Shown piece after piece: positions 1 through 64,000 of a stretch of 64,000 nucleotides of DNA. Location: NCBI GenBank assembly GCA_017937655.1, contig JAGBDE010000009.1, positions 5,944-69,943 on the forward strand. The letters are read 5' to 3'. The stretch comes from Clostridia bacterium. GTDB taxonomy: Bacteria > Bacillota > Clostridia > Christensenellales > Aristaeellaceae. How positions within the stretch are numbered: position 1 is the first letter of the stretch; each line of letters begins with the position of its first letter. The position numbers were made by a program, and so were the translations under genes. The notes beneath the pieces were generated by a model. It searched no databases. It saw only the letters and a program-made list of their open reading frames with translations, and was not told the origin of the DNA.

Positions 1-734
1 AGCATGCCCTGATGATTGTGGGTGATATCATCCAGGCGGGAGCGATCCACTTCCTGCACGGGAATGTGCCGTTCCTTGGCCATCTGGACAATCTCCCGGG
101 CGGAGCCGCTGAGCTCGCCCCGGGCCACCAGCAGTTTCTCGATGTCCCGGCCGCTCTTGAGGGCCTCGCGGATGGGGTTACGGCCGCTGAGCAGGTTCTC
201 GTTGGGCACGATCTCCGGCTCCACGTCAATGGCGGTCTGATAGGCGGCGGGGCCCTCAAACCGGTTCTTCATGCGGAATTCCTCATCCCGGCGGCTCTGC
301 TTCTGCTCCGCATAGGGCTGGGGCGTGGTGCGGCTGCCCCGCTCCTCGTAGCGGGGAGCAAACTTGGAAAAGCGCATCTCGCCATGACCACGGTCGTTCT
401 TGGGGCCGCGGAAATTGTCACGGGCAGGACGGTCGTCAAAACGGCGATCGTTCTGGCGACGGTCATTGTCGAAGGAACGTCCGCCATTGCGGCGATCCTC
501 AAAGCCGTGGCCGCCGTTCTTGCGAGGGCCGCGATCGTCAAAGCGGCGGTCGTCCTCAAACTTGCGGCCGTTGCCACCGTGAGGGGCGTGGCTGCGGCCG
601 GCGGGCTTGCCTTTGCCGCCAAAGCCACTCTTGCCGGAGTAGCGGCTGCCTTCGTCGTCAAATCCGCCGCGGGCCTGGGCGGTCATCTGCTTTTCCTTGC
701 GGGTCTTTGCCTTGATATCTTTATAAAATGCCAT
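1..734 (-). CDS. rlmB: 23S rRNA (guanosine-2'-O)-methyltransferase RlmB/TrmH family. N-terminal part only (runs off the left edge). Carries a ~170-aa Arg/Gly/Asp/Phe-rich N-terminal extension.
   Basis: Own minus-strand translation from the ATG at 734..732; it is absent from the ORF track because there is no stop in the window. It starts MAFYKDIKAKTRKEKQ. After RFDDR-type low-complexity repeats it reads NLLSGRNPIREALKSGRDIEKLLVARGELSGSAREIVQMAKERHIPVQEVDRSRLDDITHNHQG, the substrate-binding N-domain typical of RlmB/YacO. AGGAG lies 10 nt upstream. The mrnC-thyX-rlmB order resembles the Bacillus mrnC-rlmB neighbourhood. Confidence 0.8.
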   Translation of the reverse strand, partial: MAFYKDIKAKTRKEKQMTAQARGGFDDEGSRYSGKSGFGGKGKPAGRSHAPHGGNGRKFEDDRRFDDRGPRKNGGHGFEDRRNGGRSFDNDRRQNDRRFDDRPARDNFRGPKNDRGHGEMRFSKFAPRYEERGSRTTPQPYAEQKQSRRDEEFRMKNRFEGPAAYQTAIDVEPEIVPNENLLSGRNPIREALKSGRDIEKLLVARGELSGSAREIVQMAKERHIPVQEVDRSRLDDITHNHQGM

Positions 735-774
735 GGTTTCACTGCTCCTGATTCTTTTTATTCTCTTTGTTGGT

Positions 775-1521
775 TCAGCCGTTTTCCTCTACGCTTTGGA
801 TGAATGCCTGCCGTTCCTTGCGGATCTGCCCCGCCTTGCCGCAGGTCTTCTCGCCCTCGGGGCATGCGCCGCGGACGCAGCCGGGGCCGGCGTCCTTAAA
901 CAGGGCCGGGGCCACCCGGTAGCACTGCTCAAACATGCTCTGGGCCATCTGGCGGATTTCCCACTGGGCGCGGCTGCACATGCGCAGGGCAAAGAAATGC
1001 CTGAGTTCCCGTACATTCATGGTGAACAGAATGCGGGTCTCGCATGCGCCGGGCAGCACAAAACGGGCGTCCTCGTTGCTCTTTTCGCCGGCGGCGCCAA
1101 GCTTCTGCTGCCAGTCCTCGTACCACTGCTGGATCTGGGCCATCTGGCTGTTGTATTCCGCAACCGCTTCGTCGCCCAAATCCCGGATGGCCGGGGGGAT
1201 GATGTAGCCAAAGCCGCTCTTGTAGCTGACGTACCGCTGGCTTTGCACGCTGAAGCTGGCGATGCGGTGCCGGGTCAGCTGGGCCAGCAGCACCCGGCTG
1301 ACGCCCTCTGCCAGGAAGGTGAAGGAGGCATGCTCCAGCACGCTTTCATGACCCATGCCCATGATCTTTTCCAGAAAGCCCTGCTGGTCCTGGGTGGATA
1401 CCTTCTGCATCAGCGAATCCACGTCGCCGCCTGCATAGCAGAGCCTTGCGCCCAGGGCAACCAGGGCCTGGCTGTCCGGTGTGTGTTCTACCAGAATCAC
1501 TCTTTGTGTGCGCTCCGGCAT
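775..1521 (-). CDS. thyX: FAD-dependent thymidylate synthase ThyX
   Basis: 248-aa ORF with the ThyX signature RHRxxSxxxxSxRY (TRHRIASFSVQSQRY) and HESVLEH. Confidence 0.93.
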   Translation of the reverse strand: MPERTQRVILVEHTPDSQALVALGARLCYAGGDVDSLMQKVSTQDQQGFLEKIMGMGHESVLEHASFTFLAEGVSRVLLAQLTRHRIASFSVQSQRYVSYKSGFGYIIPPAIRDLGDEAVAEYNSQMAQIQQWYEDWQQKLGAAGEKSNEDARFVLPGACETRILFTMNVRELRHFFALRMCSRAQWEIRQMAQSMFEQCYRVAPALFKDAGPGCVRGACPEGEKTCGKAGQIRKERQAFIQSVEENG

Positions 1522-1589
1522 ATGAGTATCCTCCCTCTGATCAGGCGGTTTTCCGCCTTTGCTGATTGGAAAAAACGTAACATCTTATT

Positions 1590-1997
1590 TTAATGGATAG
1601 CCTGGGCAATGTCAAATATTTCGCCAATTCTTTCCATCTGTCCGGACAGGTAGAGGTAGCCCATCAGCGCCTCCAGGCCGGTGGCCAGGGAATAGTCCGC
1701 CGGATCCTGGTTTTTGGGCGCGGCGTGCTTTGCATGGGCGTTGCTGCCCCGGCGCACAATATCCTCCTCCGCTTCCGTCAAATGGGGGCGGATGACCCGC
1801 ATGGCCTCGGCCTGGGCGGCAGCGTTGACCAGCTTCACCGCCTGCTTGTGCAGCATGCCCGCCTTCCAACCGCCGGTTAAGAGGCTGCGGCGTACCAGCA
1901 GATCCCACACCGTGTCGCCGATATACGCCAGCGCCAGCGGGGTCTTGAGCCGGGCTTCCGTTTCCGTCATCAGGGGGGTGAATAATTCCGTGACCAT
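1590..1997 (-). CDS. mrnC: Mini-ribonuclease 3
   Basis: 135-aa ORF. LALAYIGDTVWDLLVRR and TGLEALMGYLYLSG match the RNase III-like catalytic core of MrnC/YazC. Confidence 0.85.
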   Translation of the reverse strand: MVTELFTPLMTETEARLKTPLALAYIGDTVWDLLVRRSLLTGGWKAGMLHKQAVKLVNAAAQAEAMRVIRPHLTEAEEDIVRRGSNAHAKHAAPKNQDPADYSLATGLEALMGYLYLSGQMERIGEIFDIAQAIH

Positions 1998-2087
1998 TTC
2001 ATTGCCTCGCTTTACAGTGCATTTTTTGCCATTTTCATCATATCACGTAAGCCTTTTGGGCGCAACTGATATTCCTGCATTTTTCCC

Positions 2088-2116
2088 TTGTATCTGGGGG
2101 CCGGCTGTGCTACAAT
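2088..2116 (+). promoter_or_regulatory. Candidate sigma-A promoter of uvrA (TTGTAT-17 nt-TGcTACAAT)
   Basis: -35 TTGTAT at 2088..2093, a 17-nt spacer, and an extended -10 TGC-TACAAT at 2108..2116, about 50 nt upstream of the uvrA start. Confidence 0.5.
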
Positions 2117-2119
2117 ACC

Positions 2120-2141
2120 GATGCGAACATTCTTTCGCATC
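2120..2141 (+). promoter_or_regulatory. LexA/SOS (Cheo-type) box candidate overlapping the uvrA transcription start
   Basis: GATGCGAACATTCTTTCGCATC is an inverted repeat (GATGCGAA/TTCGCATC). It contains CGAAC-N4-TTTCG, one mismatch from the Firmicutes CGAAC-N4-GTTCG box, and starts immediately after the -10. uvrA is a classical SOS gene. Confidence 0.5.
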
Positions 2142-2167
2142 AATTTTGCATTATGAGGTGGAAACCC

Positions 2168-5008
<2,841 letters not shown>

Positions 5009-5112
5009 AAACAGTAAATCTCCGGCCATCGCGGTGCTGCTGCGGTGGCTTTTCTTGTTTTTTTGCCGGACATCCGTTATACTGACACCAACCCACATAA
5101 AGGAGTTTTGCC

Positions 5113-6090
5113 ATGAAATATGCTGTCATATCGGACATACATGGAAACGAGCCGGTGCTTCGGGCTGTCTTGGAAGACGCGCAAAACAGAAAAGTGGACG
5201 GCTTTCTCCTTCTGGGAGACTATTGCCTCAGCCACCCCTTTCCCAACGAATGCGTGGAACTGATCCGTAGCCTGCCAGGCGCACTGGTGGTTTCCGGCAA
5301 CGAAGAAGGGCGGCTTTCTGCCCTTTGCGGCCAGGATCAAAGCACCTGGACAGACGGCCAGATGCAGGTTTCCTACTGGTGTTACCGTACTATGACCCCT
5401 GAGAACATAAACTACATCGGCCATCTGCCCGGCAGGATCGACACCGTGCTGAACGGCGTGCCGGTGCACATGGCCCATTCGTCGGCCGAATTTCTCGGCG
5501 ACTGTGCGCATCATCAGTGGGACGCAGCTTCTCTTGCCCTGCACTGCGGCGAAAGCTTCATTTCCTCCGATCAACGGAAGGAAAAAATCCACCGTTATCT
5601 CAGCAGCAACGAAGCCTTCCAGCGGACCTTGGCCGCCTTACCGGATGGCGTGTACCTTTTTGGACATTCCCATGTACAATGGAGTTACTTAACCCCGGAT
5701 GGCAAAAAGCTTCTGATGAACCCCGGCTCCTGCGGCCTGCCTTTGGATTGTACTCTTGAGGGCGCGCCCTACACCATCCTGGATCTGTCAGAACCTGGCC
5801 ACATCGGTGTGGAGGAGATCCGTCTGCCGGTCAGCCTGGAGAAACAGATTCAAACCATACGGGAAAGCGACCAATACATCCACGCCCAGGTATGGAGCGA
5901 GATCATCATAAAAGAACTGAAAAAGTGCAGAGAACAGATTGTCTTCTTTTTGCAGTTTGTGGAAAGTTACGCAAACCAGATCAGCGACCCGGTTCGGCCT
6001 TATTCCGTCAAAACCTGGGAGGCCGCCTTCCGCCTTTGGAACGGCCCCCAGGCGGGATCCATCCCCGGTGGAAATATTGCGAAAGCGTGA
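5113..6090 (+). CDS. Metallophosphoesterase family protein (cytoplasmic)
   Basis: MKYAVISDIHGN, LLLGDY, GNEE and GHSH motifs of calcineurin-like phosphoesterases. No signal peptide. Confidence 0.75.
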   Translation: MKYAVISDIHGNEPVLRAVLEDAQNRKVDGFLLLGDYCLSHPFPNECVELIRSLPGALVVSGNEEGRLSALCGQDQSTWTDGQMQVSYWCYRTMTPENINYIGHLPGRIDTVLNGVPVHMAHSSAEFLGDCAHHQWDAASLALHCGESFISSDQRKEKIHRYLSSNEAFQRTLAALPDGVYLFGHSHVQWSYLTPDGKKLLMNPGSCGLPLDCTLEGAPYTILDLSEPGHIGVEEIRLPVSLEKQIQTIRESDQYIHAQVWSEIIIKELKKCREQIVFFLQFVESYANQISDPVRPYSVKTWEAAFRLWNGPQAGSIPGGNIAKA

Positions 6091-6153
6091 AAATTCATGT
6101 ATAATGAAATGGTACCGAAACCCGACTTTTTCACGGAAAGGAAGCGATTTCTC

Positions 6154-7170
6154 ATGAAAAAATTCATTTCCCTGCTTCTGTGCGTCCTGATGGTCATGAG
6201 CCTTGCGGCTTGCTCCAAGAAGGTTGAAGAGCCCAAGGCTGATGAGCCCGCCGCCAAGCTGAAGGTGGCCCTGTGCGTGGCCGGCAGCCTGGGCGACCAG
6301 GGCTTCTATGACAGCGCCAACGACGGCCTGCAGAAGCTGGTTGCCGAATACGGCGTCATCCCCAGCGTTGTGGAATGCAAGGGCGACGCCAGCGTGTTCC
6401 AGCCCAGCCTGGTCAACGCTGCCATGAACAACGATATCGTCATCGCTGTGGGCTGGGAGTTCTGGGATGGCCTGACCGAGGTTGTGCCCCAGATGCCCAA
6501 CACCAAGTTCATCTACATTGACAACGGCCTGCAGATTGAGGGCTGCAACAACCTGCTCTCCATCACCTACAAGGAAAACCAGGCCAGCTTCCTGGCAGGC
6601 TACATCGCCATGAAGCTCTCCCCCAACAGCACCGTTGGCGTCATCGGCGGTGAGGACAGCGATACCATCAACAACTTCATCGTGGGTTACAAGCAGGGCG
6701 CCCTGTACGCCAACCCCGAAGGCACCGTGCTGGATCCCCTCTATGCCAACACCTACGAAGACCCCGCCGTGGGCAAGGACTATGCGCTGAACCTGTACGG
6801 CAAGGGCGCGGACGTCATCTTCCAGGTGGCCGACCTGACCGGTATGGGCGTGTTTGAAGCCGGCGCCGAGCAGGGCAAGTTCGCCATCGGCGTGGACAAG
6901 GATCAGAAGTACGTCAACCCCGACGTCATCGTCTGCTCCATGCTCAAGAAGGTGGGCGACAGCATCTACATGGCCATCTCTGACTTCATCACCAAGGGCG
7001 AATTCGCCGGCGGCACCATCTGGGATGCCGACATGACCACCGGCCTGGTGGACATCGGCTACGGCGATCCCTCCATGACCCAGCAGGTCTCCGACGAGCT
7101 GAAGGCCGAAGTGGAAGATCTCAAGCAGAAGATCATCTCCGGCGAGATCGTTGTGGACAGCACCCGCTAA
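6154..7170 (+). CDS. BMP-family (PnrA/Med-like) ABC transporter substrate-binding lipoprotein
   Basis: MKKFISLLLCVLMVMSLAACS is a lipobox signal. The BMP-type body includes VGVIGGEDSDTINNFIVGYKQGA. An RBS GGAAAGGAAG precedes the ATG at 6154. ABC ATPase and permease genes lie downstream. Confidence 0.85.
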   Translation: MKKFISLLLCVLMVMSLAACSKKVEEPKADEPAAKLKVALCVAGSLGDQGFYDSANDGLQKLVAEYGVIPSVVECKGDASVFQPSLVNAAMNNDIVIAVGWEFWDGLTEVVPQMPNTKFIYIDNGLQIEGCNNLLSITYKENQASFLAGYIAMKLSPNSTVGVIGGEDSDTINNFIVGYKQGALYANPEGTVLDPLYANTYEDPAVGKDYALNLYGKGADVIFQVADLTGMGVFEAGAEQGKFAIGVDKDQKYVNPDVIVCSMLKKVGDSIYMAISDFITKGEFAGGTIWDADMTTGLVDIGYGDPSMTQQVSDELKAEVEDLKQKIISGEIVVDSTR

Positions 7171-7191
7171 GCAAGTTTCTGATTGCCAATC

Positions 7192-7237
7192 CCCCATGGG
7201 GCCGATGTGTATACGTCGGCCTCATGGGGCGTTTTTT
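7192..7237 (+). terminator. Intra-operon rho-independent terminator/attenuator after the binding-protein gene
   Basis: CCCCATGGGGCCGA-loop-TCGGCCTCATGGGG is a 14-bp stem with one mismatch, followed by CGTTTTTT. Confidence 0.6.
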
Positions 7238-7259
7238 CCTTGAAAGAAAGGATTTGCTG

Positions 7260-7883
7260 ATGATGAAAAGAATACTGACTTTCCTGCTGAGCGCCATGCT
7301 TTTGTGCCTGTTTGCCGTCCCGGGCGCTGCCGAGGGCAATTTTTACTGGGATGCCGCAGATAAGCTGTGCGGACGTATGTTTGTTCTGGCGCTTGACCCG
7401 CAGTACCTGGGCTATATGCTGGGCAAGGACGTTACGGAAACTTCTGCCCTTGCATCCATGCAGGCCCTCGCCGGGAAGAAGCCCTTTCAGCGGCAGTTCT
7501 ACCGTTTCAAAGGCTCCGAGGGAAACCTGGGCGCGCTGCTGGGCCAGTCGGAAACGGCCACGCCCAACCCCGTCATTACCGATGAGCTTCTTCTTCGGTT
7601 AAATGGGGCTCTGCCCGATTATCTGAACGGCTACATCGGCGGCACAGACTGGCTTGCGCTTTCCTCATGCCTCACTGTCAGCGAGACCTTCCTGATGCCA
7701 CAGAATTTCCAGCCCGGCACGCTAGCTTTGCTTTATGATGGCTGCGACGCCGCCGTGATGGTCACATTCACCCAGACCGGCGAGGAAACCATCACCGCAA
7801 CCGCAAAAATGATTCCCGCAAAAGCGCTGGATGAACAGGAGATACTGCTCTATATCAACATGCTGTGGGAACGGGTAGAATAA
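7260..7883 (+). CDS. Hypothetical secreted protein, inserted between the binding-protein and ATPase genes
   Basis: MMKRILTFLLSAMLLCLFAVPGAAEG is a signal peptide. No recognisable motif. The start at 7260 was chosen because the track start at 7224 lies inside the terminator hairpin. Confidence 0.55.
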   Translation: MMKRILTFLLSAMLLCLFAVPGAAEGNFYWDAADKLCGRMFVLALDPQYLGYMLGKDVTETSALASMQALAGKKPFQRQFYRFKGSEGNLGALLGQSETATPNPVITDELLLRLNGALPDYLNGYIGGTDWLALSSCLTVSETFLMPQNFQPGTLALLYDGCDAAVMVTFTQTGEETITATAKMIPAKALDEQEILLYINMLWERVE

Positions 7884-7926
7884 ACCCATACAAATTACCA
7901 AACGGACGCACCAAGGAGGCGCAGCC

Positions 7927-9477
7927 ATGTCCACCCCCAACGAAATTGTCCGCTTCTCCCATGTGAGCAAGCAGTTTCCCGGCACCCTGGCCAACGACGA
8001 CATCAGCCTGAGCATCATGAAGGGCGAGGTGTTTGCGCTGGTGGGCGAAAACGGCGCGGGCAAATCTACGCTGATGAACCTGCTGTACGGCCTGCAGGAC
8101 GTGACGCTGGGCGAGATCACCATCGACGGTACCAAGATTACCGCCCAGCACAACCCGGAAAAGGCCATGGAACTGGGCGTGAGCATGGTTCACCAGCATT
8201 TCAAGCTGGTGCCCAGTTTTACCGTCGCCCAGAACATCCTGCTGGGCCACGAGCCCAAAAAGGGCCTGGCCTATGACTTTGCCGCTGCCCGGGAAACCGT
8301 GCGGAAGCTGAGCGAAACCTACGGCCTGGAGGTCAACCCGGACGACGAAGTGCAAAAGCTGTCCATCGGCCTGCAGCAGCGTGTGGAAATCCTCAAGGCA
8401 TTGCGCATCGGCGCCAAGGTGCTGATCCTGGACGAGCCCACCGCCGTCCTCACCCCCCAGGAGACCGACGAGCTGTTCGACGTCATCCGCCGCATTGTGC
8501 GGGAAAACGGCATGACGGTGATCCTCATCACCCACCGGCTGCCGGAAGTGATGCAGATCAGCGACCGGGTGGGCGTGATGAAGCGGGGCAAGCTGGTCAG
8601 CGTGCTGGAAACCGCCGCCACCTCCCAGCGGGAGATCGCCTCGCTGATGGTGGGCCGAGACGTGATTTTTGACGAGCTGCGCACGGAGCATCCCCTGGGC
8701 GAGGAACGCCTTGTGCTGAAAGGCCTCCAGGCGGACAGCGACCGCAATCTGCCTGCCCTTAGGGGCATCGACCTTAAGGTGCATGCCGGGGAGATCGTGG
8801 GCGTGTGCGGCGTGGAGGGCAACGGTCAGACCGAGCTGGCGGAATGCATCATGGGCATCCGGCCCCAGACCGGCGGCCAGGTGCTGCTGAATGGCGTGGA
8901 CATCAGCCGGCTTGGCCCCCGGGAGATCCGGGAAAAGGGCGTCAGCTTCATCCCTGAAGACCGCATGACCACCGGCGCGGACGCCAAGTCCTCCGTGGAG
9001 GAAAACCTGCTGCTGGGTAAGCAGAAAAAGAAGGAATTCAGCCTTTTCGGCATCCACCTGAAGCGGAAAGCCGTCCGGGACTACGCCAACACCCTGCAGG
9101 AGAAATTCGATATCCGCACCTCCGGCGTGGAGGAAAAGATGAGCTCCCTGTCCGGCGGCAACATCCAGAAAGTGGTCATCGCCCGGGAATTCAGCTTCGA
9201 AACCCCGGTGCTCATCATCAGCCAGCCCACCCGCGGCGTGGACATCGGCGCCATTGAATTTATTCACGAGCGCATCATGCAAAAGCGCAACGAGGGCGCG
9301 GCCATCCTGCTCATCAGCGCCGACCTGGACGAGCTGTTCCGCCTCAGCGACCGGCTGGTGACCATTTACGAAGGCAAACTGACCGGCTCCTTCCAAACCG
9401 AGGACATCACCCGGGAGGAGATCGGCTACTACATGACAGGCGCGGGCCACGAGGGAAAGGAGGAGAAACATGCGTAA
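7927..9477 (+). CDS. ABC transporter ATP-binding protein, tandem ATPase (nucleoside/sugar CUT2 type)
   Basis: Two ATPase domains. Walker A is GENGAGKST, LSIGLQQRVEI and LSGGNIQKVVI are the signature motifs, and LILDEPT is Walker B. Confidence 0.9.
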   Translation: MSTPNEIVRFSHVSKQFPGTLANDDISLSIMKGEVFALVGENGAGKSTLMNLLYGLQDVTLGEITIDGTKITAQHNPEKAMELGVSMVHQHFKLVPSFTVAQNILLGHEPKKGLAYDFAAARETVRKLSETYGLEVNPDDEVQKLSIGLQQRVEILKALRIGAKVLILDEPTAVLTPQETDELFDVIRRIVRENGMTVILITHRLPEVMQISDRVGVMKRGKLVSVLETAATSQREIASLMVGRDVIFDELRTEHPLGEERLVLKGLQADSDRNLPALRGIDLKVHAGEIVGVCGVEGNGQTELAECIMGIRPQTGGQVLLNGVDISRLGPREIREKGVSFIPEDRMTTGADAKSSVEENLLLGKQKKKEFSLFGIHLKRKAVRDYANTLQEKFDIRTSGVEEKMSSLSGGNIQKVVIAREFSFETPVLIISQPTRGVDIGAIEFIHERIMQKRNEGAAILLISADLDELFRLSDRLVTIYEGKLTGSFQTEDITREEIGYYMTGAGHEGKEEKHA

Positions 9478-10552
9478 AAAGCTGGACAAGGATTACCTCA
9501 TTTCCCTGTTTTCCTCCATTTTCCTGGCCTTCTGCGTGGGCGCACTGATCATGCTGATCTGCGGCTACAACCCTATCGACTGCTATGCCAAGCTGTTCGT
9601 GGGCGCGCTGGGCACCCCCTTCGCCCTGGGCAACACCCTGGAAAAGATGATGGTCCTGGCCCTCTGCGGCCTGGCCATGTGCGTGGCTGCACAGGCCGGC
9701 ATCTTCAACGTGGGCGGCGAGGGCCAGCTGTTCATGGGCGCTTTGGCTGCTGCCGTGGTGGGCGCGCAGGTGAAGAACGTCCCCCCGTGGGTGGTGGTAA
9801 TCCTGGCCCTGCTGGCAGCCGTTGCGGCTGGCGGCCTCTACGCCTGGATCCCCGGCGCCATGAAGGTCTACTGGAAGGTGGACGAGGTCATTACCACCAT
9901 CATGCTCAACTCTGCGGCCATCTTCTTTTGCAGCTACATGGCCAACGGCCCCCTGAAGACTGCCGAGAAGGGCATCGCCGTGGGCACGGACAGCATCATG
10001 CCCGAGGCCGCCTTTGCCAAGATCATTCCCATGAGCAACCTGACCACCGCCATCATTTACTCCGCGGTGGTGGCCCTGTTTGTGTGGTACCTGATGACCC
10101 GCAGCGCCACCGGCTACGAGATGAAGCTGACCGGCAACAACGAGCGTTTTGCCAAGTACGGCGGCATTTCCTCCAAGAAGCTGATGCTCCTGGGCATGGT
10201 GCTTTCCGGCGCCATCTGCGGCCTGTGCGGCATGCTGGAGATTTTCGGTTTGCACAAGCGGTTCATCACCACCATTTCCAACGAGTTCTACTTTGACGGC
10301 ATGCTGGTGGCCATGATCATGCGCTACAGTCCCTTCGGCACCATCGTCATGAGCCTGTTCTTCGCCGTCCTGAACATCGGCGGCAAGGCCATGCAGCTCA
10401 GCGCAGGCATCTCCAGCGAGGTCATCCAGATTGTCCAGTCCGTCATCATCTTCTTTATGGCGGCCGAGGGCGGCATCCGCACCATGCTGAAAGAAAAGGC
10501 AGCCCTGCGCAAAGCCCGCGTTGAGGCCGCCCGGAAGGAGGCCCTGCAATGA
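9470..10552 (+). CDS. ABC transporter permease (BMP/CUT2 system)
   Basis: 360-aa polytopic ORF. Its start overlaps the ATPase stop. It has the typical branched-chain/ribose-type permease fold signature. Confidence 0.85.
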   Translation: MRKKLDKDYLISLFSSIFLAFCVGALIMLICGYNPIDCYAKLFVGALGTPFALGNTLEKMMVLALCGLAMCVAAQAGIFNVGGEGQLFMGALAAAVVGAQVKNVPPWVVVILALLAAVAAGGLYAWIPGAMKVYWKVDEVITTIMLNSAAIFFCSYMANGPLKTAEKGIAVGTDSIMPEAAFAKIIPMSNLTTAIIYSAVVALFVWYLMTRSATGYEMKLTGNNERFAKYGGISSKKLMLLGMVLSGAICGLCGMLEIFGLHKRFITTISNEFYFDGMLVAMIMRYSPFGTIVMSLFFAVLNIGGKAMQLSAGISSEVIQIVQSVIIFFMAAEGGIRTMLKEKAALRKARVEAARKEALQ

Positions 10553-11496
10553 GTGAAATTTTCAACATGGCCTTGTTCCAGCAGACCATCCGCGCAGCTA
10601 CCCCGGTCATTCTGGCGGCCCTGGGCTGCCTGATGACCCAGCATGTGAACATCACCAACATCGGTATTGACGGCATGATGCTCATCGGCGCGTTCTTTGC
10701 GGTGCTGGGCAGCTTCATGTGCAAAAGCTGGGTGGTTGGCCTGCTCTTCGCCGTCATCCTGGGCGTGCTGCTGGGCCTGTTCTACTACCTGCTGGTCATC
10801 AAATTCGGCAGCGACGAGTTCATCATCGGCGTGGCGCTGAACCTGTTCGCGGCAGGCCTGACCACCTTCCTGCTTCGCACCCTGCCCCTGTTTGCGGTGG
10901 ACGGCAAGCTGGCCTCCGGCTCCTTCAAGAGTCCCGGCATCGACCCCCTGCCGGTGATTGAAATCCCCCTGCTCAAGGACATCCCCATCCTGGGCGATCT
11001 TCTCAGCGGCTACTCCCTGCTGGTGTACGTCAGCTGGGTGCTGATTTTCGTCTGCTGGTACATGATCTACAAGACCCCCTGGGGCTTCCACCTGCGGGCC
11101 TCCGGCGAGTACCCGGACGCCTTGGAATCCAGCGGCAAAAGCCCCGCCAAAATGAAGCTGACCGCCAGCGTCCTCTGCGGCGTGCTGAGCTGTGTGGCAG
11201 GCGCGCATCTGAGCCTGGGCTATGTGACCATGTTCACGGAAAACATGTCTAACTCCCGGGGCTACGTGGCCTTCGCCTGCGTCATCTTCGGCCGGGGCAA
11301 TCCTCCCCGGGTTTTCCTGGCGGCGCTGCTGTTTGGCTTCATCGACGCGCTGGGCATGAACATGCAGAAATACCTTGCCAGCGACCTGACCGCCATGGCC
11401 CCGTACCTGGTCACCGTGATCATGATGGTGGCGGTGGTGCTGTGGGACCGGCGCAAAAAACAGAAAAAACAGGTCCCCGAACCCGTAAAACAGTAA
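10549..11496 (+). CDS. ABC transporter permease (second subunit)
   Basis: 315-aa polytopic ORF with an ATGA start/stop overlap with the preceding permease. Confidence 0.85.
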   Translation: MSEIFNMALFQQTIRAATPVILAALGCLMTQHVNITNIGIDGMMLIGAFFAVLGSFMCKSWVVGLLFAVILGVLLGLFYYLLVIKFGSDEFIIGVALNLFAAGLTTFLLRTLPLFAVDGKLASGSFKSPGIDPLPVIEIPLLKDIPILGDLLSGYSLLVYVSWVLIFVCWYMIYKTPWGFHLRASGEYPDALESSGKSPAKMKLTASVLCGVLSCVAGAHLSLGYVTMFTENMSNSRGYVAFACVIFGRGNPPRVFLAALLFGFIDALGMNMQKYLASDLTAMAPYLVTVIMMVAVVLWDRRKKQKKQVPEPVKQ

Positions 11497-11510
11497 CCCT
11501 TTTTTCCAGT

Positions 11511-11545
11511 GTCAAGGCGTTTCAAAGCGCCTTGACTTTTTTTCG
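11511..11545 (+). terminator. Rho-independent terminator of the ABC operon
   Basis: GTCAAGGCG-loop-CGCCTTGAC followed by TTTTTTT. Confidence 0.7.
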
Positions 11546-11570
11546 CAGCAACGGCAAACCGGCGGCCTTT

Positions 11571-11689
11571 TTCTCCACATTTTCTGTGGAAAACGCATTA
11601 TACATTCCCTTTTCAACAGCAAGTTTTCCACAATTTGGGCCTTTTCAAATAGAAATATAGTCTTTTTGCGTGGAAAACCCTGTGGATTA
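11571..11689. promoter_or_regulatory. Cluster of five DnaA-box-like 9-mers flanking an AT-rich stretch
   Basis: The boxes are TTCTCCACA (11571..11579), TTTTCCACA (rc of 11585..11593), TTTTCCACA (11624..11632), TTTTCCACG (rc of 11669..11677) and TAATCCACA (rc of 11681..11689). Each has 1-2 mismatches to TTATCCACA. The AT-rich run TTTTCAAATAGAAATATAGTCTTTTT lies between boxes 3 and 4. Confidence 0.45.
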
Positions 11690-11810
11690 TGTGGGAAAGC
11701 TGCATGAAAAGATGCATATGTGCATATGCAATGTCCCGGCTGGCAAAATTTGGTTCATCTTTCCAAAAATGCCGCATAAGCTGTCAACAAAAACGGCTGG
11801 AGGCACAGGG

Positions 11811-12566
11811 ATGAACCGCAATCTGCACCCCATTCTGGAAAAACATCTATCCCGAGGCCGGGGCTGGCTGCTGCTTCTTCTGCTGATCGTGGCGGCAGGG
11901 ATGCTGCTGCCAGGCCAGTCGCCCCCTGCTGCGCCTGCGGAGTCGGCCGATACCGAGCTGCCTCTCAGCGGGTTTGTGGTGGCGCTGGATCCGGGCCACG
12001 GCGGCTACGACGGCGGCGCCCGGGCCCATGACAGCGGCCTGTGGGAAAAGGAACTGACGCTGAAAATCGCCTTGGTGGTGGAGGAGCATCTGACAAAGCG
12101 GGGCGCGACGGTGCTGCTGACCCGCCGGGAGGATATCTGCCTGGCGGAAGGCGACACCGCCACCAAGGCCCGGAAGCGGGCCGATCTGCAAAAGCGGGTG
12201 GACATGGCTCTGGAAGGCGGGGCGGACGTGTTTCTCAGCATCCACCTGAACGAGTACCGCAGCCGCAGCGAAAGCGGGCCCCAGGTGTTTTATCAGCAGG
12301 GCGGCGACGATGGCCGGCTGCTGGCGGGCGTGCTGCAAAGCCACATGATCCGGGTGCTGGAGCCCAAAAAGCAGCGCAGCGCCATGGCCGGGGACTACTA
12401 CGTGCTCCGCTCCCGGCTGCCCTCCGCACTGGTGGAATGCGGTTTTCTCAGCAACGCCGCGGAGGAAAAGCTGCTGCTCAGCCCGGAATATCATCAAAAG
12501 ATCGGCCAGGCCATCGGGGACGCGCTGGTGGAATACCGGCAGCTTACCGCAAGACAAACGCAATAA
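11811..12566 (+). CDS. cwlD: N-acetylmuramoyl-L-alanine amidase, CwlD-like (germination-specific type)
   Basis: N-terminal TM segment, then the Amidase_3 motifs LDPGHGGYDGGA, FLSIHLN and VECGFLSN. About 250 aa, as for CwlD. An RBS GGAGG precedes the ATG at 11811. Confidence 0.7.
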   Translation: MNRNLHPILEKHLSRGRGWLLLLLLIVAAGMLLPGQSPPAAPAESADTELPLSGFVVALDPGHGGYDGGARAHDSGLWEKELTLKIALVVEEHLTKRGATVLLTRREDICLAEGDTATKARKRADLQKRVDMALEGGADVFLSIHLNEYRSRSESGPQVFYQQGGDDGRLLAGVLQSHMIRVLEPKKQRSAMAGDYYVLRSRLPSALVECGFLSNAAEEKLLLSPEYHQKIGQAIGDALVEYRQLTARQTQ

Positions 12567-12580
12567 ATACAGCCCTTCCC

Positions 12581-12609
12581 TTGACAATCCACCCCCGCGC
12601 CGTTATGAT
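12581..12609 (+). promoter_or_regulatory. Candidate promoter TTGACA-17-TATGAT for the kinase-membrane-GNAT operon
   Basis: TTGACA at 12581..12586, a 17-nt spacer, and TATGAT at 12604..12609. A GC hairpin plus T-run follows (about 12616..12650) before the RBS. Confidence 0.5.
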
Positions 12610-12688
12610 AAAAAGCGTCGCCCCCGTACTGGCGAGGGCGCGTTTTTCTTTGCATTCCGTCACTTTTCAAATCAAAGGAGCTATCCCT

Positions 12689-13519
12689 ATGCAGCCCATT
12701 GAACTGGTTGTCAAAATTGGCAGCATGGCGCTGATCCAGAAATCGGACAACGCCATCGACTATAACGCCTTCCAGCGCCTGGCCTCCGCCCTTCGGCCGG
12801 GCATGATCCTCATCACCAGCGGCGCCACGGAAATCGGCCGGCTGGACTATATCCAGCGCAACGGCCAGGAGCTGACCGGCGAGGCCGAGCAGGTGAAGGT
12901 GGACTATTCCGCCCAGGGCCAGTCCATCCTGATGGACACCTACCGCCGCTTTGTTCACCCGGAGTACAGCCTGCGGCAGGTGCTGGTGGAGCACACCCAT
13001 TTCAACGACGCCCAGCGCCGGGAGCACATCCGTCAGATGCTGCTGCGGGCGGCCCAGCAGAACGCCATTCCTGTGGTCAACTACAACGACCCCGTCAGCG
13101 ACGAGGAAGTGCGCAAGATGGAGCTGGCCAGCCGCCGTGCCGAGGGCGCGGACGTGGTGGAGTGCGTGGACAACGACGAGACCGCCGAGGTGGTGGCCCA
13201 GCTGGTCAACGCCCGGAACCTCCTGCTGCTGACCAGCACCGAGGGCATCTACCTGAACAAGAACGACCCCTCCACTTTGGTGACCCAGCTGACCGCCACC
13301 AGCCGGAAAGAGATGCGGCAGAAGGTGGAAGAGCTGATGGGACACTGCGAGGGCGCCAGCCGGGCCGGGGCCAACGGCGCCAAGGCCAAGCTGGCCTATG
13401 CCCTGCGGGCGGTGGAAAACGGCACGAACGTGGTCATCGGCCACGCACGGCACCACATCGACGATCTGCTTTCCGGCCGGGTGCCCTGCACGCGGCTGAT
13501 TCTGGAGGAAAACCGCTGA
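12689..13519 (+). CDS. Amino-acid kinase family protein, divergent glutamate-5-kinase-like, no PUA domain
   Basis: VVKIGSMAL, ITSGATEIG and DNDETAEVVAQLVNARNLLLLTSTEGIY resemble ProB motifs. It has an insertion (DEEVRKMELASRRAEGADVVEC) and no proA neighbour. AAAGGAG precedes the ATG at 12689. The upstream part of track ORF 12041..13519 is an out-of-context extension over cwlD. Confidence 0.6.
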   Translation: MQPIELVVKIGSMALIQKSDNAIDYNAFQRLASALRPGMILITSGATEIGRLDYIQRNGQELTGEAEQVKVDYSAQGQSILMDTYRRFVHPEYSLRQVLVEHTHFNDAQRREHIRQMLLRAAQQNAIPVVNYNDPVSDEEVRKMELASRRAEGADVVECVDNDETAEVVAQLVNARNLLLLTSTEGIYLNKNDPSTLVTQLTATSRKEMRQKVEELMGHCEGASRAGANGAKAKLAYALRAVENGTNVVIGHARHHIDDLLSGRVPCTRLILEENR

Positions 13520-14019
13520 TGAACTGGCTTGGCCTTCTGTTCCTGCTTCCGCTGGGATTTGTGTACTATCTGTTTTTCTGGAAGGGCCGGGGCTATCGTC
13601 TCCTGCACAAGCCGGAGCAGCTGTATTCCAGCCCGGAACTGCGTTTCCGCTATTCCCCGGACGATCTTTCCGCCTACTTTGCCTCTATTGCCGACCAGGC
13701 TGCCCTCAGCCGCCTCTGGCGATGGAAGTACCTGGCCACCGCCGCTTTTCTCCTGGCCATGGTCTGCATCCCCTTCAACTTCGATATGCCAAACTGGCTG
13801 CGCATCGCCATGGTCATCGCCGCCGGACTGCGGACTCTTCTGGCCCTGTCGGAGACCGCCCTGCTCCTTCGTCAGCAGAAACAACACATGGCTCAGCAGC
13901 CCCTGACCGGCGCAAAGCTGTGCTCTGTGCTCACATCGGCCAAATGGTGCGTGACCGGGCTGTGGCTTTTGGGCCTGTTCGGCTTCCTGATGTTCAGGGC
14001 ATCCAAGATTGGAAAATAA
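13519..14019 (+). CDS. Hypothetical integral membrane protein
   Basis: MNWLGLLFLLPLGFVYYLFFW and about 4 predicted TM segments. The ATG overlaps the kinase stop (TGATG). Confidence 0.6.
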   Translation: MNWLGLLFLLPLGFVYYLFFWKGRGYRLLHKPEQLYSSPELRFRYSPDDLSAYFASIADQAALSRLWRWKYLATAAFLLAMVCIPFNFDMPNWLRIAMVIAAGLRTLLALSETALLLRQQKQHMAQQPLTGAKLCSVLTSAKWCVTGLWLLGLFGFLMFRASKIGK

Positions 14020-14020
14020 C

Positions 14021-14461
14021 ATGAACCGCATTGTTGATCCGGAAATTACTCTGGTGAAATACTATCCCAACTACCAGACCGCCCTCAAATGGTATCAGGA
14101 CCCCCAACTGTGCAAACAGGTGGACAACCGGGACACCGTGTACGATCTTCCCCTGCTCAAGCGCATGTACAAGTACCTGGATCAGCGGGGCGATCTTTTC
14201 TACATCAAGTACCGGGGCCGACTCTGCGGTGACGTGTGCCTGCAGCATAGTGGCGAAGTCAATATCGTGATCGCCATGCCCTATCAGAACCGGCACATTG
14301 GCAGGCGGGTTCTGGGGGAGGTCATCCGCCTGGCCCGGGAAAAGCAGCTGAACCAGCTTCATGCGGAAATCTACTCCTTCAATGCTCAATCCCGGAAGAT
14401 GTTTACCGCCATGGGCTTCCAAAAAACTGGGGAAGAAACCTTTATCCTGAATCTGTCATAA
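14021..14461 (+). CDS. GNAT family N-acetyltransferase
   Basis: The QNRHIGRRVLGEVIRLA motif-A region (Q/RxxGxG/A) and C-terminal MFTAMGF. The ATG is 1 nt after the upstream stop. An alternative TTG lies at 14009. Confidence 0.75.
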   Translation: MNRIVDPEITLVKYYPNYQTALKWYQDPQLCKQVDNRDTVYDLPLLKRMYKYLDQRGDLFYIKYRGRLCGDVCLQHSGEVNIVIAMPYQNRHIGRRVLGEVIRLAREKQLNQLHAEIYSFNAQSRKMFTAMGFQKTGEETFILNLS

Positions 14462-14468
14462 CGCAAAG

Positions 14469-14500
14469 CAGCCCGGACATTTGCATGTCCGGGCTGCCGT
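14469..14500. terminator. Bidirectional terminator between convergent genes
   Basis: CAGCCCGGACAT-TTGC-ATGTCCGGGCTG is a perfect 12-bp stem with T-runs on both strands. Confidence 0.7.
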
Positions 14501-14502
14501 TT

Positions 14503-15150
14503 TTATGCCTCTAAACCAAAGTGACGCGCCACTTTTCTAACGGTGTCCTCCACGGTGGAGTCTTTCGTTCTTTCCATCCAGAAATACTGGCTGGCCTTGA
14601 TGGCTGCATAGTGGTTCTCGTTGAGGCTTCTCAGGGTTTGGTTGCAGGTCGCCTTGGCCTTCTCCACGTCGGATGCGCTGTTGATAAAGGCGTTGAAGTC
14701 CTGATGGTCGGGGCGGTTGCAGTAATCGTCAATGATGTTGGACGGCTCCCTGATCATAAAGGCGATCCGGGAGGGATCCGTAAAGCTCCGGGCCTGCTCC
14801 AGGGTCAGATGGCAGTCGCAGATCACCTTTTGATCCTGGGAAAGCCGGATCAGATCCAGCAGCACAAATTCCAGCTGCTCTCTGGTGTTGTCCAGCAGCC
14901 ATTGCCGATATTCCTCCACCGTGCGGCCAAAAAACGCATCGGCGTCCGGGAGGGATTTGTTCATTGCCGGCTGAAACGCCGCGTTGGACATGCTTTGATG
15001 CCCATCGAAATGCTGATCCACATCATACACCGGCAAATGGTTCCGCCGGGCCAGTTCCCGGGAGATGGTCGTCTTTCCGCCACAGGCGGTTCCTGCTACA
15101 AAATACACGTTTTTCAGGTATTCCTTGAGTACGTTTTCTTGAAATATCAT
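14503..15150 (-). CDS. P-loop NTPase / putative kinase (AAA-like, unknown substrate)
   Basis: Walker A is VAGTACGGKTT. 215 aa. Somewhat lower GC than its neighbours. Confidence 0.5.
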   Translation of the reverse strand: MIFQENVLKEYLKNVYFVAGTACGGKTTISRELARRNHLPVYDVDQHFDGHQSMSNAAFQPAMNKSLPDADAFFGRTVEEYRQWLLDNTREQLEFVLLDLIRLSQDQKVICDCHLTLEQARSFTDPSRIAFMIREPSNIIDDYCNRPDHQDFNAFINSASDVEKAKATCNQTLRSLNENHYAAIKASQYFWMERTKDSTVEDTVRKVARHFGLEA

Positions 15151-15269
15151 GAGATTTTCTCCTTATATTAAATAGTTTTTGCCGTGCATCAAACTATTTA
15201 ACACAGTTTCATGCACTCAGATATTCCAGCTGCGCAGTCTCATCACCATGGATTTGTCCTCCTATTTTC

Positions 15270-16223
15270 TTATTCTTTTTCTCTCCGGGCCACTTCGGCG
15301 CTGAAGCGCTGCAGCACCTGCTCGCTGGGCTTTCCATAGGTGCAGTAGCCGTTGTTTTCCATGGCCTTCTCCCGGGGATACAGCCACATGGCGCTCCAGT
15401 CCCACCAGCCGTTGCCCCGCACCCAGGGGTTTTTCAGCATGCACTGGCAGAAGGCGTCAAACCACAGCCGCTGGGCCTCCTGAGAAAGCTCGCCGCCAAA
15501 GTTCCAGTTGTTGGGCACGTACTGGCTGCCGTTCCGGCTGGGGCAGCCGCATTCCATGAACATAAAGGGCCGCTCAAACTTCTCCGCCACAGCCTGGATG
15601 CGGGCAAAATGCTGATCCAGCTGGTCAATGGGATAATAGCCGGAGGAGGAGATCACGTCCACCGCGTCCCACCAGGTGACGTGGTCTTCCTGGAACTTGT
15701 CGCAGTTGTAGGTGATGGGCCCGGTGTAATGCTTCCGCACTTCCTGAATCAGGGCCCGCCATTCGTCGGCCCGGTGATCCGTGCCCACCATCTCGCAGCC
15801 GATGCAGTACAGCTCAGCGTTCACCTTCTGGGCGGTTTTGGCCAGGGCGGCGGTGAAGGCGGAGTAGCTCTCGAACCACTCGGCCCAGGTGGGCTCGGTG
15901 GGGACGTAGTTGTCAAAGAAGCGGATATAGGCCCGCCAATAGCCGTCCCGGCAGTTGACCATGGCCTTGATGATGATCTTCAGCCCCTTCTGGCGGGCAT
16001 AGGCACAGACGGTCTCCACGTCCTCCATGCTCATCACGTCGTCCGCCTCATACTCCACCACGGTGGAGAAGGCGTGATCCTGCTTGGCCATCACGGGCAG
16101 CAGCAGGGTATCGCAGCCGGAGGACAGGATCATCTCGTCCAGGGAATGCTTCCAGGCGTCGCTTTTCTTGGTGAAATCCCGGTGCGTTCCTGCACCCCAG
16201 GTGTAGGCGTTCAAATACTGCAT
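15270..16223 (-). CDS. Putative glycoside hydrolase (TIM-barrel, clan GH-A-like; family not assignable by eye)
   Basis: 317 aa and cytoplasmic. Two candidate catalytic Glu contexts (CIGCEMVG and FMFMECGCP) and Trp-rich sugar-binding-like segments. Confidence 0.45.
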   Translation of the reverse strand: MQYLNAYTWGAGTHRDFTKKSDAWKHSLDEMILSSGCDTLLLPVMAKQDHAFSTVVEYEADDVMSMEDVETVCAYARQKGLKIIIKAMVNCRDGYWRAYIRFFDNYVPTEPTWAEWFESYSAFTAALAKTAQKVNAELYCIGCEMVGTDHRADEWRALIQEVRKHYTGPITYNCDKFQEDHVTWWDAVDVISSSGYYPIDQLDQHFARIQAVAEKFERPFMFMECGCPSRNGSQYVPNNWNFGGELSQEAQRLWFDAFCQCMLKNPWVRGNGWWDWSAMWLYPREKAMENNGYCTYGKPSEQVLQRFSAEVARREKE

Positions 16224-16241
16224 CTTGTTTCCTCCGTATGG

Positions 16242-16928
16242 TTATTCCGTGAGCCGCACCTCCACCGGCGCGTTGACCAGCATGGTTTCCGGGGTGATAT
16301 GGCAATCAAAGGCCAGCACGTGCACACCGGCCCGGGCGGCCTCGGCAAGCGCATCCGCGAAGGCCGCGTGGGTGGCCCGGTTGGGGGCAAAATACTTGAC
16401 CCCGTCCATCTGGATGACGAACACCGCATAGGCCTCGTAGCCCTCCTGAACGCAGCGCATCAGCCCGTGCAGGTGCTTGATGCCCCGCTCCGTGGGCGCG
16501 TCGGGGAAGCGCACCGCACCGTCCGTTTCCAGGGTGACGCCCTTTACTTCCACAAAAGCCTTCCGTTCTCCTGCTTCCAGGTAAAAATCGAACCGGGAGT
16601 CCCCGTGGGTGCATTCCCGCCGGACGACGTCCCACGCTCCCCCAAAATGCCCGGCCCGGACAAACTCCTCAAAGGCCTGATTGGGAGCCACCGCGTCCAT
16701 GTTGATGATCCTTTCCCCCTTGCGCACGGAGATCAGATCCCAGGCGGTTTTGCGATTCTCACCGGGCATGTGCTGGAGCCAGACGTCGGTGCCGGGCACA
16801 AGCAGTTCCTTGCAGCGGCCCGTATTCTTCACATGGGCGACCACCTCCTGCCCGTCCAGCAGGCAATGCGCCACAAAGCGGTTGGGGCGACTGAGGAAGG
16901 TGGCCCGATGCATCTTTTCGTACTTCAT
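16242..16928 (-). CDS. sfsA: Sugar fermentation stimulation protein SfsA
   Basis: FLSRPNRFVAHCLLDGQEVVAHVKNTGRCKELL is the canonical SfsA N-terminus. 228 aa. Confidence 0.9.
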   Translation of the reverse strand: MKYEKMHRATFLSRPNRFVAHCLLDGQEVVAHVKNTGRCKELLVPGTDVWLQHMPGENRKTAWDLISVRKGERIINMDAVAPNQAFEEFVRAGHFGGAWDVVRRECTHGDSRFDFYLEAGERKAFVEVKGVTLETDGAVRFPDAPTERGIKHLHGLMRCVQEGYEAYAVFVIQMDGVKYFAPNRATHAAFADALAEAARAGVHVLAFDCHITPETMLVNAPVEVRLTE

Positions 16929-17323
16929 TGGGGCTGGTCCTCATGCTGGACGGTTTTCCCCTGAAGGAACGCCTCCCGCTCCGCGCAAAGCTCCTGATGC
17001 AGCCGGACGGAGTTCCACTCCGCGTTGGTATCGGTCAGGATGGCCTTGAGCTGCACCGGCGGCAGCTTCATTTTCCGGAAGGCCTGCAAAAACAGGCTCA
17101 CCAGCCCGTCCGGGAAGCCGGCCATCACCAGCATTTCCTCCGCCACCTGTCCCTCCGGGGCGATGTCCTCCCCCGCCTCCGTAAGGCCGCAGAGCGCCGC
17201 CAGCGGCTGCCGATATTCCATTTCATCCACGTTCCGCAGTTTGATGCCCAGGCCCATGGCGGCGAAGCGGATCTTGCGGCCCCGCTCGCCGGTCAAGTTG
17301 TAGCAAAGCAAGGTAGGTTTCAT
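16925..17323 (-). CDS. DUF3783-like small protein
   Basis: MKPTLLCYNLTGERGRKIRFAAMGLGIKLR. The ATG at 17323 has AGGAGGA upstream. The longer track ORF extends into the repeat region. ATGA overlap with sfsA. Confidence 0.6.
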   Translation of the reverse strand: MKPTLLCYNLTGERGRKIRFAAMGLGIKLRNVDEMEYRQPLAALCGLTEAGEDIAPEGQVAEEMLVMAGFPDGLVSLFLQAFRKMKLPPVQLKAILTDTNAEWNSVRLHQELCAEREAFLQGKTVQHEDQPQ

Positions 17324-17401
17324 GCGTTTATCCTCCTGGCAAATCAATGTTCTATTAGTATAGCCGGAACTGCTTCCAGCCGTCAACGGAAATATACACA
17401 C

Positions 17402-17430
17402 AAAAAAGCCCCCTGAAACAGAGGGCTTTT
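17402..17430 (-). terminator. Rho-independent terminator ending the pheST transcript
   Basis: Minus strand reads AAGCCCTCTGTTTCAGGGGGCTTTTTTG. Confidence 0.6.
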
Positions 17431-17432
17431 GC

Positions 17433-17615
17433 GGAGGCGCAGGAGGCACTGCCTCCTGCCGGGGCTTGGGGCAGCGCCCCAAAATCTCTGCAACTGTCGC
17501 CCAGCCTGCGCCTTCGGCTGGCTGGGCTTTGGGGTTTGCGCTGCGGCGCAGGAGAGGGGGCTCCGCGCCCCCTGACCCAGCGCCAAAGGGCCGTGGGCCC
17601 TTTGGAATCCCTTCT
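17433..17615. repeat. GC-rich multi-hairpin array in the pheST 3' UTR (copy 1 of a modular repeat family)
   Basis: At least 6 consecutive short hairpins: GGAGGCACTGCCTCC, TTGGGGCAGCGCCCCAA, CCAGCC..GGCTGG, TGCGCTGCGGCGCA, GGGGGCTCCGCGCCCCC, AAAGGGCCGTGGGCCCTTT and AATCCCTTCTTGGGATT. The 29-mer CTGCCGGGGCTTGGGGCAGCGCCCCAAAA (17456..17484) is identical to 35660..35688. Confidence 0.8.
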
Positions 17616-17620
17616 TGGGA

Positions 17621-20011
17621 TTAGCCGCGGATGACGGCGTTGAATTTCTCTGCGCAGGTCTTCTGCACCTTATCCATGGCCTTGGTTATTTCCTCATCGG
17701 TGAGGGTACGGTCGGAGGCGCGGAAGGTCAGGGAGAAGGCCACGCTCTTCTTGCCCTCGCCCACCTGCACGCCGCGGTACACGTCGAACATCTCAATAGA
17801 CTCCAGCAGGTTGCCAGCAGCCTTACGCATGGCGGCCATCAGCGGGCCAACGTTCACGCTGTCGTCCATCACCAGAGCCAGGTCACGGGTCATGGCGGGG
17901 AAACGGGGCAGGGGCTTCATCTCGCCCATGGGCTTTCCCATCTCCAGAAGCTGCTGCAGGTTGATCTCGGCAATCACGGCACGGCGGGGCATATCGAAAT
18001 TCTCGCGGACGGCGGGATGCACCTCGCCGATGACAGCAAACACGTCGCGGCCCCGGATCAGCTTGGCGCAACGGCCGGGATGGTGATACTTCTCGCCGCC
18101 GGCTTCCACTTCGCACTGGATGCCATAGGCACGCAGCAGGGCTTCCGCAGCGGTGCGCACGGTGAAGAAGTCCACATCGTCGCCGTAGCAGCCCAGGCAC
18201 AGGGTCTGGGTCTCGGTGGGCAGGCCTTCCTCCGTCAGGTGATGGTGATCAAACACAGCGGCCATCTCGTAGAGGTTGGCGGCCTCGGTAGCGTGGTTCA
18301 TGTTGTAGCTGAGGGTCTTGAGCATGCTGCTGACCAGCGTGGGACGCATCACGGCGGTGTCCTCGCCCAGGGGGTTGCGGATGGCCATGGGATCCAGGCG
18401 GGCGTCGCCCTCCTCCAGGTTCAGCTTGGCAATTTCCTTCACGCCGATGAAGCTGAAGTTCATGATCTCCAGGTAGCCCAGGCCCTGCAGGATCTTGGCC
18501 AGGCGGTTCTTCATGGCCTTCATGGGGCTGACGCCGCCCTGGGTGGTCAGGCCGTGGAGGGGCGTTGCGCCGATGTGATCATAGCCATACATGCGCAGGC
18601 ATTCCTCGCAGATATCGGCCTCGCCGTCCAAGTCCTCGCGGAAAGCGGGCACCTTCACGGTGAGGGTATCGCCGTCCAGGGTCACGTCGAAGAACAGCTT
18701 CTTCAGGATGGACACCATGTCCTCCGCAGGAATCTCCACGCCGGCACGGATCTGAATCCGCTTCACGCTGGCGGTGATGACCTGCTGGGGCTTGGGATCG
18801 GGGTAGATGTCGATGCAGCCGGAAACCACGTCGCCGGCATCCAGCTCATTGACCAGGTGGCAGGCCCGGTTCAGGGCGTCCATGATCACAGCGGGGCAGA
18901 CGCCGCGCTCGAAACGGCCGCTGGCGTCGGTGCGCATGCCCAGGGCGCGGCTGGTGAGGCGGATGGCGGTGCGGTCGAAAGCGGCGCACTCGAACATGAC
19001 CTCGGTGGTGCCTTCCACAATCTCGCTTTCCTCGCCGCCCATGATGCCGGCCAGGCCGGTGGCAACGCTCTCGTCGCAGATGCACAGGTCGCTGGTGCGC
19101 AGGATGCGCTCTTCGCCGTCCAGGGTGGTCAGCTTCTCGCCCTCGTGGGCCCGGCGGACGATGATCTTCCGGCCGCGGACCTTGCTCAGGTCAAAGGCGT
19201 GCATGGGGCAGCCGTATTCCAGCATGATGTAGTTGGTGATGTCAACAATGTTGTTGATGGAGCGCAGACCGGCGGCATGCAGGTACCTGCGCAGCCACAT
19301 GGGAGAAGGGGCGACCCGCACGTTCTTGATGACGCGGGCGGTGTAACGGCGGCACAGGTCGGTGTCTTCCACGGTGACGCTGACTTCGTTGTGGATGTCG
19401 CCGCCCATCTCCTTCACGGAAGTATCGGGGGCCTTGAAGGTGGTGCCCAGAGCGGCGGCGGTCTCCCGGGCGATGCCCAGGGCGCTCAGGCAATCGGGCC
19501 GGTTGGCCAGGATCTCAAAATCCACCACATGGTCGTCAATGCCCAGGATGGGCTTCACATCGGCGCCCAGAGGATATTCCTCGTTGAAGATCAGCAGGCC
19601 TTCGTCGCCCACGCTGGGGTACAGCTCCACGGGAACCTTCAGTTCCGTGGCGGCGCACAGCATGCCCTCGCTGACCATGCCGCGCAGCTTGCCCTTCTTG
19701 ATCTTGATGCCGCCGGGCAGCTTTGCGCCGTCCAGGGCCACAGGCACCAGCACGCCAGCCTTCACGTTGGGCGCGCCGCAAACGATGTGCAGGGGCTCCT
19801 CGCCGCCCACATCCACGGTGCACTGATGCAGATGGGTATCCGGCACGTCCTCGCAGGTGAGCACCCGGCCCACAACCACCTTCTCAACGCCGCCGGAAAC
19901 GTCCTCCACGCCTTCCACGGCGGTGCCGGACATGATCATTTTGCTTTCGTATTCCTTGGGGCTCACGGGAATATCCGCATACTCCCGAATCATATTCATA
20001 CCCAGTTTCAT
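17621..20011 (-). CDS. pheT: Phenylalanine--tRNA ligase beta subunit
   Basis: 796 aa with the tRNA-binding, B3/B4, B5 and FDX-ACB domain order. It follows pheS after a 14-nt gap. Confidence 0.95.
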   Translation of the reverse strand: MKLGMNMIREYADIPVSPKEYESKMIMSGTAVEGVEDVSGGVEKVVVGRVLTCEDVPDTHLHQCTVDVGGEEPLHIVCGAPNVKAGVLVPVALDGAKLPGGIKIKKGKLRGMVSEGMLCAATELKVPVELYPSVGDEGLLIFNEEYPLGADVKPILGIDDHVVDFEILANRPDCLSALGIARETAAALGTTFKAPDTSVKEMGGDIHNEVSVTVEDTDLCRRYTARVIKNVRVAPSPMWLRRYLHAAGLRSINNIVDITNYIMLEYGCPMHAFDLSKVRGRKIIVRRAHEGEKLTTLDGEERILRTSDLCICDESVATGLAGIMGGEESEIVEGTTEVMFECAAFDRTAIRLTSRALGMRTDASGRFERGVCPAVIMDALNRACHLVNELDAGDVVSGCIDIYPDPKPQQVITASVKRIQIRAGVEIPAEDMVSILKKLFFDVTLDGDTLTVKVPAFREDLDGEADICEECLRMYGYDHIGATPLHGLTTQGGVSPMKAMKNRLAKILQGLGYLEIMNFSFIGVKEIAKLNLEEGDARLDPMAIRNPLGEDTAVMRPTLVSSMLKTLSYNMNHATEAANLYEMAAVFDHHHLTEEGLPTETQTLCLGCYGDDVDFFTVRTAAEALLRAYGIQCEVEAGGEKYHHPGRCAKLIRGRDVFAVIGEVHPAVRENFDMPRRAVIAEINLQQLLEMGKPMGEMKPLPRFPAMTRDLALVMDDSVNVGPLMAAMRKAAGNLLESIEMFDVYRGVQVGEGKKSVAFSLTFRASDRTLTDEEITKAMDKVQKTCAEKFNAVIRG

Positions 20012-20025
20012 GGTCTATTCCCTCC

Positions 20026-21054
20026 TTATCTCAGCTGGCCCAGCAGACGGGCGTCGCCTTCGTAGAGCATGCGCAGGTCGGTGATGCCGAAGCGCTTCAT
20101 GGCGATACGCTCCAGGCCGATGCCGAAGGCAAAGCCGGAGTACTTGGTGGAGTCAATGCCGCACATTTCCAGAACCTTGGGGTTCACCATGCCGCAGCCC
20201 AGAACCTCCACCCAGCCGGTATCCTTGCAGATGCGGCAGCCCTTGCCGTGGCAGGCGGTGCAGGTCAGGTCCACCTCGGCGCTGGGCTCCGTGAAGGGGA
20301 AGAAGCTGGGACGGAAACGGGTGGATACGTCGTTGCCGTAGAGCTTCTTGGCAAAAGCTTCCAGGGTGCCGCGCAGGTCGGACATGCTCATGTTTTCGTC
20401 CACCACCAGGCCCTCCATCTGATGGAACACAGGGCTGTGGGTGGCGTCCAGTTCGTCGGCGCGGTACACGCGGCCGGGGCAGATGATGCGGATGGGAGGC
20501 TTGCGGCTCAGCATGGCGCGGGCCTGCATGGGGCTGGTGTGGGTGCGGAGCACGATGTTATCGTCCATGTAGAAGGTATCCTGGGCGTCACGGGCAGGAT
20601 GGTTCTTGGGCAGGTTCATCAGCTCAAAATTGTAGTGATCCAGCTCCACCTCGGGGCCCTCCATGACCTCGAAGCCCATGCCGGAGAAGCACTCGATCAG
20701 CTCGTCCATGACCAGAGTGATGGGATGGGTGCTGCCAACCTTGGGCAGCTTCCGGGGTTCGGTCACGTCGATGGCTTCCGCCTTCATGGCAGCTTCCCGC
20801 TCGGCGGCGCGGAGCTCGGCCTGCTTCTCGTCCATCTTGCCGGTGAGCCACTGGCGCACCTCGTTGATCTCAGCGCCCACCTTGGGACGCTCTTCGGGGG
20901 CCAGCTTGCCCATACCCTTGAGCAGCTCGGTCAAAGTGCCCTTCTTGCCCAGCACCTTGACGCGCAGGGCTTCCAGCCCGGCGGTGTCCTGCAGCCCGGC
21001 GAGGGTGGATTCCACTTCCTCCCGCAGCTGACGGAGCGTATCAGTAATCGCCAT
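20026..21054 (-). CDS. pheS: Phenylalanine--tRNA ligase alpha subunit
   Basis: 342 aa with class II aaRS motifs (HPARDAQDTFY, RTHTSPMQ, FGIGLERIAM). Confidence 0.95.
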   Translation of the reverse strand: MAITDTLRQLREEVESTLAGLQDTAGLEALRVKVLGKKGTLTELLKGMGKLAPEERPKVGAEINEVRQWLTGKMDEKQAELRAAEREAAMKAEAIDVTEPRKLPKVGSTHPITLVMDELIECFSGMGFEVMEGPEVELDHYNFELMNLPKNHPARDAQDTFYMDDNIVLRTHTSPMQARAMLSRKPPIRIICPGRVYRADELDATHSPVFHQMEGLVVDENMSMSDLRGTLEAFAKKLYGNDVSTRFRPSFFPFTEPSAEVDLTCTACHGKGCRICKDTGWVEVLGCGMVNPKVLEMCGIDSTKYSGFAFGIGLERIAMKRFGITDLRMLYEGDARLLGQLR

Positions 21055-21087
21055 AGTTGTTTTCCTCCTTTATGTGTATCGCGTGTG

Positions 21088-21532
21088 TTAACGGTTTATA
21101 TCAAGCAAAGATGGAATGTCCCCTTCGCCGTATACCTGGATTCCATGGGCTTTGAGCATCTCGGCAAAAACGCCGTCCCCCGGTTTCAGGCCGCCGGAAA
21201 AGCTGCCGTCGTAGATCAGCCCGCTGCCGCAGGACGGGCTGCGTTCCTTGAGCAATGCGCCGTCGCAGTGAAGCAATCGGCCGATGCGCAGGGCTTCCTC
21301 GGCCCCCTTCACAAAGTGGTAAGTCACGTCTGCGCCTTCCCGGCTCATGACCCTGTCCCCCACCCGCTCGCTGGGGATGCGGGGCGTGGGCATGCCGCCC
21401 AGCTGCTCCGGACAGACGGGGATCAGCTCGAACTTTTCAGCCAGTTCCTCCATGCCCGGCTGCAGCTTGCTTTTGCCGTCGTAGCGGCAGCAAACCCCCA
21501 GCAGGCATGCGCTGACCAGAAGCTTTTTCAAA
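21088..21532 (-). CDS. DUF523 family protein (YbbK/TudS-like Cys-rich protein)
   Basis: LKKLLVSACLLGVCCRYDGKSK and SPSCGS are DUF523 hallmarks. The TTG start at 21532 has GGGAAGGGGG upstream. The longer track ORF would run through the T-box terminator. Confidence 0.7.
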
Positions 21533-21547
21533 GCGTCGCCCCCTTCC

Positions 21548-21812
21548 CAACAAAAAACGCCTTCCATCCCCATGGGACGAAGGCGTGAAAGCCGCGTGTT
21601 ACCACCCAAATTCCGCACGGACGACCACTTTCGTCGATGCGCTCAATGCCGATAACGGAGCTGACCCGTTTCCTCTTACTGCACCAAAGGGTGGTTCGGG
21701 GGAAAGGCTCGGAAGGGAATTTCCCGCATCCTGTCCAGACGGCTTTCAGCAAGGATCACTCCTGCCGTCCTCTCTTTTGACGGATGTTGACCGGGCATTG
21801 GTCTTCCTCATC
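21548..21812 (-). promoter_or_regulatory. T-box leader (tRNA-sensing riboswitch), probable Phe specifier, with intrinsic terminator
   Basis: The minus strand carries the GA/K-turn halves GCGAUGAGG and CCGAGCC, the AGAGA box (AAAAGAGAGG), the AG bulge AGGAGUGA, and a UUC triplet in GGGAAAUUCCC within the predicted specifier loop. The T-box sequence is AAUUUGGGUGGUAACACGCGG (21592..21612). It is followed by the terminator CGCCUUC..GGAAGGCG plus UUUUUU (21552..21586). Confidence 0.8.
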
Positions 21813-21817
21813 GCCAT

Positions 21818-21847
21818 AACAGAAGGTATTATAGCACGAAGAGCGGA
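21818..21847 (-). promoter_or_regulatory. Promoter of the T-box leader (TTGCCA-18-TGcTATAAT)
   Basis: Reverse complement of 21842..21847 is TTGCCA. Reverse complement of 21818..21826 is TGCTATAAT (extended -10). Confidence 0.6.
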
Positions 21848-21865
21848 AAAATGGCAAGGAAAAGT

Positions 21866-22741
21866 TTATTCCTCCCGGACCTTGGCGGGCCATTGGCTCA
21901 CGATGGCAGAGCCCAGGATCAGCGCCGTGCCGACCAGCCCCAGCCAGTCCATCCGCTCGCCCAGCAGCAGGGCGGACAGGATCAGCGAAGCCGCCGGGTC
22001 GATGTAGCTGCACACAGCGGCGGTCTGGGCAGATACCTTCTCCACGCTGCTGAAATACATCAGGTACGCCACGCCGGTGTGCACCACGCCCACCAGCAGC
22101 AGCATGCCAAGGGTCAGGCCGGTCATGGAAAGGTCGGCCAGGTTTTCCGTCAGCAGCACGTAGGGCAAAAGGGTGACCGTGGAAACGCCCAGCTGCACCA
22201 GGGTTCTGTCCAGGCCGCTGATGCCGTGGATGCGCTTGTTGATCAGCAGCACGGAGGCGTACATGGCGGCGGCCGCCAGGCCGAACAGGATGCCCTTCAG
22301 GCCGGTCACGCCGCCTTCCAGCACGCCGGAGATGAGCACCATGCCCAGAATGGCCAGCAGCACACAGACGCCGCTTTTCAGGGTCAGCTTTTCCTTGAAC
22401 AGCAGCGGCGACGCCAGCACGATGATCACCGGGGCCATGTAATAGCTCAAAGTGGCCACGGAAACGGTGGTGTAGTTGTAGGCCTCAAACAGGGCGATCC
22501 AGTTAAAGCCCAGCAGCAGGCCGGAGGGAATGAGCAGATACCACTGCCTGCCGATGGCCTTCCAGTCCGGCTTTTTCCGGGCGATGAGCATGAACACCGC
22601 CAAAATCAGGGTACCAATGGCAGCCCGGGCCAGGGCCACCACGCCGGAGGGCAGGGGGATCCACCGGCGGAAAATGCCGATGGTGCCAAAAATCAGCATG
22701 GAGCCGATGATGCTCCATTTTGCTGCCGTCGATTCCTTCAT
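21866..22741 (-). CDS. EamA/DMT family transporter
   Basis: 10-TM duplicated EamA pattern. The ATG at 22741 has AGGTGA 5 nt upstream. The track TTG at 22762 is an alternative start. Confidence 0.8.
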   Translation of the reverse strand: MKESTAAKWSIIGSMLIFGTIGIFRRWIPLPSGVVALARAAIGTLILAVFMLIARKKPDWKAIGRQWYLLIPSGLLLGFNWIALFEAYNYTTVSVATLSYYMAPVIIVLASPLLFKEKLTLKSGVCVLLAILGMVLISGVLEGGVTGLKGILFGLAAAAMYASVLLINKRIHGISGLDRTLVQLGVSTVTLLPYVLLTENLADLSMTGLTLGMLLLVGVVHTGVAYLMYFSSVEKVSAQTAAVCSYIDPAASLILSALLLGERMDWLGLVGTALILGSAIVSQWPAKVREE

Positions 22742-22845
22742 GGGTTTCACCTGCTTTTGCAAAAATCCCTATCAGCATAACAGGCAGGGCGGGAGATGGC
22801 AATGGAATTCCCAAAAAAGTGTGAAGAAAAAACAGCGTTTCGCCC

Positions 22846-22874
22846 TTGACGCAGGGCAGAGCGAATGCTACACT
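22846..22874 (+). promoter_or_regulatory. Strong candidate promoter TTGACG-17-TGcTACACT
   Basis: TTGACG at 22846..22851, a 17-nt spacer, and an extended -10 TGC-TACACT at 22866..22874. Confidence 0.55.
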
Positions 22875-22902
22875 ATTCCCATCAAAAAAGGAGGTGAATG
22901 GT

Positions 22903-22959
22903 ATGTTTGTCAACAAAACCCGGATGGAAGCAATCTGCCGTTCACCTAAGGCTGCATAA
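22903..22959 (+). CDS. 18-codon leader-peptide-like ORF (MFVNKTRMEAICRSPKAA)
   Basis: AAAGGAGGTG lies 8 nt before the ATG at 22903. It has its own promoter upstream and a terminator hairpin 30 nt downstream. Too short for the ORF track. Translation is unproven. Confidence 0.35.
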   Translation: MFVNKTRMEAICRSPKAA

Positions 22960-22990
22960 GGCAGCGCATCCTTTTGTCAGGCAGAAATCC

Positions 22991-23022
22991 AGCATGCTTT
23001 CCACCGGAAGCATGCTTTTTTT
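22991..23022 (+). terminator. Terminator/attenuator hairpin between the leader ORF and the GNAT gene
   Basis: AGCATGCTTTCC-ACC-GGAAGCATGCT followed by TTTTTTT. The GNAT RBS (AAAGGAGAA) begins 10 nt later. Confidence 0.65.
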
Positions 23023-23046
23023 GCTGCCCAGAAAAGGAGAATTCAT

Positions 23047-23502
23047 ATGAAATACACCAATCTACTGATCCGGGATTATTCTGACCCCGCCTTTCAAAAA
23101 GCGTTTCGTCAATACTTTCAGGAGCTGGGCGTGTCGGTTTCCAATTGGGACGGCCTATTTGCTCAAATGACAGATGACGGCTGTGCCTGCTTCATTCGCC
23201 GGGATGAAGCAGACCGCATTATCGGTTTTATTCAGTTCAGCAAACTGAGTATGACCAGTTGGTTCTTCGAGGACCGTTGTGGCTTTGTGCAGGAATTCTG
23301 GATTGCTCCGGAATACCGCCGTCAAGGTCACGGCGCGGCGTTGCTTGCGCAGACCGAGGAATGGTTCCGACGGCAGGGCATCTGCCGGATGATTCTCACT
23401 ACGGATACCGCAGAAAAATTCTACTTGCGACATGGTTATCGCCGGGACATCAGCATAGTTGCCAAAAACAGGGCTCCGGTTTTTGTAAAAGAAATGGAAT
23501 AA
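23047..23502 (+). CDS. GNAT family N-acetyltransferase
   Basis: EFWIAPEYRRQGHGAALLAQTEEWFRRQG (R/QxxGxG/A motif A) and FYLRHGY. Confidence 0.8.
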   Translation: MKYTNLLIRDYSDPAFQKAFRQYFQELGVSVSNWDGLFAQMTDDGCACFIRRDEADRIIGFIQFSKLSMTSWFFEDRCGFVQEFWIAPEYRRQGHGAALLAQTEEWFRRQGICRMILTTDTAEKFYLRHGYRRDISIVAKNRAPVFVKEME

Positions 23503-23589
23503 ACAAAACAGCAGGAAACCCGCGCGGCTTCCTGCTATTCTTATGAAAAAGCCTGACAGACACTTACATCTGTCAGGCCATGGAATGCA

Positions 23590-24336
23590 TTATTCCTCTT
23601 CTTCCTCTTCGGGCAGGTCGGCGTTGTGCCACACGTTCTGCACGTCATCGTTGTCCTCCAGCAGCTCCAGCATCTTCTGGATCTTGGTGAGGGTCTCCTC
23701 GTCGGCGGGGGTGACGGTGTTCTGGGGCACCATCTGCACTTCGGCGCTCAGGAAGCTGATGCCCTGGCCCTCCAGCGCTTCACGCACGGTGGAGAAATCG
23801 GCGGGATCGGTGTAGACTTCGAAGGCATCGTCCTCGGTGGACATGTCTTCGGCGCCGGCGTCCAGCACGGTCATCATCATCTCGTCCTCGTCCATGTCGG
23901 CGGTACGTTCAATGACCAGAACGCCCTTCTTGTCGAACATGAAGCCCACGCTACCGGTCACGCCCAGGGAGCCGTCGTACTTGGCGAAGCAATGGCGCAC
24001 GTCGCTGGCGGTACGGTTGCGGTTGTCGGTAATGGTCTCCACGATCACGGCAACGCCGCCGGGGGCATAGCCTTCGTAGGTGATGGTTTCGTAATCCACG
24101 TTGCCCAGTTCACCGGCAGCCTTCTTGATGGAACGCTGGATGTTATCGTTGGGCATGTTGTTGCTCTTGGCCTTGGCGATGACGTCCCGCAGCTTGGAGT
24201 TGCTTTCGGGGTTGGAGCCGCCTTCGCGCACTGCGATGGCAATTTCACGGCCGATCTTGGTGAAGATCTTGCCGCGCAGGGCGTCGGTCTTGCCCTTCTT
24301 TGCTGCGATATTGTGCCATTTGCTATGTCCGGACAT
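23590..24336 (-). CDS. yebC: YebC/PmpR family DNA-binding transcriptional regulator
   Basis: [32 protein letters not shown] is the canonical YebC N-terminus. Acidic C-terminal tail. Confidence 0.93.
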
Positions 24337-24396
24337 GGTATCAGCCTTTCTTTATGTTCTGATAAACAGAAACGTGATGATGGTTTTTGACAAATT

Positions 24397-24425
24397 ATTA
24401 TAGCATAGGTTTTCCGGCCGGTCAA
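24397..24425 (-). promoter_or_regulatory. yebC promoter TTGACC-17-TGcTATAAT
   Basis: Reverse complement of 24420..24425 is TTGACC. Reverse complement of 24397..24405 is TGCTATAAT. Confidence 0.6.
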
Positions 24426-24435
24426 ACAGGTTTTT

Positions 24436-25641
24436 TCATTCCGGGGCCCGCATGCCCGCCAGGTCGAAAATCAGGATGGGATATTCAAAAAACGTTGCAG
24501 AGGAATAGCTTCCCTGCCAGCCCATCTCCCGAAGCCAGGCACGGAGCTGGCCCGTGGCGGCGGATCTTTCTGCATTCCGCTCCTCCACGGTGGGGAAAAT
24601 CAGCACCACCCGCGGGTTGTCCATGGCGCGAAGCCCCGCAAGCTGGGCCTGCATCTCGTCCCGCCAGTCCCCCTCCACCCGGGAGTTGGGCAGCTTGCGG
24701 CTGATGAAGCTGTCCTCCAGGGAATGGAAGGAGGGCAGCGTCCAGCCCGCATAAGCGGCGTAGTCCACCTCGTGGGAGGGGCTCAGCTCGGCCTCGTTCA
24801 GGTTCATGTACAGCATGTATTCCCGGCGGTAGTCGGAAATCTCCTGGCCTTCCATGGGCAGGGGATCGTCCCAGGTCAGGTCGGCAAAATACCAGTTTCC
24901 GCCGATCTGCACCGCGTTCCAGGCGTGGCTGTTCTCCTGGGTGCGCTCCCTGGGCAAAGCGGGGTCGGTGTCCAGGTAGGCGTAGCCGGAAACGGAGAAG
25001 CAGGGGATGCCCGCCATCCGGCAGGCCAGCATCATGGAAGCGGCATAGCCCGCGCACACGGATCGGCCGTCCACAAACACCGCGTCCGCTTCCTGCTTTT
25101 CCACCTGTAGGGCATCGTATTCCGTGGAAACGATGATGCTGCGGTAAAGGAACAGCTCCCGCTCAAAGTCGTCCTCCAGGGGAGTGACGTACTCCATCAG
25201 ATGGTTCAGCTTATTTCGGACAACGTCCCAGCGCCACCGGCCCTCATCAGCGCTGTAGTTGTAGTTGGGGGTGAACAACCCAGCCTTGCCATTGGAGGGG
25301 GTATAGTCGTACCAGCACATCTTGTACTGGATCAACTCCGGGCAGTCCTCCTGCAGCACGAAGCCCACCCGATCCATTTCCTGCACGGTGAACTGGTTCC
25401 GGGGCAGGCGGACATTGGGCTGATATTCCTCGATGGCGGTGTACAGGATGGCAAACAGCTGCTTTTCGTGGTCGGTGAGCTGGTTCCAGAAATAACGGGT
25501 CTCCGCGGGGTACATGCGGAACAAATCCGAATCCGGCTCCGTGGGCAATTCCTGAGCGTCCGCCAAGGACGGAAGCAGCATCAGGGCCAGCAGGAATGCC
25601 AGGCAGCGCTGCCAAAGGTGTTTTTTACGAAAATGGTACAC
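24436..25641 (-). CDS. Secreted transglutaminase-like cysteine protease-fold protein
   Basis: Signal peptide LAFLLALMLLPSLADA. The Cys-His-Asp core reads RSVCAGYAASMML ... NSHAWNAVQIGGNWYFADLTWDD. Confidence 0.7.
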   Translation of the reverse strand: MYHFRKKHLWQRCLAFLLALMLLPSLADAQELPTEPDSDLFRMYPAETRYFWNQLTDHEKQLFAILYTAIEEYQPNVRLPRNQFTVQEMDRVGFVLQEDCPELIQYKMCWYDYTPSNGKAGLFTPNYNYSADEGRWRWDVVRNKLNHLMEYVTPLEDDFERELFLYRSIIVSTEYDALQVEKQEADAVFVDGRSVCAGYAASMMLACRMAGIPCFSVSGYAYLDTDPALPRERTQENSHAWNAVQIGGNWYFADLTWDDPLPMEGQEISDYRREYMLYMNLNEAELSPSHEVDYAAYAGWTLPSFHSLEDSFISRKLPNSRVEGDWRDEMQAQLAGLRAMDNPRVVLIFPTVEERNAERSAATGQLRAWLREMGWQGSYSSATFFEYPILIFDLAGMRAPE

Positions 25642-25667
25642 GGTTTCCTCCTGGTCAGAAAGGTGTA

Positions 25668-27275
25668 TCAGGGATTCTGCGTTTCAGGTTCCGCCACGAT
25701 CACGGAGGTAGGGCCGTCCGCCCCGCCGATGATGCCGATGGAGCTTGCCTCCAGATCTACGTCCTTGAGCTGGGGCATGATCAGCGGCAGCAGATTGCTG
25801 ACGGCGGTCTGCATCAAAGCCGTGCGGTCGGCTTCCGGCATATCGTCCAGGTTGACGATTTCCTTGGGAAGCTCCGCAGGGGTCCACTTGACCCGGGTCT
25901 TGCCCTGGAAGTTGAGGACGGTCTTGGTTTCCGCGTCCTCGCCGTAGAAAGCCAGGCTGGCGGTGATCTGGGTGGCGGCCTTATCCGGCGGCTTGGAGGA
26001 GAACTCGGCGGCCAGTTCGATGGTCAGGGGCTCGAAATCCTGCAGATTCTCAATGCCGCTTTCCTGGTCGGGGGCCAGGTTCAGCTGATAGTTCAGGTTC
26101 TGGATCAGGTAGCCCTCGTCGTTCTTGGAGTTGGTTTCCTCCACCCGGAGCACAAAGGCCACGGCCAGCGGCGCGGCGGCGTTTTCCGCATTTTCTGCGG
26201 GCAGGCTGCTCAGGGTGCCCTGCATCACGCTGACGTCCGTCAGGGAGCTGTACTCCATGTATTCCAGGGACACGGTGCGGTTCTCCGTCTCAATGGCGAT
26301 CTGGTTCAGCGGCTGCTGATCCTCGCCCAGTTCCCGGTAGTAGGTCAGCACGCAGTCGCCCATGACAGGGTCGTGGTAGGGCAGGCTGAGGCTCAGGTTC
26401 AGGGTATCGCCGGTGAAGGCCACGGTGCGGTCGATGGTCAGGTTCTCCTGGAGAGGCAGCTCGTCCACCGCGCCCAGATAGTAGGGCTGCCAGGAGGGAT
26501 TCAGGTACACGGCGGCAATTTCCTCGCCGTAGAACTGGGTCAGTTTGTCCACCACAGCGGCATCGCCCAGCAGATCGACGATCATCTGCTTCAGCTGGGC
26601 CTTCACATTGGAGGGACTGATGCTGTAAGAAAACTGAATGATGCCGGTGCCGTCGTCCAGCTTACCGATGTCCGCCTTGGTGCGATGGCCTTCCAGCCAG
26701 ATGTCCACCTTGGTCAGGTAACGGTCCAGCAGCAAAGGCATGTTATCGTCCGCAGGGGCGAAGCTGCTCATCACCACAGGAAGGAAGCGCAGCATACCCG
26801 CAGGCAAGCCCAGGCTCTGGGCCAGGGCGTCGCCGGACTGGACAAGGCCGCCCTCCAGCTGGCCCACTTCCGCGTTCACGCCGCTGACCACCGCCGGAGC
26901 GGCAGAAAGCTCATACCAGCTGTCTCCGCAGAGGCTGGACTGGAAGCGCAGCAGCTGATCCTTGTACTGCAGGTAGGTGGTGGCGGCCACGTTGTCGCCG
27001 TCCTTCAGGATCAGGCTGGCCCGATGTTCCTCCTCCACCAGCCCGTGGGCCAGCACATGGATGTAGTCCCATTCAAAGGGGATGGACATGAGGACGGAAT
27101 CGTCCGCAAGGCTGCGGGTTTCCAGCTGCATGGTGCCGCTGAAGCCGCTGCCGTCGCTGACCTGCATGTACAGCTTTTCCGCCACGGTCAGGTCGTAGGA
27201 CAGATTGAGCTCTCCGGCGCAGGCGCAGGAAAGAAGCATCATCAGGCCCAGCACAAGACAAAGGAAACGTTTCAT
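25668..27275 (-). CDS. Hypothetical secreted protein/lipoprotein (paralog-like to 27316..28869)
   Basis: MKRFLCLVLGLMMLLSCACAG signal/lipobox. 535 aa with no known motif. The C-terminal EIVNLDDMPEADRTALMQTAVSNLLPLIMP resembles VLVNLDTQTADERAALEDEMFQYAAGYLLKVLP of the upstream protein. Confidence 0.6.
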   Translation of the reverse strand: MKRFLCLVLGLMMLLSCACAGELNLSYDLTVAEKLYMQVSDGSGFSGTMQLETRSLADDSVLMSIPFEWDYIHVLAHGLVEEEHRASLILKDGDNVAATTYLQYKDQLLRFQSSLCGDSWYELSAAPAVVSGVNAEVGQLEGGLVQSGDALAQSLGLPAGMLRFLPVVMSSFAPADDNMPLLLDRYLTKVDIWLEGHRTKADIGKLDDGTGIIQFSYSISPSNVKAQLKQMIVDLLGDAAVVDKLTQFYGEEIAAVYLNPSWQPYYLGAVDELPLQENLTIDRTVAFTGDTLNLSLSLPYHDPVMGDCVLTYYRELGEDQQPLNQIAIETENRTVSLEYMEYSSLTDVSVMQGTLSSLPAENAENAAAPLAVAFVLRVEETNSKNDEGYLIQNLNYQLNLAPDQESGIENLQDFEPLTIELAAEFSSKPPDKAATQITASLAFYGEDAETKTVLNFQGKTRVKWTPAELPKEIVNLDDMPEADRTALMQTAVSNLLPLIMPQLKDVDLEASSIGIIGGADGPTSVIVAEPETQNP

Positions 27276-27315
27276 GAAGGATTTCCCTCCCTTTGGGTAA
27301 ATTGGCGGGGCCGGC

Positions 27316-28869
27316 TCAGTCCGGGTATTCCGCCTGGTTCACATATACGTCGTAATCTTCCTCGGACAGGTTATCCCGAAGGAGGCCGGTGTCCTCCTCC
27401 TGGATGAAGGGCAGCACCTTCAGCAGGTAGCCAGCCGCGTACTGGAACATTTCGTCCTCCAGGGCAGCCCGCTCGTCTGCGGTCTGGGTGTCCAGGTTGA
27501 CCAGCACCGGGTCGGCAGGGGGAGCGTACATGGTCACGCCCAGCGGCGGCGATCCCACCAGAAAATCCGATACATTGCCCTGGTTCTGGCTCAGGCTGCC
27601 GCCCTGAATGGTGAGGATGACGTCGGTCTCGCCGCTTGGTTCCTCCTCCCGGGCAATTTCCTGGACGAGGGGATCAGCCCCCAGGGTGATGGTAAAAACG
27701 GTCTGGGGCTTTTTGCTGCGGGTGACGGTGCAGCCGATGCTTCCCGTCAGCACGGAGCCGTTTTCGCCGGGGATCAGGGTCAGCTGCGGGGTGTATTCCG
27801 TCACGAAGGTGAGGGTGGTCTCGCCGTTGTCCGTGCGGTCCGTGGCGGTGATGGTTCCGCCGAGGGTGGGCTGATCGCCCAGGGAGCCGGTCAGCTCTTC
27901 CTTCTGCTGATAGGTGTAGTTCACGCCCGGCACCTTGCGCTCCATTTCCAGCTTGCCGCTGTAGGTGAGCTTGTCCCCCTCCAGGGTGACCAGCTGCAGG
28001 CATTCCGCCAGGTACTTGTTGGCCTTGCCCTTGCCCTTGAGCAGCTCCAGCTTGAAGCTGTCCTTGCGGCTGCCGTTTTCCTCCCGGGTGAAGGCCCAGA
28101 CATAGGTCAAGGTGCGGTTGTCATTTTCCGCAAAATTGGCGTTGCCCTTCATGTACAGGGCGATGGGCTGCCCGCCCTCCTCGGTGAAGTACAGGGCCAC
28201 GGTGAGGCCGTTTTTGAAATTGGCGGCCTGCAAATCAGCCACGATGGCCTGATCCATACCGGTGGTGAGCAAGGGCATGATCAGGGGCATCAGCTGGACG
28301 GTAGTATCCGCATCCAGCTTGGCCAGGCGCACCCAGTTGGCCCGGCCCACGTAGCTGATTTTGTAATTGGCTTCCTTTTCCTCCGCATAGGGGACGATGG
28401 CTTCCCCCAGCTGCTGGTAACCAGCCTCGGCTGCCTCCACGCTTTTCTGCATGTCAAAGCCGAAAAGCTGGGAACTTTCCTCCGGGAAAAGGGTTTCGAT
28501 GGGGCTGTTTTCAGAGGTCAAAATCCGGTTGGGAAGGAGGTCGGTGGTCAGCTTCCAGCCGTCATCGTCCAGGGTTTCCTGCATGGAAAACTGGGGCTGG
28601 CCGTCCACGCACATGCTAAGGCGCATATCCATGCCATCCACCACCGCGTCCAGGGTGGTGTGCCGCAGGATGCCGTTCATCATGTCCACGGTCTCCTGGC
28701 CGTAGGGATTCAGCTGCTCCAGCTCAAAGCCCACGGACATCCGCACGCTTCCCTCTGCACCAAAATACCGGCTGAGCAGCTGGTTCAGGCCGCCCACGTC
28801 CGCCGACGCGCTCAGCGGCAGGCAAAGCGCCAGCACCGCCGCCAAAAGCCTCCATCCAAATTTCTTCAT
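27316..28869 (-). CDS. Hypothetical secreted protein
   Basis: MKKFGWRLLAAVLALCLPLSASA signal peptide. The ATG at 28869 overlaps the dus stop (ATGA) and GAGGAGGAAG lies upstream. Confidence 0.6.
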   Translation of the reverse strand: MKKFGWRLLAAVLALCLPLSASADVGGLNQLLSRYFGAEGSVRMSVGFELEQLNPYGQETVDMMNGILRHTTLDAVVDGMDMRLSMCVDGQPQFSMQETLDDDGWKLTTDLLPNRILTSENSPIETLFPEESSQLFGFDMQKSVEAAEAGYQQLGEAIVPYAEEKEANYKISYVGRANWVRLAKLDADTTVQLMPLIMPLLTTGMDQAIVADLQAANFKNGLTVALYFTEEGGQPIALYMKGNANFAENDNRTLTYVWAFTREENGSRKDSFKLELLKGKGKANKYLAECLQLVTLEGDKLTYSGKLEMERKVPGVNYTYQQKEELTGSLGDQPTLGGTITATDRTDNGETTLTFVTEYTPQLTLIPGENGSVLTGSIGCTVTRSKKPQTVFTITLGADPLVQEIAREEEPSGETDVILTIQGGSLSQNQGNVSDFLVGSPPLGVTMYAPPADPVLVNLDTQTADERAALEDEMFQYAAGYLLKVLPFIQEEDTGLLRDNLSEEDYDVYVNQAEYPD

Positions 28870-29837
28870 GCTTCCTCCTCGGCGCAATCCTCCAGGGGCA
28901 AACTGGCAAGAAGATCACGCAGTTCCTGATAGGTTTTGAGGGTGTTCATCTCCCGGCGCAGGGCGGTGGCACCCCGCATGCCGGCAAAATAGTGGCCCAG
29001 GTGCTTGCGCATTTCCAATACGCCCTGGGATTCGCCCTTATATTCCACCATCCATTCCAGGTGGGTAAGGGCGGTTTTGAGCCGCTCCGCCCGGGTGGGT
29101 TCCTCGGTAGGCCGGCCCTCCAGAGCCTGCCGCGCCGTGCGGAACAGCCAGGGGTTGCCCATGGCTCCCCGGCCGATCATCAGCCCGGCCGCGCCCGTCA
29201 CCTGGAGGATCCGCTTTGCGTCCTCCGGCTGGAACACGTCGCCGTTGGCGATGACAGGAATGCTGAGCTGGCTGCGCAGCCGGGCGATGGCCTCATAGTC
29301 GGCGGTGCCGGAGTACTGCTGCTCCCGGGTACGGCCGTGGAAGCAGATCCATTCAAGGCCCAGGGTCTGGGCGGCTTTGCCCAGTTCAATAGCGTTCATG
29401 GAGTTTTCGTCGTAGCCCAGGCGGGTCTTGACGGTGACCGGCAGATTCGTGTTGTTTTTGACCGCCTCCATGACCTTGTAGGCCAGCTCCGGGGTCAGCA
29501 GCATGGCGCTGCCCTCGCCAATGGAGGTCACCTTCCGGGCCGGGCAGCCCATGTTGATGTCCAGCGAGGTGAACCGGCCCAGTTCCGTCAGCCGATGAGC
29601 GGCCTCGCCCATGATGACGGGATCCTTGCCGAAGAGCTGGGCGGCGGTGTTGGTCTCCTCCGGGTGGACGCGCAGAAGCTGCTGGTACACCCGGTTGCCG
29701 GGTTTGGCGCACATGTAGCCAATAGCGGAGACCATCTCCGTACAGGCGTAATCCGCGCCCATGCGGTAGCACAGCACCCGAAGGGGCCAGTCCGTGATGC
29801 CCGCCATGGGCGCCAAAGATAAAACGGGAATGTTCAT
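28866..29837 (-). CDS. dus: tRNA-dihydrouridine synthase (DusB-like)
   Basis: LAPMAGITDWPLR, DINMGCPARKV and FHGRTREQQYSG motifs of Dus flavoenzymes. Confidence 0.9.
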   Translation of the reverse strand: MNIPVLSLAPMAGITDWPLRVLCYRMGADYACTEMVSAIGYMCAKPGNRVYQQLLRVHPEETNTAAQLFGKDPVIMGEAAHRLTELGRFTSLDINMGCPARKVTSIGEGSAMLLTPELAYKVMEAVKNNTNLPVTVKTRLGYDENSMNAIELGKAAQTLGLEWICFHGRTREQQYSGTADYEAIARLRSQLSIPVIANGDVFQPEDAKRILQVTGAAGLMIGRGAMGNPWLFRTARQALEGRPTEEPTRAERLKTALTHLEWMVEYKGESQGVLEMRKHLGHYFAGMRGATALRREMNTLKTYQELRDLLASLPLEDCAEEEA

Positions 29838-29841
29838 CCTT

Positions 29842-31497
29842 TTATTCCCTCACGCAGGGAAAAGCTGCGATGCGGCCGTCGCAGTCCGCATAGGGCAGCA
29901 AGGTCAGCTGATAAGCGGGGCCCATGGGCACATTCTGGGGCGGCGGCAGGATGAAGCCGTCCTTTTCCTTCCACTGCTCGGCCTCGCAGGCAGCCACCAG
30001 CACGCACACGTCGCCGTTTTCTTCGCTGACGGTCATGGGCACGCTGGGGTTGAGGGCGTATCGCCAGGCCATGTCGGTTTCCGGCAGGGACAGGGCCATC
30101 AGCCGGTTGGCCACGCTGACGCTGACGCTGCCCCGGAAGCCGGTTTCCAGCCTGGGGGCGGCGGTCATGGTGAGCAGCAGCTCATCGCCGGTCTGGAAAG
30201 TGCGGGCGATTACATGATATTCACCCTGCACCACGGCCATGCTCTTGCCGCCGTTGACGCTGATGGCAGCGCCGTCGGCCCAGGCAGGCACCAGCAGCTG
30301 CAGCTTGAAAGCCACGGGTTCCTTGGCTTCCACCCGGATGCGCACTTCCCGGCGGGAGGTACCCTTGGTGGTGGCGATCAGCCGCACAGGCACGCCGTTC
30401 ATGCGGGTCAGGCAGCCGCAGTCCACGGGCAGCAGGTAGCTGATCGTGTCCTCTTCCCGGGCCATCCACACGCTGCGGCGCAGGGCGTAGAGGGCGCGGA
30501 GCAGTCCGGACACCTCCTGGGGTTCCGGCTTGTGGTAGACGCAGCTTTCGTCGCTGCCCAGGCGATTGGTGGGCTGGAGGGTACGGATGCCCGCAGCGGA
30601 CAGCATATCCGGCAGGGCGTTGAGCAAAAGCCGTTCCAGCTTTTCCGCAAACACGGCCTTGCCGGAAATGGCCAGCGCGTCGCAGCAGGCCTCGATCTGA
30701 GCGCAGACCGCATCCAGTTCCACCGCACGGGCAGGATCCTTACCGGCCAGGAAGGGGTCGGCAGAGAAGGCGCCGCAGGGCATGCCATGGAAGCGGTAGA
30801 TGGCGTTCAGGCCCGCTTCCGGAGCGGCGGCGTCACGGCCGGAGCCGCTGAACTGGCCCAGCAAAGCGGACATGGCCAGCGCGCCCGCGGTGCCGCGGCC
30901 GGTGGCGAAGCGTTCCATGCGGTCGTAATACTTGATTTCATCAGGGGTAGAGCCTTCTTCCTCCCGGCGGTAGTCTCGCTGGAAGGGGAAGGTGTGCATC
31001 AGGCCGGACACGTCGGGCAGGCGGGAGCGCAGGCTTTCCATCAGGGTCAGCAGAAACCGCTGGCCGGTGCGCTGGTACAGGCGGATGCACAGCCGAAGGG
31101 CCTCTGGGCCGCACCAGAACAGAGCGTCCTCCGCCAGCTGGGGCAGCGTGTCCATAAACAGCCGCATGGCGTCCAGCGCCCGGAGCATGCCGTCCTTGTC
31201 CCGGTTGAAAATGGACAGCATGGTGGCGCTTTCCACCACGCTGAGGAACCGGCCGGGTTCATCGGGCAGAAGGCCGGAAGCCCCCTCCAGGTCAGGCATG
31301 GGGGGCAGCTCCGCATAGCCGCCCAGACGGGTGGCCAGCACGGAATCCAGCGAGGACATGCGGCTCACATCCACATAGTCCAGCACCTGGTTGATCAGGT
31401 TGCCCAGCAGGCCTTCGGGGTGGATGGCCTGATCGGCAAAGGGGGCGAAAACGGGGTTGACCAGCGGGGCGCGGCGGCATGCGGAAACAGCAGACAT
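29842..31497 (-). CDS. Large cytoplasmic hypothetical protein, possibly DUF1680/GH127-like glycoside hydrolase
   Basis: 551 aa with a Cys-containing segment and a C-terminal beta-sandwich-like tail. The family assignment is by general resemblance only. The ATG at 31497 is preceded by AAGGAGAG. It ends 4 nt before dus. Confidence 0.4.
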   Translation of the reverse strand: MSAVSACRRAPLVNPVFAPFADQAIHPEGLLGNLINQVLDYVDVSRMSSLDSVLATRLGGYAELPPMPDLEGASGLLPDEPGRFLSVVESATMLSIFNRDKDGMLRALDAMRLFMDTLPQLAEDALFWCGPEALRLCIRLYQRTGQRFLLTLMESLRSRLPDVSGLMHTFPFQRDYRREEEGSTPDEIKYYDRMERFATGRGTAGALAMSALLGQFSGSGRDAAAPEAGLNAIYRFHGMPCGAFSADPFLAGKDPARAVELDAVCAQIEACCDALAISGKAVFAEKLERLLLNALPDMLSAAGIRTLQPTNRLGSDESCVYHKPEPQEVSGLLRALYALRRSVWMAREEDTISYLLPVDCGCLTRMNGVPVRLIATTKGTSRREVRIRVEAKEPVAFKLQLLVPAWADGAAISVNGGKSMAVVQGEYHVIARTFQTGDELLLTMTAAPRLETGFRGSVSVSVANRLMALSLPETDMAWRYALNPSVPMTVSEENGDVCVLVAACEAEQWKEKDGFILPPPQNVPMGPAYQLTLLPYADCDGRIAAFPCVRE

Positions 31498-31648
31498 ACA
31501 GACTCTCCTTCTTGAACATCGGCAGCAGCCGATAAATAGCACTATTCTACACCATTATACTGCAAATTCCGCCTCTGGTAAAGTGGTTGTGGAGAGGAGA
31601 AAAAACGTGTATAATCATCCCAGCACAATCCCCAAAGGAGGCCCCACG

Positions 31649-31963
31649 ATGGAACACAACGAAAGCGCCGGCCGGCTCTGGGTCCGGCTGATGAAGCGGC
31701 ACCGCATCGTCAAAAGCGTGATGGCGCCCTGCACACGGGACAATCCCCAGGCGGCCCTGCAGCAGGTTTTGCCCGGTCTGGATCTGGGCCAGCCCCTGTG
31801 GCTCAATCGCCACCAGGCAGACTGGGACGACTACGCCCTGACCCGCTTCATGCCCGACCATTTTGTGGAGGCCTTCCCCTACGACAGCATGGAGATCAGC
31901 TACGTCTACCCGGAGGATGAATCCCGGCCCAGCCGCCGTCGCAACCCCTGGGAGGACGCGTAA
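31649..31963 (+). CDS. Hypothetical small protein
   Basis: 104 aa (MEHNESAGRLWVRLMKRHRIV...). AAAGGAGG precedes the ATG at 31649. A hairpin terminator lies at about 32003..32040. Confidence 0.5.
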   Translation: MEHNESAGRLWVRLMKRHRIVKSVMAPCTRDNPQAALQQVLPGLDLGQPLWLNRHQADWDDYALTRFMPDHFVEAFPYDSMEISYVYPEDESRPSRRRNPWEDA

Positions 31964-32055
31964 ATCGTTGCGAAAAAAACGCTTATTTTGCAGGAAATGG
32001 CTGTGCTGGATCGTTCTATCTGCACAGCCCATCTTTTTCCAAGGAGGAGTTTCCC

Positions 32056-32691
32056 ATGAAAAAATGGTTCATCGCCCTGATGGCGGCCCTTCTGCTGCTG
32101 CCCGCGGTCTGTGCTTTTGCTGAAACGGCCGAAACAGCTGAAACACCCGCCCTCCAGCCCGGAGACGTCATTACCTTCGGCCGATATCCCGAAGCCTACA
32201 ACCTGATCACCTGGCGGGTTCTGGCGGTGGACGATTTTACCGCCACCCTCATCAGCGAGGACGTGATCGCCTGCATGCGCTTTGACTACGACAGCAGCGA
32301 CTGGGCCAGCAGCGATCTTTGCCAGTGGCTCAACGGCCTGTTCCTCAAAAACGCCTTCAACCAAAACGAAAGCTGGCGGCTCATTGCCAACGAGGAAGGC
32401 CATCGGGTGGTCATCCCCTCCCGGGAGGACATCCTGAACCCCCTCTACGGCTTCTCCCAGGATTCCCAGAAAAAGGACGACGCCCGCCGGGCCAAAAAAG
32501 CCGAAATGCTGAGCCTGAACAGCCTCTGGACCAGCAAGCAGGGCTACTGCACCTACTTCCTCCGCACCGCCGAGTCCGATGATAATGTCTACCAGGTCCG
32601 GGCCACCGGCAACCTGGGCGTGGCGAAAGTCACCCGGGAAAACGTGGGCGTTCGGCCCATGATCCGGGTGTATGTGAATGGGTTGGAGTAA
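32056..32691 (+). CDS. DUF6273-like secreted protein
   Basis: Signal peptide, then ITFGRYPE..ITWRVLAVDD, CQWLNGLF and a C-terminal GVRPMIRV. This pattern is typical of DUF6273 proteins of gut Firmicutes. Confidence 0.6.
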   Translation: MKKWFIALMAALLLLPAVCAFAETAETAETPALQPGDVITFGRYPEAYNLITWRVLAVDDFTATLISEDVIACMRFDYDSSDWASSDLCQWLNGLFLKNAFNQNESWRLIANEEGHRVVIPSREDILNPLYGFSQDSQKKDDARRAKKAEMLSLNSLWTSKQGYCTYFLRTAESDDNVYQVRATGNLGVAKVTRENVGVRPMIRVYVNGLE

Positions 32692-32707
32692 GAAAAGAGG
32701 GAAATAC

Positions 32708-33835
32708 GTGAAAAGGCAATGTTACCGTCTCCATTTGTTGATATGCATTCTTATAGCCTTGTGGCTTATGGCTGGCGTTTGCATTGCAGAAGAAAATAAG
32801 CTGAACCGACTGACCATCCGCGCAAAGAGCTTTGATTACAGCCCCTCCCATGACTGGGGTTTCTATAGCTTGGAAACATATTTTGATCCGGACAGAGAAA
32901 GCGGTATTGATTTCCCCATTGAATATATTGGCATGAGTATGGAGCAGCAAAACGATTTATCTGCCCATCCAGAGAACTGGTATAAATGCTGGATTCGTTT
33001 GCAGATTCAGCCCGGCGTTGATTGGGAAACAACATATTGCGCTGATCCTTCCAATCCATTGCACTATGTTGATTTGCGCTTTGAAAATGTCCGAATCAGC
33101 AACGCGGATGAAGTCCGCGTTTATCCAAAGCCTTTTCTGATGTTTGCTGCCAACCCAGCCGGTCTCTTTGATGAAGCGGAGATGATCGAGGAAAGCAACG
33201 GTAACTTATGGTACATGGAGGTCATGATCGAAGCAAAAAACAGGACGGAAGCGGAGATCACAAGAGACCTTCAACAAGCTGAAGTATTTTGTGACGCGAC
33301 TTACCTTAGCAGTTCGCAATGCTCTACGAAAAAGAATGTTCCCATATCGCTGACCAATCTGAAACGGCAGGTTTGTTTCGAAGAAAACGCCGTCCAAATT
33401 CATGCCACGCAATTAAAGAAGAGCGACGAAGACGTTTTTTACATCTTTTCCAACTATATCGTAAGCGACGCTGTTTGGGATGAAGTCTGCAGCGCACCGG
33501 AGAATTTCAACTGTTATGAGCTTGACCTTGTTATGACCAACAACGGCAAATATCCTATCTTGGGAGTGGAAACAAATTCTGCACAGTACAGCGAAAACGT
33601 CTGGCTGGTCTATTACGAACTCGAGTTTATTTTCCTAAGGGACTGCAAACCAGGCGCGAGCGTTCCTCTGGAAGGATACTATTTGATCATTAGAGACCAA
33701 AACTTTTCCGAAGAAGAACTTTTGCACTTGCCGCTCAGAATGGAGGTAAATACAGAATTTGCTGGTCTCATGAATGAAAATGAGCCTTACGAAGGGGTCA
33801 TGGGCTGTAGCCTTTTGTTGTTGAAATTGACATGA
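32708..33835 (+). CDS. Hypothetical secreted protein, AT-rich gene
   Basis: The GTG at 32708 has AGAGGGA upstream. It has a signal/TM segment LLICILIALWLMAGVCIA and no recognisable domain. GC is clearly lower than the flanks. Confidence 0.5.
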   Translation: MKRQCYRLHLLICILIALWLMAGVCIAEENKLNRLTIRAKSFDYSPSHDWGFYSLETYFDPDRESGIDFPIEYIGMSMEQQNDLSAHPENWYKCWIRLQIQPGVDWETTYCADPSNPLHYVDLRFENVRISNADEVRVYPKPFLMFAANPAGLFDEAEMIEESNGNLWYMEVMIEAKNRTEAEITRDLQQAEVFCDATYLSSSQCSTKKNVPISLTNLKRQVCFEENAVQIHATQLKKSDEDVFYIFSNYIVSDAVWDEVCSAPENFNCYELDLVMTNNGKYPILGVETNSAQYSENVWLVYYELEFIFLRDCKPGASVPLEGYYLIIRDQNFSEEELLHLPLRMEVNTEFAGLMNENEPYEGVMGCSLLLLKLT

Positions 33836-33874
33836 CTTCATGTAAAGGAAATAAAGAATAAATCCATTTTCTCA

Positions 33875-33898
33875 AGCCGTCCTGTTGGACGGTTTTTT
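33875..33898 (+). terminator. Rho-independent terminator
   Basis: AGCCGTCC-TGTT-GGACGGTT followed by TTTT. Confidence 0.7.
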
Positions 33899-33910
33899 GA
33901 TAAAAAACAT

Positions 33911-33938
33911 TTGACTTTTTTCCTCGCATTGTTATAAT
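33911..33938 (+). promoter_or_regulatory. Promoter TTGACT-16-TGtTATAAT
   Basis: TTGACT at 33911..33916 and an extended -10 TGT-TATAAT at 33930..33938. Confidence 0.65.
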
Positions 33939-33948
33939 TAATCACAAG

Positions 33949-33962
33949 CGAAAACGTTTACT
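33949..33962 (+). promoter_or_regulatory. cre-like / LacI-family operator candidate
   Basis: CGAAAACGTTTACT versus the cre consensus TGWAANCGNTNWCA, with mismatches only at the two outermost positions. It lies about 10 nt downstream of the -10. Confidence 0.4.
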
Positions 33963-33988
33963 TAACCGCATATCAAGGAGGTTTGCCT

Positions 33989-34840
33989 ATGCGTCTTGGA
34001 GGAAGCATCCCCAAAGCCTATACCACCGCCGAAGCCTGGGCAGAGGACTGCCGCCGGGCCGGTTTTTACGCCTGCACCTGCCCCATCAATTATGAGGCCA
34101 GCGCTGAGGAAAAGAAGCACCTTTTGGAAGTGGCAGAAAAAAACAACATCCTGCTGGCCGAGGTGGGCGTGTGGAAGAACACCCTGTCCCTCAACCCGGA
34201 GGAACTCCGCGCCAACATGGAGTATGCCAAGAAGCAGCTGGCCTTTGCGGACGAAATGGGCATTTCCTGCTGCGTGAACATCTCCGGCGCGCGGGGCGAG
34301 GTCTGGGACGGCTGGTACCCGGACAACTACTCCCCTGCCACCTATGAGCTGATCGTGGACTCCATCCGGGAGATCATCGACGCGGTGAAACCCACCCGCA
34401 CCTTCTATTCCATCGAGCCCATGCCCTGGATGGTGCCCTCCAGCCCGGAAGAATATCTGAAGCTGATCAAAGACGTGGATCGGCCCCAGTTTGCGGTGCA
34501 TATGGACTTCATCAACATGATCAACTCTGTGGAGCGGTTCCTGAACTGGGAAAGCTTCATCCGGGACTGCTTTGTGAAGCTGGCGCCCTGGGTCAAGAGC
34601 GTCCACATCAAGGACGTGAGCCTGGACCAGTACGCCCTGCCCTGCTGCCTCCGTGAATGCGCCCCCGGCGACGGCGACCTGGACTACGCCCGGGTGCTGC
34701 ACATCATCCAGGAGACCATGCCCGCCCAAATGCCCGTGCTGCTGGAGCACATGACCACCATGGAGGAATATGAGGTATCCTCCCGCTTTGTGACCGAGCT
34801 TGCCAGGAAAGAGAACATCGCCATCGACGGCACCAAATAA
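33989..34840 (+). CDS. Sugar phosphate isomerase/epimerase (xylose isomerase-like TIM barrel)
   Basis: 283 aa with the metal-ligand pattern (E..D..H..E contexts such as SIEPMPW, HMDFINM, VHIKD, LLEHM). AAGGAGG precedes the ATG at 33989. Confidence 0.7.
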   Translation: MRLGGSIPKAYTTAEAWAEDCRRAGFYACTCPINYEASAEEKKHLLEVAEKNNILLAEVGVWKNTLSLNPEELRANMEYAKKQLAFADEMGISCCVNISGARGEVWDGWYPDNYSPATYELIVDSIREIIDAVKPTRTFYSIEPMPWMVPSSPEEYLKLIKDVDRPQFAVHMDFINMINSVERFLNWESFIRDCFVKLAPWVKSVHIKDVSLDQYALPCCLRECAPGDGDLDYARVLHIIQETMPAQMPVLLEHMTTMEEYEVSSRFVTELARKENIAIDGTK

Positions 34841-34870
34841 ACATCGGCTTCGGCCGGAAAGGACAAAACT

Positions 34871-35623
34871 ATGATTCAGGTTAAAGGAAAATGGACTCTC
34901 ATCACCGGCGCAAGCCGCGGCATCGGCTATCTGACCGCCCTGTTTATGGCCAAGCAGGGGGCCAATCTCATCCTCCACGCCCGCAGCAAGGCAAATGCCC
35001 AGAAGGTGCTGGACGAGGTCAAAGCCCTGGGCGTGGAAGCCTACGCCGTGGGCGCTGAGCTGACCGACCTTTCTCAGGTGGAAGCCATGCTGCAGGAGAT
35101 CGACAGCCTGGGCGTGCAGGTGGACATCGTGCTGAACAATGCCGGTCTGCAGATCGCCTACCGGACGGAGTACTTCTCCACCCCCGCCTCCGACTACACC
35201 GAGAGCTTCAAGATCAACACCATCGCCCCGGCCATGATCATGTATCACTTCCTGCCCGGGATGATCGAGCGGGGCTTTGGCCGCATCCTCAACACCACCA
35301 GCGGCATCCGTCTGGAACCCCAGCAAGCGGGCTATTCCGCCAGCAAGGCCGCCCTGGACAAGATCACCATTGACCTGGGCTCCACGGTGGAGGGCACGGA
35401 CGTGATGATCAACCTGACCGACCCCGGCTGGTGCCGCACCGACCTGGGCGGCCCCCACGCGCCCAACGCGCCGGAGAGCGCCATTCCGGGCATTGTGGTG
35501 GGTGTGTTTGTGGACGATAAGAAGTCCGGCCGTTATCTGGGCGCGCAGAACTTTGCCGGTATGACCCTGGAAGAGGGCGTGGCAAAGGCAGAGCGGGACT
35601 TCGATTCCCCCTACGGTAAATAA
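34871..35623 (+). CDS. SDR family oxidoreductase
   Basis: TGASRGIG cofactor motif, NNAG, and the catalytic YSASK. Confidence 0.88.
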   Translation: MIQVKGKWTLITGASRGIGYLTALFMAKQGANLILHARSKANAQKVLDEVKALGVEAYAVGAELTDLSQVEAMLQEIDSLGVQVDIVLNNAGLQIAYRTEYFSTPASDYTESFKINTIAPAMIMYHFLPGMIERGFGRILNTTSGIRLEPQQAGYSASKAALDKITIDLGSTVEGTDVMINLTDPGWCRTDLGGPHAPNAPESAIPGIVVGVFVDDKKSGRYLGAQNFAGMTLEEGVAKAERDFDSPYGK

Positions 35624-35629
35624 GCCAAC

Positions 35630-35830
35630 CAATGCGCGGGGTGCAGGGGGATCATCCCCCTGCCGGGGCTTGGGGCAGCGCCCCAAAACCTGCGCCGCAG
35701 CGCAAAAAACCAAAGCACAGCCAGCCGAAGGCGCGCGCTGTGCGACACTTCCAGTCCATTTTGCCTCCGGCGGCCCTGCCGGGGGCCTTCTTTTCTTCTG
35801 AGAAGAAAAGAAGCAAAAGAAGCGCTTTTG
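35630..35830. repeat. GC-rich multi-hairpin array in the SDR gene 3' UTR (copy 2)
   Basis: Shares the 29-mer at 35660..35688 with copy 1. The next ~68 nt (35689..35756) is the reverse complement of copy 1 segment 17485..17552. It ends with the perfect hairpin CTTCTTTTCTTC-TGA-GAAGAAAAGAAG. Confidence 0.8.
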
Positions 35831-35925
35831 CCGCATGCCAACATCGGTTTGTTTGGCTTGCAGCAAAAGGTTTGACCGTGATAAAATGAAAGCGAAAAAA
35901 TGAATTTGATGAGGTGAAAAACGAT

Positions 35926-36243
35926 ATGGATGGAAATACAACGGTAAAGTATTTACAGACTTATATCAAAGAAAAAGACTATCATCCCGAACTGCTGAAG
36001 GATTACTTTTTGAAACTGTCCGAAGAGGTCGGAGAATTATCTTATGCTATGAGAAAAGGTTTGAAAGCACAAAATAGCACCGATATTTTGGGAACAGTTG
36101 ATGAAGAATTATGGGATGTCATTTATTATGCTTTAGCCATTGCAAATATTTACGACATTGATATAGAGCAAGTCGCCAAAGTCAAATCAAAGATAAATGA
36201 GAGTAGATATCCCTCTAAGGTTAAGTTTGAAGAAGGCAGATAA
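35926..36243 (+). CDS. MazG-like nucleotide pyrophosphohydrolase domain protein (AT-rich gene)
   Basis: LSEEVGELSYAMRKG and DEELWDVIYYALAIANIYDIDIE are the ExxE...ExxD metal motifs of the all-alpha NTP-PPase fold. GAGGTG lies 9 nt before the ATG at 35926. The track GTG at 35914 overlaps the RBS. Confidence 0.65.
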   Translation: MDGNTTVKYLQTYIKEKDYHPELLKDYFLKLSEEVGELSYAMRKGLKAQNSTDILGTVDEELWDVIYYALAIANIYDIDIEQVAKVKSKINESRYPSKVKFEEGR

Positions 36244-36346
36244 ATTTCCAATTCATCGAACACAGAAACGTTTTTCTATTGTCCCTTTTCCCCAAAAATA
36301 TGCTATACTCTTCTCAACCAATCCACCCTGTTTGGAGGGAAATACC

Positions 36347-37402
36347 ATGACCACCTATCCCATCGATTCCGCTCACGTCAAGTTCCTGGGCCGCTGTATG
36401 CCCATTCCCCAGGGCCTGTGGCTGTGCTGGTCCGGCTCTGGCGTGGAGTTCACCTTCACCGGTAAGGAATTCTGCATCACCATCCTGGGCGACGACCGCA
36501 GCACTTTGCCCGAGACCCATGAAAACCACGCCCGCATCGCCATTGAAATCAATGGCAAGCGCGTGATCTCCCAGCAGATTGCCGATAAAGTCAACAATTT
36601 TGCTTTCGGAAACACCGAAAGCCAGGACTGGCATGTGCGGGTCATCAAGCTGAGCGAGTCCGCCATGGCCACCTGCGTGCTCAGCCAGCTCAAGTGCGAC
36701 GGCCAGCCCCAGCCCACCCCCGCCAAGGCCCATACCATGGAGGTCATCGGCGATTCCATTACCTGCGGCTACGGCATTGACGACCCCGCGGCGGATCATC
36801 CCTTCCACACCGCCACCGAGGACTGCACCCAGGCCTATGCCTGGCTGGCTGCCCAGGAGCTGAACGCGGACTATGCGCTGATCAGCATCAGCGGCTGGGG
36901 CATCATTTCCGGCTACACCGCCACCGACGAGCGTTCCGCCAGCCAGCTGCTGCCGCCCTACCACCACTGCGCCGGCTATGCCCACGAGGGCTTCCAGGGC
37001 CGGAAGCCCCAGGATCTGGACTGGGACTTCAGCCGCTTTGACCCGGAGCTGGTTGTCATCAACCTGGGCACCAACGACGACAGCTTCACCGGGGACGATG
37101 CCGACCGCCAGGAAGAGTACTGCCGGGAGTATCAGGCGTTCCTGAAAACCCTGCGCAGTCGCTATCCCGAGGCCCACATCCTCTGCACCCTGGGCATGAT
37201 GGGCGACCGGCTCTACCCCATGGTGGAGAAGGCCGTCAGCCAGCACATTGCCGCCACTGGCGACAGCCGCATCCAGGCCTTCCGTTTCACCCCCCAGACC
37301 GACGCCGACGGCTACAGCTCCGACTGGCACCCCTCCAAGTCCAGCCAGAAGCGTGGCGCCGCCGAGCTGACCCGCAAAGTGAAGGAATGGCTGGGCTGGT
37401 AA
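36347..37402 (+). CDS. SGNH/GDSL hydrolase, CE2-like carbohydrate esterase (N-terminal beta-sandwich plus esterase domain)
   Basis: GDSITCGYG (block I), NLGTNDD (block III) and DWHPS (block V). GGAGGG precedes the ATG at 36347. Confidence 0.75.
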   Translation: MTTYPIDSAHVKFLGRCMPIPQGLWLCWSGSGVEFTFTGKEFCITILGDDRSTLPETHENHARIAIEINGKRVISQQIADKVNNFAFGNTESQDWHVRVIKLSESAMATCVLSQLKCDGQPQPTPAKAHTMEVIGDSITCGYGIDDPAADHPFHTATEDCTQAYAWLAAQELNADYALISISGWGIISGYTATDERSASQLLPPYHHCAGYAHEGFQGRKPQDLDWDFSRFDPELVVINLGTNDDSFTGDDADRQEEYCREYQAFLKTLRSRYPEAHILCTLGMMGDRLYPMVEKAVSQHIAATGDSRIQAFRFTPQTDADGYSSDWHPSKSSQKRGAAELTRKVKEWLGW

Positions 37403-37452
37403 ACGCCTGTCTGCATCGGGCGATGATTCTTAAAGAACCATTCTCCAACAGC

Positions 37453-37496
37453 AAACACCCGAGCATCCGGTGAACGTGCCGGATGCCCGGGTGTTT
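37453..37496. repeat. Hairpin module R (copy 1); bidirectional terminator-like
   Basis: AAACACCCGAGCATCCGG-TGAACGTG-CCGGATGCCCGGGTGTTT. Its reverse complement shares a 32-nt perfect core with 46546..46589. Confidence 0.85.
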
Positions 37497-37501
37497 ATGT
37501 C

Positions 37502-38878
37502 TTAGATGGTTCCCGACCTCTTGTGAATCATCCTTGCAATGATGGAGTATACAATCAGCGTGAATGGAGGCAAAAACAGCGAAATGCAATTTGCTACTAT
37601 ATGGAAATCGTGATATTCTACCAAGCATGGAATCAAGAACGAACAAAACGAACATGCCAACGCACACAAAGTCATGATCATTTTTTGTGACGTGCGAAGA
37701 AACGCGCAAGATACATAAGTAAGTAACGGCAGCACAGAAACAAAGGCTGCACCTGTCAGATAGAGAAAGGAAACGTGAAAGCTGTCATATGCAATCGAAC
37801 GGATAAAAATTGAAACCGTTTCTTCATGTATCATGACCGCGAAAAAGCACATGGTCCATAGAGAAGAAATACATCTTGCGTGGATTGAATCAAATTCCCG
37901 TCTTTGGCGCTTGCGGTACAAAACGAAAGCTACAACACAGAAAAAGCATGTGTTCAGCAATTCGAATGTGCCATCAATCAGCGGCCCATCTATCAATTCA
38001 TATGCATTTGCGATCGTATGAATTCCTGCCAACTGAATCGCAAGATGAACACATCCCCAAGTTAACCAAATGATTCCCAAATACATCAAATATGGCTCTT
38101 GATGTATTGTGTGATCATGATGATCAACAAGACGATCAGGCGCGTTGTCAAGTTTTTGGACGGCTTTCACAGTAGACCATGAACATATGGCAAGCATCAG
38201 CGGAAGAACGAAGCGGAAACAGATTACCAACATTCTGGCAAAATGATCGCTTTGCAGAATGTTATTTTCATCCAGGCTGAAATTTATCAATCCGATGATA
38301 GGAAGGCTTATGAGCGCAAAGAAAACAGCAAGTCTGCCAAGCGCTTTGTGTTGACACAGGATGCCGGTGATATATTGAGCTACGATGATCGGCAAAAGCA
38401 AGGTAAGAAAACGAAACGGATCATTCAAAGCAATGAACATGCTTACTGCTTGGGGAGACGGAAGTTGTCGCCGAAACAAAACACTGCTGAGACCCCATAG
38501 AACAAGCGGAGCAATCGTTGCAATGCCCCACAGAAGCAAGATATCATTTTGGATGCAGTCCATTGGATGCGTTCGTTTGAACGAAATCACCAGTATCGAT
38601 AGTAAAAGAACGGACGATATGGCAATATACACAAGTCCCTTATTTGACAAGCATTGAAGAGAGATGGCTTCATAAGAGGGCGGGTCAACATCCGCTCTCC
38701 AGTACACGATTCCGCTGGGTTGTGTAAAATGGTTCCAGCCAAATGAAAAGAGTAATAATACCATACATGCAGCTATCAAATACAAGGAAATGTTAGACCA
38801 AGATTTACTTCTTCCAACCATAATGTCACTCCAATATTTGCTCATGGTAAGTGCCAAGGAACTTTGATCGAGAAACAT
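37502..38878 (-). CDS. Hypothetical polytopic membrane protein (at least 10 TM), AT-rich gene
   Basis: No recognisable family. The start MFLDQSS at 38878 was chosen because the shared TGATAGAAT promoter lies inside the longer track ORF. AAGGGA lies 9 nt upstream. Confidence 0.55.
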   Translation of the reverse strand: MFLDQSSLALTMSKYWSDIMVGRSKSWSNISLYLIAACMVLLLFSFGWNHFTQPSGIVYWRADVDPPSYEAISLQCLSNKGLVYIAISSVLLLSILVISFKRTHPMDCIQNDILLLWGIATIAPLVLWGLSSVLFRRQLPSPQAVSMFIALNDPFRFLTLLLPIIVAQYITGILCQHKALGRLAVFFALISLPIIGLINFSLDENNILQSDHFARMLVICFRFVLPLMLAICSWSTVKAVQKLDNAPDRLVDHHDHTIHQEPYLMYLGIIWLTWGCVHLAIQLAGIHTIANAYELIDGPLIDGTFELLNTCFFCVVAFVLYRKRQRREFDSIHARCISSLWTMCFFAVMIHEETVSIFIRSIAYDSFHVSFLYLTGAAFVSVLPLLTYVSCAFLRTSQKMIMTLCALACSFCSFLIPCLVEYHDFHIVANCISLFLPPFTLIVYSIIARMIHKRSGTI

Positions 38879-38886
38879 CTTATGTA

Positions 38887-38949
38887 TCCCTTTCATTCTA
38901 TCATAGCAGCACAAAAACCCGCAAGCCTTGGCTGGCTTGCGGGTTCGGG
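38887..38949 (-). repeat. Module L (copy 1): hairpin + T-run + extended -10 promoter TGATAGAAT
   Basis: Minus strand reads CCCGCAAGCC-AGCCAAG-GCTTGCGGG-TTTTTGTGCTGCTATGATAGAATGAAAGGGA. It is nearly identical to plus-strand 45930..45979. It also serves as the glmM operon terminator. Confidence 0.85.
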
Positions 38950-38982
38950 ATCCCCGCCAAATGACGGGGCGTTTTTTGTTGT

Positions 38983-40332
38983 TTATTCCACAATGTGGCC
39001 CTTTGCGCGGATCACATCAATGACGGAATCCACGTACTTCTGGCACACTTCGTTGCTTTCCGCTTCCACCATCACGCGGATGACGGGCTCGGTGCCGCTT
39101 TCGCGGACCAGGATGCGGCCAGAGTCGCCAAGCTCGTCGGCCACCTTCTTCACCGCAGCCTGCACGTCAGGATCGTTCTGGGCGGCGGGCTTGCTGGTGA
39201 CGCGAACGTTCTTGAGCACCTGGGGATAGAACACCACGGGGGCGGCCAGCTCGCTCATGGGCTGGTTCTTTGCAAGCATGACCTCCATCATTTTCAGGCT
39301 GGTCAGGATGCCGTCGCCGGTGGTGGCGTACTTGGAGAAAATGATGTGGCCGGACTGCTCGCCGCCGATGCGGTGGCCATAGGTGACCATGTTCTCGTAG
39401 ACGTACTTGTCGCCCACGGCGGTCTTTTCGTACTCAATGCCCACCTTGTCCAGGGCCTTGTAAAGGCCGAAGTTGGACATGATGGTGGTGACTACCTTGT
39501 TGTTGAGCAGCTTTCCACGCTCCTTCATGTACAGGCCGTAGATGTACAGGATGTGGTCGCCGGTGATGACGTTGCCCTTCTCGTCCACACACAGGCAGCG
39601 GTCGGCGTCGCCGTCATAGGCAAAGCCCACGTCCAGCTGATTGTCCACCACAAACTTCTGCAGATGCTCGATGTGGGTGCTGCCGCAGTCGGTGTTGATG
39701 TTGTAGCCGTCGGGGGCGTCGTTCATGACGTACACCTTGGCGCCCAGGGCCTCGAACACGCCCTTGGCCACCTGCCAGGAAGCGCCGTTGGCCAGGTCCA
39801 GGCCCACCTTCTTGTTCTTGAAGCTGTACTTGGACATGGAGATCAGGTAGCCGATGTAACGGTTGCGGCCGGCCACATAGTCCACCGTGCGGCCGATATC
39901 GTTGCGCTCCGCCACGGGGATGTCGATCTTGCCGTCGATGTAGTCTTCCACCTTCAGGATGGTTTCCTCATCCATCTTCTCGCCGTTGCCGTTGAGCAGC
40001 TTGATGCCGTTATCGTAGTAGGGGTTGTGGGAGGCGGAGATCATGATGCCGCAGTCAAAGTCGTCCACCCGGGTGATGTAGGCCACGGAAGGGGTGGTGG
40101 TGACGTGCATGATGTAAGCGTCTGCGCCGGAGGCCATCAGGCCGGTGCACAGGGCGTACTCAAACATGTAAGAGCTGCGGCGGGTATCCTTACCGATGAC
40201 GATCTTGGCCTTCTTGCCCTGGTTGGCGCCATAGTACCAGCCCAGGAAACGGCCGATTTTTACCGCATGTTCAAAGGTCAGGTCCTTGTTGGCTTCGCCG
40301 CGGAAACCGTCAGTTCCAAAATACTTGCCCAC
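38983..40332 (-). CDS. glmM: Phosphoglucosamine mutase
   Basis: MGKYFGTDGFRGEAN, the active-site ISASHNP, and GGEQSGH. Confidence 0.95.
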   Translation of the reverse strand: MGKYFGTDGFRGEANKDLTFEHAVKIGRFLGWYYGANQGKKAKIVIGKDTRRSSYMFEYALCTGLMASGADAYIMHVTTTPSVAYITRVDDFDCGIMISASHNPYYDNGIKLLNGNGEKMDEETILKVEDYIDGKIDIPVAERNDIGRTVDYVAGRNRYIGYLISMSKYSFKNKKVGLDLANGASWQVAKGVFEALGAKVYVMNDAPDGYNINTDCGSTHIEHLQKFVVDNQLDVGFAYDGDADRCLCVDEKGNVITGDHILYIYGLYMKERGKLLNNKVVTTIMSNFGLYKALDKVGIEYEKTAVGDKYVYENMVTYGHRIGGEQSGHIIFSKYATTGDGILTSLKMMEVMLAKNQPMSELAAPVVFYPQVLKNVRVTSKPAAQNDPDVQAAVKKVADELGDSGRILVRESGTEPVIRVMVEAESNEVCQKYVDSVIDVIRAKGHIVE

Positions 40333-40333
40333 G

Positions 40334-40996
40334 TTACCGTTCCTCCTTGAGAATCACTTTGCCGCTGTTTTTCCAGATAGCATTGGCCGGCACAACGCCC
40401 CTGACGCAGGAGGTGGGGTACACGTTGGAATGGCGGCCGATGACGGTGCCAGGGTTCAGCACGGCGTTGCAGCCCACTTCCACATAGTCGCCCACCATGG
40501 CGCCGAATTTCTTCACGCCGGTCTCGATCTTTTCCTCACCGTCACGAACCACCACCAGCTGCTTGTCGGACTTGACGTTGCTGGTGATGCTGCCTGCGCC
40601 CATGTGGCTGTAATAGCCCAGGATGGAGTCGCCCACATAGTTGTAGTGGGGAGTCTGCACGTGGTCAAACAGGATCACGTTCTTCAGCTCCACGGAATTG
40701 CCCACCACGCAGTCCGCGCCCACCAGAGCGGAGCCGCGGATGAATGCGCAGTGCCGCACCTCCGTGTTGGGGCCGATGATGCAGGGCGCGCCCAGGAACG
40801 CAGTGGGGGCCACCTTGGCGGTCTTGTGCACCCACACGTTCTCCTCGCGCTGTTCGTAGTCCTCACCCAAAGTGGGGCCCAGCTGCAGGATCATGTCCTT
40901 GATGCCCTTCAGGGCCTCCCAGGGGTAGGTGAACTGGCGCAGATAATCCGCTGCCAGGCTGTGGTCGAGGTCATAAAGATCTGCTATCGTGTGCAT
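40334..40996 (-). CDS. Left-handed beta-helix (hexapeptide) acyltransferase resembling the GlmU C-terminal GlcN-1-P acetyltransferase domain
   Basis: Hexapeptide repeats and NYVGDSILGYYSHMGAGSITSNVKSDK resemble the GlmU acetyltransferase core. No nucleotidyltransferase domain. The ATG overlaps the nagB stop (TAATG). The track ORF N-terminal extension overlaps nagB. Confidence 0.6.
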   Translation of the reverse strand: MHTIADLYDLDHSLAADYLRQFTYPWEALKGIKDMILQLGPTLGEDYEQREENVWVHKTAKVAPTAFLGAPCIIGPNTEVRHCAFIRGSALVGADCVVGNSVELKNVILFDHVQTPHYNYVGDSILGYYSHMGAGSITSNVKSDKQLVVVRDGEEKIETGVKKFGAMVGDYVEVGCNAVLNPGTVIGRHSNVYPTSCVRGVVPANAIWKNSGKVILKEER

Positions 40997-41787
40997 TACA
41001 GACGTTCTCCTCTCTCGATGTCCAGGAAATACTTGTAGGTGTCCACGGTCAGCTCGCCGCAGGCGGCCTCGTCGCAGGCGATGATGGCGCCGTTGTGGTT
41101 CTGCAGCGCGGAGCAGGTCCACTTGGAGCTGACAGCGCCTTCCACGGTGGCAGCCAGGGCCCGGGCCTTGTTGTGACCGTTGATCAGAATGAGAACCTCC
41201 TTGGAATCCGTCACGGTGCCAACACCCACGCTCAGGGCCTGGGAAGGAACCTTCTCAGGATCGTTGCCGAAGAAGCGGGAGTTCACGATGCGGGTATCGG
41301 AGGTCAGGTTCCGGATGCCGGTGCGGGAGGTCAGGCTGGTGAAGGGCTCGTTGAAGGCGATGTGGCCATCCACGCCGATGCCGCCCATGAACAGGTCGAT
41401 GCCGCCATAGGAAGCAATCTTCTCTTCATACCGTGCGCATTCCGCCTCGGGTTCATCCGTCATACCATTCAGGATATTGATATTTTCCGGCTTCATGTCC
41501 ACCAGGTGGTTGAAAAAGTTTTCATGCATGAAGTACCAGTAGCTCTGGTCGTGCTCGTGGGGCAGGCCCAGGTATTCGTCCATGTTGAAGGTGACCACAT
41601 TGGCGAAGGAAAGCTCGCCGGCCTGGTTCATCCGGGCCAGTTCCTTGTACACGCCGATGGGAGAAGAACCGGTGGGCAGGCCCAGGATGAAGGGCCGGTC
41701 TTCCTTGTGATTCTTGATTTTGTTAGCAATATAGTTTGCTGCCCACTGGCACATTTTGGCATAGTTGTCCTGAATAACCACTCTCAT
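40996..41787 (-). CDS. nagB: Glucosamine-6-phosphate deaminase/isomerase (hexameric NagB type)
   Basis: [26 protein letters not shown] and [17 protein letters not shown]. It is collinear with E. coli NagB throughout. Confidence 0.92.
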
Positions 41788-41869
41788 TGGTGTTATCCTC
41801 CTTTGTTATTTGGGGAAAAATCAGCCTTTTGGTCTATCTGCTGCCCGCTGGGGCGCTATCCTATCAATC

Positions 41870-42012
41870 CTGATTCAGCAACAAGGGAACCTCTGTTACG
41901 GCATTTCTCCCGCTTTTTCTTTTCCCTCTAACGACGTACTGCACGCCGTGACAGCATCCGCCGAGTCTTTCGATCGCTGCCAACCTCGTCACCCTGAAAG
42001 GGCCTGGCGCTA
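41870..42012 (-). ncRNA. glmS-type GlcN6P-dependent ribozyme (cis-regulatory) in the nagB leader
   Basis: Minus strand from 42011 reads A|GCGCCAGGCCCUUUCAGGGUGACGAGGUUGGCAGCGAUCGAAAGACUCGGCGGAUGCUGUCACGGCGUGCAGUACGUCGUUAGAGGGAA...UUCCCUU. It has the conserved strings AGCGCC, GACGAGG, AUCGAA and CGGCGGAUGC. Pairings are UGGCAGC/GCUGUCA, CGGCGU/ACGUCG and AGGGAA/UUCCCU. Confidence 0.8.
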
Positions 42013-42094
42013 AATATCTTTTTCCTTTATTTTGCCTTCAAAAAACAGCTCCTTCAGCGTTTTGATTTGAAAGGATGCCCAAAAGGCCAGAATC

Positions 42095-42123
42095 ATAATA
42101 CAACAAAATACATTTGATAGCAA
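42095..42123 (-). promoter_or_regulatory. Candidate promoter for the ribozyme-nagB transcript (TTGCTA-17-TATTAT)
   Basis: Reverse complement of 42118..42123 is TTGCTA. Reverse complement of 42095..42100 is TATTAT. This gives a leader of about 80 nt before the cleavage site. Confidence 0.4.
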
Positions 42124-42285
42124 GCTTTCATTTGGAAACCAGGCGTCCAAATCGGCCAAAAAGCCAATGGATACGCCCACTCTGGCGTTTTGCTTTTCTT
42201 TTGCCCGGATGGGAGATTTGGTTGCCCAAAAAGGGAAAATGGGGTATGATGGAGTTGTATTTTTCATCAAGGAGGCCGCGCTGCC

Positions 42286-43311
42286 ATGAATGTGAATTAT
42301 GCCGTTGAGATGACCACAAATCTTCTGTCTATTCCCAGCCCCACGGGCTTTACCCACAATGTGACCGATTATCTGCTTTCCACCCTCACCGCCATGGGCT
42401 ATGAGCCCGTCCGCAACCGCAAGGGCAGCGTCAGCTGCTGCATCGGCGGGGAAGGCCGGCCTTTGGCCCTGGCCGCCCATGTGGACACCCTGGGCCTGAT
42501 GGTGCGGGAGATCAAGGCAAATGGCCGTCTTTCCTTTGCTTTGCTGGGCGGCCCCTCCTGCCAGGCGGTGGAGACGGAGAACGTGACCGTCATCACCCGG
42601 GAAAATAAGCAGTACACCGGCGTGGTCGAGCTGCAAAACGCCTCCGTCCACGTCAACCCTGACCTGGAGGACACCAAGCGGGACATCAAGACCCTGGAAA
42701 TCCTCCTGGACGAAGAGGTTGCCTCCAAGGAAGACGTGGAAAAGCTGGGCATTGCCAACGGCGACATCGTGGCACTGGACCCCCGCACCCGGGTGACAGA
42801 ATCCGGGTTCATCCGCAGCCGCTTCCTGGACGACAAGCTGAGCGCAGGCATGCTGCTGGAATTGGCCCGGGCCGTGAAGGCCGGCGAGGTGAAGCCCGCC
42901 CGGAAGCTGACCATTTTCTTCTCCGTGTACGAAGAAGTGGGCCACGGCGCGTCCACCGGCCTGCCCCAGGATACGGAAGACCTTCTGGTGGTGGACATGG
43001 GCTGCGTGGGCGAGGGCCTCAGCTGCCGGGAGCAGCAGGTGTCCATCTGCGCCAAGGATTCCAGCGGCCCCTATGACTACTCCATGACCACGGAGCTGAT
43101 TCAGCTGTGCAAGAAGCACGGCATCGACTACGCGGTGGATATCTACCCCCGCTATGGCTCCGACGCAGGCACCGCCCTCCGGGCCGGACACGACATCCGC
43201 TATGCTTTGATCGGCGCGGGCGTATACGCCTCCCACGGCTATGAGCGCAGCCACAAGAAGGGCGTGGAAAACACCCTGGAGCTGATCCGCCGCTACGTGG
43301 AGCTGGCCTGA
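42286..43311 (+). CDS. M42 family metallopeptidase (glutamyl aminopeptidase/FrvX-like)
   Basis: LSIPSPTGF, AHVDTLGLMV, FLDDKLSAG and YEEVGHGAS metal-ligand contexts. AAGGAGG RBS. Confidence 0.8.
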   Translation: MNVNYAVEMTTNLLSIPSPTGFTHNVTDYLLSTLTAMGYEPVRNRKGSVSCCIGGEGRPLALAAHVDTLGLMVREIKANGRLSFALLGGPSCQAVETENVTVITRENKQYTGVVELQNASVHVNPDLEDTKRDIKTLEILLDEEVASKEDVEKLGIANGDIVALDPRTRVTESGFIRSRFLDDKLSAGMLLELARAVKAGEVKPARKLTIFFSVYEEVGHGASTGLPQDTEDLLVVDMGCVGEGLSCREQQVSICAKDSSGPYDYSMTTELIQLCKKHGIDYAVDIYPRYGSDAGTALRAGHDIRYALIGAGVYASHGYERSHKKGVENTLELIRRYVELA

Positions 43312-43339
43312 AACCCATACTGACGAAAAGGAGAACACA

Positions 43340-45280
43340 ATGAGCAGAACCGAAGCCCTTTCCCAATACCGCATCGCCCTGAAGGCAGGGCAGAAATGCT
43401 ACCGGGACTGCGTCCATGAAAAAAAATACCCCTACCTGCAGGTGCTGGATGAACTCCTTCGGGATGCCGTCACCGCCGGCCGGGTGGATATGGGCATTAT
43501 CGATATCCCGGCGGACCGCATTGCCGGCACCTGCTATGTGGGCCGCCGCAACGCCTTTGCCGCCAACTTCATGCCCCTGCTTTCCCCGGAATCGGAGTTT
43601 GCGCTCAAGTGGGTCAACCTGTGCGAGTCCGCCATGCAGATCGGCGTCAGGGAACCCATTTCCTGCTTTGAATTTATGGGACGGTTTTACGTGCAGGAAG
43701 GCAACAAGCGGGTCAGCGTGCAGAAGTCCCTGGGCGCAGCGGCCATTTCCGCCAAGGTGACCCGCATCCTGCCCGCAGAAACGGACGACGAGGCCGTGAA
43801 GGTCTACCACGAGTTTGTCCAGTTCCACCGCTGCAGCGGACTGTACTGGATCTACTTTGACCGGCCCGGCTGCTTTGCCCGCCTGCAGGCCGCTTTGGGC
43901 CACAGTCCGGACTACGAATGGTCCGAGGACGACCGTCTCACCTTCACCTCCGCCCTCCACGGCTTCCGCCGGGCGATGGAGCGGCTGAACAAGCAATGCA
44001 CCACCGAGGAGCTGTCCCTGGCGCTGCTGATCTGGCTGCAGGTTTACTCCCTCAACGAGCTGCTGACCCTGGAAGAGGCCGCCCTGGACAAGTCCATCCT
44101 CAACATCTGGCCGGAAGTGCAGACCCAGCTGCAGCCGGAAAGCATCGCGGTGAGCACCGCTCCCCAGGAGCCCAGCGTCAGCCTGCTGGGCCGATTCCTC
44201 CTGCCCAACCACCTGCGTATCGCCGTGATCCACGAGGGCCAGTATAACAACGGCGACTGGATCACCGCCCATGAGGAAGGCCTGGAATATATGGAAAGCT
44301 GCCTGAGCCGGGAAGTGGAGGTGCGCACCTACCGGGTGCCCGCCGGCGGCGACCCGGAGGCCATTATGCGGGAGGCTATTGCCGACGGCGCCACGGTGCT
44401 GTTTACCACCACCGTCAACCTGATCACCGCCTGCCGGAAAATTGCTGCGGAGCACCGCAACATCCGCATCCTCAACTGTTCCGTGGCCATGCCCTACCCC
44501 GGCGTGCGCACCTACAACAGCCGCATCTACGAGGCCAAGTTCGTCTCCGGCGCCATCGCCGGCGTCATGTCCCGGTCTGACGTGATCGGCTACATCGCCC
44601 ACAGCCCCATCTACGGCGCGCCTGCCAGCATCAACGCTTTCGCCCTGGGCGCCAAGATGACCCGTCCCAGCGCCCGGATCCTGCTCAAATGGAAGGCCGT
44701 CAGCCGAGACCCGGTGCAGGAGCTGCTGGACGCAGGCGTGGACATCATTTCCAGCATCGACACCACCACCCGGGAGTTGGAGCATCCCCTCCGGGGCCTG
44801 GTACAGCTCCGGCCCGACGGCAGCCTGGAAAGCCTGGCTTCCCCCTATCGCAACTGGGGCAATTTCTACATTCAAATCGTCTCCAGCATCCTCCGGGGCG
44901 GCTGGGACGACCCCCAGGCCGAGAACTGCAAGGCCATCAACTACTGGTGGGGCATGAACAGCGGCGTGGTGGACATCCGCCTCTCCCCTGACCTGCCCGA
45001 GGGCGTGCAGCAGCTGGCCCGGATCCTGCGCCGCGGCATCGGCGACGGCTCCGTCAGCCCCTTCCACCGCAGCCTGTACGATCAGCAGGGCAACCTGCAA
45101 AGCGACGGCCATCGCTGGTTCAGCCCGGACGAGATCCTCCGCATGGACTGGCTGTGCGATAACGTGGAAGGCGACATCCCCGCTTATGAGGAACTGATCC
45201 CCCAGGCCCGGCAGATTGTGCGCCTGCAAGGCGTGTACCGGGAATCCATACCGCTGGAAAAGGATGAATTTATCCCATGA
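43340..45280 (+). CDS. Cytoplasmic fusion protein: N-terminal ParB/Srx-like domain (tentative) + helical linker + C-terminal BMP/PnrA-like periplasmic-binding-fold domain
   Basis: No signal peptide. The N-terminus has FMGRFYVQEGNKRVSVQKSLGAAAISAKV (ParB-like G-N/H-x-R pattern). The C-terminal half (RIAVIHEGQYNNGDW...GYIAHSPIYGAPASINAFALGAK) resembles BMP family proteins. Confidence 0.55.
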   Translation: MSRTEALSQYRIALKAGQKCYRDCVHEKKYPYLQVLDELLRDAVTAGRVDMGIIDIPADRIAGTCYVGRRNAFAANFMPLLSPESEFALKWVNLCESAMQIGVREPISCFEFMGRFYVQEGNKRVSVQKSLGAAAISAKVTRILPAETDDEAVKVYHEFVQFHRCSGLYWIYFDRPGCFARLQAALGHSPDYEWSEDDRLTFTSALHGFRRAMERLNKQCTTEELSLALLIWLQVYSLNELLTLEEAALDKSILNIWPEVQTQLQPESIAVSTAPQEPSVSLLGRFLLPNHLRIAVIHEGQYNNGDWITAHEEGLEYMESCLSREVEVRTYRVPAGGDPEAIMREAIADGATVLFTTTVNLITACRKIAAEHRNIRILNCSVAMPYPGVRTYNSRIYEAKFVSGAIAGVMSRSDVIGYIAHSPIYGAPASINAFALGAKMTRPSARILLKWKAVSRDPVQELLDAGVDIISSIDTTTRELEHPLRGLVQLRPDGSLESLASPYRNWGNFYIQIVSSILRGGWDDPQAENCKAINYWWGMNSGVVDIRLSPDLPEGVQQLARILRRGIGDGSVSPFHRSLYDQQGNLQSDGHRWFSPDEILRMDWLCDNVEGDIPAYEELIPQARQIVRLQGVYRESIPLEKDEFIP

Positions 45281-45867
45281 AGATACTCTTGGTTGCCGAT
45301 AAGGAAAGCCCCTACCTGTGGGATCATTATCAGCCGGGCCGGCTGAAGGACATCGACCTGATCCTTTCCAGCGGCGACCTGAAAGCGGAATACCTCAGCT
45401 TTCTGGTTACCATGTGCACTGCGCCGCTGTTTTACGTTCACGGCAATCACGACGTCAGCTATATGAAGCACCCGCCGGAGGGCTGCACCTGCATTGATGA
45501 CAAGATCGTCACCTTTGGCGGCCTGCGCATTATGGGCATGGGCGGATGCATGCTGTATTCCGGCAAGGATCACCAATACTCCGACGAGCAGATGGAACGC
45601 CGCCTCAAGAAGATGCGCTTTGCCCTGCATCGCTCCAAGGGCGTGGATCTGCTGCTGACCCATGCCCCTGCCCAGGGCCTGGGCGACGGTCAGGACATGT
45701 GCCACCGTGGCTTTCCCGCCTTCCTGCGCTTCATGGACAAGCACCAGCCCAAGTACATGGTGCACGGGCATGTGCACATGAACTACGGCGTGGATGTGCC
45801 CCGGATCCGCCACTATGGCGAAACCACCATCATCAACGCCTGGGAACGGTACATCCTGGAAATCTGA
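45277..45867 (+). CDS. Metallophosphoesterase
   Basis: MKILLVADKESP, SSGDL, VHGNHD and VHGHVH motifs. ATGA overlap with the upstream fusion gene. Confidence 0.8.
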   Translation: MKILLVADKESPYLWDHYQPGRLKDIDLILSSGDLKAEYLSFLVTMCTAPLFYVHGNHDVSYMKHPPEGCTCIDDKIVTFGGLRIMGMGGCMLYSGKDHQYSDEQMERRLKKMRFALHRSKGVDLLLTHAPAQGLGDGQDMCHRGFPAFLRFMDKHQPKYMVHGHVHMNYGVDVPRIRHYGETTIINAWERYILEI

Positions 45868-45925
45868 GCACAAAAAGCCCCCTTCGGAACAGTAAGGGGG
45901 AGTGCGCGGAGGGAGTGATCCTTCC

Positions 45926-45979
45926 CATTGCCGCAAGCCAGCCAAGGCTTGCGGTTTTTTGTGGCGCTATGATAGAATG
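45926..45979 (+). repeat. Module L (copy 2): hairpin + T-run + TGATAGAAT promoter
   Basis: GCCGCAAGCC-AGCCAAG-GCTTGCGG-TTTTTTGTGGCGCTATGATAGAATG. It acts as terminator of the phosphoesterase operon and as promoter for the GNAT cargo. Confidence 0.85.
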
Positions 45980-46017
45980 TCAGCAATAAACTTGGATTTG
46001 TAGAAGGGAACGATAAT

Positions 46018-46461
46018 ATGATACGACATGCAACGATAGCAGATGCATCAAGAATAGCAGAAATATTGATTTTTACAAAGAGAATGAATTATAGAAAGAT
46101 TTTTCAGAATGACAAGGTGTCATTTGGAGAAATGCAAGTATACCCATTGGCAAAAAAATATATTGATCATTCGGATGAATTGGATGGGATATGGGTTTAT
46201 GATGATGAATTTGTTAAAGGAGTAATACATCATGATGGAAAACAGATTGTCGAATTGTATGTTGATTCATTTTTTGAAAATCAAGGGATTGGAAGCAAAC
46301 TGATAAAATATGCTATTGAGCAGTTAGATTGTGATTTTTTATGGGTTCTTGAAAAGAATATAAAGGCAATACGATTTTATCAAAGGCACGGTTTTGTGAT
46401 TACAGAAGAAAAACAATATGAAGAAGGCACAACAGAATATATTGTCAAAATGCAGCGGTAA
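46018..46461 (+). CDS. GNAT family N-acetyltransferase (AT-rich gene, roughly 35 % GC by eye)
   Basis: LYVDSFFENQGIGSKLIKYAIE (QxxGxG motif A) and RFYQRHGF. AAGGGA lies 9 nt before the ATG. Confidence 0.8.
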   Translation: MIRHATIADASRIAEILIFTKRMNYRKIFQNDKVSFGEMQVYPLAKKYIDHSDELDGIWVYDDEFVKGVIHHDGKQIVELYVDSFFENQGIGSKLIKYAIEQLDCDFLWVLEKNIKAIRFYQRHGFVITEEKQYEEGTTEYIVKMQR

Positions 46462-46545
46462 ATTCCAATTTATCGCTCGCGCGAAAAAAAGGATTCCCCC
46501 GCTGTTTGGGGGAGAACGCAATGCATTGCGTTTGTTCATCCGCAT

Positions 46546-46589
46546 AAAAAACCGGGCATCCGGCACGTTCACCGGATGCTCGGTTGTTT
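46546..46589. repeat. Hairpin module R (copy 2)
   Basis: AAAAACCGGGCATCCGG-CACGTTCA-CCGGATGCTCGGTTGTTT is the reverse complement of copy 1 apart from flank differences. Confidence 0.85.
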
Positions 46590-46652
46590 GTAAAAGCATC
46601 AATTGTTCCCTAAAACCCCTCCGCCATCCCGGAGGGTTTTTTCTTTGGCCGA

Positions 46653-47078
46653 TCATTCCTGGGCCTGGAGTTTGCCGTTGACCTGCTTGATCTGCCGGCG
46701 GATAATGCACCAAATAATGAGCCAGATCAGCGCGAAGCCCGCCGCGAAAATGATGGTAAACAGGATCACCGGGCCCAGCTGATTGGGCAGCCAGCCGTTC
46801 ATCAGATACACCAGCAGGTAGTCCAGGTACAAAACGCCGGCGTGGATCAGGATGGCGGTGGCCAGCGGCAGCTTTTCCACCAGGTATATGGCAGAAATCC
46901 CTGCCGCAACAAAAGTCATTACCGTGGAGGACAGGATACCCATGCAAACCTCTTTTACCGTCATGGTTTCCACCACGCCATTCATGCCGAGGATGCCATA
47001 AATGATGGCGATAATCACCGGGCCGCCCCAGGCTGCCACCAGGCCCCGTTTCACAAACTCTGCTGCAAACTTCTTCAT
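46653..47078 (-). CDS. DUF3021-like small membrane protein (4 TM)
   Basis: 141 aa with four hydrophobic segments. ATGA overlap with the upstream LytTR gene. Confidence 0.65.
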   Translation of the reverse strand: MKKFAAEFVKRGLVAAWGGPVIIAIIYGILGMNGVVETMTVKEVCMGILSSTVMTFVAAGISAIYLVEKLPLATAILIHAGVLYLDYLLVYLMNGWLPNQLGPVILFTIIFAAGFALIWLIIWCIIRRQIKQVNGKLQAQE

Positions 47079-47518
47079 TGCTCCCTGTACCTCCTTTTGA
47101 TCTCAGCAAAACACCGCCTGGACACGCTTTCCTTTCTGCCGCAGCGGAACACCGCATCCACCGCGCCGCTGAACCCGGAGGTGAAGCGCACCAGATGCTT
47201 CTCGTTGGCCAGGGCGGATTTGCTGATGCGGATAAAGCTGGCGGGCAGCATTTCCTCCAGCTCGTAAAGCCGCTGCCGCAAGCGATAGCTTTCCCCTTTC
47301 CCGTCCACGGCAAAGGTTTTGCCGTTCTCCATCATGATGTACTCAATGTCCTCATATTTCAGGATCCGCCAATCGTCCTCCGTAAAGGCCTGCAGATGGT
47401 CCTCCCCGGCGGCCTGATTGACCAGCGCCTCGATCTGGTCCGTCAGCTCCGACCTCTGGTGGGCGGTAACCACCACGGTCTCCGGCTTTGTTTGATCTAT
47501 TTCCAGTTGAAACTTCAC
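47075..47518 (-). CDS. LytTR family DNA-binding protein (no receiver domain)
   Basis: The C-terminal FIRISKSALANEKHLVRF is LytTR-like. The GTG at 47518 has AAAGGAGG 7 nt upstream. Confidence 0.7.
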   Translation of the reverse strand: MKFQLEIDQTKPETVVVTAHQRSELTDQIEALVNQAAGEDHLQAFTEDDWRILKYEDIEYIMMENGKTFAVDGKGESYRLRQRLYELEEMLPASFIRISKSALANEKHLVRFTSGFSGAVDAVFRCGRKESVSRRCFAEIKRRYREQ

Positions 47519-47653
47519 TTGGTTTCCTCCTTTCGTTTCCGCAAACACAGCATAGCACATTCTTCTCCGCCTGTCACAAAAAAACGGTCAACGGTCAAAA
47601 ACGGGAACCCACCGGCAGAAAAAAACCCCGCCCGGGCCGGGCAGGGAGGCGTT

Positions 47654-48895
47654 TTACTTGTGGTTGCGGTTGGGGCCGCGAAGCAGATCGCCCTTTCCCA
47701 CAGGGAAGGGGAAGGTCACCCGGAGCAGGGTTCCCGCCACGCTGGCGGTGTTCACGCTCTCGCCGGTCTCCTCCAGCGCCATGTCCCTGACCTCAAAGGG
47801 ATGAGAACCGGTGGGGGTCAAGGCTTCCAGGGTGTCGCCCACATAGAAGCGGTTTTTCAGGCGGATCAGCGCCGGCTGCCCGGCAGGGGCGTCCTCGATG
47901 ATATCGCCCACGTATTCCATGGTCTGGACGAAGCCCTCGGCTCCGGCGGCAGGCTCCGGCATGCCGAAGTAGAAGCCGGTGTTGCTGAGGCGGTGGCTGG
48001 CTTTTTCCAGCTCGGTCATCATGTCCGGCACGGCGGCGCGGAAGGCTTCCTCGCCCTCCTTTTCCAGCAGATCCAGCGCCCGGCGGTATACGCTCACCAC
48101 CGACGCCACGTAATAGGCGGTCTTCATCCGGCCCTCAATTTTCAGGCTGACCACGCCCGCCTTTTGCAGCTCCGGCAGATGAGGCAGCATGCAAAGGTCG
48201 TAGGCGGAAAGCAGGTAGGTGCCCCGCTCGTCCTCCATGATGGGGTAGTATTCCCCGGGCCGCTTTTCCTCCATCAGGTAGTAGCCCCAGCGGCAGGGCT
48301 GGGCGCAGGCGCCCCGGTTGCCGCTCCGGCCCATGATGGCGGTGGAAAGCAGGCAGCGGCCGCTGTAGCTGACGCACATGGCCCCGTGGACAAAGGCTTC
48401 CATTTCCAGGGTTTGGGGCAGCTTTTCATGCATGGCGGCAATGTCCTGGAGGCTCAGCTCCCGGGACAGCACAATCCGCTCCACCCCGGCGGACTTGTGC
48501 AGATGCACCGCCGTGGGGGTGTTCATCACATTGGCCTGGGTGGACACGTGAATGGGCAGCTCCGGCACTTTCTCGTGGAGCAGCAGGCATGCGCCCATAT
48601 CGCTGACGATGGCTGCGTCCACGCCGCAGGCTTTGGCCTGGCGAGCCGCCTCCACAAAGCCGTCCAGCTCCTCGTCCTTGAGCAGGGAGTTCATGGTGAC
48701 GTAAAACTTGACGCCGTGGGCATGGGCATAGTCGCAGGCAAATTTCAGTTCTTCCAGGTCAAAGTTGCCGGCAAAGGCCCTCAGGCCGTACTGCCGCATG
48801 CCGCCGTACACCGCGTCCGCGCCAAAGCGCACCGCCGCGTACAGCTGCTCCATCTTACCCACAGGGGCAAGCAGTTCCATCTTTCGTGTGTTCAT
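47654..48895 (-). CDS. Peptidase U32 family protein (YrrO/RlhA-TrhP-like)
   Basis: ELLAPVG, ADAVYGG, IHVSTQANV and the Cys-rich GACAQPCRW. It follows mltG as in Bacillus yrrL-yrrO. Confidence 0.85.
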   Translation of the reverse strand: MNTRKMELLAPVGKMEQLYAAVRFGADAVYGGMRQYGLRAFAGNFDLEELKFACDYAHAHGVKFYVTMNSLLKDEELDGFVEAARQAKACGVDAAIVSDMGACLLLHEKVPELPIHVSTQANVMNTPTAVHLHKSAGVERIVLSRELSLQDIAAMHEKLPQTLEMEAFVHGAMCVSYSGRCLLSTAIMGRSGNRGACAQPCRWGYYLMEEKRPGEYYPIMEDERGTYLLSAYDLCMLPHLPELQKAGVVSLKIEGRMKTAYYVASVVSVYRRALDLLEKEGEEAFRAAVPDMMTELEKASHRLSNTGFYFGMPEPAAGAEGFVQTMEYVGDIIEDAPAGQPALIRLKNRFYVGDTLEALTPTGSHPFEVRDMALEETGESVNTASVAGTLLRVTFPFPVGKGDLLRGPNRNHK

Positions 48896-48898
48896 CGG

Positions 48899-50083
48899 TT
48901 ACATACCCCGTTCCTGGTCATAGGCCTGCCACAGCGGCGCATAGATGGACACGGCCTGCTCGTGCTCCTCCAGCGTGCGGGAGAAGTACAATTCACCGGT
49001 GTCCGGATCCTTGGAGCAGAAATACAGATACTTTTCCGCCACATAGCTCTCGTCCGGGTACAGGGCGGCGTGAATGGCCTCCGGCGAGGGATTGCAGATG
49101 GGGCCCACAGGCAGGCCCGGCACCGAGTAGGTGTTGTAGGGGGACTCCACCGCCAGGTCGCTGCCCCGGAGGCTCATGCGCCTTTCGCCGGTAACGTAGT
49201 GGATGGTGGGGTCGCTCTGGAGCTTCATGCCCGTCTTCAGGCGGTTGTGGAACACGGCGGATACCTTGGCAAAGTCGCCCTTCTTGCCTTCCTTCTCAAT
49301 CATGGAAGCCAGCGTCAGCACCTCGTCCATGGTCATGCCCAGTTCCTCCGCCCGGGCCTGCCACTCCGCGCTGAACACGTAGTCCGTCTGGTCCAGCAGC
49401 TTTTTCACAATCTGCAGGGGCGACGCATCCAGGTAGATCTCGTAGGTATTGGGGGCCAGGTAGCCCTCCAGCAGGTATTTGCGGCCCGTGGCATGGCCCT
49501 GGGCCTCCTGGATGAAGTAGTAATCGGTCACGCCCTCGCCGGTGCGGCAGAGGGTGAGGAATTCCTCGTTGGAAGTGAACACGCCCTTGGCCACCAGGTA
49601 GCTGGCCACATCCTCGATGGTATTGCCAGGGATGATGGTGATGTCCATGGTGAGGGGCTGGCCGTCGCCGGTAGTGAGCAGCTCGGCAATTTCAAACATG
49701 TCCATGCTCCGGGTGACGATGTAGTCCCCCGCCTGAATCTTCTGGCCCATGCCGGCAAAGTCACAGTAGTACTTAAACACGGAGCTGTTGTGGATAAGCC
49801 CCGCGCTTTCCAGGTTCCGGGAGACCCGGCTCAGGCTGCTGCCGCTTTCCACGGAAAAAGCGATTTCCGTGTTGTCCGCCGCATCCACCGGATCCAGATA
49901 GTTCTTCTTGAGGCTCATATAGGCCCCGGACAGGACGCCGAACACGATGAGCAGCGCGCAAAGGCCAATCAGCACCGGCCGGAGGATGTTCCAAAGGCCG
50001 CTGTACCAATAGAAGCCGTATTTCCGCTCGTCCCGGAGCTGCTCGTAATCATAAATTTTCTGGTTATCACGCCTGCTTGCCAA
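48899..50083 (-). CDS. mltG: Endolytic murein transglycosylase MltG (YceG family)
   Basis: N-terminal TM, LASMIEKEG, VFHNRL, LQSDPT and YNTY motifs. The TTG start has AGGGGG upstream. Confidence 0.9.
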   Translation of the reverse strand: MASRRDNQKIYDYEQLRDERKYGFYWYSGLWNILRPVLIGLCALLIVFGVLSGAYMSLKKNYLDPVDAADNTEIAFSVESGSSLSRVSRNLESAGLIHNSSVFKYYCDFAGMGQKIQAGDYIVTRSMDMFEIAELLTTGDGQPLTMDITIIPGNTIEDVASYLVAKGVFTSNEEFLTLCRTGEGVTDYYFIQEAQGHATGRKYLLEGYLAPNTYEIYLDASPLQIVKKLLDQTDYVFSAEWQARAEELGMTMDEVLTLASMIEKEGKKGDFAKVSAVFHNRLKTGMKLQSDPTIHYVTGERRMSLRGSDLAVESPYNTYSVPGLPVGPICNPSPEAIHAALYPDESYVAEKYLYFCSKDPDTGELYFSRTLEEHEQAVSIYAPLWQAYDQERGM

Positions 50084-50110
50084 ACTGTTTCCCCCTAAAT
50101 GGATGTTTTG

Positions 50111-50461
50111 TCAGGAAATGGGTACGTCCAGCCCCACTTCCTGGGTAATGCGTTCCAACAGACCCGCCACCAGCTTCTGCACCTTCATCTTGGCCAGAAG
50201 ATAGTCGGTCAGAAGATCGTCCGCATACAAAAGGGCGCTCAGCCTTTCGAAGGCCTCCACGTCCTCCTGCCGGGGCTCCATGCCCGCCAGCGCCGCCATC
50301 TGCAGCCCGGACTGGGCCTGGGAATAACGCCGCAAAAGCGCCCGGCTTTCCGCGTCCCCCATCACGCTCTCCCGGAGGGCCTGGTACTCCCGGTAGGTCT
50401 CCGTCTCCCGGATGGCCGCCATCAGCTGATCCGCCGCCCGGTTCACCTCAGGAAAATCCAC
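50111..50461 (-). CDS. YlbF/YmcA family protein
   Basis: 116 aa, helical. AADQLMAAIRETETYREYQAL is typical of the Com_YlbF family. Confidence 0.6.
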   Translation of the reverse strand: MDFPEVNRAADQLMAAIRETETYREYQALRESVMGDAESRALLRRYSQAQSGLQMAALAGMEPRQEDVEAFERLSALLYADDLLTDYLLAKMKVQKLVAGLLERITQEVGLDVPIS

Positions 50462-50608
50462 CTGTCATCCCTCCTCAAATGGGTTTCTATTAGTATAACG
50501 CAAAACAGAGAAAATTTCATTCCCTATTTTCACAAAGCCCCTGGCAGGTCATACCATCCCCCCGGCAAGCATATCCCTAAACAGCAATGCACAGGGAGGA
50601 GTATGACA

Positions 50609-52093
50609 ATGAGCGAGCAAACCTTTGATCTTTACAGGGACATCGCCATGCGGACGGAGGGCGATATTTACATCGGCGTGGTGGGGCCTGTGCGCACGGG
50701 CAAGAGCACCCTCATCAGCCGGATGATGGAGCACCTGGTTCTGGGCGACATGCCCGACGGCCCCCGGAAGGACCGCCTGTCCGATGAGCTGCCCCAGAGC
50801 GGCAGCGGCAGAACCATCATGACCACCCAGCCCAAGTTTGTGCCCGGCGAGGCGGTAACCGTCTCCCTGGACGACCAAACCAGCGTCCGGGTACGGATGG
50901 TGGACAGCGTGGGCTATCTGGTGGACGGTGCGCTGGGCACGGAGGAGGACGGCGCGTCCCGGATGGTGCACACCCCCTGGTACGACTACGACATTCCCTT
51001 TGAACAGGCGGCGGAGATCGGCACCCGGCGGGTGATTCAGGATCATGCCACCATCGGCCTGGTGGTCACCACCGACGGCACCATCACGGACATCCCCCGG
51101 GAGAAATACCAGGAGCCGGAAGAGCGGGTGGTGAAGGAACTCAAGCAGCTGGGCAAGCCCTTCATCCTCATCCTGAACAGCCGCCAGCCCATGAGCGACG
51201 AAGCCCAGAAGCTGAAAAAACGCCTCAGCGAACGGTACGGCGTGCCGGCCCTGTGCATGAACGTAAAGGAAATGACCCTGGCCGATATCCAGCAGGTGTT
51301 TGAAGAAGTTCTCTACCAATTTCCCCTGCGGGAGATCCGCCTGACGGTTCCCGGCTGGCTCCACGCCCTGGACGAAAGCCACTGGCTGGTGGATCATGTG
51401 CTGAAAAACGTCCAGGCCGCCGGCGAGAGCGTCAGCTGCATGCGGGATCACCAGCAGTTTGCAACCGCCTTTGCGGAAAGCCCCTACTCCGACGGCCTTG
51501 TTTCCAGCGGCATCCAGCTGGGTTCCGGCAGGCTGAACTACGCCCTGCCCCTGAAGGACGGCCTGTTCAACCGCATCCTGGGCGAGGAATGCGGCACCTC
51601 CATCGAGGGCGACGCCCATCTGCTCCGGCTGATGAAGGAGCTGGTGGCCGCCAAGAGCGAATACGACCACGTCGCCCAGGCGCTGAAAAGCGTGCGGGAG
51701 ACGGGCTACGGCCTGGTGACCCCCACCATGAGCGAACTGACCCTCCAGGAGCCGGAAATTGTCCAGCAGGGCAGCCGCTTCGGTGTGCGACTCAAGGCCA
51801 ACGCCCCCAGCCTGCACCTGATCCGGGTGGACATCGAAACCGAGGTCTCCCCCGTGGTCGGCACGGAAAAGCAAAGCGAGGAGCTTGTTCGCTATCTGCT
51901 GGAGGAATTCCAGAACGACCCCCAGAGCATCTGGAACACCAACTTCTTTGGCAAAAGCCTCCACGAGCTGGTGCGGGAGGGCCTGAGCAACAAGCTGATG
52001 CGCATGCCTGTGGACGCCCAGGAAAAGGTGCAGGAGACCCTCAGCAAGATCATCAACGAGGGCAGCGGCGGCATGATCTGTATTTTGCTCTGA
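50609..52093 (+). CDS. spoIVA: Stage IV sporulation protein A
   Basis: FDLYRDIAMRTEGDIYIGVVGPVRTGKSTLISRMME matches the SpoIVA N-terminal Walker A region. About 494 aa. AGGGAGGA lies 8 nt before the ATG at 50609. Confidence 0.92.
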   Translation: MSEQTFDLYRDIAMRTEGDIYIGVVGPVRTGKSTLISRMMEHLVLGDMPDGPRKDRLSDELPQSGSGRTIMTTQPKFVPGEAVTVSLDDQTSVRVRMVDSVGYLVDGALGTEEDGASRMVHTPWYDYDIPFEQAAEIGTRRVIQDHATIGLVVTTDGTITDIPREKYQEPEERVVKELKQLGKPFILILNSRQPMSDEAQKLKKRLSERYGVPALCMNVKEMTLADIQQVFEEVLYQFPLREIRLTVPGWLHALDESHWLVDHVLKNVQAAGESVSCMRDHQQFATAFAESPYSDGLVSSGIQLGSGRLNYALPLKDGLFNRILGEECGTSIEGDAHLLRLMKELVAAKSEYDHVAQALKSVRETGYGLVTPTMSELTLQEPEIVQQGSRFGVRLKANAPSLHLIRVDIETEVSPVVGTEKQSEELVRYLLEEFQNDPQSIWNTNFFGKSLHELVREGLSNKLMRMPVDAQEKVQETLSKIINEGSGGMICILL

Positions 52094-52166
52094 GAAAATG
52101 GTTTCCATCCGGCGCAGGTTGTGCTACACTATCCTTCGGAGAACTAACGAAGGGAGTGCCGTCACC

Positions 52167-52616
52167 ATGCTGATTGCGATTTTTGGAGAGAACTGCACCG
52201 GCAAGTCCACCCTGGCAAATGTTCTGAAGCAGAAGCTGGGCGCCGCCGTCTACACCGGCAAGGACTACCTGCGCCTGGCCCGCAACGAAGCCGAGGCCCA
52301 GCAGCGGTTCCGCGCGCTGCTCCGGGAAAGCGTTTCCGCGCCGGACAGCACCATTTATATCATCAGCGAGGCCGACCACCTGGACTTCCTCCCCGCGGGA
52401 TGCATCCGGGTGCTGGTCACCGCGCCCCTGGACGATATCAAAAGCCGCTTTGCCGCCCGGATGAACGGCGTGCTTCCCGCGGCTGTGGCCAGCCGGCTGG
52501 AACGCAGCCACGGCGCCTTTGACCGGTTTCCGCATCACATTGAGATCCGCACAGGAGAGCGGCATATTCTGGAGGATTGCGCGCACATTCTGGCCCTGGT
52601 TGATGGCCGGGGGTAA
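52167..52616 (+). CDS. P-loop kinase-like protein (cytidylate-kinase-like fold), paralog of 63354..63788
   Basis: MLIAIFGENCTGKSTLANVL Walker A. About 50 % identical by eye to the 63354 protein over about 120 aa. Confidence 0.55.
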   Translation: MLIAIFGENCTGKSTLANVLKQKLGAAVYTGKDYLRLARNEAEAQQRFRALLRESVSAPDSTIYIISEADHLDFLPAGCIRVLVTAPLDDIKSRFAARMNGVLPAAVASRLERSHGAFDRFPHHIEIRTGERHILEDCAHILALVDGRG

Positions 52617-52784
52617 AGAAAATAGGATAATGAAGCCAGCTTGTGCTTGGGTGGGCATGAGCTGGTTTTCTTTTGGCACAAAAAAAGAAGACCCCTGACC
52701 TACGCCAGGGATCTTTCAATAAACAAAACCACTTGCCAAACTTCCGGGTCAGGCGGCCATAGTCATGCTCCTGGGGCTTCCTCC

Positions 52785-53672
52785 TTATTTGGTCAAATCC
52801 GGAAGCTGCTCCCGGGTGATCATCAGCGGATGATGATAGGTGGCGATCAGGTTTTCCTTGTCGTTGTCCCGGATGAAATTGCTGTGCCAGACCATGAACC
52901 AGCCCCACAGGCACTTGTCCTTCACGTAGTCGTCGGGGCGGGGCATGTTTCCGCATTCGTGGAACACCAGCGGCCGACGGGTCAGCCGGTAAGGCCACAG
53001 CTTTTTCCAGGCGGCCTGGTGGGTGGTGCCGTCGTACACGTCGGAACCCACGATGTCCCAATACCGGAGGCCGGGATGCCAGCCCTTCTTCATCAGGTGG
53101 GAATAGCCCAGCACCCAGATCAGGTTGTCCAGGCCGAACTTGCGGGTGAAGCGGTCGTGCATCATCCTCCACAGGCGGATGAAGGTTTTGGCGGTGTCCT
53201 TGCCCCACCAGAACCAGCCGCCGTCAAACTCGTGGAAGGGCCGCCAGATCACCGGCACGTTCTGGTTCTTCAATTCCAGCAAAGCATTGGCCGCCCGGTC
53301 CCAACTTTCCAGCATCTTCTCCTGCTCCGGGGTACCCGGGGTCAACAGTTTTTCAAAATCCGGCTGATCGTTCTGGGAATCCCGGTAGCCGCCGCCGTTC
53401 ACGCCGCAATGCCAGCAGATGGTCACAATGCCCCCCTGCCGCCACCATTCCACAGCGCGCTGGTTCACGCCGGCAAAATCGTCATGGATGTAGTCCAGGC
53501 CGCGGATGGCGGGATAGCAGCCTGTTACTTCTTTGACGTACTCCACTTCCTCGTCATGCCGGCCCCGGCAAGGCGTTTCCTGCTGGCCGGTGAGCATTTT
53601 TTTGCCATAATTTTCACACAAAAATTCATAAAGGTGTTTCGTGACCGGGTTCATATGGGTATAATGGTTCAT
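52785..53672 (-). CDS. Glycoside hydrolase family 26 (beta-mannanase-like), cytoplasmic
   Basis: VIWRPFHEFDGGWFWWG is the GH26 signature around the acid/base Glu. The second Glu lies in VFHECGN. Confidence 0.8.
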   Translation of the reverse strand: MNHYTHMNPVTKHLYEFLCENYGKKMLTGQQETPCRGRHDEEVEYVKEVTGCYPAIRGLDYIHDDFAGVNQRAVEWWRQGGIVTICWHCGVNGGGYRDSQNDQPDFEKLLTPGTPEQEKMLESWDRAANALLELKNQNVPVIWRPFHEFDGGWFWWGKDTAKTFIRLWRMMHDRFTRKFGLDNLIWVLGYSHLMKKGWHPGLRYWDIVGSDVYDGTTHQAAWKKLWPYRLTRRPLVFHECGNMPRPDDYVKDKCLWGWFMVWHSNFIRDNDKENLIATYHHPLMITREQLPDLTK

Positions 53673-53796
53673 GTAGGGTTCCTCCTTGGCAGCGTCGTCT
53701 GTTCATTGGCCCTCCCTGCATAATTTCCGTCATTATATCACAACCTTGGGCTTTGACAAGCCGCCCGGGCAAGAAAATTTGAAAGGAAGTACCACC

Positions 53797-55590
53797 ATGA
53801 AAATCACCGACAGCATCCTCTACATTGGCGTAAACGACCACGATGTGGACCTTTTTGAAGGCCAGTATCCCGTGCCCAACGGCATGGCCTACAATTCCTA
53901 TGTCATTATGGATGAAAAGATCGCGGTGATGGACACGGTGGACGTGCATTTCACCCACGAATGGCTGGACAAGCTGTCCGCGGCCCTTGGCGGCCGTCAG
54001 CCTGACTACCTGATCGTCCAGCACATGGAGCCGGATCATTCCGCCAACATTCTGCACTTCATGCGCAGCTATCCCGGCGCCAAGCTGGTGGCCAGCGCCA
54101 AGGCCCACACCATGATGAACCAGTTCTTCGGCGCGGACAAGCTGCCGGAAGAGCGCATCACCATCAAGGAGGGCGATACCCTGGATCTGGGCCAGCACAA
54201 GCTGCGCTTTGTGGCGGCCCCCATGGTGCACTGGCCCGAGGTCATGATGACCTACGACGAAACCGACAAGGTGTTTTTCTCCGCCGACGCCTTTGGCAAG
54301 TTCGGCGCGCTGGACGTGGAAGAAGAATGGGACTGCGAGGCCCGGCGGTACTATTTTGGCATCGTGGGCAAGTACGGCGCCCAGGTGCAGAACCTGCTGA
54401 AAAAGGCCGCAAACCTGGACATTCAGATCATCTGCCCCCTGCACGGCCCGGTACTGAAAGAAAATCTGGCCCATTACCTGGGCCTGTATCAGACCTGGTC
54501 CAGCTATGAGGTGGAAAGCGAAGGCATCATGATCGCCTACACCTCCGTGTACGGCGGCACCCGCCGGGCGGTGGAGCTGCTCAAGGAGAAGCTGGAAGCC
54601 CGGGGCTGCCCCAAGGTCGTCCTCTGCGACCTGGCCCGGGACGAGATGACCGAAGCCGTGGAGGACGCCTTCCGCTACGGCAAGCTGGTGCTGGCCACCA
54701 CCACCTACAACGCAGACATCTTCCCCTTCATGCGCACCTTCATTGACCACCTGACCGAGCGCAACTACCAGAAGCGCACCATCGGCCTGATCGAGAATGG
54801 CTCCTGGGCCCCCATGGCCGCCAAGATCATGAAGGAAATGCTTTCCGAATGCAAGGACATCAACTGGCTGAACTCCGGCGTGCGCATCCTTTCCGCCCTG
54901 AACGCGGACAGCATGGCTCAGCTGGATGAAATGGCCGACGAACTCTGCATGGACTACAGCGCCATGTCCGACGAGCTGGCGGACAAGCACGACATGACCG
55001 CCCTGTTCAAGATCGGCTATGGATTGTACGTGGTTACCTGCAGCGATGGCAAGCGGGACAACGGCCTCATCGTCAACACGGTCACCCAGCTGACCGACCG
55101 GCCCAACCGGGTGGCGGTGACCATCAACAAGGAAAACTACTCCCATCACCTCATCCGCCAGAGCGGCAAGATGAACGTGAACTGCCTCAGCGTGGACGCG
55201 CCCTTCTCCGTGTTCGAGGCCTTTGGCTTCCGGAGCGGCCGCACGGTGAACAAGTTTGAAAACTGCTCACCCCTGCGTTCCGAGAACGGCCTGGTGTTCC
55301 TGCCCAAGTACATCAACGCCATGCTTTCCCTCCAGGTAGAAAACTACGTGGATCTGGGCACCCACGGCATGTTCATCTGCGCCGTCACCGAGGCCCGGGT
55401 CATCAGCGACCGGGAGTCCATGACCTACGCTTACTACCATGCCAACGTCAAGCCCAAGCCCCAGACCGAGGGCAAGAAAGGCTTCGTCTGCAAGATCTGC
55501 GGCTACATCTACGAGGGCGACGTCCTCCCCGACGACTTCATCTGCCCCCTCTGCAAGCACGGCGCAGCGGATTTCGAGCCGATTCAGTAA
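53797..55590 (+). CDS. Multidomain flavodiiron protein: metallo-beta-lactamase-like diiron + flavodoxin + flavin-reductase-like + C-terminal rubredoxin
   Basis: HMEPDHSANI diiron motif, a flavodoxin segment IMIAYTSVYGGT, a flavin reductase-like segment GLYVVTCSDGKRDNGLIVNTVTQ, and rubredoxin CKICGY...CPLCKH. Confidence 0.85.
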   Translation: MKITDSILYIGVNDHDVDLFEGQYPVPNGMAYNSYVIMDEKIAVMDTVDVHFTHEWLDKLSAALGGRQPDYLIVQHMEPDHSANILHFMRSYPGAKLVASAKAHTMMNQFFGADKLPEERITIKEGDTLDLGQHKLRFVAAPMVHWPEVMMTYDETDKVFFSADAFGKFGALDVEEEWDCEARRYYFGIVGKYGAQVQNLLKKAANLDIQIICPLHGPVLKENLAHYLGLYQTWSSYEVESEGIMIAYTSVYGGTRRAVELLKEKLEARGCPKVVLCDLARDEMTEAVEDAFRYGKLVLATTTYNADIFPFMRTFIDHLTERNYQKRTIGLIENGSWAPMAAKIMKEMLSECKDINWLNSGVRILSALNADSMAQLDEMADELCMDYSAMSDELADKHDMTALFKIGYGLYVVTCSDGKRDNGLIVNTVTQLTDRPNRVAVTINKENYSHHLIRQSGKMNVNCLSVDAPFSVFEAFGFRSGRTVNKFENCSPLRSENGLVFLPKYINAMLSLQVENYVDLGTHGMFICAVTEARVISDRESMTYAYYHANVKPKPQTEGKKGFVCKICGYIYEGDVLPDDFICPLCKHGAADFEPIQ

Positions 55591-55597
55591 GGAGTTA

Positions 55598-55800
55598 CGG
55601 GGTTTGTGGGCTCTGCCCCTCCGGGTCGTTCAATCGTCGTGCAGGGCGCTCCCGCGCCCCGCACTCGTTTCACTCCCCATCTTCGGTTCGTTTTGTGCTT
55701 CGCACAAGTGTCCACCGGACACACACTCACCTCCGATGCCCGGCCGGGGGCGACGGAGGTTGCGGATTGATCCCCCCGGCACCCCTCGCATTTGTACATA
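55598..55800. repeat. GC-rich structured 3' UTR element after the flavodiiron gene (possible distant member of the hairpin-array family)
   Basis: Multiple hairpins (TTGTGCTTCGCACAA, GTGTCCACCGGACAC, CTCCG..CGGAG). The motif GCTCCCGCGCCCC resembles GCTCCGCGCCCC of copy 1. It lies between the stop codon and the terminator. Confidence 0.5.
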
Positions 55801-55802
55801 AA

Positions 55803-55845
55803 AAAACTGCCGCTGCCAACAACTGGCAACGGCAGTTTTTTTATT
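55803..55845. terminator. Bidirectional terminator between convergent genes
   Basis: AAAAAAACTGCCGCTGCCA-ACAAC-TGGCAACGGCAGTTTTTTT. Confidence 0.75.
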
Positions 55846-56497
55846 TTTCCGCAGGAGTTTCTCCCTCAGCGGGGTGATGGTGATCCTTGATCAGGCCCAA
55901 TGCCTTGCCGATGGGCACGTTCTGCTTCACGTAGAAGTTCAGCGCCACCAGCGTGCTGACCACCGCCAGCCAGATGACCATCAGGTCGGGGGTGAACCAG
56001 GTGGGCAGGCCGGGGCACCACTCAACGAACTTGTCGTGGAAGTAGCTCATCACCAGGCCCAGGATGAACAGGCAGTGGGCCACCTTGCCCACAATGTTGG
56101 AGTACACCACCACGCCGCTGTTGTACAGCTTGGTGGCCGCGTAGATCATGAAGCCTTCCTTGGCCATGACGATCAGCACCGCCAGCCAGGGCAGCACCCC
56201 GGGGATGTGCTTGTTGCCGATGCACATGCTCAGCATGGCGGTGACCACCATCACCTTGTCGGCCAGGGGATCCACCACCTTGCCAAAATCGGTGATGAGG
56301 TTAAACTTCCGGGCGATGGCGCCGTCCAGAAGATCCGTAAAGCAGGCCACCATGAAGGTGATCAAAGCGTGGTACTTCTTGCCCAGGGCGAAGAAAACCA
56401 CGTATACCGGCACCAGCAGCAGCCGGATGACCGACAGCACATTGGGCACGTTAAAACTCTCTTTGAAAGTGGAAATAAACAGTCTGACGAATTTCAC
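55841..56497 (-). CDS. pgsA: CDP-alcohol phosphatidyltransferase (PgsA-like)
   Basis: DLLDGAIARKFNLITDFGKVVDPLADK is the DGx2ARx8Gx3Dx3D motif. Confidence 0.8.
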   Translation of the reverse strand: MKFVRLFISTFKESFNVPNVLSVIRLLLVPVYVVFFALGKKYHALITFMVACFTDLLDGAIARKFNLITDFGKVVDPLADKVMVVTAMLSMCIGNKHIPGVLPWLAVLIVMAKEGFMIYAATKLYNSGVVVYSNIVGKVAHCLFILGLVMSYFHDKFVEWCPGLPTWFTPDLMVIWLAVVSTLVALNFYVKQNVPIGKALGLIKDHHHPAEGETPAEK

Positions 56498-56584
56498 AGC
56501 GAAAAGCCTCCTTGGGGCGTTATGCCCTTCGCTATTATAGCATTCCAGAATATGCCGTGCAAGTTTCCCGGAAAAAAACGGGAA

Positions 56585-57628
56585 TCAGCGCCGGCAGATG
56601 CGGCGGATGTCCTGAATCAGCTGGCGGACGTTTTCTTCGGGGGTGAACCAGCTGGTGCAGAAGCGGACGGCGGCCAGATCATCATCCAAAGTTTCCCAAT
56701 GGCTGAAGGCGTACTTCTCCGCAAAAGCGTCCCGCTCGGCCTTGGTCAGAATGGGGAACTGCTGATTGGTGGGAGAATCGTACAGGAGGGACACGCCGCA
56801 TTCCTCAAAGGTTTTGCGAATCTCCAGCGCCAGGGAAACCGCGTGCTGGCCCAGTTGCTGATAAAGGCCTTTCTCCATCAGGGTTTCAAACTGCACGCCC
56901 AGCAGCCGTCCCTTGGCCAGCATGCCGCCCTGCCGCTTGATGAAATAGCGGAAATCCTTGTTCAGCTTCTCATTCATGATGACCACAGCCTCGCCGAACA
57001 GCGCGCCCACCTTGGTGCCGCCAATGTAGAACACATCGCACAGCCGGGCCAGATCGGGCAGGAGGACGTCGTTTTTCGGAGAAGCCAGGCCGTAGCCGCA
57101 GCGGGCGCCGTCCACGTAGAGCATCAGGTCGTACTTGTCGCACACCTTGCGCAGGGCGGTCAGCTGCTCCAGGGTGTACAGGGTGCCGTTCTCCGTGGGC
57201 TGGCTGATGTACACCATGCCGGGCTGTACCATGTGCTCGTGGGTGGCGTCGCCCCAATGGCCGGCGCAGTAGGCTTCCACCTGTTCCGCGGAGATGCGGC
57301 CGTCGGTGGAGGGCAGGGGCAGCACCTTGTGGCCCAGGGCCTCGATGGCGCCGGTCTCATGCACGTTGATGTGACCGGTCACAGCGGCGATGGCTCCCTG
57401 ATGGGGCCGGAGGGCGGCGCAGATCACCGTGGCGTTGGCCTGGGTGCCGCCCACCAGGAAGTGGACGTTGGCATGAGGGGCCTCAAGCTGCTCCTTGATC
57501 AGCTGGCGGGCACGGTCGCAATGGGCGTCCTCGCCGTAGCCGGGATGCTGCTCAAAATTGGTGTCGGTCAGGGCTTTGAGCAGCGCAGGATGGCAGCCCT
57601 CGGCGTAGTCGCATTCAAAACGGATCAT
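56585..57628 (-). CDS. Low-specificity L-threonine aldolase / beta-eliminating lyase family PLP enzyme
   Basis: GGTQANA, the YVDGAR motif, and the PLP lysine context IGGTKVG. Confidence 0.8.
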   Translation of the reverse strand: MIRFECDYAEGCHPALLKALTDTNFEQHPGYGEDAHCDRARQLIKEQLEAPHANVHFLVGGTQANATVICAALRPHQGAIAAVTGHINVHETGAIEALGHKVLPLPSTDGRISAEQVEAYCAGHWGDATHEHMVQPGMVYISQPTENGTLYTLEQLTALRKVCDKYDLMLYVDGARCGYGLASPKNDVLLPDLARLCDVFYIGGTKVGALFGEAVVIMNEKLNKDFRYFIKRQGGMLAKGRLLGVQFETLMEKGLYQQLGQHAVSLALEIRKTFEECGVSLLYDSPTNQQFPILTKAERDAFAEKYAFSHWETLDDDLAAVRFCTSWFTPEENVRQLIQDIRRICRR

Positions 57629-57645
57629 GGGAAAAATCGTCTCCT

Positions 57646-58131
57646 TTATTTATGATAGCGTTCGTTGGCGTTGATCTTGGCGGCGCGGAACAGCTGCTCC
57701 AGCAGCATCACCCGGGCCAGCTGGTGGGGAAAGGTCATGGGGCTCATGCTCAGCTTGAAGTCTGCCCGGGCGGTCACCGTGGGATGCAGCCCCAGCGACC
57801 CGCCGATCACAAACACCACGTCGCTCTTGCCCTGGGTGAACAGGTCGGTCATTTTGGCGGCCAGCTTTTCGCTGTCCAGCATTTTGCCCTCAATGCACAT
57901 GGCGATGACGTAGGCCTTCTGGGGGATATGTTTGAGGATATTCTCCCCTTCCCGGCGCATGACGGCCTCGCACAAAGCGGGCGACGGCGCGGCAGGCTCC
58001 TTTTCATCAGGCAGCTCCACCACATTGACGGGCATCAGGCGGCCGAGGCGCTTGATATACTCCTGGGCCGCATCCTGGAAAAACTTTTCCTTCAGCTTGC
58101 CCACGCAGATAATGCTGACGGCCACGGTCAC
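57646..58131 (-). CDS. rlmH: 23S rRNA (pseudouridine1915-N3)-methyltransferase RlmH
   Basis: VGKLKEKF, IGGSLGL and TFPHQLARVMLLEQLFRA (SPOUT knot). Confidence 0.92.
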   Translation of the reverse strand: MTVAVSIICVGKLKEKFFQDAAQEYIKRLGRLMPVNVVELPDEKEPAAPSPALCEAVMRREGENILKHIPQKAYVIAMCIEGKMLDSEKLAAKMTDLFTQGKSDVVFVIGGSLGLHPTVTARADFKLSMSPMTFPHQLARVMLLEQLFRAAKINANERYHK

Positions 58132-58409
58132 TCCTCCTCCGGCTGAAAGTGCATGCAGGTGGCGTCCACCTTCACGTTGCGGAACAGCCTTTCGAAGTAC
58201 TCCGGCTTCCCTTCCGGAAAATACAGGGTGTAGATGCCTTCCTGCTGAAGTAGCACCGATTCCAGCCGGTGCCGGTTGCCCAGAGCATCCTCCAGAACCA
58301 TGCCCGGCTTCAGAAGGGGCGCGTTCTCATCGTCCATGCAAAGCAGCACCGCGCCCGCATCACCCGGGGCAAAAACATCGTCCAGAACACGGAGTTCCAT
58401 GAAAAACAT
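58128..58409 (-). CDS. Hypothetical small protein
   Basis: 93 aa with no motif. Start/stop overlap with rlmH suggests coupling. Confidence 0.45.
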   Translation of the reverse strand: MFFMELRVLDDVFAPGDAGAVLLCMDDENAPLLKPGMVLEDALGNRHRLESVLLQQEGIYTLYFPEGKPEYFERLFRNVKVDATCMHFQPEEE

Positions 58410-58414
58410 CCTCC

Positions 58415-59212
58415 TCAGGGAATGGTGTAAAGATAGCTGGGATTCAGCCGCCCGGCCACAAACAGGCTCACGTCCCGGCCCACCCGGGCGCCCATCTGGG
58501 TGAGGGCAAAGTGGGTAGAGGCATAGGCCATCTCCGGGGTGTTGTTTTCCGGACTCAGGTGGCCCAGCAGGATGTGCTGGGTGCCGGTACGAACCAACTG
58601 CGCGGCGGCCTCTGCGCCCATCTGGTTGCTCAGGTGGCCCTTCCGGCCCAGGATGCGGCTTTTCAGCCGCTGGGGATACCGGGGGTTTTCTTTCAGCATG
58701 TCCGGGTCGTGATTGCTTTCCAGCAGCACCAGCTCCGCGCCGGTCACAGCATCCCGGACGGCATCAGAGAAATAGCCAAGATCTGTGGCGATGGCCACGG
58801 AATGCCCGGGCAGGTAGAAGCGATATCCCACCGGCTCGTTGGCGTCGTGGGGGATGGAAAAGGGGGCGATCTCCATTCCCGGCAAAAAAAAGCTCTCCCC
58901 GGGAGTGATCATGACCCTGTGGCTGCCAGGCACGCTGCCCACCGCCGCCTCCATGCCCGCCCAGGTGCCCTCGGTGGCATAGATGGGAATGTCCAGCTTC
59001 CGGCTCAGGATGCCCGCGCCCTTCACATGGTCGCTGTGCTCGTGGGTGATGAGCAGAGCCTTGATATCGGCAGGGGAAATACGCACCGCTTCCAGGGCCT
59101 GGAAGATCTGCTTGCCGCTCATGCCGCAGTCCACCAGCACCGCGCCCTCGTCCGTCAGAAGCACGGAGGCGTTGCCGCTGGAACCGCTGAACAGGGTACA
59201 GAAGGTAATCAA
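58415..59212 (-). CDS. MBL-fold metallo-hydrolase, YycJ/WalJ-like
   Basis: SGSSGNA and ITHEHSDH motifs. 265 aa. Adjacent to rlmH as in Bacillus yycJ...yydA. Confidence 0.85.
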   Translation of the reverse strand: MITFCTLFSGSSGNASVLLTDEGAVLVDCGMSGKQIFQALEAVRISPADIKALLITHEHSDHVKGAGILSRKLDIPIYATEGTWAGMEAAVGSVPGSHRVMITPGESFFLPGMEIAPFSIPHDANEPVGYRFYLPGHSVAIATDLGYFSDAVRDAVTGAELVLLESNHDPDMLKENPRYPQRLKSRILGRKGHLSNQMGAEAAAQLVRTGTQHILLGHLSPENNTPEMAYASTHFALTQMGARVGRDVSLFVAGRLNPSYLYTIP

Positions 59213-59434
59213 AGCAAAGGCTCCTTTGCAAAAAAATAGCCATTATTGATTGTAGCACTTTGCCAGAAAAAAAACAAACTTTTCCGCCGTATATTTTGCA
59301 AAGAAAACCAAGGAATATGGCGGTTTTGCGCCGCATGCCCGGAAAGAGTTAAAAATTTGTAGAAAATTCTTGTTTCATTTTCCGCTGTGATGGTTATAAT
59401 ATCAATAACAAACTAGAAAGCGAGGGTTTTCACT

Positions 59435-59590
59435 ATGAAGTATGTATGCGACGTTTGCGGTTGGGAATATGACGAGGAACTGGGCTATCCGGAAGGCGGC
59501 ATCGCCCCCGGCACCAAGTTTGAGGATCTGCCTGAAGATTTTGAATGCCCCCTGTGCGGCGTGGGCAAGGACAGCTTCAGCGAAGGCTGA
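59435..59590 (+). CDS. Rubredoxin
   Basis: Own translation (below the ORF-track size cut-off): [51 protein letters not shown], with CxxCG...CPxCG motifs. Confidence 0.9.
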
Positions 59591-59662
59591 TGGATCGCAA
59601 GCATTTCCGGGCCTCCCAACGCGGGAGGCCCTTTGTGAAACCAAACCACAGGAGATGACAGT

Positions 59663-60415
59663 ATGGATCTGGTATTGCTGACCGCCCTGGGCGTAGGCGG
59701 AGCCACCATTTTCGGCTCCCTGCTGGGCTTTTTGTTCAAGGATATCTCCCACAAGTTTTCGGACATCGTGCTTTCCTTTGCGGCGGGCGTGATGATGGCC
59801 GCGGCGGTGCTGGGCCTGGTGCTGCCCTCCCTGGACTACGGCGGCAAATTCGGGCTGATCATTACCATCGCGGGTATCTTTGTGGGCGCGCTGAGCCTGA
59901 ACCTGATCGACAAGCTGACCCCCCACCTGCACAAGCTGGTAGGCCCGGACATCGAAAGCCACAACAACCACAGCCTGAACAAGGTGCTCCTGTTTGTCAT
60001 GGCCATCGCCATCCACAACCTGCCCGAAGGTATCGCGGCGGGCGTGGGCTTCGGCTCCGGCAATTCCTCCCAGGCGCTGATGATCGCCGGGGGTATCGCC
60101 CTGCAGAACATCCCCGAGGGCATGGTCATTATCGGGCCCATGCTGGCCGCCGGGGTCAGCCCCAAGAAGACCTTCCTCTGCGCCATGGCAACCGGCCTGA
60201 TCGAGGTCGTGGGCACGCTGATCGGCTACCTGGCGGTGAGCGTGGCCTCCGCCATCCTGCCCTTTGCCCTGGCCTTTGCCGGCGGTACCATGCTTTACGT
60301 GGTCAGCGACGAAATGATCCCCGAGACCCACGCCCACGGCAACGAGCGGGGCGCCACCTACGCCCTGCTGGTAGGCTTCTGCGTGATGCTGGTCACCGAC
60401 GTGCTGCTGGGATAA
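59663..60415 (+). CDS. ZIP family metal transporter (ZupT-like)
   Basis: AIAIHNLPEGIA and ALQNIPEGM motifs. 8 TM. Confidence 0.88.
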   Translation: MDLVLLTALGVGGATIFGSLLGFLFKDISHKFSDIVLSFAAGVMMAAAVLGLVLPSLDYGGKFGLIITIAGIFVGALSLNLIDKLTPHLHKLVGPDIESHNNHSLNKVLLFVMAIAIHNLPEGIAAGVGFGSGNSSQALMIAGGIALQNIPEGMVIIGPMLAAGVSPKKTFLCAMATGLIEVVGTLIGYLAVSVASAILPFALAFAGGTMLYVVSDEMIPETHAHGNERGATYALLVGFCVMLVTDVLLG

Positions 60416-60430
60416 CAAACAAAAAAACGA

Positions 60431-60468
60431 CCCGCACCCGGGCGATGTGCCTTGGGTGCGGGATTTTT
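60431..60468. terminator. Bidirectional terminator
   Basis: AAAAAAACGACCCGCACCC-loop-GGGTGCGGGATTTTTT. Confidence 0.7.
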
Positions 60469-60481
60469 TGCGTATTTTTTC

Positions 60482-61354
60482 TTACGGCGATACGCCAAAC
60501 AGGTCAAACAGCACGGCGCTGGTTAAGCCTTCGTCCTGCTGCCAGAGGTCGAAGGCGTAGCGGAAGTCGTGGCCGTTATAGCGGCAGATGTTGCAGCCAT
60601 CGGTGGCCAGTTCCATGACCACCACATCGTCCGGGAATTCCAGCAGCAGATTGGCCCCGAACAGGCAGCCGGCGATATTCTCGCCCCAATAATCGACGCT
60701 GGTCATCAGCTTGTAGATGGTGCGCAGCTTCTCCGGGTCGGTGATCTCGTGTTCGCCATCGCCGGTGATGAGCAAAGCGCGGACAGGCACGGCGTTCACC
60801 GGCCGCTCTATGGGCATGGAGGAATCCGTGCCCTGGGTTTCTTCCTCATAGGGTTCTTCGCCCACCAGGCACGCATTGGGCATATAGCCCGTGATGCCGC
60901 CGTACTGGATATGGGCGTGATCGCCGTAAAAGCCCAGAAGCATCACCCGGGCGCCGTCCGGCACATTCACAATGGGCTGATAATCGCCATACGGAGTGTC
61001 CATGATGCACTGCATGCCCGCAGAGGCGGGGTTCTTTACCCGCAGAACAATATCCATCGGGCGAACGGGTGGATAGCCGGTGGCGTCTGCCAGGTATTCC
61101 CGCATCATGTAGCCGGTCACGTCGCCCACCTGGACTTTCGCCCACTTGTCGTTCACATTTTCCAGCACACGCACCACAACGCCGTTATAGTATTTTCCCA
61201 GGGACTTGGCATCGGTGGAGGGTTCCTGACGCAGATTCAGCCGATCCGCCATATCGGGGTTGTTTACCACCGCATACTCTATCCCGCCGGCCAGGGCAGG
61301 AGCGGTGCAGGCAAGCAGCGTAAGGCTTAGCAGCAGTGCGATGTATTTCTTCAT
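60482..61354 (-). CDS. Secreted protein with two bacterial SH3 (SH3b) domains
   Basis: MKKYIALLLSLTLLACTAPALA signal. LNLRQEPSTDAKSLGKYYNGVVVRVL..WAKVQVGDVTGYM is SH3b-like, with a second copy at GARVMLLGFYGDHAHIQYGGITGYM. AAAGGAGG RBS. The rest of track ORF 60482..63268 is antisense to the GH43 gene. Confidence 0.75.
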   Translation of the reverse strand: MKKYIALLLSLTLLACTAPALAGGIEYAVVNNPDMADRLNLRQEPSTDAKSLGKYYNGVVVRVLENVNDKWAKVQVGDVTGYMMREYLADATGYPPVRPMDIVLRVKNPASAGMQCIMDTPYGDYQPIVNVPDGARVMLLGFYGDHAHIQYGGITGYMPNACLVGEEPYEEETQGTDSSMPIERPVNAVPVRALLITGDGEHEITDPEKLRTIYKLMTSVDYWGENIAGCLFGANLLLEFPDDVVVMELATDGCNICRYNGHDFRYAFDLWQQDEGLTSAVLFDLFGVSP

Positions 61355-61519
61355 GGGGCAATCCTCCTTTGCATCTCTGGTTACATAACGAACGGATCCC
61401 CTGATTTCTTCCAGATATTGCAAAAACTTTTCTGCCGTATTTGTGTCCCCTTGCCGCCTGACCCCGTTTGTGATACCATAGCCATAACAAACAGCTTCAT
61501 ACCGAAAGGAGCAATTTTC

Positions 61520-62848
61520 ATGGCAAATCCTATTCTTCCCTTCTGGGAATACATCCCCGACGGCGAACCCCGGGTTTTTGGCGACCGGGTCTATCTTTAC
61601 GGCTCTCATGACCGGGTGGCGGGTCATGCTTTCTGTGACTACAAGCTGAAGGTCTGGTCGGCCCCGCTCAGTGATCTGAACAACTGGACCTGCCACGGCG
61701 ACAGCTTCCGTACCCGGGACGGCCAGCGGCCTGCGGACACGGACTGGACCAGCGCCCAGTGCTTTGCCCCGGACGTGGTGGGCAAGGACGGCAAGTATTA
61801 TCTGTACTCCTACATCGTGGGTTCCAAGGGCGCGGTGGGCGTCAGCGACAAGCCGGAAGGCCCCTTCAAGTGCCTGGGCCAGTACAAGTATGACGACAGC
61901 GTCAAGGTGGGCGACGACGGCATCTTCAACGACGCGGGTGTTCTGGTGGACGACGACGGCCGGGTCTACGTGTACTACGGCTTTGAGTCCTCCAACATGA
62001 ACGAGCTGGACGGCTCCGATATGCAAACCGTGCTGCCCGGCACCCACAAGCATCCCGTCATCGACGATAACCGGGAGCTGCCGCCGGAAGAGTGCTTCTT
62101 TGAGGCCAGCAGTCCCCGGAAGGTGGGCGATACCTACTATCTGATCTACTCCCCCCGGAAGGGCAGCCGCCTGGCCTACGCCACCGCCACCTCCCCCACC
62201 GGCCCCTTCACCTACCGCGGGTATATCATCGACAACGGCGTGGACTACCCCGCCGGCAACAACCACGGTTCCATCATGCAGATCAACGGCCAATGGTACG
62301 TGTTCTATCACCGCATGACCAACAACACCATCATGTCCCGCCGTGCCTGCGTGGAGAAGATCAACATCCTGCCCGACGGCACCATCCCCCCGGTGGAGAT
62401 GACCTCCCTGGGCTTTGAGGACGCTCTGAACCCCTACCGCCTCACCCCGGCGGAGATCGCCTGCGTGCTCAAGGGCGGCTGCTTCATCATTGAGAAGGAT
62501 ATCTTCGACCGGCGCATCACCCGCATCACCGAAGGCTGCATCATCGGCTACAAGTACTTCGACTTTGGCCAGGACTTCACTGGCGACAAGCTGACCATGG
62601 CGCTGGACATTGGCGGCATGGGCACCAACTGCCGTGTTCACGTCCTCCTGGACGATTATGAGAACGGCGAAGAAATCGGCGTGTTTGATATCGGCACCCA
62701 CGACGGCGTGTATAAAACCAAGGTCAAGCACCTCACCGGCCGCCACGCCATCTTCCTGCGCTGCGAGCAGACCGTGGAGGGCTGGATGGCCCGGTATTTC
62801 CAGGACAAGCCCCTGTTTGAACTGAAGGGCTTCACCTTTATGAAGTGA
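61520..62848 (+). CDS. Glycoside hydrolase family 43 protein with C-terminal CBM6-like beta-sandwich
   Basis: MANPILPFWEYIPDGEPRVFGDRVYLYGSHD, FAPDVV, FFEASSPRKVGDTYYLIYS. AAAGGAG precedes the ATG at 61520. Confidence 0.75.
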   Translation: MANPILPFWEYIPDGEPRVFGDRVYLYGSHDRVAGHAFCDYKLKVWSAPLSDLNNWTCHGDSFRTRDGQRPADTDWTSAQCFAPDVVGKDGKYYLYSYIVGSKGAVGVSDKPEGPFKCLGQYKYDDSVKVGDDGIFNDAGVLVDDDGRVYVYYGFESSNMNELDGSDMQTVLPGTHKHPVIDDNRELPPEECFFEASSPRKVGDTYYLIYSPRKGSRLAYATATSPTGPFTYRGYIIDNGVDYPAGNNHGSIMQINGQWYVFYHRMTNNTIMSRRACVEKINILPDGTIPPVEMTSLGFEDALNPYRLTPAEIACVLKGGCFIIEKDIFDRRITRITEGCIIGYKYFDFGQDFTGDKLTMALDIGGMGTNCRVHVLLDDYENGEEIGVFDIGTHDGVYKTKVKHLTGRHAIFLRCEQTVEGWMARYFQDKPLFELKGFTFMK

Positions 62849-62860
62849 GGAAAGCGTTCC

Positions 62861-63376
62861 ATGTCCATCACCCTCCAGCCCATGACCCGGGAAAGAATGC
62901 ATGAACTGTACCGGCATTTTCAGTTCGACCCGGACATCTTCATGGATATGACCCTCTTTGAGCAGCGGAAAAACTACGTCTATCAGCCCGAGAAGGTGGA
63001 CGCGCTGTTTGATATGCGTGCCCAGGAAAACGGCAGCATCGCCTTTGCGGTGGTGCTGGACGGGGCGGTCATCGGCGAAGTGGGGCTGAGGCACATCGAC
63101 CCTGAGAAAAAGCAATGCGAGCTCAGCATCCACATGCAGAACGACGCGGTCAAAAACAAGGGCTACGGCACCCGGGCCGAGGCGCTGGCCATCCAGCACG
63201 CCTTTGCGGAGCTGCACATGGAGACCGTTGTGGCGGACACCATCCTCAAAAACGCCCGCAGCCAGCACGTGCTGGAAAAGCTGGGCTTCCGCTTCCTGTT
63301 TGAACAGGACGGCTTCAAAAACTACGCTTTATCCCGGAAGGAGTGGGAAAACTTTGGTCATTGCCATCATTGGTGA
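62861..63376 (+). CDS. GNAT family N-acetyltransferase (RimJ/RimL-like)
   Basis: IGEVGLRHID, NKGYGTRAEALAIQHAF and VLEKLGF. Confidence 0.8.
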   Translation: MSITLQPMTRERMHELYRHFQFDPDIFMDMTLFEQRKNYVYQPEKVDALFDMRAQENGSIAFAVVLDGAVIGEVGLRHIDPEKKQCELSIHMQNDAVKNKGYGTRAEALAIQHAFAELHMETVVADTILKNARSQHVLEKLGFRFLFEQDGFKNYALSRKEWENFGHCHHW

Positions 63377-63788
63377 AAACTGCTGCGGAAAATCCACCCT
63401 GGCCGACGCCCTGCAAAAGCAGATCGGCGGTGAAATTGTGACCGGCAAGGACTATCTGCGCATGGCAAAATCCCCCGCCGAGGCCGCAAGCCTCTTCCAA
63501 AAAAAGCTGCAAAGCGCCGTCAACGGCGAAAACATCCTTTACGTCATCTCCGAAAAGGAGCATCTGGGCCTGCTGCCCGAGGGCGCGATCCGGATCCTTG
63601 TGACCGCCGACCTTGCCACCATCAAGGAGCGGTTCCGGGCCCGGATGCGGGGTAATCTGCCTGCGCCCGTGGAAAAAATGCTGGAGCAAAAGCACGGCAT
63701 GTTTGACCATGGCGACTATGCCTTCCGCTTCTGCAGCACCCAGGACGATCTGGACGCGTTTGTCCAGGCCTTCGAAAGCGCTCTTTGA
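63354..63788 (+). CDS. P-loop kinase-like protein, paralog of 52167..52616
   Basis: LVIAIIGENCCGKSTLADAL Walker A. TTG start at 63354, 23-nt overlap with the GNAT gene. Confidence 0.55.
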   Translation: MVIAIIGENCCGKSTLADALQKQIGGEIVTGKDYLRMAKSPAEAASLFQKKLQSAVNGENILYVISEKEHLGLLPEGAIRILVTADLATIKERFRARMRGNLPAPVEKMLEQKHGMFDHGDYAFRFCSTQDDLDAFVQAFESAL

Positions 63789-63814
63789 CCTACCAGAATC
63801 ACGAGGTGAAAACC

Positions 63815-64000
63815 ATGTTTATGAACAAAACCCTGAAATCCCTCCTGGAGGATCCCCTGGTTTCCGTGCTGGGCCCGGACGCCATCAGCAAATGGGATCT
63901 CACCAAAGAAGAATTCTACCACTGGACCCTGCAGGAGATTGCGGACAAAATGGGCTGGCGCAATCTGAACCGGGGCCTTACCCGGCTGTATGACGTGGCC
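63815..64000 (+). CDS. Hypothetical protein, 5' part only (runs off the right edge)
   Basis: Own translation: MFMNKTLKSLLEDPLVSVLGPDAISKWDLTKEEFYHWTLQEIADKMGWRNLNRGLTRLYDVA. GAGGTG RBS. Confidence 0.5.
   Translation, partial: MFMNKTLKSLLEDPLVSVLGPDAISKWDLTKEEFYHWTLQEIADKMGWRNLNRGLTRLYDVA

Follow-up and report, generated by a model that had tools for sequence, protein, structure and literature searches.

Single-gene units located in terminator hairpins probably form a family of mobile expression cassettes in uncultured gut Clostridia

The DNA modules L and R, which bracket single low-GC genes in the 64-kb stretch of DNA analysed here (the window), probably mark the ends of very small one-gene mobile units that make up an as yet undescribed family in uncultured gut Clostridia. 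Most likely, the members of this family are non-autonomous single-gene mobile expression cassettes of 0.6-1.7 kb. Searches with the longer, conserved L and R units revealed approximately 37 further elements in uncultured Clostridia of ruminant and human gut. They share one anatomy, carry diverse cargos and are positioned within terminators, and one element was found at two loci. In addition, identical L or R units were observed with different cargos, and an integrase element was found exactly at a short site that the cassettes share. No published description of such cassettes was found in the literature searched.

The original prediction described two islets in which unrelated low-GC cargos (measured GC 0.42 for cargo 1 in islet 1 and 0.32 for the GNAT gene in islet 2, vs 0.59 for the window) are flanked by the same two modules in the same gene-relative order and orientation. 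This arrangement was confirmed, each module being present twice. The 24-nt L hairpin (CCGCAAGCCAGCCAAGGCTTGCGG) occurs in exactly two copies in the window, at 38919-38942 (−) and 45931-45954 (+), with no match in 100 shuffles; the 31-nt R core also occurs in exactly two, at 37459-37489 (−) and 46553-46583 (+), with none in shuffles. The L stretch common to islets 1 and 2 extends from the hairpin to GCTATGATAGAATG, with identity at 46 of 49 positions, and a repeat search of the window returned the L pair as 58 nt at 88 % identity and the full R repeat as 48 nt at 94 %. Folding of the L and R hairpins of the window gave very stable structures, with z-scores of −3.1 to −7.2, and exact-word and profile searches showed that both modules are confined to the cassettes within the 64 kb. 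Another GC-rich intergenic repeat family is present in the window at 17436-17569 and 35640-35754.

Several details of the initial description had to be revised. The extents assigned to the modules were too short, L spanning in fact approximately 135 nt and R approximately 190 nt, of which the modules first noted are the inner parts; 8 nt, not 9, separate AAGGGA from the start codon of cargo 1; and nhmmer revealed, beyond the two islets, a third, degenerate copy around a MazG gene. Of the three cassette copies in the window, those carrying MazG and the orphan membrane protein are decayed, and the GNAT copy has a diverged L. The decayed MazG and cargo-1 copies are probably immobile. The features of the three copies are as follows.

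Islet 2 and its host terminator
45277..45867 (+): metallophosphoesterase gene upstream of the split terminator
45873..45889 (unstranded): left half of the predicted host bidirectional terminator, AAAAAGCCCCCTTCGGA, complementary to 46628-46645
45890..46004 (+): L unit, full length, diverged, with a 19-nt internal deletion (nhmmer, HMM of 22 L units, model 2-135, E=1e-16)
from 45890 (+): TIR-L, beginning CAGTAAGGGGGAG
45930-45955 (+): L hairpin, terminator-like, followed by a T-run (sequence, folding)
45970-45978 (+): putative extended -10, TGATAGAAT (sequence)
45985-46000 (+): 16-nt site, AATAAACTTGGATTTG (site search)
46003-46009 (+): RBS, GAAGGGA
46018..46461 (+): cargo, GNAT acetyltransferase of 147 aa, GC 0.32 (Pfam Acetyltransf_7/_1/_10)
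46456..46627 (+): R unit (nhmmer, HMM of 20 R units, model 9-194, E=1e-26), comprising the inverted site, two short hairpins, the module R hairpin at 46551-46585 and TIR-R with the end ...CCCCTCCGCCA
46459-46474: inverted site, reverse complement GATAAATTGGAATTTA, overlapping the stop codon
46628..46645 (unstranded): right half of the predicted host bidirectional terminator, CCGGAGGGTTTTTTC, facing the convergent DUF3021 gene 46653..47078 (−)

Islet 1
38883..38959 (−): L remnant (nhmmer, model 53-121, E=3e-14)
38950-38958 (−): TIR-L residue of approximately 9 nt, GGCGGGGAT, then a deletion of approximately 55 nt
38918-38943 (−): L hairpin with a T-run after it
38895-38903 (−): putative extended -10, TGATAGAAT
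(−): 16-nt site, nearly all gone; GATACATAAG continues into the ATG
37502..38878 (−): cargo 1, orphan polytopic membrane protein of 458 aa, GC 0.42 (no Pfam/NCBIfam family)
37420..37500 (−): R remnant (nhmmer, model 109-189, E=4e-12; alignment, folding), with the third hairpin (module R, ~37455-37494) and TIR-R (~37424-37449); site and first two hairpins absent

Third cassette
35828..36258 (+): whole degenerate cassette
35828-35911 (+): L-like unit with half a hairpin, putative -10 GTGATAAAAT and site GAAAAAATGAATTTG (nhmmer, L model 40-134, E=2e-6)
35914..36243 (+): cargo, MazG-family gene, GC 0.35 (Pfam MazG)
36243-36258 (+): R-start site, AATTTCCAATTCATCG; remainder of R gone

The original view of cargo 1 as a protein of no recognisable family was borne out. 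It is predicted to be all-helical, with 16 helices, and has only 14 homologues, all metagenomic, the named ones coming from uncultured Clostridia/Clostridiales MAGs. A profile search of 1.84 billion proteins recovered only three cluster representatives, and the AlphaFold2 model built from the 14 sequences was unreliable (pLDDT 40).

Scans of other genomes and metagenomes with the L hairpin 20-mer identified 18 loci in approximately 11 Clostridia MAGs, and scans with an R-internal pattern identified 15 metagenome loci; these copy numbers and the host range are lower bounds, because the scans needed exact words. In nhmmer searches, L and R were found in the same order and on the same strand, 257-1418 nt apart. 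An L-R pair surrounded a single low-GC gene in every fetched locus with a long enough contig, the exceptions being L022 (a lone L unit), the second L of L046 and L044, with six genes between L and R. Approximately 30 different single cargo genes were identified, with a median GC of 0.365 vs approximately 0.52 in the flanks, including GNATs, an APH(6)-like kinase, a DHFR-like (RibD_C/DHFR-like) protein, esterases, beta-lactamase-family and MBL-fold proteins, and orphans. These results support the idea of conserved terminator/promoter/terminator-type boundaries around exchangeable low-GC cargo. In the loci scanned, L and R did not behave as general terminators after high-GC genes, and the cargos vary from locus to locus instead of being fixed everywhere.

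The family has a common order of parts in the direction of the cargo. An imperfect terminal inverted repeat (TIR) of approximately 32 bp (CAGYGRGRGGATGGAAAGGAAGGAGTTATCC) is followed by a hairpin with a 13-bp stem, located between an A-run and a T-run, and then by a putative extended -10 (TGTGATAGAAT). Exactly 6 nt downstream lies the 16-nt site (GAYAAACTTGAATTTG), this spacing being conserved in 15 of the 16 units measured (5 nt in the remaining one). The cargo has its own RBS and ORF, and the site returns in inverted orientation (AAATTCCAATTTGTCGAGC) at or just past the stop codon. The 3′ part of the R unit contains three hairpins and the right inverted repeat, ending ...GGATAAATTGTTCCTTAAGAATCCTCCCRCCA. 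Altogether, 17 of 22 L units and 16 of 20 R units contained the site. Regarding the terminal repeats, positions 158-189 of the R model match the minus strand of positions 6-37 of L in 10 units, and the consensus ends are identical at 25 of 36 aligned positions, a score reached by none of 5000 shuffles. Six pairs in the R hairpins display compensatory changes (e.g. UA:9, CG:5, GC:3), and the loop of the L hairpin was found in both orientations. The promoter and terminator activities of L and R are predictions from the sequence. When L and R of four loci were compared with Rfam covariance models, no match reached the gathering threshold; in the window (search at E<=1), the only overlap was a hit of Atu_C9 on the L hairpin (38911-38945), which was discarded as chance, with 20.7 bits vs a cut-off of 40. 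A whole-element search of plasmid and phage collections gave no match, and five scans of viral contigs with L and R words returned nothing but one chance 18-mer in a coding region, with no HMM support.

Comparison of the junctions indicated where these units reside. In the 15 complete loci, the sequences just outside the element ends can pair with each other, the left flank containing an A-run and the right one a T-run, and in the clearest loci exact flank stems of up to 13 nt lie 0-6 nt from the element ends. Judged from these flanks, the elements sit at the apex of predicted host bidirectional terminator hairpins. In related species, the orthologue of the gene before islet 2 is followed by an uninterrupted terminator; in the nearest relatives (neighbour gene 78 % identical), the next gene is different and the terminator intact. 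We infer insertion from the split terminators together with the intact terminator of related species; no same-species empty site was recovered for the islets of the window. The 15 junction pairs contained no target-site duplications of 2-11 bp, and the junction comparison showed that the bases preceding the left end vary, with no conserved 4-5-nt target. A classical DDE transposase is made less likely by this lack of duplication, even with inverted repeats present. A resemblance of the ends to IS231 (CATG...CTTAAG) or Tn7 ends was considered and dropped, since the expected duplications are lacking.

The comparison of elements from different loci provided evidence of movement of whole units as well as of their parts. 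Elements L017 and L030, from different MAGs, are 99 % identical in L, 99 % in the cargo and 96 % in R, with unrelated flanks and no direct repeats at their junctions. The R unit of L023 is 100 % identical to that of L040 over 184 nt, exactly from the site to the terminus, whereas the cargo, the L unit and the flanks of both loci are all unrelated. Conversely, L037 and L041 have L units that are 100 % identical through the site plus 4 nt, with differing cargos, and L025 and L034 show the same pattern of identical L with different cargo. That the breakpoints fall at the site is no more than suggestive, because identity between elements must stop where the cargos diverge.

This exchange of parts could also be explained if the L/R shell were immobile and L and R served as homology arms, the cargos being swapped by homologous recombination after DNA uptake in a way that resembles the 'minimal mobile elements' of Neisseria. 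We consider this explanation unlikely. It agrees with the mosaic structure of R, the 3′ half of the L025 R unit being equal to that of L023 and the 5′ half different, with the internal 57-nt identical blocks that L030 and L039 have in common, and with the failure to find a dedicated enzyme either in the window or in the 8-kb neighbourhoods. It is at odds, however, with the finding of the whole L017/L030 element in two unrelated loci whose flanks differ, and a double crossover between two arms cannot explain the identical R units of L023 and L040, whose L units and flanks are non-homologous. Moreover, it leaves the arrival of the platforms themselves at dozens of different terminators to be accounted for.

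The 8-kb neighbourhoods of 33 loci have no protein in common, transposases and recombinases included, and none of the approximately 37 copies was an autonomous IS sharing these inverted repeats. The original prediction that the window lacks an integrase stands as far as a tblastn search with one tyrosine recombinase goes, which found none; weak integrase matches in the window lie in the metallophosphoesterase and flavin-reductase genes. Two other candidates were discarded: a protein cluster seemingly common to seven loci proved to be the translated R unit, and L022, whose L adjoins the 3′ end of a tRNA, was rejected as an autonomous copy, with only cell-wall-binding proteins, no recombinase and no R. 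An origin of the units from HUH (IS200/IS605-type) or IS110/IS1111-type elements, which would account for hairpin recognition, hairpin/REP-like targets and mobilisation in trans, seems improbable to us. The absent target duplication, the hairpins close to both ends, a target formed by a hairpin loop exposed in single-stranded DNA and the two orientations of the L hairpin loop would all suit such an origin. On the other hand, the units have clear terminal inverted repeats, which are absent from IS200/IS605 elements, and their left end lacks a conserved 4-5-nt target; their target sequences differ, a poor fit to the guide-RNA-specified target of IS110, and no TnpA or DEDD gene was seen in the 8-kb neighbourhoods.

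The 16-nt site is linked to a recombinase in one cassette. In L044, the only cassette of the L/R family with an integrase element, a 5.8-kb element (TnpV, HTH, tyrosine recombinase) is located between L and the RBS of a SnoaL cargo, with the junctions GATAAACTTGAATTTG and GATAAATTGGAATTTG; the same junction sites were found for this element family in 11 other contigs. The recombinase is that of an integrative mobilisable element and not a Xer protein, and a comparison of the 16-nt site with dif sequences showed no convincing likeness to the 28-bp XerC/XerD dif. Along a series of small genes in contig L059, successive copies of the site point in alternating directions, a feature reminiscent of the pdif modules of Acinetobacter. 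Since the sites flanking a cargo are inverted, simple site-specific recombination would give inversion and not excision, and the integrase element may exploit a conserved 5′-UTR motif as a mere landing site. With due reserve, one may envisage that gut Clostridia possess a cassette exchange of their own, in which the site is attI-like, the inverted site with its hairpins is attC-like, the tyrosine recombinases of mobilisable elements integrate, excise and reshuffle one-gene cassettes there, and the L/R shell is a portable one-slot platform, carried into intrinsic terminators all over the chromosome by an undescribed hairpin-apex insertion that leaves no target duplication.

Integron-type cassettes, or attC clusters without an integrase, moved by IntI, would be a more conventional explanation. 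The cargo repertoire is alike (GNATs, DHFR-like, aminoglycoside-kinase-like and lactamase-fold proteins, many orphans), hairpin-rich DNA lies behind each ORF and a putative promoter adjoins the recombination site. Nevertheless, this explanation is very improbable: no IntI or tyrosine recombinase was found in the window with the single tblastn query, the cassettes are solitary, each with its own putative promoter and outside any array, R consists of three separate hairpins with no GTTRRRY core, and both the inverted repeats and the terminator location are foreign to it. The linked L044-type integrase scores 64 bits with integron-integrase models, vs a cut-off of 265 bits, and integrons are almost absent from Clostridia/Firmicutes (PMC9024848). 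The least credible option is that L and R are ordinary species-wide terminator/REP-like repeats whose pairing around low-GC genes is coincidental, for although both modules contain terminator-like hairpins and the window has another GC-rich intergenic repeat family (17436-17569, 35640-35754), L and R are restricted to the cassettes in 64 kb, pair consistently around one low-GC gene in the fetched loci with long enough contigs (except in L022, L044 and the second L of L046) and are conserved across MAGs with unrelated flanks.

For the mobile expression cassettes that we favour, the following mode of action can be proposed. The unit would insert into the hairpin tip of a bidirectional intrinsic terminator of the host; the L hairpin and T-run would then terminate the transcript of the upstream gene, the cargo would be driven by the internal promoter, and the R hairpins would stop the cargo transcript and any convergent transcript. 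With such an insulated and self-promoted design, an insertion would express itself and do its neighbours little harm. We infer two levels of mobility, including their enzymology and the direction of exchange: the whole L-cargo-R unit would hop between terminators with no target duplication by means of an enzyme acting in trans, and L, cargo and R would reassort at the 16-nt sites, the agent of this second level being most likely a tyrosine recombinase like that of the mobilisable element with this attachment site.

If this interpretation is correct, the cassettes represent a compact natural plug-in for foreign genes that brings its own promoter, makes up for the terminators it splits and inserts where the damage is smallest. 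They would help to explain the spread of single accessory or resistance-type genes among integron-poor uncultured gut Clostridia, the resistance-type cargos concerned being aminoglycoside-kinase-like, GNAT, DHFR-like and beta-lactamase-fold proteins. It would also become testable what substitutes for integrons in Firmicutes, and how modules with inverted sites move, a question also unsolved for the dif modules of Acinetobacter. Insertion at a hairpin apex without target duplication may indicate an undescribed enzyme, and the shell could serve as a model for building insulated expression cassettes for gut anaerobes in which genetic engineering is difficult. Regarding annotation, models of L and R mark horizontally acquired single genes, and the L/R repeats account for contig breaks in metagenome assemblies.

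Hairpin-forming, harmless intergenic landing sites are known for other elements: class C group II introns insert after intrinsic terminators, IS1397/ISKpn1 and IS110-family elements choose REP loops, and IS1111-attC elements also belong to this group. These terminator- or palindrome-targeting elements encode their own enzyme and no cargo, whereas the cassettes have no ribozyme, reverse transcriptase or transposase and are inserted at the loop itself. Phage morons are, like the cassettes, autonomous promoter-gene-terminator units of deviating GC located between genes. However, morons reside in prophages and lack conserved boundaries, while the ends of the cassettes are conserved, and neither phage genes nor phage/plasmid DNA matches were found in the regions examined around them.

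A closer resemblance is found with MICs (e.g. MIC231 of Bacillus cereus) and passenger-gene MITEs, which are also small, non-autonomous and bounded by TIRs, contain a single passenger gene without a transposase and presumably depend on mobilisation in trans. MICs have the same inverted repeats as a known IS and generate target duplications. The cassettes, on the contrary, lack target duplication, the flanks of L017/L030 and of the 15 complete loci being complementary and not direct repeats; a single shell serves approximately 30 cargos and supplies a putative promoter, terminators and an inner recombination site, and the insertion point is at the tip of a terminator hairpin.

Integron cassettes are likewise one-gene modules with diverse, often low-GC, resistance-like or orphan cargo, and share with the cassettes the hairpin DNA after the ORF, the promoter beside the site and the link to a tyrosine recombinase. 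They differ in that each cassette described here has its own putative -10 (TGTGATAGAAT) and terminators and is scattered singly in terminators, with no tandem array read from Pc, and in that the boundary, judged by inspection and not by an attC model, consists of the motif AAATTCCAATTTGTCGAGC and three hairpins instead of an attC. The pdif modules of Acinetobacter have inversely oriented short sites, diverse cargo, no internal recombinase and shuffling of their context (PMC6449649, PMC13141974). Such dif modules have been described only in Acinetobacter plasmids and chromosomes. The cassettes are similarly bounded by an inversely oriented short site, present in L and, in reverse complement, at the beginning of R; unlike pdif modules, they are chromosomal and not plasmid-borne, and it is the inverted-repeat shell itself that appears to be inserted in terminators.

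The original prediction described two hairpin modules, L and R, arranged in the same way around two unrelated AT-rich genes of the window. Both modules were found as described, with the 24-nt L hairpin and the 31-nt R core each occurring exactly twice in 64 kb and never in shuffled controls, and the promoter-like GCTATGATAGAATG confined to the two L copies. A repeat search returned these two pairs as the longest inverted repeats of the window (58 nt, 88 % and 48 nt, 94 %), and the stability of the hairpins far exceeded that of shuffled sequences. The order of L and R relative to the bracketed gene was the same for ORF 37502..38878(-) and for the GNAT gene at 46018..46461(+). The low GC content claimed for both genes was confirmed (0.42 and 0.32, respectively, vs 0.59 for the window), and ORF 37502..38878(-) indeed matched no Pfam or NCBIfam family.

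A single scan of the genome collection, with a 20-mer of the L hairpin as query, retrieved 22 loci, 18 of them from about 11 MAGs of uncultured Clostridia from the guts of goat, sheep, water-deer and others, with up to five copies per MAG. A pattern internal to R identified 15 further loci in metagenome contigs, each with another cargo and one of them from human gut. In the MAG loci, the predicted L hairpin is embedded in a conserved unit of ~135 nt that is always followed 3' by a different low-GC ORF and, after it, by a second conserved unit of ~190 nt, whose third hairpin corresponds to the predicted module R. HMMs built from 22 L units and 20 R units placed L and R in the same order and on the same strand wherever a locus could hold both, with a spacing of 257-1418 nt and a complete element length of 614-1731 bp (median 864 bp). 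Further L-R pairs with other cargos, the proposed check on the cassette interpretation, were thus found, and this interpretation is supported and extended to a conserved shell carrying one variable low-GC gene.

In L022 (6950-7320), a complete L immediately adjoins the 3' end of a tRNA. Beyond it come ~230 nt with ordinary GC content and a terminator, with neither an R unit nor a low-GC cargo; this L is solo or rearranged. In L046, two cassettes (8387-9598 and 10567-10698) are located ~1 kb apart on one contig, and the L of the second, plus 29 nt, is common to L034. Many metagenome contigs stop within L or R units, indicating that these repeats break assemblies.

The elements, about 37 in number, carry about 30 different genes, one per element, the exception being L044, whose L-R pair encloses six genes. 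Median cargo GC is 0.365, vs about 0.52 and up to 0.66 in the flanks. The cargos include at least 7 GNATs (several loci), an APH(6)-like kinase (L014), a RibD_C/DHFR-like protein (L017, L020, L030), alpha/beta hydrolases (L021, L029), a BD-FAE esterase (L034), a beta-lactamase-family protein (L033), an MBL-fold protein (L036), an amidase (L039), a HAD phosphatase (L028), SnoaL (L044), a xylose-isomerase-like TIM barrel (L046), HTH regulators (L018, L040), DUF5714 (L027), DUF4318 (L041) and several orphans at several loci. The product of ORF 37502..38878(-) is one such orphan, with 3 representatives among 1.84 billion proteins and 14 homologues, all metagenomic, the named ones belonging to uncultured Clostridia/Clostridiales MAGs. 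These homologues lie in other genomic contexts and adjoin degenerate L or R remnants, which indicates that the gene travelled with the L/R shell.

Analysis of the L units yielded the consensus CCAGTGAGGGGGATGGAAAGGAAGGAGTTATCC-TTCACTTTACATCATGCAAATAACGAAACC-GCAAGCC-TTGGCT-GGCTTGC-GGTTTCGTGTACTGCTGTGATAGAATGAAAGC-GATAAACTTGAATTTG-ACGAA, and that of the R units (stop)AAATTCCAATTTGTCGAGC...-hairpin 1-GGGCGCAATTATACGCAC..GTGCATTGCG (= hairpin 2), continued by ...CATAAGCAAACGAGCATCCGG....CCGGATGCTCGTTTG (hairpin 3)-TTCGTTGCTGGATAAATTGTTCCTTAAGAATCCTCCCACCA. Imperfect terminal inverted repeats (TIR-L and TIR-R; 25 of 36 aligned positions alike) occupy the outermost 33 nt of L and 35 nt of R, with a score matched by none of 5000 shuffles, and in ten L units the R model aligned with the minus strand at these same positions. 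The L hairpin is flanked by an A-run 5' and a T-run 3', and TGTGATAGAAT constitutes an extended -10, preceded at a distance of 18 nt by TTGCGG. Of the 22 L units, 17 contain a 16-nt site, 6 nt after the -10 in 15 of the 16 cases measured and 5 nt in the other, and its reverse complement is found at the start of 16 of 20 R units. Compensatory changes occur at six pairs of the R hairpins, with one invariant G-U pair on the cargo-sense strand; no Rfam family matched L or R. The 6-nt loop of the L hairpin is TTGGCT-like in ~19 copies and has the reverse-complementary, AGCCAA-like orientation in 7 (L010-L046 plus the window), among them both window copies (38927-38932 and 45940-45945). Since both orientations occur in one L sub-lineage (L021, L025, L046b), the loop must have been inverted repeatedly between its perfect 13-bp stems.

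The host DNA immediately to the left of L and to the right of R was mutually complementary in the 15 loci with both ends, with a left-hand A-run and a right-hand T-run, as the L017 junctions AAAAAAGACCGCC|element|GGCGGTCTTTTTTTT illustrate. Among the clearest loci, 0-6 nt separate the stem from the element ends, and the bases left unpaired total a normal terminator loop; the element therefore occupies the apex of a bidirectional intrinsic terminator. Furthermore, L017 (MAG SIG358) and L030 (MAG RGIG2992) carry one and the same element (L 99 %, cargo 99 % and R 96 % identical) in unrelated flanks. This comparison sets the termini at CAG...CCA and demonstrates insertion without a direct repeat.

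In the window, three cassettes are found inside 11 kb:

35828-36258, third copy, degenerate, around a low-GC MazG-family pyrophosphohydrolase gene
About 37420-38959, islet 1, around ORF 37502..38878(-); L with TIR-L start, hairpin and -10, R with third hairpin and TIR-R only
45890-46627, islet 2, around the GNAT gene 46018..46461(+); L full-length but diverged, with a 19-nt deletion, both 16-nt sites, and R complete except for a shortened second hairpin

Both 16-nt sites are gone from islet 1, and the second R hairpin of islet 2 shows a 14-column gap in the R hairpin alignment. The flanks of islet 2 are a split terminator (AAAAAGCCCCCTTCGG / CCGGAGGGTTTTTT), which in a related species is uninterrupted after the orthologous gene of its neighbour, a metallophosphoesterase. 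Islets 1 and 2 are both in place on metagenome contigs of the same species. One gene, a CE2 esterase, separates the MazG cassette from islet 1. Just upstream of the MazG cassette lies one copy of a second intergenic repeat family, GC-rich, hairpin-rich and REP-like (17436-17569 and 35640-35754), with a weak sub-threshold Rfam match to Clostridiales-2 RNA at 35629-35705. A low-GC two-gene patch at 32056-33835 (GC 0.40-0.50; a DUF6273 protein and a 385-aa protein without family) contains no L or R units and is probably a separate acquisition. A glmS ribozyme (41873-42022, minus strand; Rfam RF00234, 74 bits) precedes the minus-strand nagB/hexapeptide-transferase/glmM cluster.

Identical L or R units are joined to different cargos. 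L023 and L040 share 184 nt of R at 100 % identity, a stretch that starts with the first base of AAATTCCAATTTGTCGAGC and runs to the terminus; their cargos, flanks and even L units are unrelated. The left side of L040 (about 440-560 in cargo orientation) is non-homologous, combining a different terminator hairpin and a TATAAT promoter with the same AAACTTGAATTT site, so that the architecture persists in unrelated sequence. For L037 and L041, identity of the L units extends through the site plus 4 nt, after which different genes follow, the same pattern being observed for L025 and L034. In L044, the 6.2 kb between L and R hold a 5.8-kb element (2147-7924) encoding TnpV, a 610-aa protein, an HTH protein and a 432-aa tyrosine recombinase, integrated at the inner site: its borders are GATAAACTTGAATTTG, at the L end, and GATAAATTGGAATTTG, immediately 5' of the SnoaL RBS. 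This integrase represents a large family (1836 proteins) and is part of an integrative mobilisable element of ~7.5 kb (TnpV, PadR, FtsW/RodA, MobA/MobL relaxase, HTH_17, HTH_3, tyrosine recombinase). The integrase is a generic tyrosine recombinase, neither an IntI nor a Xer protein. On 11 other contigs the same site bounds the mobilisable element and separates a -10 promoter from the RBS belonging to a small variable gene. Small genes on these contigs also terminate in the inverted site CAACTTCCAGTTTGTCG. The 16-nt site is therefore a real attachment site of a tyrosine recombinase, and cassette boundaries outside the L/R family are marked by it as well. In human-gut contigs (L059-L070) and in L044, this very abundant element invariably has the 16-nt site GAYAAAYYGGAATTTG at its borders. 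Small accessory genes of human-gut Firmicutes outside the L/R family lie between the 16-nt site and CAACTTCCAGTTTGTCG (L059 1-2100 and 9400-10100; L060 9855; L061 9810), and site orientation alternates along L059.

Altogether, the L/R unit works like a one-slot, self-expressing gene cassette, non-autonomous and cargo-carrying. After insertion, the L hairpin would re-terminate the upstream gene, TGTGATAGAAT would drive the cargo, and the R hairpins would end both cargo and convergent transcripts. The shell may be moved in trans by an enzyme not encoded in it; the hairpin-loop target and the missing duplication point to a recombinase or an enzyme acting on single strands rather than to a classical DDE transposase. 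Reassortment of cargo, L and R at the 16-nt sites could be the work of L044-type tyrosine recombinases, although inverted sites on either side of the cargo are not expected to allow simple excision.

A tblastn search with one tyrosine recombinase as query detected no recombinase in the window, and no protein common to the cassette neighbourhoods was found. Plasmid and phage collections gave no match, and viral contigs one chance 18-mer match only. No published description of an L/R cassette system was found in full-text literature searches. There is a substantial chance that these cassettes belong to a broader system of cassette exchange among gut Firmicutes that has not been described. They are not integron cassettes, MICs or IS200/IS605 elements, since each of these assignments fails at least one defining test, and they are probably not dif modules. 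Integrons are reported to be nearly absent from Firmicutes (PMC9024848), and dif modules were described for Acinetobacter only in the literature searched. Dif-module arrays show the same alternating site orientation as L059, and inverted sites around the cargo pose the same difficulty for dif modules.

Follow-up and report, generated by a model that had tools for sequence, protein, structure and literature searches.

The glmS ribozyme is a textbook example of a one-gene riboswitch, and it is pursued as an antibiotic target on that basis. Of the 463 representatives counted by McCown, Roth and Breaker in 2011, reportedly all but two lay in glmS mRNAs. The canonical ribozyme uses glucosamine-6-phosphate (GlcN6P) as a cofactor for self-cleavage, and the cleaved mRNA is then degraded by RNase J (PMC5473149). 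Upstream of glmM in Faecalibacterium prausnitzii, an HDV-like ribozyme has been described for which GlcN6P is a modulator (Passalacqua et al., 2017, as presented in PMC6765202). With respect to the enzyme NagB, overexpression suppresses a glmS defect in Escherichia coli (Vogler, Trentmann and Lengeler, 1989, as cited in PMC11822699). The gut bacterium Akkermansia muciniphila lacks GlmS, and NagB is its sole link between fructose-6-phosphate (Fru6P) and GlcN6P (PMC5902328). The Akkermansia enzyme has a Km of ~41 mM for NH4+ and 5.5 mM for Fru6P and is not activated by GlcNAc6P. It was judged unable to aminate physiologically, and the bacterium needs GlcNAc (PMC5902328).

Here, we describe a glmS ribozyme at the head of an operon that comprises nagB, a gene for a left-handed beta-helix (LbH) acetyltransferase, and glmM. 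We refer to these genes as the cassette. The locus is in a 64-kb window, by which we mean the whole stretch of DNA analysed, from a Clostridia bacterium. The features are listed in Table 1. A glmS-type ribozyme in the operon leader had been proposed by a sequence-only reading, and the search with Rfam model RF00234 that was suggested as a check confirms it. At 74.1 bits (cmscan, E 3.8e-15), the match exceeds the gathering score of 37, and it extends untruncated over model positions 1–167 of 167. No other Rfam match reaches the gathering score anywhere in the window. When scored with an in-house covariance model (R1) the same segment gave 146 bits.

Table 1. Features of the ribozyme-led operon and its leader (window coordinates).
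Feature	Coordinates	Strand	Details
Promoter-like site	42095..42123	-	TTGCTA-17 nt-TATTAT; consensus match only, 9/12
glmS ribozyme	41873..42022	-	RF00234 full model; predicted cleavage A42011/G42010
Ribozyme–nagB spacer	41788..41872	-	85 nt; read from sequence
nagB	40996..41787	-	263 aa; TIGR00502 377 bits (cutoff 236.9); MBP3540839.1
LbH acetyltransferase	40334..40996	-	220 aa; stand-alone left-handed beta-helix; MBP3540838.1
glmM	38983..40332	-	449 aa; TIGR01455 541 bits (cutoff 447.55); MBP3540837.1
Intrinsic terminator	38913..38943	-	stem CCCGCAAGCC/GGCTTGCGGG, 6-nt loop, then TTTTT; read directly

Every string and helix quoted in the sequence-only reading was found on the minus strand. 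These are the strings A|GCGCC, GACGAGG, AUCGAA and CGGCGGAUGC, and the helix strands UGGCAGC/GCUGUCA, CGGCGU/ACGUCG and AGGGAA/UUCCCU. The core, made up of the first two strings together with AUCGA, UCGGCGGAUG and ACAxAG, is complete and invariant across 15 orthologous leaders. We aligned 15 nagB-linked ribozymes from different species. Compensatory double changes were evident at 16 of the 32 predicted pairs, and the covarying helices are P1, P2.1, P3, P4 and P4.1 (RNAalifold, with the pseudoknot helices outside its model). Minimum-free-energy folding of the leader as a whole was uninformative (z = −1.1), as expected of a pseudoknotted ribozyme. The leader RNA is a genuine glmS ribozyme. The invariant core in 15 species, the compensatory pairs, and full-model matches in 24 species at 75–83% DNA identity all indicate that it is under purifying selection and not in decay.

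The interval 41790..42123, in which the ribozyme had originally been placed, corresponds to the entire leader: the promoter-like site, the ribozyme and the spacer. From the promoter-like match, transcription is predicted to start ~75 nt upstream of the cleavage site. The spacer contains no terminator-like hairpin on the minus strand, and the nagB ribosome-binding site (GGAGG, 41797..41801) is 9 nt ahead of the ATG. The operon is compact. The nagB stop codon and the acetyltransferase ATG overlap by 1 nt, the GTG start of glmM is 1 nt past the acetyltransferase stop codon, and the only terminator is the one behind glmM, with none inside the operon. A consensus scan of 38700..42400 returned no terminator-like site on the minus strand; the scan missed the operon-end terminator, which was recognised by direct reading. 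We found no glmS, glmU or nagA in the window and the ~5 kb beyond it, which together are part of the genome only.

Profile scores uphold the gene identities given in the sequence-only reading (TIGR00502 for nagB, the C-terminal part of TIGR03992 for the acetyltransferase and TIGR01455 for glmM). The nagB product belongs to the long (hexameric-type) family of glucosamine-6-phosphate deaminases/isomerases, and its best PDB matches are the hexameric structures 7lqm, 7lqn, 5hj5 and 1cd5 (E 1e-92 to 1e-97). Equivalents of the catalytic residues (D72, D141, H143, E148, R172 and K208) are conserved, both here and in 80 of 80 relatives. Hence, the description of the protein as a canonical hexameric-type NagB stands for the fold family and the catalytic residues. 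It does not extend to the allosteric-site segment, which reads G-x-R-N here versus R-x-K-T in E. coli NagB. The GlcNAc6P site of the E. coli enzyme consists of S151, S152, R158, K160 and T161, and the corresponding segment in PDB 7lqm is SSLSSRTRIKT. Given the altered segment, the cassette NagB may function without GlcNAc6P activation. We considered the altered segment as a marker of ribozyme-linked NagBs and rejected it, because G158 and R160 are found clade-wide in clostridial NagBs; only a single locus (L085) keeps R-K-T. Within the clade, no feature of the NagB sequence divides ribozyme-linked from unlinked genes.

The acetyltransferase matches positions 210–393 of the 393-position model for archaeal-type GlmU (TIGR03992), with a score of 142 bits that is below the whole-protein cutoff. 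Its Pfam domains are LbH_EIF2B and Hexapep. The protein aligns, free of gaps, to the C-domain of Sulfolobus ST0452 (PDB 2ggo/5z09 residues 236–390, E 3e-21), and the motif H117-x-x-Y120-x-G-D, containing the catalytic His and the substrate Tyr, is conserved. With every GlmU model the score falls far short of the cutoff and the match is confined to C-terminal profile positions, and no nucleotidyltransferase domain was found in the 220 residues. The protein is predicted to be an amino-sugar-phosphate N-acetyltransferase. Since only the LbH half of GlmU is present, the public name ‘UDP-N-acetylglucosamine pyrophosphorylase’ is misleading, and the cassette exposes a systematic misannotation. The glmM product, phosphoglucosamine mutase, has PGM/PMM domains I–IV and the phosphoserine motif SASHNP at residue 99.

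We also examined the arrangement in other genomes. Ribozymes were counted with Rfam and covariance models; an initial regular expression for the core was dropped, having missed five real ribozymes. The ribozyme heads the nagB cassette in 24 of the 80 species with close NagB relatives, and the 10 of these loci that were outside the training set score 117–140 bits. An arbitrary metagenome sample was searched with a loose pattern, for which 52 of 120 matches were chance by the covariance model and were excluded. Among the 66 classifiable real ribozymes, 59 precede glmS and 7 precede the nagB cassette, with no third gene context. Four gene orders were seen (nagB-AT-glmM, AT-nagB-glmM, AT-glmM-nagB and glmM-nagB-glmS, where AT is the acetyltransferase gene). 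The ribozyme is always at the 5′ end, so what has been kept is a regulon and not one promoter-proximal gene. Consequently, the placement of the ribozyme at the head of nagB holds for this locus but, more generally, the RNA is tied to the cassette, and the acetyltransferase gene or glmM is first in some species. At one locus (L015) nagB is the only cassette gene that accompanies the ribozyme. Sampling by NagB and sampling by ribozyme agree that nagB is part of every complete ribozyme-led operon that is not a glmS operon.

DNA homology between species ends exactly at the cassette edges (42013..38982); identity is 75–83% inside these limits and the flanks are unrelated. This confinement indicates that the ribozyme travels with the genes. 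Ten related loci have the cassette genes with no detectable ribozyme, which means that some lineages can do without the RNA. Taken together, the ribozyme and cassette, found repeatedly among rumen Clostridia, are a conserved unit within one clostridial NagB subclade, for which a cultured carrier is Ruminococcaceae bacterium P7 (L011). Recent horizontal transfer of the cassette is a possibility, suggested by 80–93% protein identity across metagenome-assembled genomes (MAGs) labelled as different families and by the unrelated flanks. Conversely, DNA identity is just 75–83%, the GC content of the cassette equals that of the flanks, and MAG taxonomy labels are unreliable, which weakens the transfer reading.

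The neighbourhood of the nagB clade was surveyed at 61 loci. None of the 150 neighbours is a catabolic nag gene, and the NagA, PTS, ROK and GntR families do not recur among them. Likewise, the window has no nagA, no amino-sugar transporter or kinase, and no NagR/NagC-type regulator. Those that do recur include IspD/TarI-like, NTP_transf_3, DegT, GT2, PglD-like, epimerase, TarB/L-like and LCP proteins, which function in envelope glycopolymer synthesis. One species (L016) has the cassette NagB and a separate, short Firmicutes-type NagB with 45% identity to it, consistent with different roles for the two proteins.

In three loci (L020, L048 and L049) one ribozyme heads a co-directional string of genes that includes both nagB and glmS. 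The glmS gene is downstream, the last of the string, and its product scores 727–788 bits against TIGR01135. No second ribozyme was detected in these loci, even at a permissive threshold. Hence, the single ribozyme must repress both genes there, so that control of nagB has the same sign as control of the known GlcN6P synthase. At a further locus (L033) glmS also shares a gene string with nagB. Since NagB and GlmS coexist in operons of relatives, replacement of GlmS, as raised in the sequence-only reading, does not come with the cassette as such. In some species glmS is still within the unit, and NagB is therefore best regarded as a second route alongside GlmS, one that depends on ammonia and spares ATP. 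Where reversible NagB and GlmS are co-expressed, in the same three loci, a futile cycle is possible at low ammonia.

Our preferred reading, to which we assign a probability of roughly 0.6, is that the ribozyme-controlled nagB operon is a net producer of GlcN6P, with NagB working in the aminating direction. Product feedback on the operon fits only if this is so. The sequence-only interpretation as a whole is partly supported. Its central claim, that GlcN6P feedback implies an anabolic NagB, is strengthened by the recurrence in 24 of 80 species, the lack of catabolic neighbours and the operons that contain both nagB and glmS. By analogy with the canonical system, the mechanism would be as follows. 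Abundant GlcN6P would bind the ribozyme as a cofactor and the RNA would cut itself between A42011 and G42010. The downstream fragment, with its 5′-OH, would be degraded by RNase J, as in Bacillus, giving less of all three enzymes. Such cleavage and decay are probable in this operon, and RNase J is usually present in Clostridia. When GlcN6P is scarce the mRNA would be left intact. NagB would then aminate Fru6P with NH4+ to make GlcN6P, helped by high rumen ammonia, and GlmM would convert GlcN6P to GlcN-1-P. Finally, the acetyltransferase would use acetyl-CoA to form GlcNAc-1-P, a near-irreversible step that would pull the unfavourable amination. We infer the aminating flux through NagB from this logic, and the acetyltransferase would act on GlcN-1-P or, possibly, on GlcN-6-P. 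In a stronger form, glmS would have been lost here and in many rumen Clostridia, with the NagB-GlmM-acetyltransferase cassette being the sole route to GlcNAc-1-P, using ammonia and saving glutamine and ATP, and having spread between lineages as a self-contained module that brings its own cis-acting GlcN6P sensor. We hold this form tentatively, and consider it more doubtful than probable. If true, this would be the first natural dedicated biosynthetic NagB in bacteria.

Alternatively, the real targets of the ribozyme could be glmM and the acetyltransferase gene, with or without glmS. NagB would then be a bidirectional buffer or passenger that equilibrates Fru6P, NH4+ and GlcN6P or removes surplus GlcN6P, and GlcN6P would come from GlmS encoded elsewhere. 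The four loci in which glmS is in the gene string of nagB agree with such a role, as do the species in which the acetyltransferase gene or glmM leads after the ribozyme. The kinetics of characterised NagBs also favour deamination (PMC5902328). Set against this, nagB is the constant member of the complete non-glmS operons, and one locus pairs the ribozyme with nagB alone. Furthermore, repressing the consumers GlmM and acetyltransferase when their substrate is high makes little sense unless a producer is repressed with them, and it would be a waste to switch on a deaminating enzyme precisely at low GlcN6P. We therefore regard a buffer or passenger role as unlikely.

A different possibility is that the ribozyme is an ON switch; cleavage would stabilise or activate the mRNA, and GlcN6P would induce a catabolic NagB. 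This would return NagB to its textbook catabolic role. In work by Collins et al. (2007), the 5′-OH cleavage product reportedly persists in bacteria without RNase J. However, Clostridia generally do possess the nuclease, and the partner genes, glmM and the acetyltransferase gene, are biosynthetic. The nagB clade is also without nagA, transporter or kinase neighbours, and the three operons that end in glmS would be subject to runaway positive feedback. We consider an ON switch very improbable. The RNase J1 requirement in reporter systems is the topic of PMC7967978.

The last alternative, that the ribozyme is a non-regulatory relic of a lost or relocated glmS and that nagB-AT-glmM is constitutive, draws on the ten cassettes without ribozyme and on the basal members of the ribozyme-linked subclade (L048 and L049), which end in glmS and suggest an ancestral ribozyme-led glmS operon, but it is hardly credible for an RNA with the core conservation, compensatory pairing and full-model matches described above.

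Biosynthetic feedback on the cassette, if correct, bears on several questions. We found no earlier report of a glmS ribozyme ahead of nagB, or any deaminase, in the searchable literature, which does not in itself prove novelty. A recurrent regulon that includes nagB alters the one-gene picture of this ribozyme. Regulatory logic becomes evidence of pathway direction, and the cassette may be the clearest natural hint yet of a biosynthetic bacterial NagB, a question raised by the E. coli suppressor work and answered negatively in Akkermansia. It points to synthesis of cell-wall amino sugars in the rumen from ammonia, sparing glutamine and ATP, much as GDH is preferred to GS-GOGAT when ammonia is high. 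Cloneable objects for testing are at hand: a 150-nt RNA, three small enzymes and the cultured strain P7.

The locus can be compared with known systems as follows. Sulfolobus tokodaii ST0452 is bifunctional, whereas the acetyltransferase in the window is without its N-terminal nucleotidyltransferase domain. Both proteins have the H-x-x-Y-x-G-D motif with its His and Tyr. In the alignment, Lys337 and Lys340 of ST0452, which are functionally important there, are not conserved in the window's protein. Akkermansia is a GlcNAc auxotroph with a NagB judged to be catabolic, and has neither ribozyme nor biosynthetic cassette. The E. coli suppression, as cited, shows that NagB-I, if highly expressed, can make GlcN6P in the living cell out of Fru6P and ammonia. 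It is a laboratory setting, however, and nagB is there catabolic, induced by amino sugars and not under feedback repression by GlcN6P. The F. prausnitzii case, as presented in PMC6765202, also combines a self-cleaving RNA, a gene of the UDP-GlcNAc pathway, gut Clostridia and a link to GlcN6P. In that account the ribozyme is of the HDV-like family, GlcN6P is an allosteric modulator and not a catalytic cofactor as in the glmS ribozyme, and nagB is not reported as a member of the glmM unit. With the canonical glmS ribozyme of Bacillus subtilis and other Firmicutes, the window's ribozyme shares the RNA family, the core, helices P1, P2.1, P3, P4 and P4.1, and the position in a 5′ leader shortly before the first gene; cleavage with GlcN6P as cofactor and subsequent decay by RNase J are presumably shared too. 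The difference is in the genes that follow. The canonical ribozyme precedes glmS, whereas the ribozyme described here precedes nagB, the LbH acetyltransferase gene and glmM.

The whole 64-kb window was scanned with Rfam, and the glmS ribozyme (RF00234) was the sole family to reach its gathering score. The match lies in the leader of nagB and runs over the full model (positions 1-167 of 167), with 74.1 bits where the gathering score is 37 (E 3.8e-15). Judged as an RNA, it belongs fully to the family; the expected location upstream of glmS is the only respect in which it deviates. The sequence-only reading had proposed a glmS-type ribozyme here, which the scan bears out, and the conserved strings that it listed are all present in the minus-strand sequence. 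Its interval, 41790..42123, contains the ribozyme but corresponds to the complete leader.

Features of the ribozyme-headed operon (window coordinates)
Feature	Position	Strand	Evidence or remark
Promoter-like TTGCTA-17-TATTAT	42123..42095	(-)	consensus match only
5' leader, about 75 nt	between promoter-like site and ribozyme	(-)	
glmS ribozyme, 150 nt	41873..42022	(-)	Rfam RF00234
Cleavage dinucleotide A|G	42011|42010	(-)	sequence
Spacer, 85 nt, GGAGG 9 nt before nagB ATG	ribozyme to nagB	(-)	sequence
nagB	40996..41787	(-)	TIGR00502 377 bits, cutoff 236.9
Acetyltransferase, 220 aa	40334..40996	(-)	NCBI MBP3540838.1; length from gene calls on identical metagenome contigs
glmM	38983..40332	(-)	TIGR01455 541 bits, cutoff 447.55
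Intrinsic terminator, clear	38943..38913	(-)	3' of glmM

The three genes proved to be those named from sequence: nagB, a stand-alone acetyltransferase (AT) resembling the GlmU C-domain, and glmM. The AT is a left-handed beta-helix alone, without a nucleotidyltransferase domain. It matches best the C-terminal portion of archaeal-type GlmU (TIGR03992 positions 210-393) and the ST0452 acetyltransferase domain from Sulfolobus (PDB 2ggo/5z09 residues 236-390, a gap-free alignment, E 3e-21), and it keeps the H-x-x-Y-x-G-D motif. GlmM has four complete PGM/PMM domains and the SASHNP phosphoserine motif. The nagB and AT reading frames overlap (TAATG), and those of AT and glmM abut (TAA-C-GTG). Together with the terminator after glmM, these junctions indicate a single transcription unit that runs from promoter through ribozyme, nagB, AT and glmM to terminator. 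No glmS, glmU, nagA, PTS or murA gene was found elsewhere in the window or in the ~5 kb beyond. The source organism, a spore-forming, plant-fibre-degrading member of the Clostridia, is represented by a MAG only (MBP3540837-839).

Public records name MBP3540838.1 'UDP-N-acetylglucosamine pyrophosphorylase' or 'NDP-sugar pyrophosphorylase family', despite the absent nucleotidyltransferase domain. Its 90%-identity protein cluster also combines 220-aa acetyltransferases with GlmM proteins of 448 aa. This appears to be an artefact of the clustering, for which fused gene calls may be responsible. Just downstream of the terminator, a 439-aa gene (37502-38821, minus strand) has no Pfam or NCBIfam match, a GC content of 41-46% (55-66% in its surroundings) and is present only on contigs of the source organism; it looks like a recent acquisition. 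Divergent from the ribozyme promoter region (42286-45280, plus strand) are genes for an M42-family peptidase and a 646-aa Bmp-domain (PnrA-like substrate-binding) protein, a pair also kept only on contigs of the source organism.

A conserved, structurally constrained glmS ribozyme heads this compact operon, and the arrangement recurs. Searching GTDB species genomes with NagB gave 80 loci from rumen and gut bacteria (70-93% identity). These were examined with the Rfam model and a covariance model made from 15 of the leaders. A full-length ribozyme was found in 24, in every case co-oriented with nagB and at the cluster's 5' end; of the 24, ten lay outside the training alignment and scored 117-140 bits with the covariance model. 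Across the 15 aligned leaders the core nucleotides are invariant, and 16 of 32 predicted pairs, in P1, P2.1, P3, P4 and P4.1, show compensatory double changes. DNA similarity between species is 75-83% from the ribozyme to the glmM stop codon; outside this stretch, the DNA comparison revealed no shared flank homology. In the neighbour-joining NagB tree, the window's gene groups with all 24 ribozyme-linked ones in a single subclade of 41. The other subclade comprises 38 solitary nagB genes, none ribozyme-linked.

A generic ribozyme-core pattern was also used to scan metagenome contigs, giving at least 120 loci in an arbitrary sample, from which the covariance model removed chance matches. Among the matches listed, 59 real ribozymes precede glmS, seven precede the nagB cassette and none has another context; the cassette share, about one in ten, is a rough figure for these matches.

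In about a third of the nagB-linked ribozymes (loci L009, L011, L018, L019, L023, L036, L037 and L040) the hairpin loop of P3 is enlarged by a long insertion, of 87 nt in L040 (265-501) and 95 nt in L023 (3291-3532), with the remaining ribozyme intact. Rfam scores fall to 36-51 bits, at or slightly under the gathering score, and such variants are therefore easily missed by standard annotation. Ten loci with a nagB/glmM(/AT) cluster had no detected ribozyme (L016, L025, L027, L032, L033, L038, L039, L043, L047 and L050); L033, from Butyrivibrio, has the order nagB-AT-glmM-glmS.

In the glmS ribozyme family, self-cleavage uses GlcN6P as its cofactor, and expression is repressed through quick degradation of the cut mRNA (PMC5473149). 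We infer that GlcN6P would switch off the nagB-AT-glmM operon, which would thus serve to produce GlcN6P. NagB would use ammonia, in which the rumen is rich, to aminate Fru6P, GlmM would isomerise the product, and the AT would exert an irreversible, acetyl-CoA-driven pull to GlcNAc-1-P. We place the probability of this model as a whole at about 0.6. In favour of its feasibility, an E. coli glmS defect is rescued by overexpressing NagB (PMC11822699, citing Vogler 1989). Counting against the aminating model, Akkermansia NagB has a Km(NH4+) of ~41 mM and was judged incapable of amination in vivo (PMC5902328).

The order nagB-AT-glmM follows the ribozyme in 15 cases, including the window; AT-nagB-glmM, AT-glmM-nagB, nagB-glmM and nagB alone also occur. 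Given this permutation, the ribozyme belongs to the cassette and not to nagB as such. Three relatives continue co-directionally into a canonical glmS (TIGR01135 727-788 bits, cutoff 418): L020 (nagB-AT-glmM-GT2-glmS), L048 (nagB-glmM-mutY-GT2-glmS) and L049 (glmM-nagB-glmS). A single operon can therefore accommodate NagB and GlmS together, and the cassette alone is no evidence that GlmS is missing. A rival reading, in our view rather unlikely, makes NagB a buffer or passenger within the pathway operon and leaves synthesis to a GlmS encoded elsewhere. A permissive Rfam scan of the same three loci found a single ribozyme, at the head, and no second one. If glmS were activated by its own product, the feedback would run away. 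This is a strong argument for repression by the ribozyme in this clade, and it makes an ON-switch for catabolism very improbable. The regulation of NagB thus has the same sense as that of the known GlcN6P synthase, and a catabolic NagB is hard to reconcile with such co-regulation. That the ribozyme is a relic is scarcely credible, since the invariant core and compensatory changes speak against decay. In L191, a low-GC (33%) metagenome contig, a glmS ribozyme (2268-2417) is followed by glmS and then by a homologue of the stand-alone acetyltransferase (44% identity); beyond the nagB cassette, too, the AT family is therefore linked to GlcN6P synthesis under ribozyme control.

We also scanned 150 neighbouring ORFs from 61 nagB loci with Pfam. 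No family occurred in more than three ORFs, and NagA-type amidohydrolases, PTS, ROK kinases and GntR regulators were absent from the recurrent families. These include IspD/TarI-like and other nucleotidyltransferases, DegT aminotransferases, GT2, PglD-like acetyltransferases and epimerases; neighbours checked one by one were LCP, TarB/L-like and GT2 proteins. Both sets are envelope-glycopolymer functions. Two neighbours in the alignment of these loci (A2) are CofD-family proteins (PF01933); YvcK/GlmR, the UDP-GlcNAc-binding activator of GlmS in Bacillus, is of this family. L016 has a second nagB (9205-9945, plus strand), a short Firmicutes-type gene whose 246-aa product shares 45% identity with the cassette NagB. 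It follows an AT-nagB-glmM cassette at a distance of 1 kb, with a YegS/BmrU-type lipid kinase gene in between. Other RNAs near cassettes are raiA (L027:1576-1740, 133.9 bits) and Clostridiales-1 (L040:3674-3857, minus strand, 96 bits; L033:10936-11011, 47.5 bits, slightly under the gathering score).

The NagB of the cassette is a member of the long, hexameric-type family; it shares ~60% identity with the structures from Pasteurella, Vibrio and E. coli, and its catalytic residues are intact. It reads G-I-R-N where E. coli has R-I-K-T, at what we take, giving the residue roles little weight, to be the GlcNAc6P allosteric site. As a marker of ribozyme-linked NagBs this segment was rejected; it is common to the whole clostridial clade.

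In the literature searched, which excluded the key ribozyme census of 2011, we found no description of a glmS ribozyme preceding nagB. That census, by McCown, reportedly places all but two glmS ribozyme representatives in glmS mRNAs. The ribozyme element is already known; the nagB regulon and its implication for NagB appear undescribed. The RNA family is that of the canonical glmS ribozyme, but the gene downstream is not glmS. Outside RF00234, the closest functional analogue is the HDV-like ribozyme that precedes glmM in Faecalibacterium prausnitzii and is modulated by GlcN6P (PMC6765202).

Follow-up and report, generated by a model that had tools for sequence, protein, structure and literature searches.

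The window, a 64,000-nt stretch of a Clostridia genome along which the coordinates in Table 1 are numbered, holds a gene for a GNAT N-acetyltransferase between a phosphoesterase gene and a convergent DUF3021 gene. The encoded protein scored above cut-off with the Pfam families Acetyltransf_1/7/10 (PF00583, 43.9 bits against a cut-off of 20.7; PF13508, 45.4 bits; and also PF13673), with the acetyl-CoA motif Q-G-I-G-S-K-L at residues 88-94, and its best PDB matches reached an E-value of ~1e-4. None of the NCBIfam equivalogs reached its cut-off with this protein (score/cut-off of 16/300 for AAC(3)-XI, 16/380 for Sat4 and 31/250 for PaiA), and it was not assigned to the named resistance acetyltransferases (AAC, Sat, PaiA, RimI), all of which stayed far under the NCBIfam cut-offs. 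Homologues, ~1,900 in number, were spread across several Clostridia families, with variants at unrelated loci of other organisms.

In the original prediction, the gene had been described as foreign, low-GC cargo set between two modules, L and R, in the same frame as another islet at 37.5-38.9 kb. All of the sequence features listed there were found at their coordinates, and the common frame was confirmed by inverted module matches at both ends: the left module (45931-45988) matched an inverted copy at 38885-38942 over 58 nt with 88% identity, and the right module (46543-46590) one at 37452-37499 over 48 nt with 94% identity. In line with a foreign cargo, the GC content of the gene was 0.31-0.34 (32% overall), compared to 0.56-0.65 in the flanks and 58% in the genome. 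Eight terminator-like hairpins were counted between 45700 and 46800, against 1.0 +/- 1.2 in shuffles. With regard to the module bounds, L and R are real, but they turned out to be only the inner hairpins of longer modules (left, ~135 nt; right, ~200 nt, around the GNAT gene) which end in ~30-nt terminal inverted repeats, and the islet unit of ~45,891-46,627 is wider than the 45926-46589 first delimited.

Table 1. Features of the GNAT copy and of the host terminator that surrounds it.
Feature	Position	Strand	Remark
Host terminator 5' half: A-run, arm GCCCCCTTCGG and two loop nucleotides	45872..45889	+	complementary to 46628-46642 (duplex -18.7 kcal/mol)
Left terminal inverted repeat/end hairpin, degenerate: CAGTAAGGGGGAGTGCGCGGAGGGAGTGATCCTTCCCATTG	45890..45929	+	aligns to family consensus CAGYGRGGGGGATGGAAAGGAAGGAGTTATCCTTC
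L hairpin: GCCGCAAGCC/loop AGCCAA/GGCTTGCGGT and T-run	45930..45961	+	called by terminator scan
Extended -10 element: TGATAGAAT	45970..45978	+	18 nt past TTGCGG
Left inner inverted repeat: CAATAAACTTGGATTTG	45984..46000	+	family consensus CGATAAACTTGAATTTG
Cargo: GNAT N-acetyltransferase, 147 aa	46018..46461	+	
Right inner inverted repeat: AAATTCCAATTTATCG	46460..46475	+	overlaps TAA stop
Small variable hairpin: CCCCC-GCTGTTT-GGGGG	46496..46512	+	equivalent of the inverted repeat preceding the oriT-like core
Remnant of oriT-like core, perfect palindrome: AACGCAATGCATTGCGTT	46515..46532	+	deletion scar
R hairpin: AACCGGGCATCCGG/CACGTTCA/CCGGATGCTCGGTT	46550..46585	+	module R of the original prediction
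Right terminal inverted repeat: GCATCAATTGTTCCCTAAAACCCCTCCGCCAT	46596..46627	+	aligns to consensus GGATAAATTGTTCCTTAAGAATCCTCCCRCCA
Host terminator 3' half: arm CCCGGAGGG and T-run	46628..46642	+	complementary to 45877-45887

At the left end of the GNAT copy, ~17 nt are absent between CATTG and the next hairpin. This L hairpin showed compensatory stem changes among copies and a loop that occurs in both orientations (AGNCAA or TTGNCT). Its 3' arm provides a -35-like TTGCGG (45949-45954), and of the 33 cassettes, 29 have TGnTAnAAT ahead of the cargo, at the position equivalent to the extended -10 element; we infer that arm and box together would form an outward promoter for the cargo. A simple sigma-70 scan did not call this promoter, because its -35 matches at 3 of 6 positions only. 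A small ORF running through the left module was also considered and was rejected, because 1-nt indels between copies break its frame, and the hairpin covaries. In an Rfam E-value scan of 35-47.5 kb, the modules gave no match, and only the glmS ribozyme and weak sub-threshold matches were recovered.

The right module consists, in this order, of the right inner repeat, the small hairpin, the oriT-like core (inner half), the R hairpin and the terminal repeat. The right inner repeat follows the cargo in essentially all cassettes; here, the stop-proximal motif TAAATTCCAATTTATCG lies at 46459-46475, and the sequence past the GNAT stop reads AAATTCCAATTTGTCG. The left inner repeat consensus is complementary to the right inner repeat at 14 of 17 positions, and the inner-repeat motif was enriched in the genome (34 matches vs 8 in a shuffle). 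In position and form, the small hairpin resembles the CCCTCA..TGAGGG of other cassettes and of relaxase upstream regions. The ~85 nt between the stop and module R, which had been regarded as additional, are present but are not extra: they represent the normal inner half of the right module and belong to the family consensus, and it is the 37.5-kb islet from which they are missing. The R hairpin (family consensus GAGCATCCGG..CCGGATGCTC) is terminator-like on the minus strand, and the region 46540-46645 folds at -25.1 kcal/mol (z -5.97).

The 18-nt palindrome had been proposed as a protein-binding or recombination site, and a genome search for it had been suggested. This search located the palindrome only once in the 2.56-Mb assembly, and it is not a family-wide site. 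It is a deletion product, which arose via loss of the inner 18 nt (bracketed) of CGCAAT[TATACGCACNGTNCCNGT]GCATTGCG. In the GNAT copy, the conserved TTATAC of the oriT-like core is thereby gone, and the left end is degraded; with 18 nt of the oriT-like hairpin deleted, the copy is therefore probably immobile.

Mini-cassettes in split host terminators

With profile HMMs of the modules, 14 paired copies and at least six partial ones were detected in the assembly, ~20 in total; the E-values, between 1e-17 and 1e-58, place these repeats far outside chance expectation. At least 14 copies are complete, with paired L and R modules and one distinct low-GC gene apiece; this cargo comprises GNAT, APH, HAD, DUF5131, MATE, an XRE-type membrane protein and several unknowns. 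Full cassettes range from 0.5 to 2.2 kb and are organized as a hairpin with a putative promoter, the cargo set exactly between 17-nt inner inverted repeats, an oriT-like inverted repeat and core, and a second hairpin, all within ~30-nt terminal inverted repeats. Mean cargo GC was 0.38 compared to 0.57 in the flanks (n = 33 cassettes), and in cassettes with different cargo the shell homology stops exactly after the TTTG of the left inner repeat. Further copies were present in 12 of 201 genomes of the family, distributed patchily over 7 of 72 genera, and modules were also found at 11 loci from other Clostridia MAGs. In one case (L002), a cassette was nested inside the L hairpin of another, and in a single MAG two different cassettes (L007 and L011) shared one left flank. 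Our search of the full-text literature found no published description of such cassettes, which does not prove that none exists.

Each copy is bordered on both sides by arms that differ from locus to locus and are complementary to each other, i.e., the halves of a split host terminator. Pairing of the outer flanks was stronger for matched (-18.8 kcal/mol) than for mismatched flanks (-11.7 kcal/mol; permutation p < 1e-4), and no target sequence consensus was found beyond the hairpin itself. A real empty site was available for one sister cassette, C13, which is present or absent within a species, with flanks 99.6-100% identical between filled and empty contigs. The empty site (..CCCGGC-G-GCTTTCGCC..) folds into a hairpin with 13 bp in the stem and 4 nt in the loop (-13.4 kcal/mol, z -3.9), and in the filled one (..CCCGGC[AGTGAG...TTGCTA]GCTTTCGCC..) the cassette is inserted at the hairpin tip or loop edge, without any duplication of at least 2 bp and with one G lost or replaced. 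The sites of two further cassettes (C23, C29) were always filled in the contigs compared. These observations show that the copies interrupt host terminators, each with a hairpin specific to its locus, in the loop.

At the GNAT locus, the joined host halves form a hairpin with A and T tracts and a weak fold (-6.7 kcal/mol, z -1.05), and a terminator scan called 46617-46636 followed by TTTTTT; this terminator serves the convergent phosphoesterase and DUF3021 genes. The earlier placement of the cassettes at operon ends was borne out, but they do not merely abut the terminator, since the host terminator itself is split in its loop. Likewise, module L, which had been taken as the terminator of the phosphoesterase operon, probably does terminate the phosphoesterase transcript now by virtue of its hairpin and T-run, but this is a consequence of the insertion, and the module is not a shared host element.

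Rather than recurring with the same flanks in all distant relatives, a result that would have argued against an inserted cassette, the GNAT gene was absent downstream of the phosphoesterase gene in seven congeneric species, which also lacked DUF3021 there and which are strongly diverged (57% protein identity, no downstream synteny). The comparison with orthologous loci thus yielded the absence of the cassette, but not the uninterrupted phosphoesterase-DUF3021 site from which exact boundaries could be defined; no empty site was found among the seven congeners and the same-species contigs. The cassette was present in every sampled contig of this species, so the GNAT copy is most likely a fixed fossil, which would still express its acetyltransferase.

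As for the junctions, C-AG preceded the left tip in 24 of 27 cassettes, compared to 1 of 27 in a background window, and the right junction was A-N. In the C13 empty site, GG stands in place of the AG seen at both junctions, leaving no clean shared dinucleotide. For a serine recombinase to have acted here, a mismatched core (AG x GG) would have to be resolved to AG on both sides, and a blunt insertion with 1-nt loss fits this site equally well. A junction rule based on a CA dinucleotide shared with the target was rejected, as the C13 empty site has no CA.

Relation to a 19.5-kb mobilisable element

The same genome contains a 19.5-kb element (C34; positions 15106-34668 of contig C34) whose ends match those of the cassettes and which has complementary host arms outside. 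An excisionase-like HTH protein and a large serine recombinase of the TnpX type are encoded on it, together with TnpV, DUF3847 and a MobA/MobL relaxase (Pfam: TnpV, HTH_17, Resolvase+Recombinase+Zn_ribbon_recom+DUF4368, DUF3847 and MobA_MobL). The left-end consensus of the cassettes matched the left end of this element with an nhmmer E-value of 2.7e-4 genome-wide; the right-end match was weak (11.3 bits in a targeted search), with 0 in 200 shuffles. The right-module HMM, in turn, matched the spacers between DUF3847 and relaxase genes in C39 (E 5.6e-11) and in C34 (E 5.8e-8).

The oriT-like consensus GCGCAATTATACGCACNGTNCCNGTGCATTGCG occurs at 12 places in the genome, C39 included, and the site in C34 is a more diverged copy, detected by nhmmer and by a looser match. 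In both C39 and C34 the site lies ~200 nt upstream of the MobA/MobL genes; oriT is usually located in the first intergenic region upstream of the relaxase (bioRxiv 10.64898/2026.01.13.699239). Among 18 related relaxase genes from 13 genera, most have an upstream inverted repeat and then GGGCGCAMTTATAC, matched in all or all but one positions (two, L067 and L068, lack this arrangement), and the intact oriT-like site of this type reads as the inverted repeat followed by GCGCAATTATACGCAC. Both cassette ends and the oriT-like core were thereby shown to have homologues in C34, namely its ends and its relaxase-upstream region, with the order of these parts preserved.

The cassettes themselves encode no recombinase, relaxase or TnpV: the only ORFs of at least 60 aa co-oriented with the promoter are the cargo, and those on the minus strand overlap it. 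The C34 recombinase gene carries an in-frame TAA at codon 333, and two intact recombinases (homologues of 604 and 617 aa) are found in G087 alongside many cassettes. No close recombinase homologue was found in the cassette-bearing genomes G001, G047, G117, G127 and G173, and no close relaxase in some cassette-bearing genomes, all of these being incomplete MAGs; the relaxases of G001 and G047 are 84-86% identical to that of C34. Cassettes and close recombinase homologues therefore co-occur only in part, which with such MAGs is not decisive. The right end of a second element (G087:C13) was not found within the contig piece.

On this basis, we consider the GNAT islet, with a probability of about 0.68, to be a decayed member of a cassette family that is miniature, non-autonomous, integrative and probably mobilisable. 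In the mechanism that we infer, the serine recombinase of a C34-type element would act in trans to excise the cassette as a circle, and the circle would enter terminator loops by a crossover at two base pairs, which in the element are AG. The relaxase, also in trans, would nick the oriT-like site, and a co-resident conjugation system could transfer the circle; the internal promoter would express the cargo wherever the cassette lands, and the flanking hairpins would restore termination of the host genes. An IS200/IS605 Y1 transposase was also considered as the mover, given a TnpA gene adjoining the C15 cassette, and was rejected as the main reading because that family is without inverted ends, with hairpins alike at both ends; the adjacency looks incidental.

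Inner repeats and alternative readings

The GNAT gene is bounded by 17-nt inverted repeats, and its sequence recurs, 97% identical at the DNA level, in other shells, among them tandem arrays that vary between strains. In one such unit, from a different shell and a different species, the 97% identity extends only from ATTTG to TAAATTCCAATTTATCG, and one identical GNAT protein was encountered in at least six contexts. Tandem arrays located downstream of the same dtxR-like gene differ in gene number among strains; in these low-GC genomes, the genes are separated by ~160-nt near-identical, promoter-bearing spacers, and the inner-repeat motif stands after each gene. The differences between arrays are bounded by 52-110-nt direct repeats, so homologous recombination could produce them, and no recombinase adjoining the arrays was found. 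In gut Clostridia, the inner-repeat 17-mer precedes many different downstream modules, but given the size of the collection, ~70 matches are expected by chance, and the count alone proves little.

Doubtful is the proposal that the inner repeats mark a second layer at which gut Clostridia exchange genes independently of the first, by means of some site-specific recombinase. Single genes might then, just as tentatively, be cut out precisely, with one boundary slightly ahead of the ribosome-binding site and the other at the stop codon, and swapped between promoter-bearing "sockets", for which mini-element shells, tandem strain-variable arrays and conjugative elements would be speculative candidates. 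The route is equally conjectural, and could be either a double exchange at two inverted sites or an attC-like hairpin formed from the repeat pair.

Unlikely, in our estimation, is the integron-like alternative, according to which the gene between the inner repeats is the actual unit and the outer shell only one vehicle among several; that the repeat pair and the promoter-bearing spacer would act like attC for some recombinase appears unlikely to the same degree. The confinement of the 97% identity to the interval between the inner motifs, the occurrence of one protein in several contexts, the strain-variable arrays, the exact stop of shell homology at the inner repeats despite different cargo and the variety of modules behind the 17-mer all speak for this alternative. 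It is at odds with the lack of a recombinase linked to the arrays, with the absence of an integron integrase IntI from the genome (TIGR02249, best 40 bits vs a cut-off of 265; generic tyrosine recombinases only) and with repeats that do not have the attC R/L box consensus, and both the direct repeats that bound the array changes and the chance matches of the 17-mer weaken it further. Quite improbable is movement by a hairpin-targeting DDE transposase similar to that of IS1272/TnSha1 (IS1182 family), with the serine-recombinase element moved likewise. Such an enzyme would make blunt cuts in terminator hairpins, with no target duplication and a small target deletion, and the likeness between cassettes and element would come down to shared ends. 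The ~30-nt terminal inverted repeats, the C13 site without duplication and with a net loss of 1 nt in the hairpin, as also occurs with TnSha1 (PMC4923244), and the absence of a target consensus beyond the hairpin are in line with this; however, the C34 element has the same ends and no DDE transposase, its sole recombinase being the large serine recombinase, the genome yielded no IS bounded by such inverted repeats, and TnSha1 cuts stems and deletes several nt, whereas here the loop edge and a single nt are concerned.

A non-mobile origin, in which L and R would be regulatory repeats (terminator, promoter, terminator) around old accessory genes, appears very improbable, as does its corollary that the low cargo GC stems from amino-acid composition or selection. 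The fixation of the GNAT copy in all contigs of the species would suit it, and the modules do hold a promoter-like box and terminator-like hairpins. It is already contradicted, however, by the C13 empty site with identical flanks within a species, and also by the split, locus-specific hairpin arms that flank each copy, the patchy distribution across genera, the different cassettes L007 and L011 on a shared left flank, the nesting of L002 in an L hairpin and the absence of the GNAT cassette from the orthologous locus of the congeners.

If the reading as a mobilisable mini-cassette family is true, gut Clostridia have trimmed a mobilisable element to its cis-acting sites around one self-expressed gene, which would make this the smallest known integrative and potentially conjugatively transferable gene vehicle. 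Parking in terminator loops would make insertion nearly harmless, and the cassettes would explain how low-GC accessory genes (acetyltransferases, phosphotransferases) spread singly into high-GC genomes. With ~20 copies per 2.6-Mb genome, they represent a visible share of genome plasticity. The ends and the recombinase would constitute a natural structure-targeted integration system and a possible tool, and, for annotation, the modules break MAG assemblies and leave otherwise unexplained orphan islets. The second layer of exchange, if true, would correspond in function to the integron, but in Gram-positives and with each cassette driving its own expression.

Comparison with known systems

In staphylococci, TnSha1 and IS1272 target terminator hairpins (confirmed or predicted) with a small target loss (PMC4923244). 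The cassettes are alike in their insertion into hairpins, without primary sequence preference or target duplication and with little target lost; TnSha1, unlike them, uses an IS1182-family DDE transposase, cuts the stem and carries its own IS.

Integron gene cassettes are usually promoterless and expressed from Pc. Like them, the units described here are single, mostly small accessory genes (acetyltransferases, phosphotransferases, unknowns), imperfect inverted repeats abut the stop, and related units occur in strain-variable arrays; in contrast, every unit here has its own putative promoter (the extended -10 box counted above), and in this genome the units are scattered singly in terminators. 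A classical attC was rejected, the RYYYAAC/GTTRRRY boxes being absent from both modules.

The C34 element is an ordinary member of the Tn4451/Tn4453/Tn6104 type. TnpX-type mobilisable transposons such as Tn4451 and Tn6104 carry tnpV, a large serine recombinase and mobA/mobL, and are flanked by a 2-bp repeat that both the circle and the empty site contain as well (PMC3158075); in the related gut family IME_Rho_tet, a serine recombinase and a relaxase are combined with 21-bp inverted ends (PMC12904643). The cassettes share the ends, the oriT-like region and the part order of C34, and 2-bp flanking repeats, circular intermediates and inverted ends have their precedent in this type. They differ from it in having no recombinase, relaxase or TnpV, in their small size (0.5-2.2 kb), in their single passenger gene and internal promoter, in their number of ~20 per genome and in targeting terminator loops without a sequence consensus. 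No cassette-like derivative of Tn4451-type elements was described in the literature searched.

Among non-autonomous elements, MIC231 of Bacillus cereus is mobilised by the IS231A transposase. The cassettes resemble such mobile insertion cassettes (MICs) and MITEs in being multicopy, in carrying passenger genes and in being bounded by the inverted ends of an autonomous element without a transposase of their own, as their ends are homologous to those of C34 and no recombinase lies inside. They differ in their parent, a serine-recombinase mobilisable element, in the lack of a target duplication, and in having an oriT-like site and a promoter as part of the shell.

Finally, iOriT are integrative elements with no more than an oriT, which are carried along by conjugative elements (bioRxiv 10.64898/2026.01.13.699239), a concept similar to that of CIMEs (PMC5704250); as in the cassettes, cis-acting sites are kept, and relaxase and mating machinery are borrowed from helpers. 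In the survey that described iOriT, the integrative elements were nearly all >4 kb, an integrase lay within 2 kb in 92%, and serine recombinases made up <1% of the integrases (bioRxiv 10.64898/2026.01.13.699239). Unlike these elements, the cassettes also dispense with the integrase and are up to ten times smaller.

A family of single-gene cassettes and the place of the GNAT copy

All the features listed for the GNAT islet in the original prediction, including the CCCCC-GCTGTTT-GGGGG hairpin and the 18-nt palindrome, were found at their coordinates (table below). GC content was about 32% in the GNAT ORF, compared with 56-65% in its flanks and 58% in the genome, and eight terminator-like hairpins were observed around this copy against 1.0 expected. 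With regard to the L/R frame thought to be common to this islet and the one at 37.5 kb, the repeats are real; however, a search of the whole assembly revealed that L and R are just the inner hairpins of longer modules, and that in the GNAT copy the series of parts extends over about 45,890-46,627.

Using profile HMMs built from known copies, we located 14 pairs of left and right modules in the 2.56-Mb assembly, together with at least six further partial modules at contig ends. Each pair encloses one gene, different in every case: a GNAT, a 470-aa membrane protein, an APH-type kinase, a MATE pump, an XRE-type membrane protein, a HAD phosphatase, DUF5131 and several unknowns. In this genome and its relatives, the 33 complete cassettes measure 540-2224 bp, with a mean GC content of 38% in the cargo versus 57% in the flanks. 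The family as a whole is patchily distributed (12 of 201 genomes, 7 of 72 genera).

The consensus begins with a terminal inverted repeat of ~30 nt (CAGYGRGGGGGATGGAAAGGAAGGAGTTATCC), which folds on its own, followed by a hairpin (CCGCAAGCC/GGCTTGCGG) with a T-run, an extended -10 box (TGnTAnAAT, 29 of 33 copies), the left inner repeat CGATAAACTTGAATTTG, and a ribosome-binding site with the gene. Downstream are the right inner repeat CAAATTCCAATTTGTCG, whose TAA is often the stop codon of the cargo, a small variable hairpin, GCGCAATTATACGCACNGTNCCNGTGCATTGCG, a hairpin GAGCATCCGG..CCGGATGCTC and the right terminal repeat GGATAAATTGTTCCTTAAGAATCCTCCCRCCA. Judging by its conservation and position, the extended -10 box is a putative promoter, which would drive expression of the cargo. 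The left hairpin has a 6-nt loop (45940-45945 in the GNAT copy) that occurs in two mirror orientations, AGNCAA (GNAT copy, membrane-protein islet, contigs C30 and C31) and TTGNCT (C15, C19, C23, C25 and C13); the entire palindromic hairpin looks as if it had been flipped.

Against this consensus, the ~85 nt taken to be an addition to the GNAT copy are the proximal half that right modules normally have, missing from the 37.5-kb islet and kept here. The palindrome, which occurs only once in the whole assembly, consists of CGCAAT and GCATTGCG brought together by a deletion of 18 nt. The GNAT copy has an eroded left end and has lost the oriT-like core, and the third islet of the window (35.8-36.3 kb) is eroded further still. 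The GNAT cassette was present in all contigs of the species sampled (eight by phosphoesterase look-up, six by GNAT look-up), and we read it as a fixed fossil. Specific NCBIfam models all scored far under their cut-offs against the GNAT protein, and its best matches among solved structures had E values of ~1e-4.

Features of the GNAT copy and of the C34 element (window positions, unless a contig is named)
Feature	Position	Sequence or description
Left host arm, GNAT copy	45877-45887	GCCCCCTTCGG
Module L	45931-45988	Inverted copy of 38885-38942 (58 nt, 88%)
GNAT ORF	46018-46461	147 aa; Pfam GNAT families above cut-off
Perfect palindrome	46515-46532	18 nt
Module R	46543-46590	Inverted copy of 37452-37499 (48 nt, 94%)
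Right host arm, GNAT copy	46628-46636	CCCGGAGGG
C34 element	C34:15106-34668 (outside the window)	19.5 kb
C34 element, left end		AAAAAGACCACCCCAAC-CAG-ATGTATGATGTAAAGGAAGGTTTTATCCTTCC
C34 element, right end		AGATAAATTCACCCTTGACAAATCCCTTGCC-CGG-GATGGTCTTTTC

Location in the loops of host terminators

Directly beyond the conserved ends, every copy carries locus-specific sequences, and the outer left and right flanks of one locus are complementary to each other, with an A-run and a T-run. Matched flanks paired with a mean of -18.8 kcal/mol versus -11.7 kcal/mol for mismatched ones, and a mean as strong as the observed one did not arise in any of 10,000 permutations. Every cassette was therefore predicted to lie in the loop of a host terminator. 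This was confirmed at one empty site, that of the sister cassette on contig C13, between a DUF1667 gene and hrcA, where two metagenome contigs of the same species are devoid of the cassette and three carry it, with flanks 99.6-100% identical; cassettes are thus mobile, or at least present or absent within one species. The empty site, AAGGCGAAGGCC-CGGC-GGCTTTCGCCTT with a T-run, folds into a 13-bp stem with a 4-nt loop (-13.4 kcal/mol, z -3.9), and insertion took place at the boundary between the loop and the 3' arm.

In the GNAT copy, the two host arms may together make up a terminator used by both the phosphoesterase gene and the DUF3021 gene convergent to it, a reconstruction that is weak alone; no empty allele of this locus was found among same-species contigs and orthologous loci. 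Transcription from the phosphoesterase gene now probably stops at the L hairpin with its T-run.

At the filled/empty C13 pair, one G was lost or replaced and no duplication of 2 bp or more was found. The left tip is preceded by C-AG in 24 of 27 copies, compared with 1 of 27 for the background, and the last bases at the right tip are C-A-N. The empty site has GG where both filled junctions have AG, and it rules out a CA dinucleotide common to target and junction. The change from GG to AG is compatible with a 2-bp core containing one mismatch, later settled by repair or replication. Blunt insertion with the loss of 1 nt fits equally well, and blunt insertion with target loss has been described for TnSha1/IS1272 (PMC4923244).

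In one Clostridia locus (L002), a cassette is nested in the L hairpin of another, and hence the cassettes' own hairpins can be targets and nested arrays can form. The insertion (JAFQIB010000049.1, ~2175-2990) lies in the loop of the second cassette's left hairpin, and the right host arm GGCTTGCTGTTTTT runs on into another promoter box. Two contigs of MAG JAZUQI01 (L007 and L011) share one left flank, GGACGAAAAAAGAGACGCTTTTCA, followed by two cassettes with different cargo; either the strains differ at a single site, or the same terminator has been used more than once.

At ~6.5-7.1 kb of contig C15, the right end of the MATE cassette is directly followed by a gene for an IS200-like Y1 transposase (154 aa), which has an end hairpin of its own. 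GC-rich multi-hairpin arrays with a 29-mer in common occupy 3' untranslated regions at 35629-35705 and 17436-17569 of the window, with a weak, sub-threshold similarity to Rfam Clostridiales-2 (23 bits versus 58.6), and the cassette on contig C6 adjoins an array of that type. A glmS ribozyme was matched over its full length (74 bits; gathering score, 37) at 41873-42022 on the minus strand.

Relationship to a mobilisable element

A 19.5-kb element on C34 was traced through two weak left-module matches (contigs C34 and C16) and right-module matches on C34 and C39. Both of its ends are similar to cassette ends, and it is likewise flanked by host arms complementary to each other. Its genes code for TnpV, an HTH_17 excisionase-like protein, DUF3847, a MobA/MobL relaxase, a 4125-aa surface protein and a large serine recombinase of TnpX architecture (Resolvase, Recombinase, Zn_ribbon_recom, DUF4368), whose gene has an in-frame TAA at codon 333. 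This content marks it as a mobilisable transposon of the ordinary Tn4451/Tn6104 type (PMC3158075). Contigs C16 and C39 each carry part of a second, related element.

The central core of the right module corresponds to the DUF3847-relaxase intergenic sequence (E 5.6e-11 and 5.8e-8, genome-wide); cassette cis sites are homologous to those of a serine-recombinase/relaxase element. Most of 18 related relaxase genes from 13 genera have, upstream, an inverted repeat and after it a motif with at most one mismatch to GGGCGCAMTTATAC; the arrangement is missing at two of the 18 (L067 and L068). The region upstream of the relaxase is the usual place of oriT (bioRxiv 10.64898/2026.01.13.699239), and conservation and position suggest an oriT-like function.

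Given this homology of ends and oriT-like site, the cassettes are best interpreted as miniature forms derived from such an element, with its two ends and oriT-like site retained in unchanged order and a promoter and single gene enclosed. A serine recombinase acting in trans would excise and integrate the cassette, and the oriT-like site would be nicked and serve transfer. This reading is weakened by the in-frame TAA in the C34 recombinase gene and by several cassette-bearing MAGs in which close recombinase homologues were not found; G087, a genome with many cassettes, has two intact recombinases (71-72% identity), and the relaxases of genomes G001 and G047 are 84-86% identical to that of C34.

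The cassette at C29:45550-46430 has the left end nearest of all to that of the large element. About 280 nt past its right end, a short tyrosine-recombinase-like ORF (C29:46710-46904, minus strand, 199 aa) scored 32 bits against the integron-integrase model, far under the cut-off.

Exchange of single genes and comparison with known systems

Shell homology between cassettes with different cargo stops exactly at the inner repeats. Among ~1,900 GNAT homologues, variants 84-98% identical are spread across Ruminococcus, Oscillospiraceae and Lachnospiraceae MAGs. A 98%-identical protein lies at a different locus in a 48%-GC organism, and DNA identity there (97%) is confined to 45996-46475, a stretch that starts with ATTTG and closes with the right inner repeat. 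One identical protein variant occurs in at least six unrelated contexts, mostly in 28-35%-GC genomes, devoid of the outer shell and with the extended -10 promoter and both inner repeats kept. In addition, an array downstream of one dtxR-like gene comprises one, two or five tandem genes depending on the strain, with near-identical, promoter-bearing spacers of ~160 nt and a right inner repeat after each gene. Taken together, the repeat-bounded identity, the contexts and the arrays indicate that the inner repeats delimit a separate exchangeable unit of one gene. The loss of genes from arrays can be accounted for by homologous recombination between spacers, but the entry of new genes between the same repeats cannot. 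No recombinase linked to the tandem arrays was found, nor any integron integrase in the genome.

The array loci (L105-L108 and L099, on low-GC metagenome contigs) lie downstream of feoA and the dtxR-like gene; their spacers contain TGTGGTATAAT, and the last gene encodes DUF5131, with its ribosome-binding site inside the spacer. In loci L109-L188, many of which match at contig ends, the right inner repeat AAATTCCAATTTGTCGA is followed by at least four recurrent downstream modules, depending on the genome, including one of ~100 nt (CTGAATAGGCGTTAAGCGTTGGTGTGATTTTGGTGCAAATTTGGTGCAAC...) and a second oriT-like type (GGGCGCACTTCTATACAC...).

No published account of such cassettes was found in the full-text literature searched. 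Lacking a recombinase or relaxase, they are not IMEs; without target duplication or an IS parent, they are not mobile insertion cassettes (MICs); and without IntI or attC, they are not integron cassettes. The integrative hitchers of a 2026 survey are nearly all larger than 4 kb, most with an integrase, and serine recombinases account for less than 1% (bioRxiv 10.64898/2026.01.13.699239). The C34 element is itself of a known kind. The cassettes work like MICs and MITEs, since they are non-autonomous and have the ends of a parent that is autonomous, and they also work like oriT-only hitchers.
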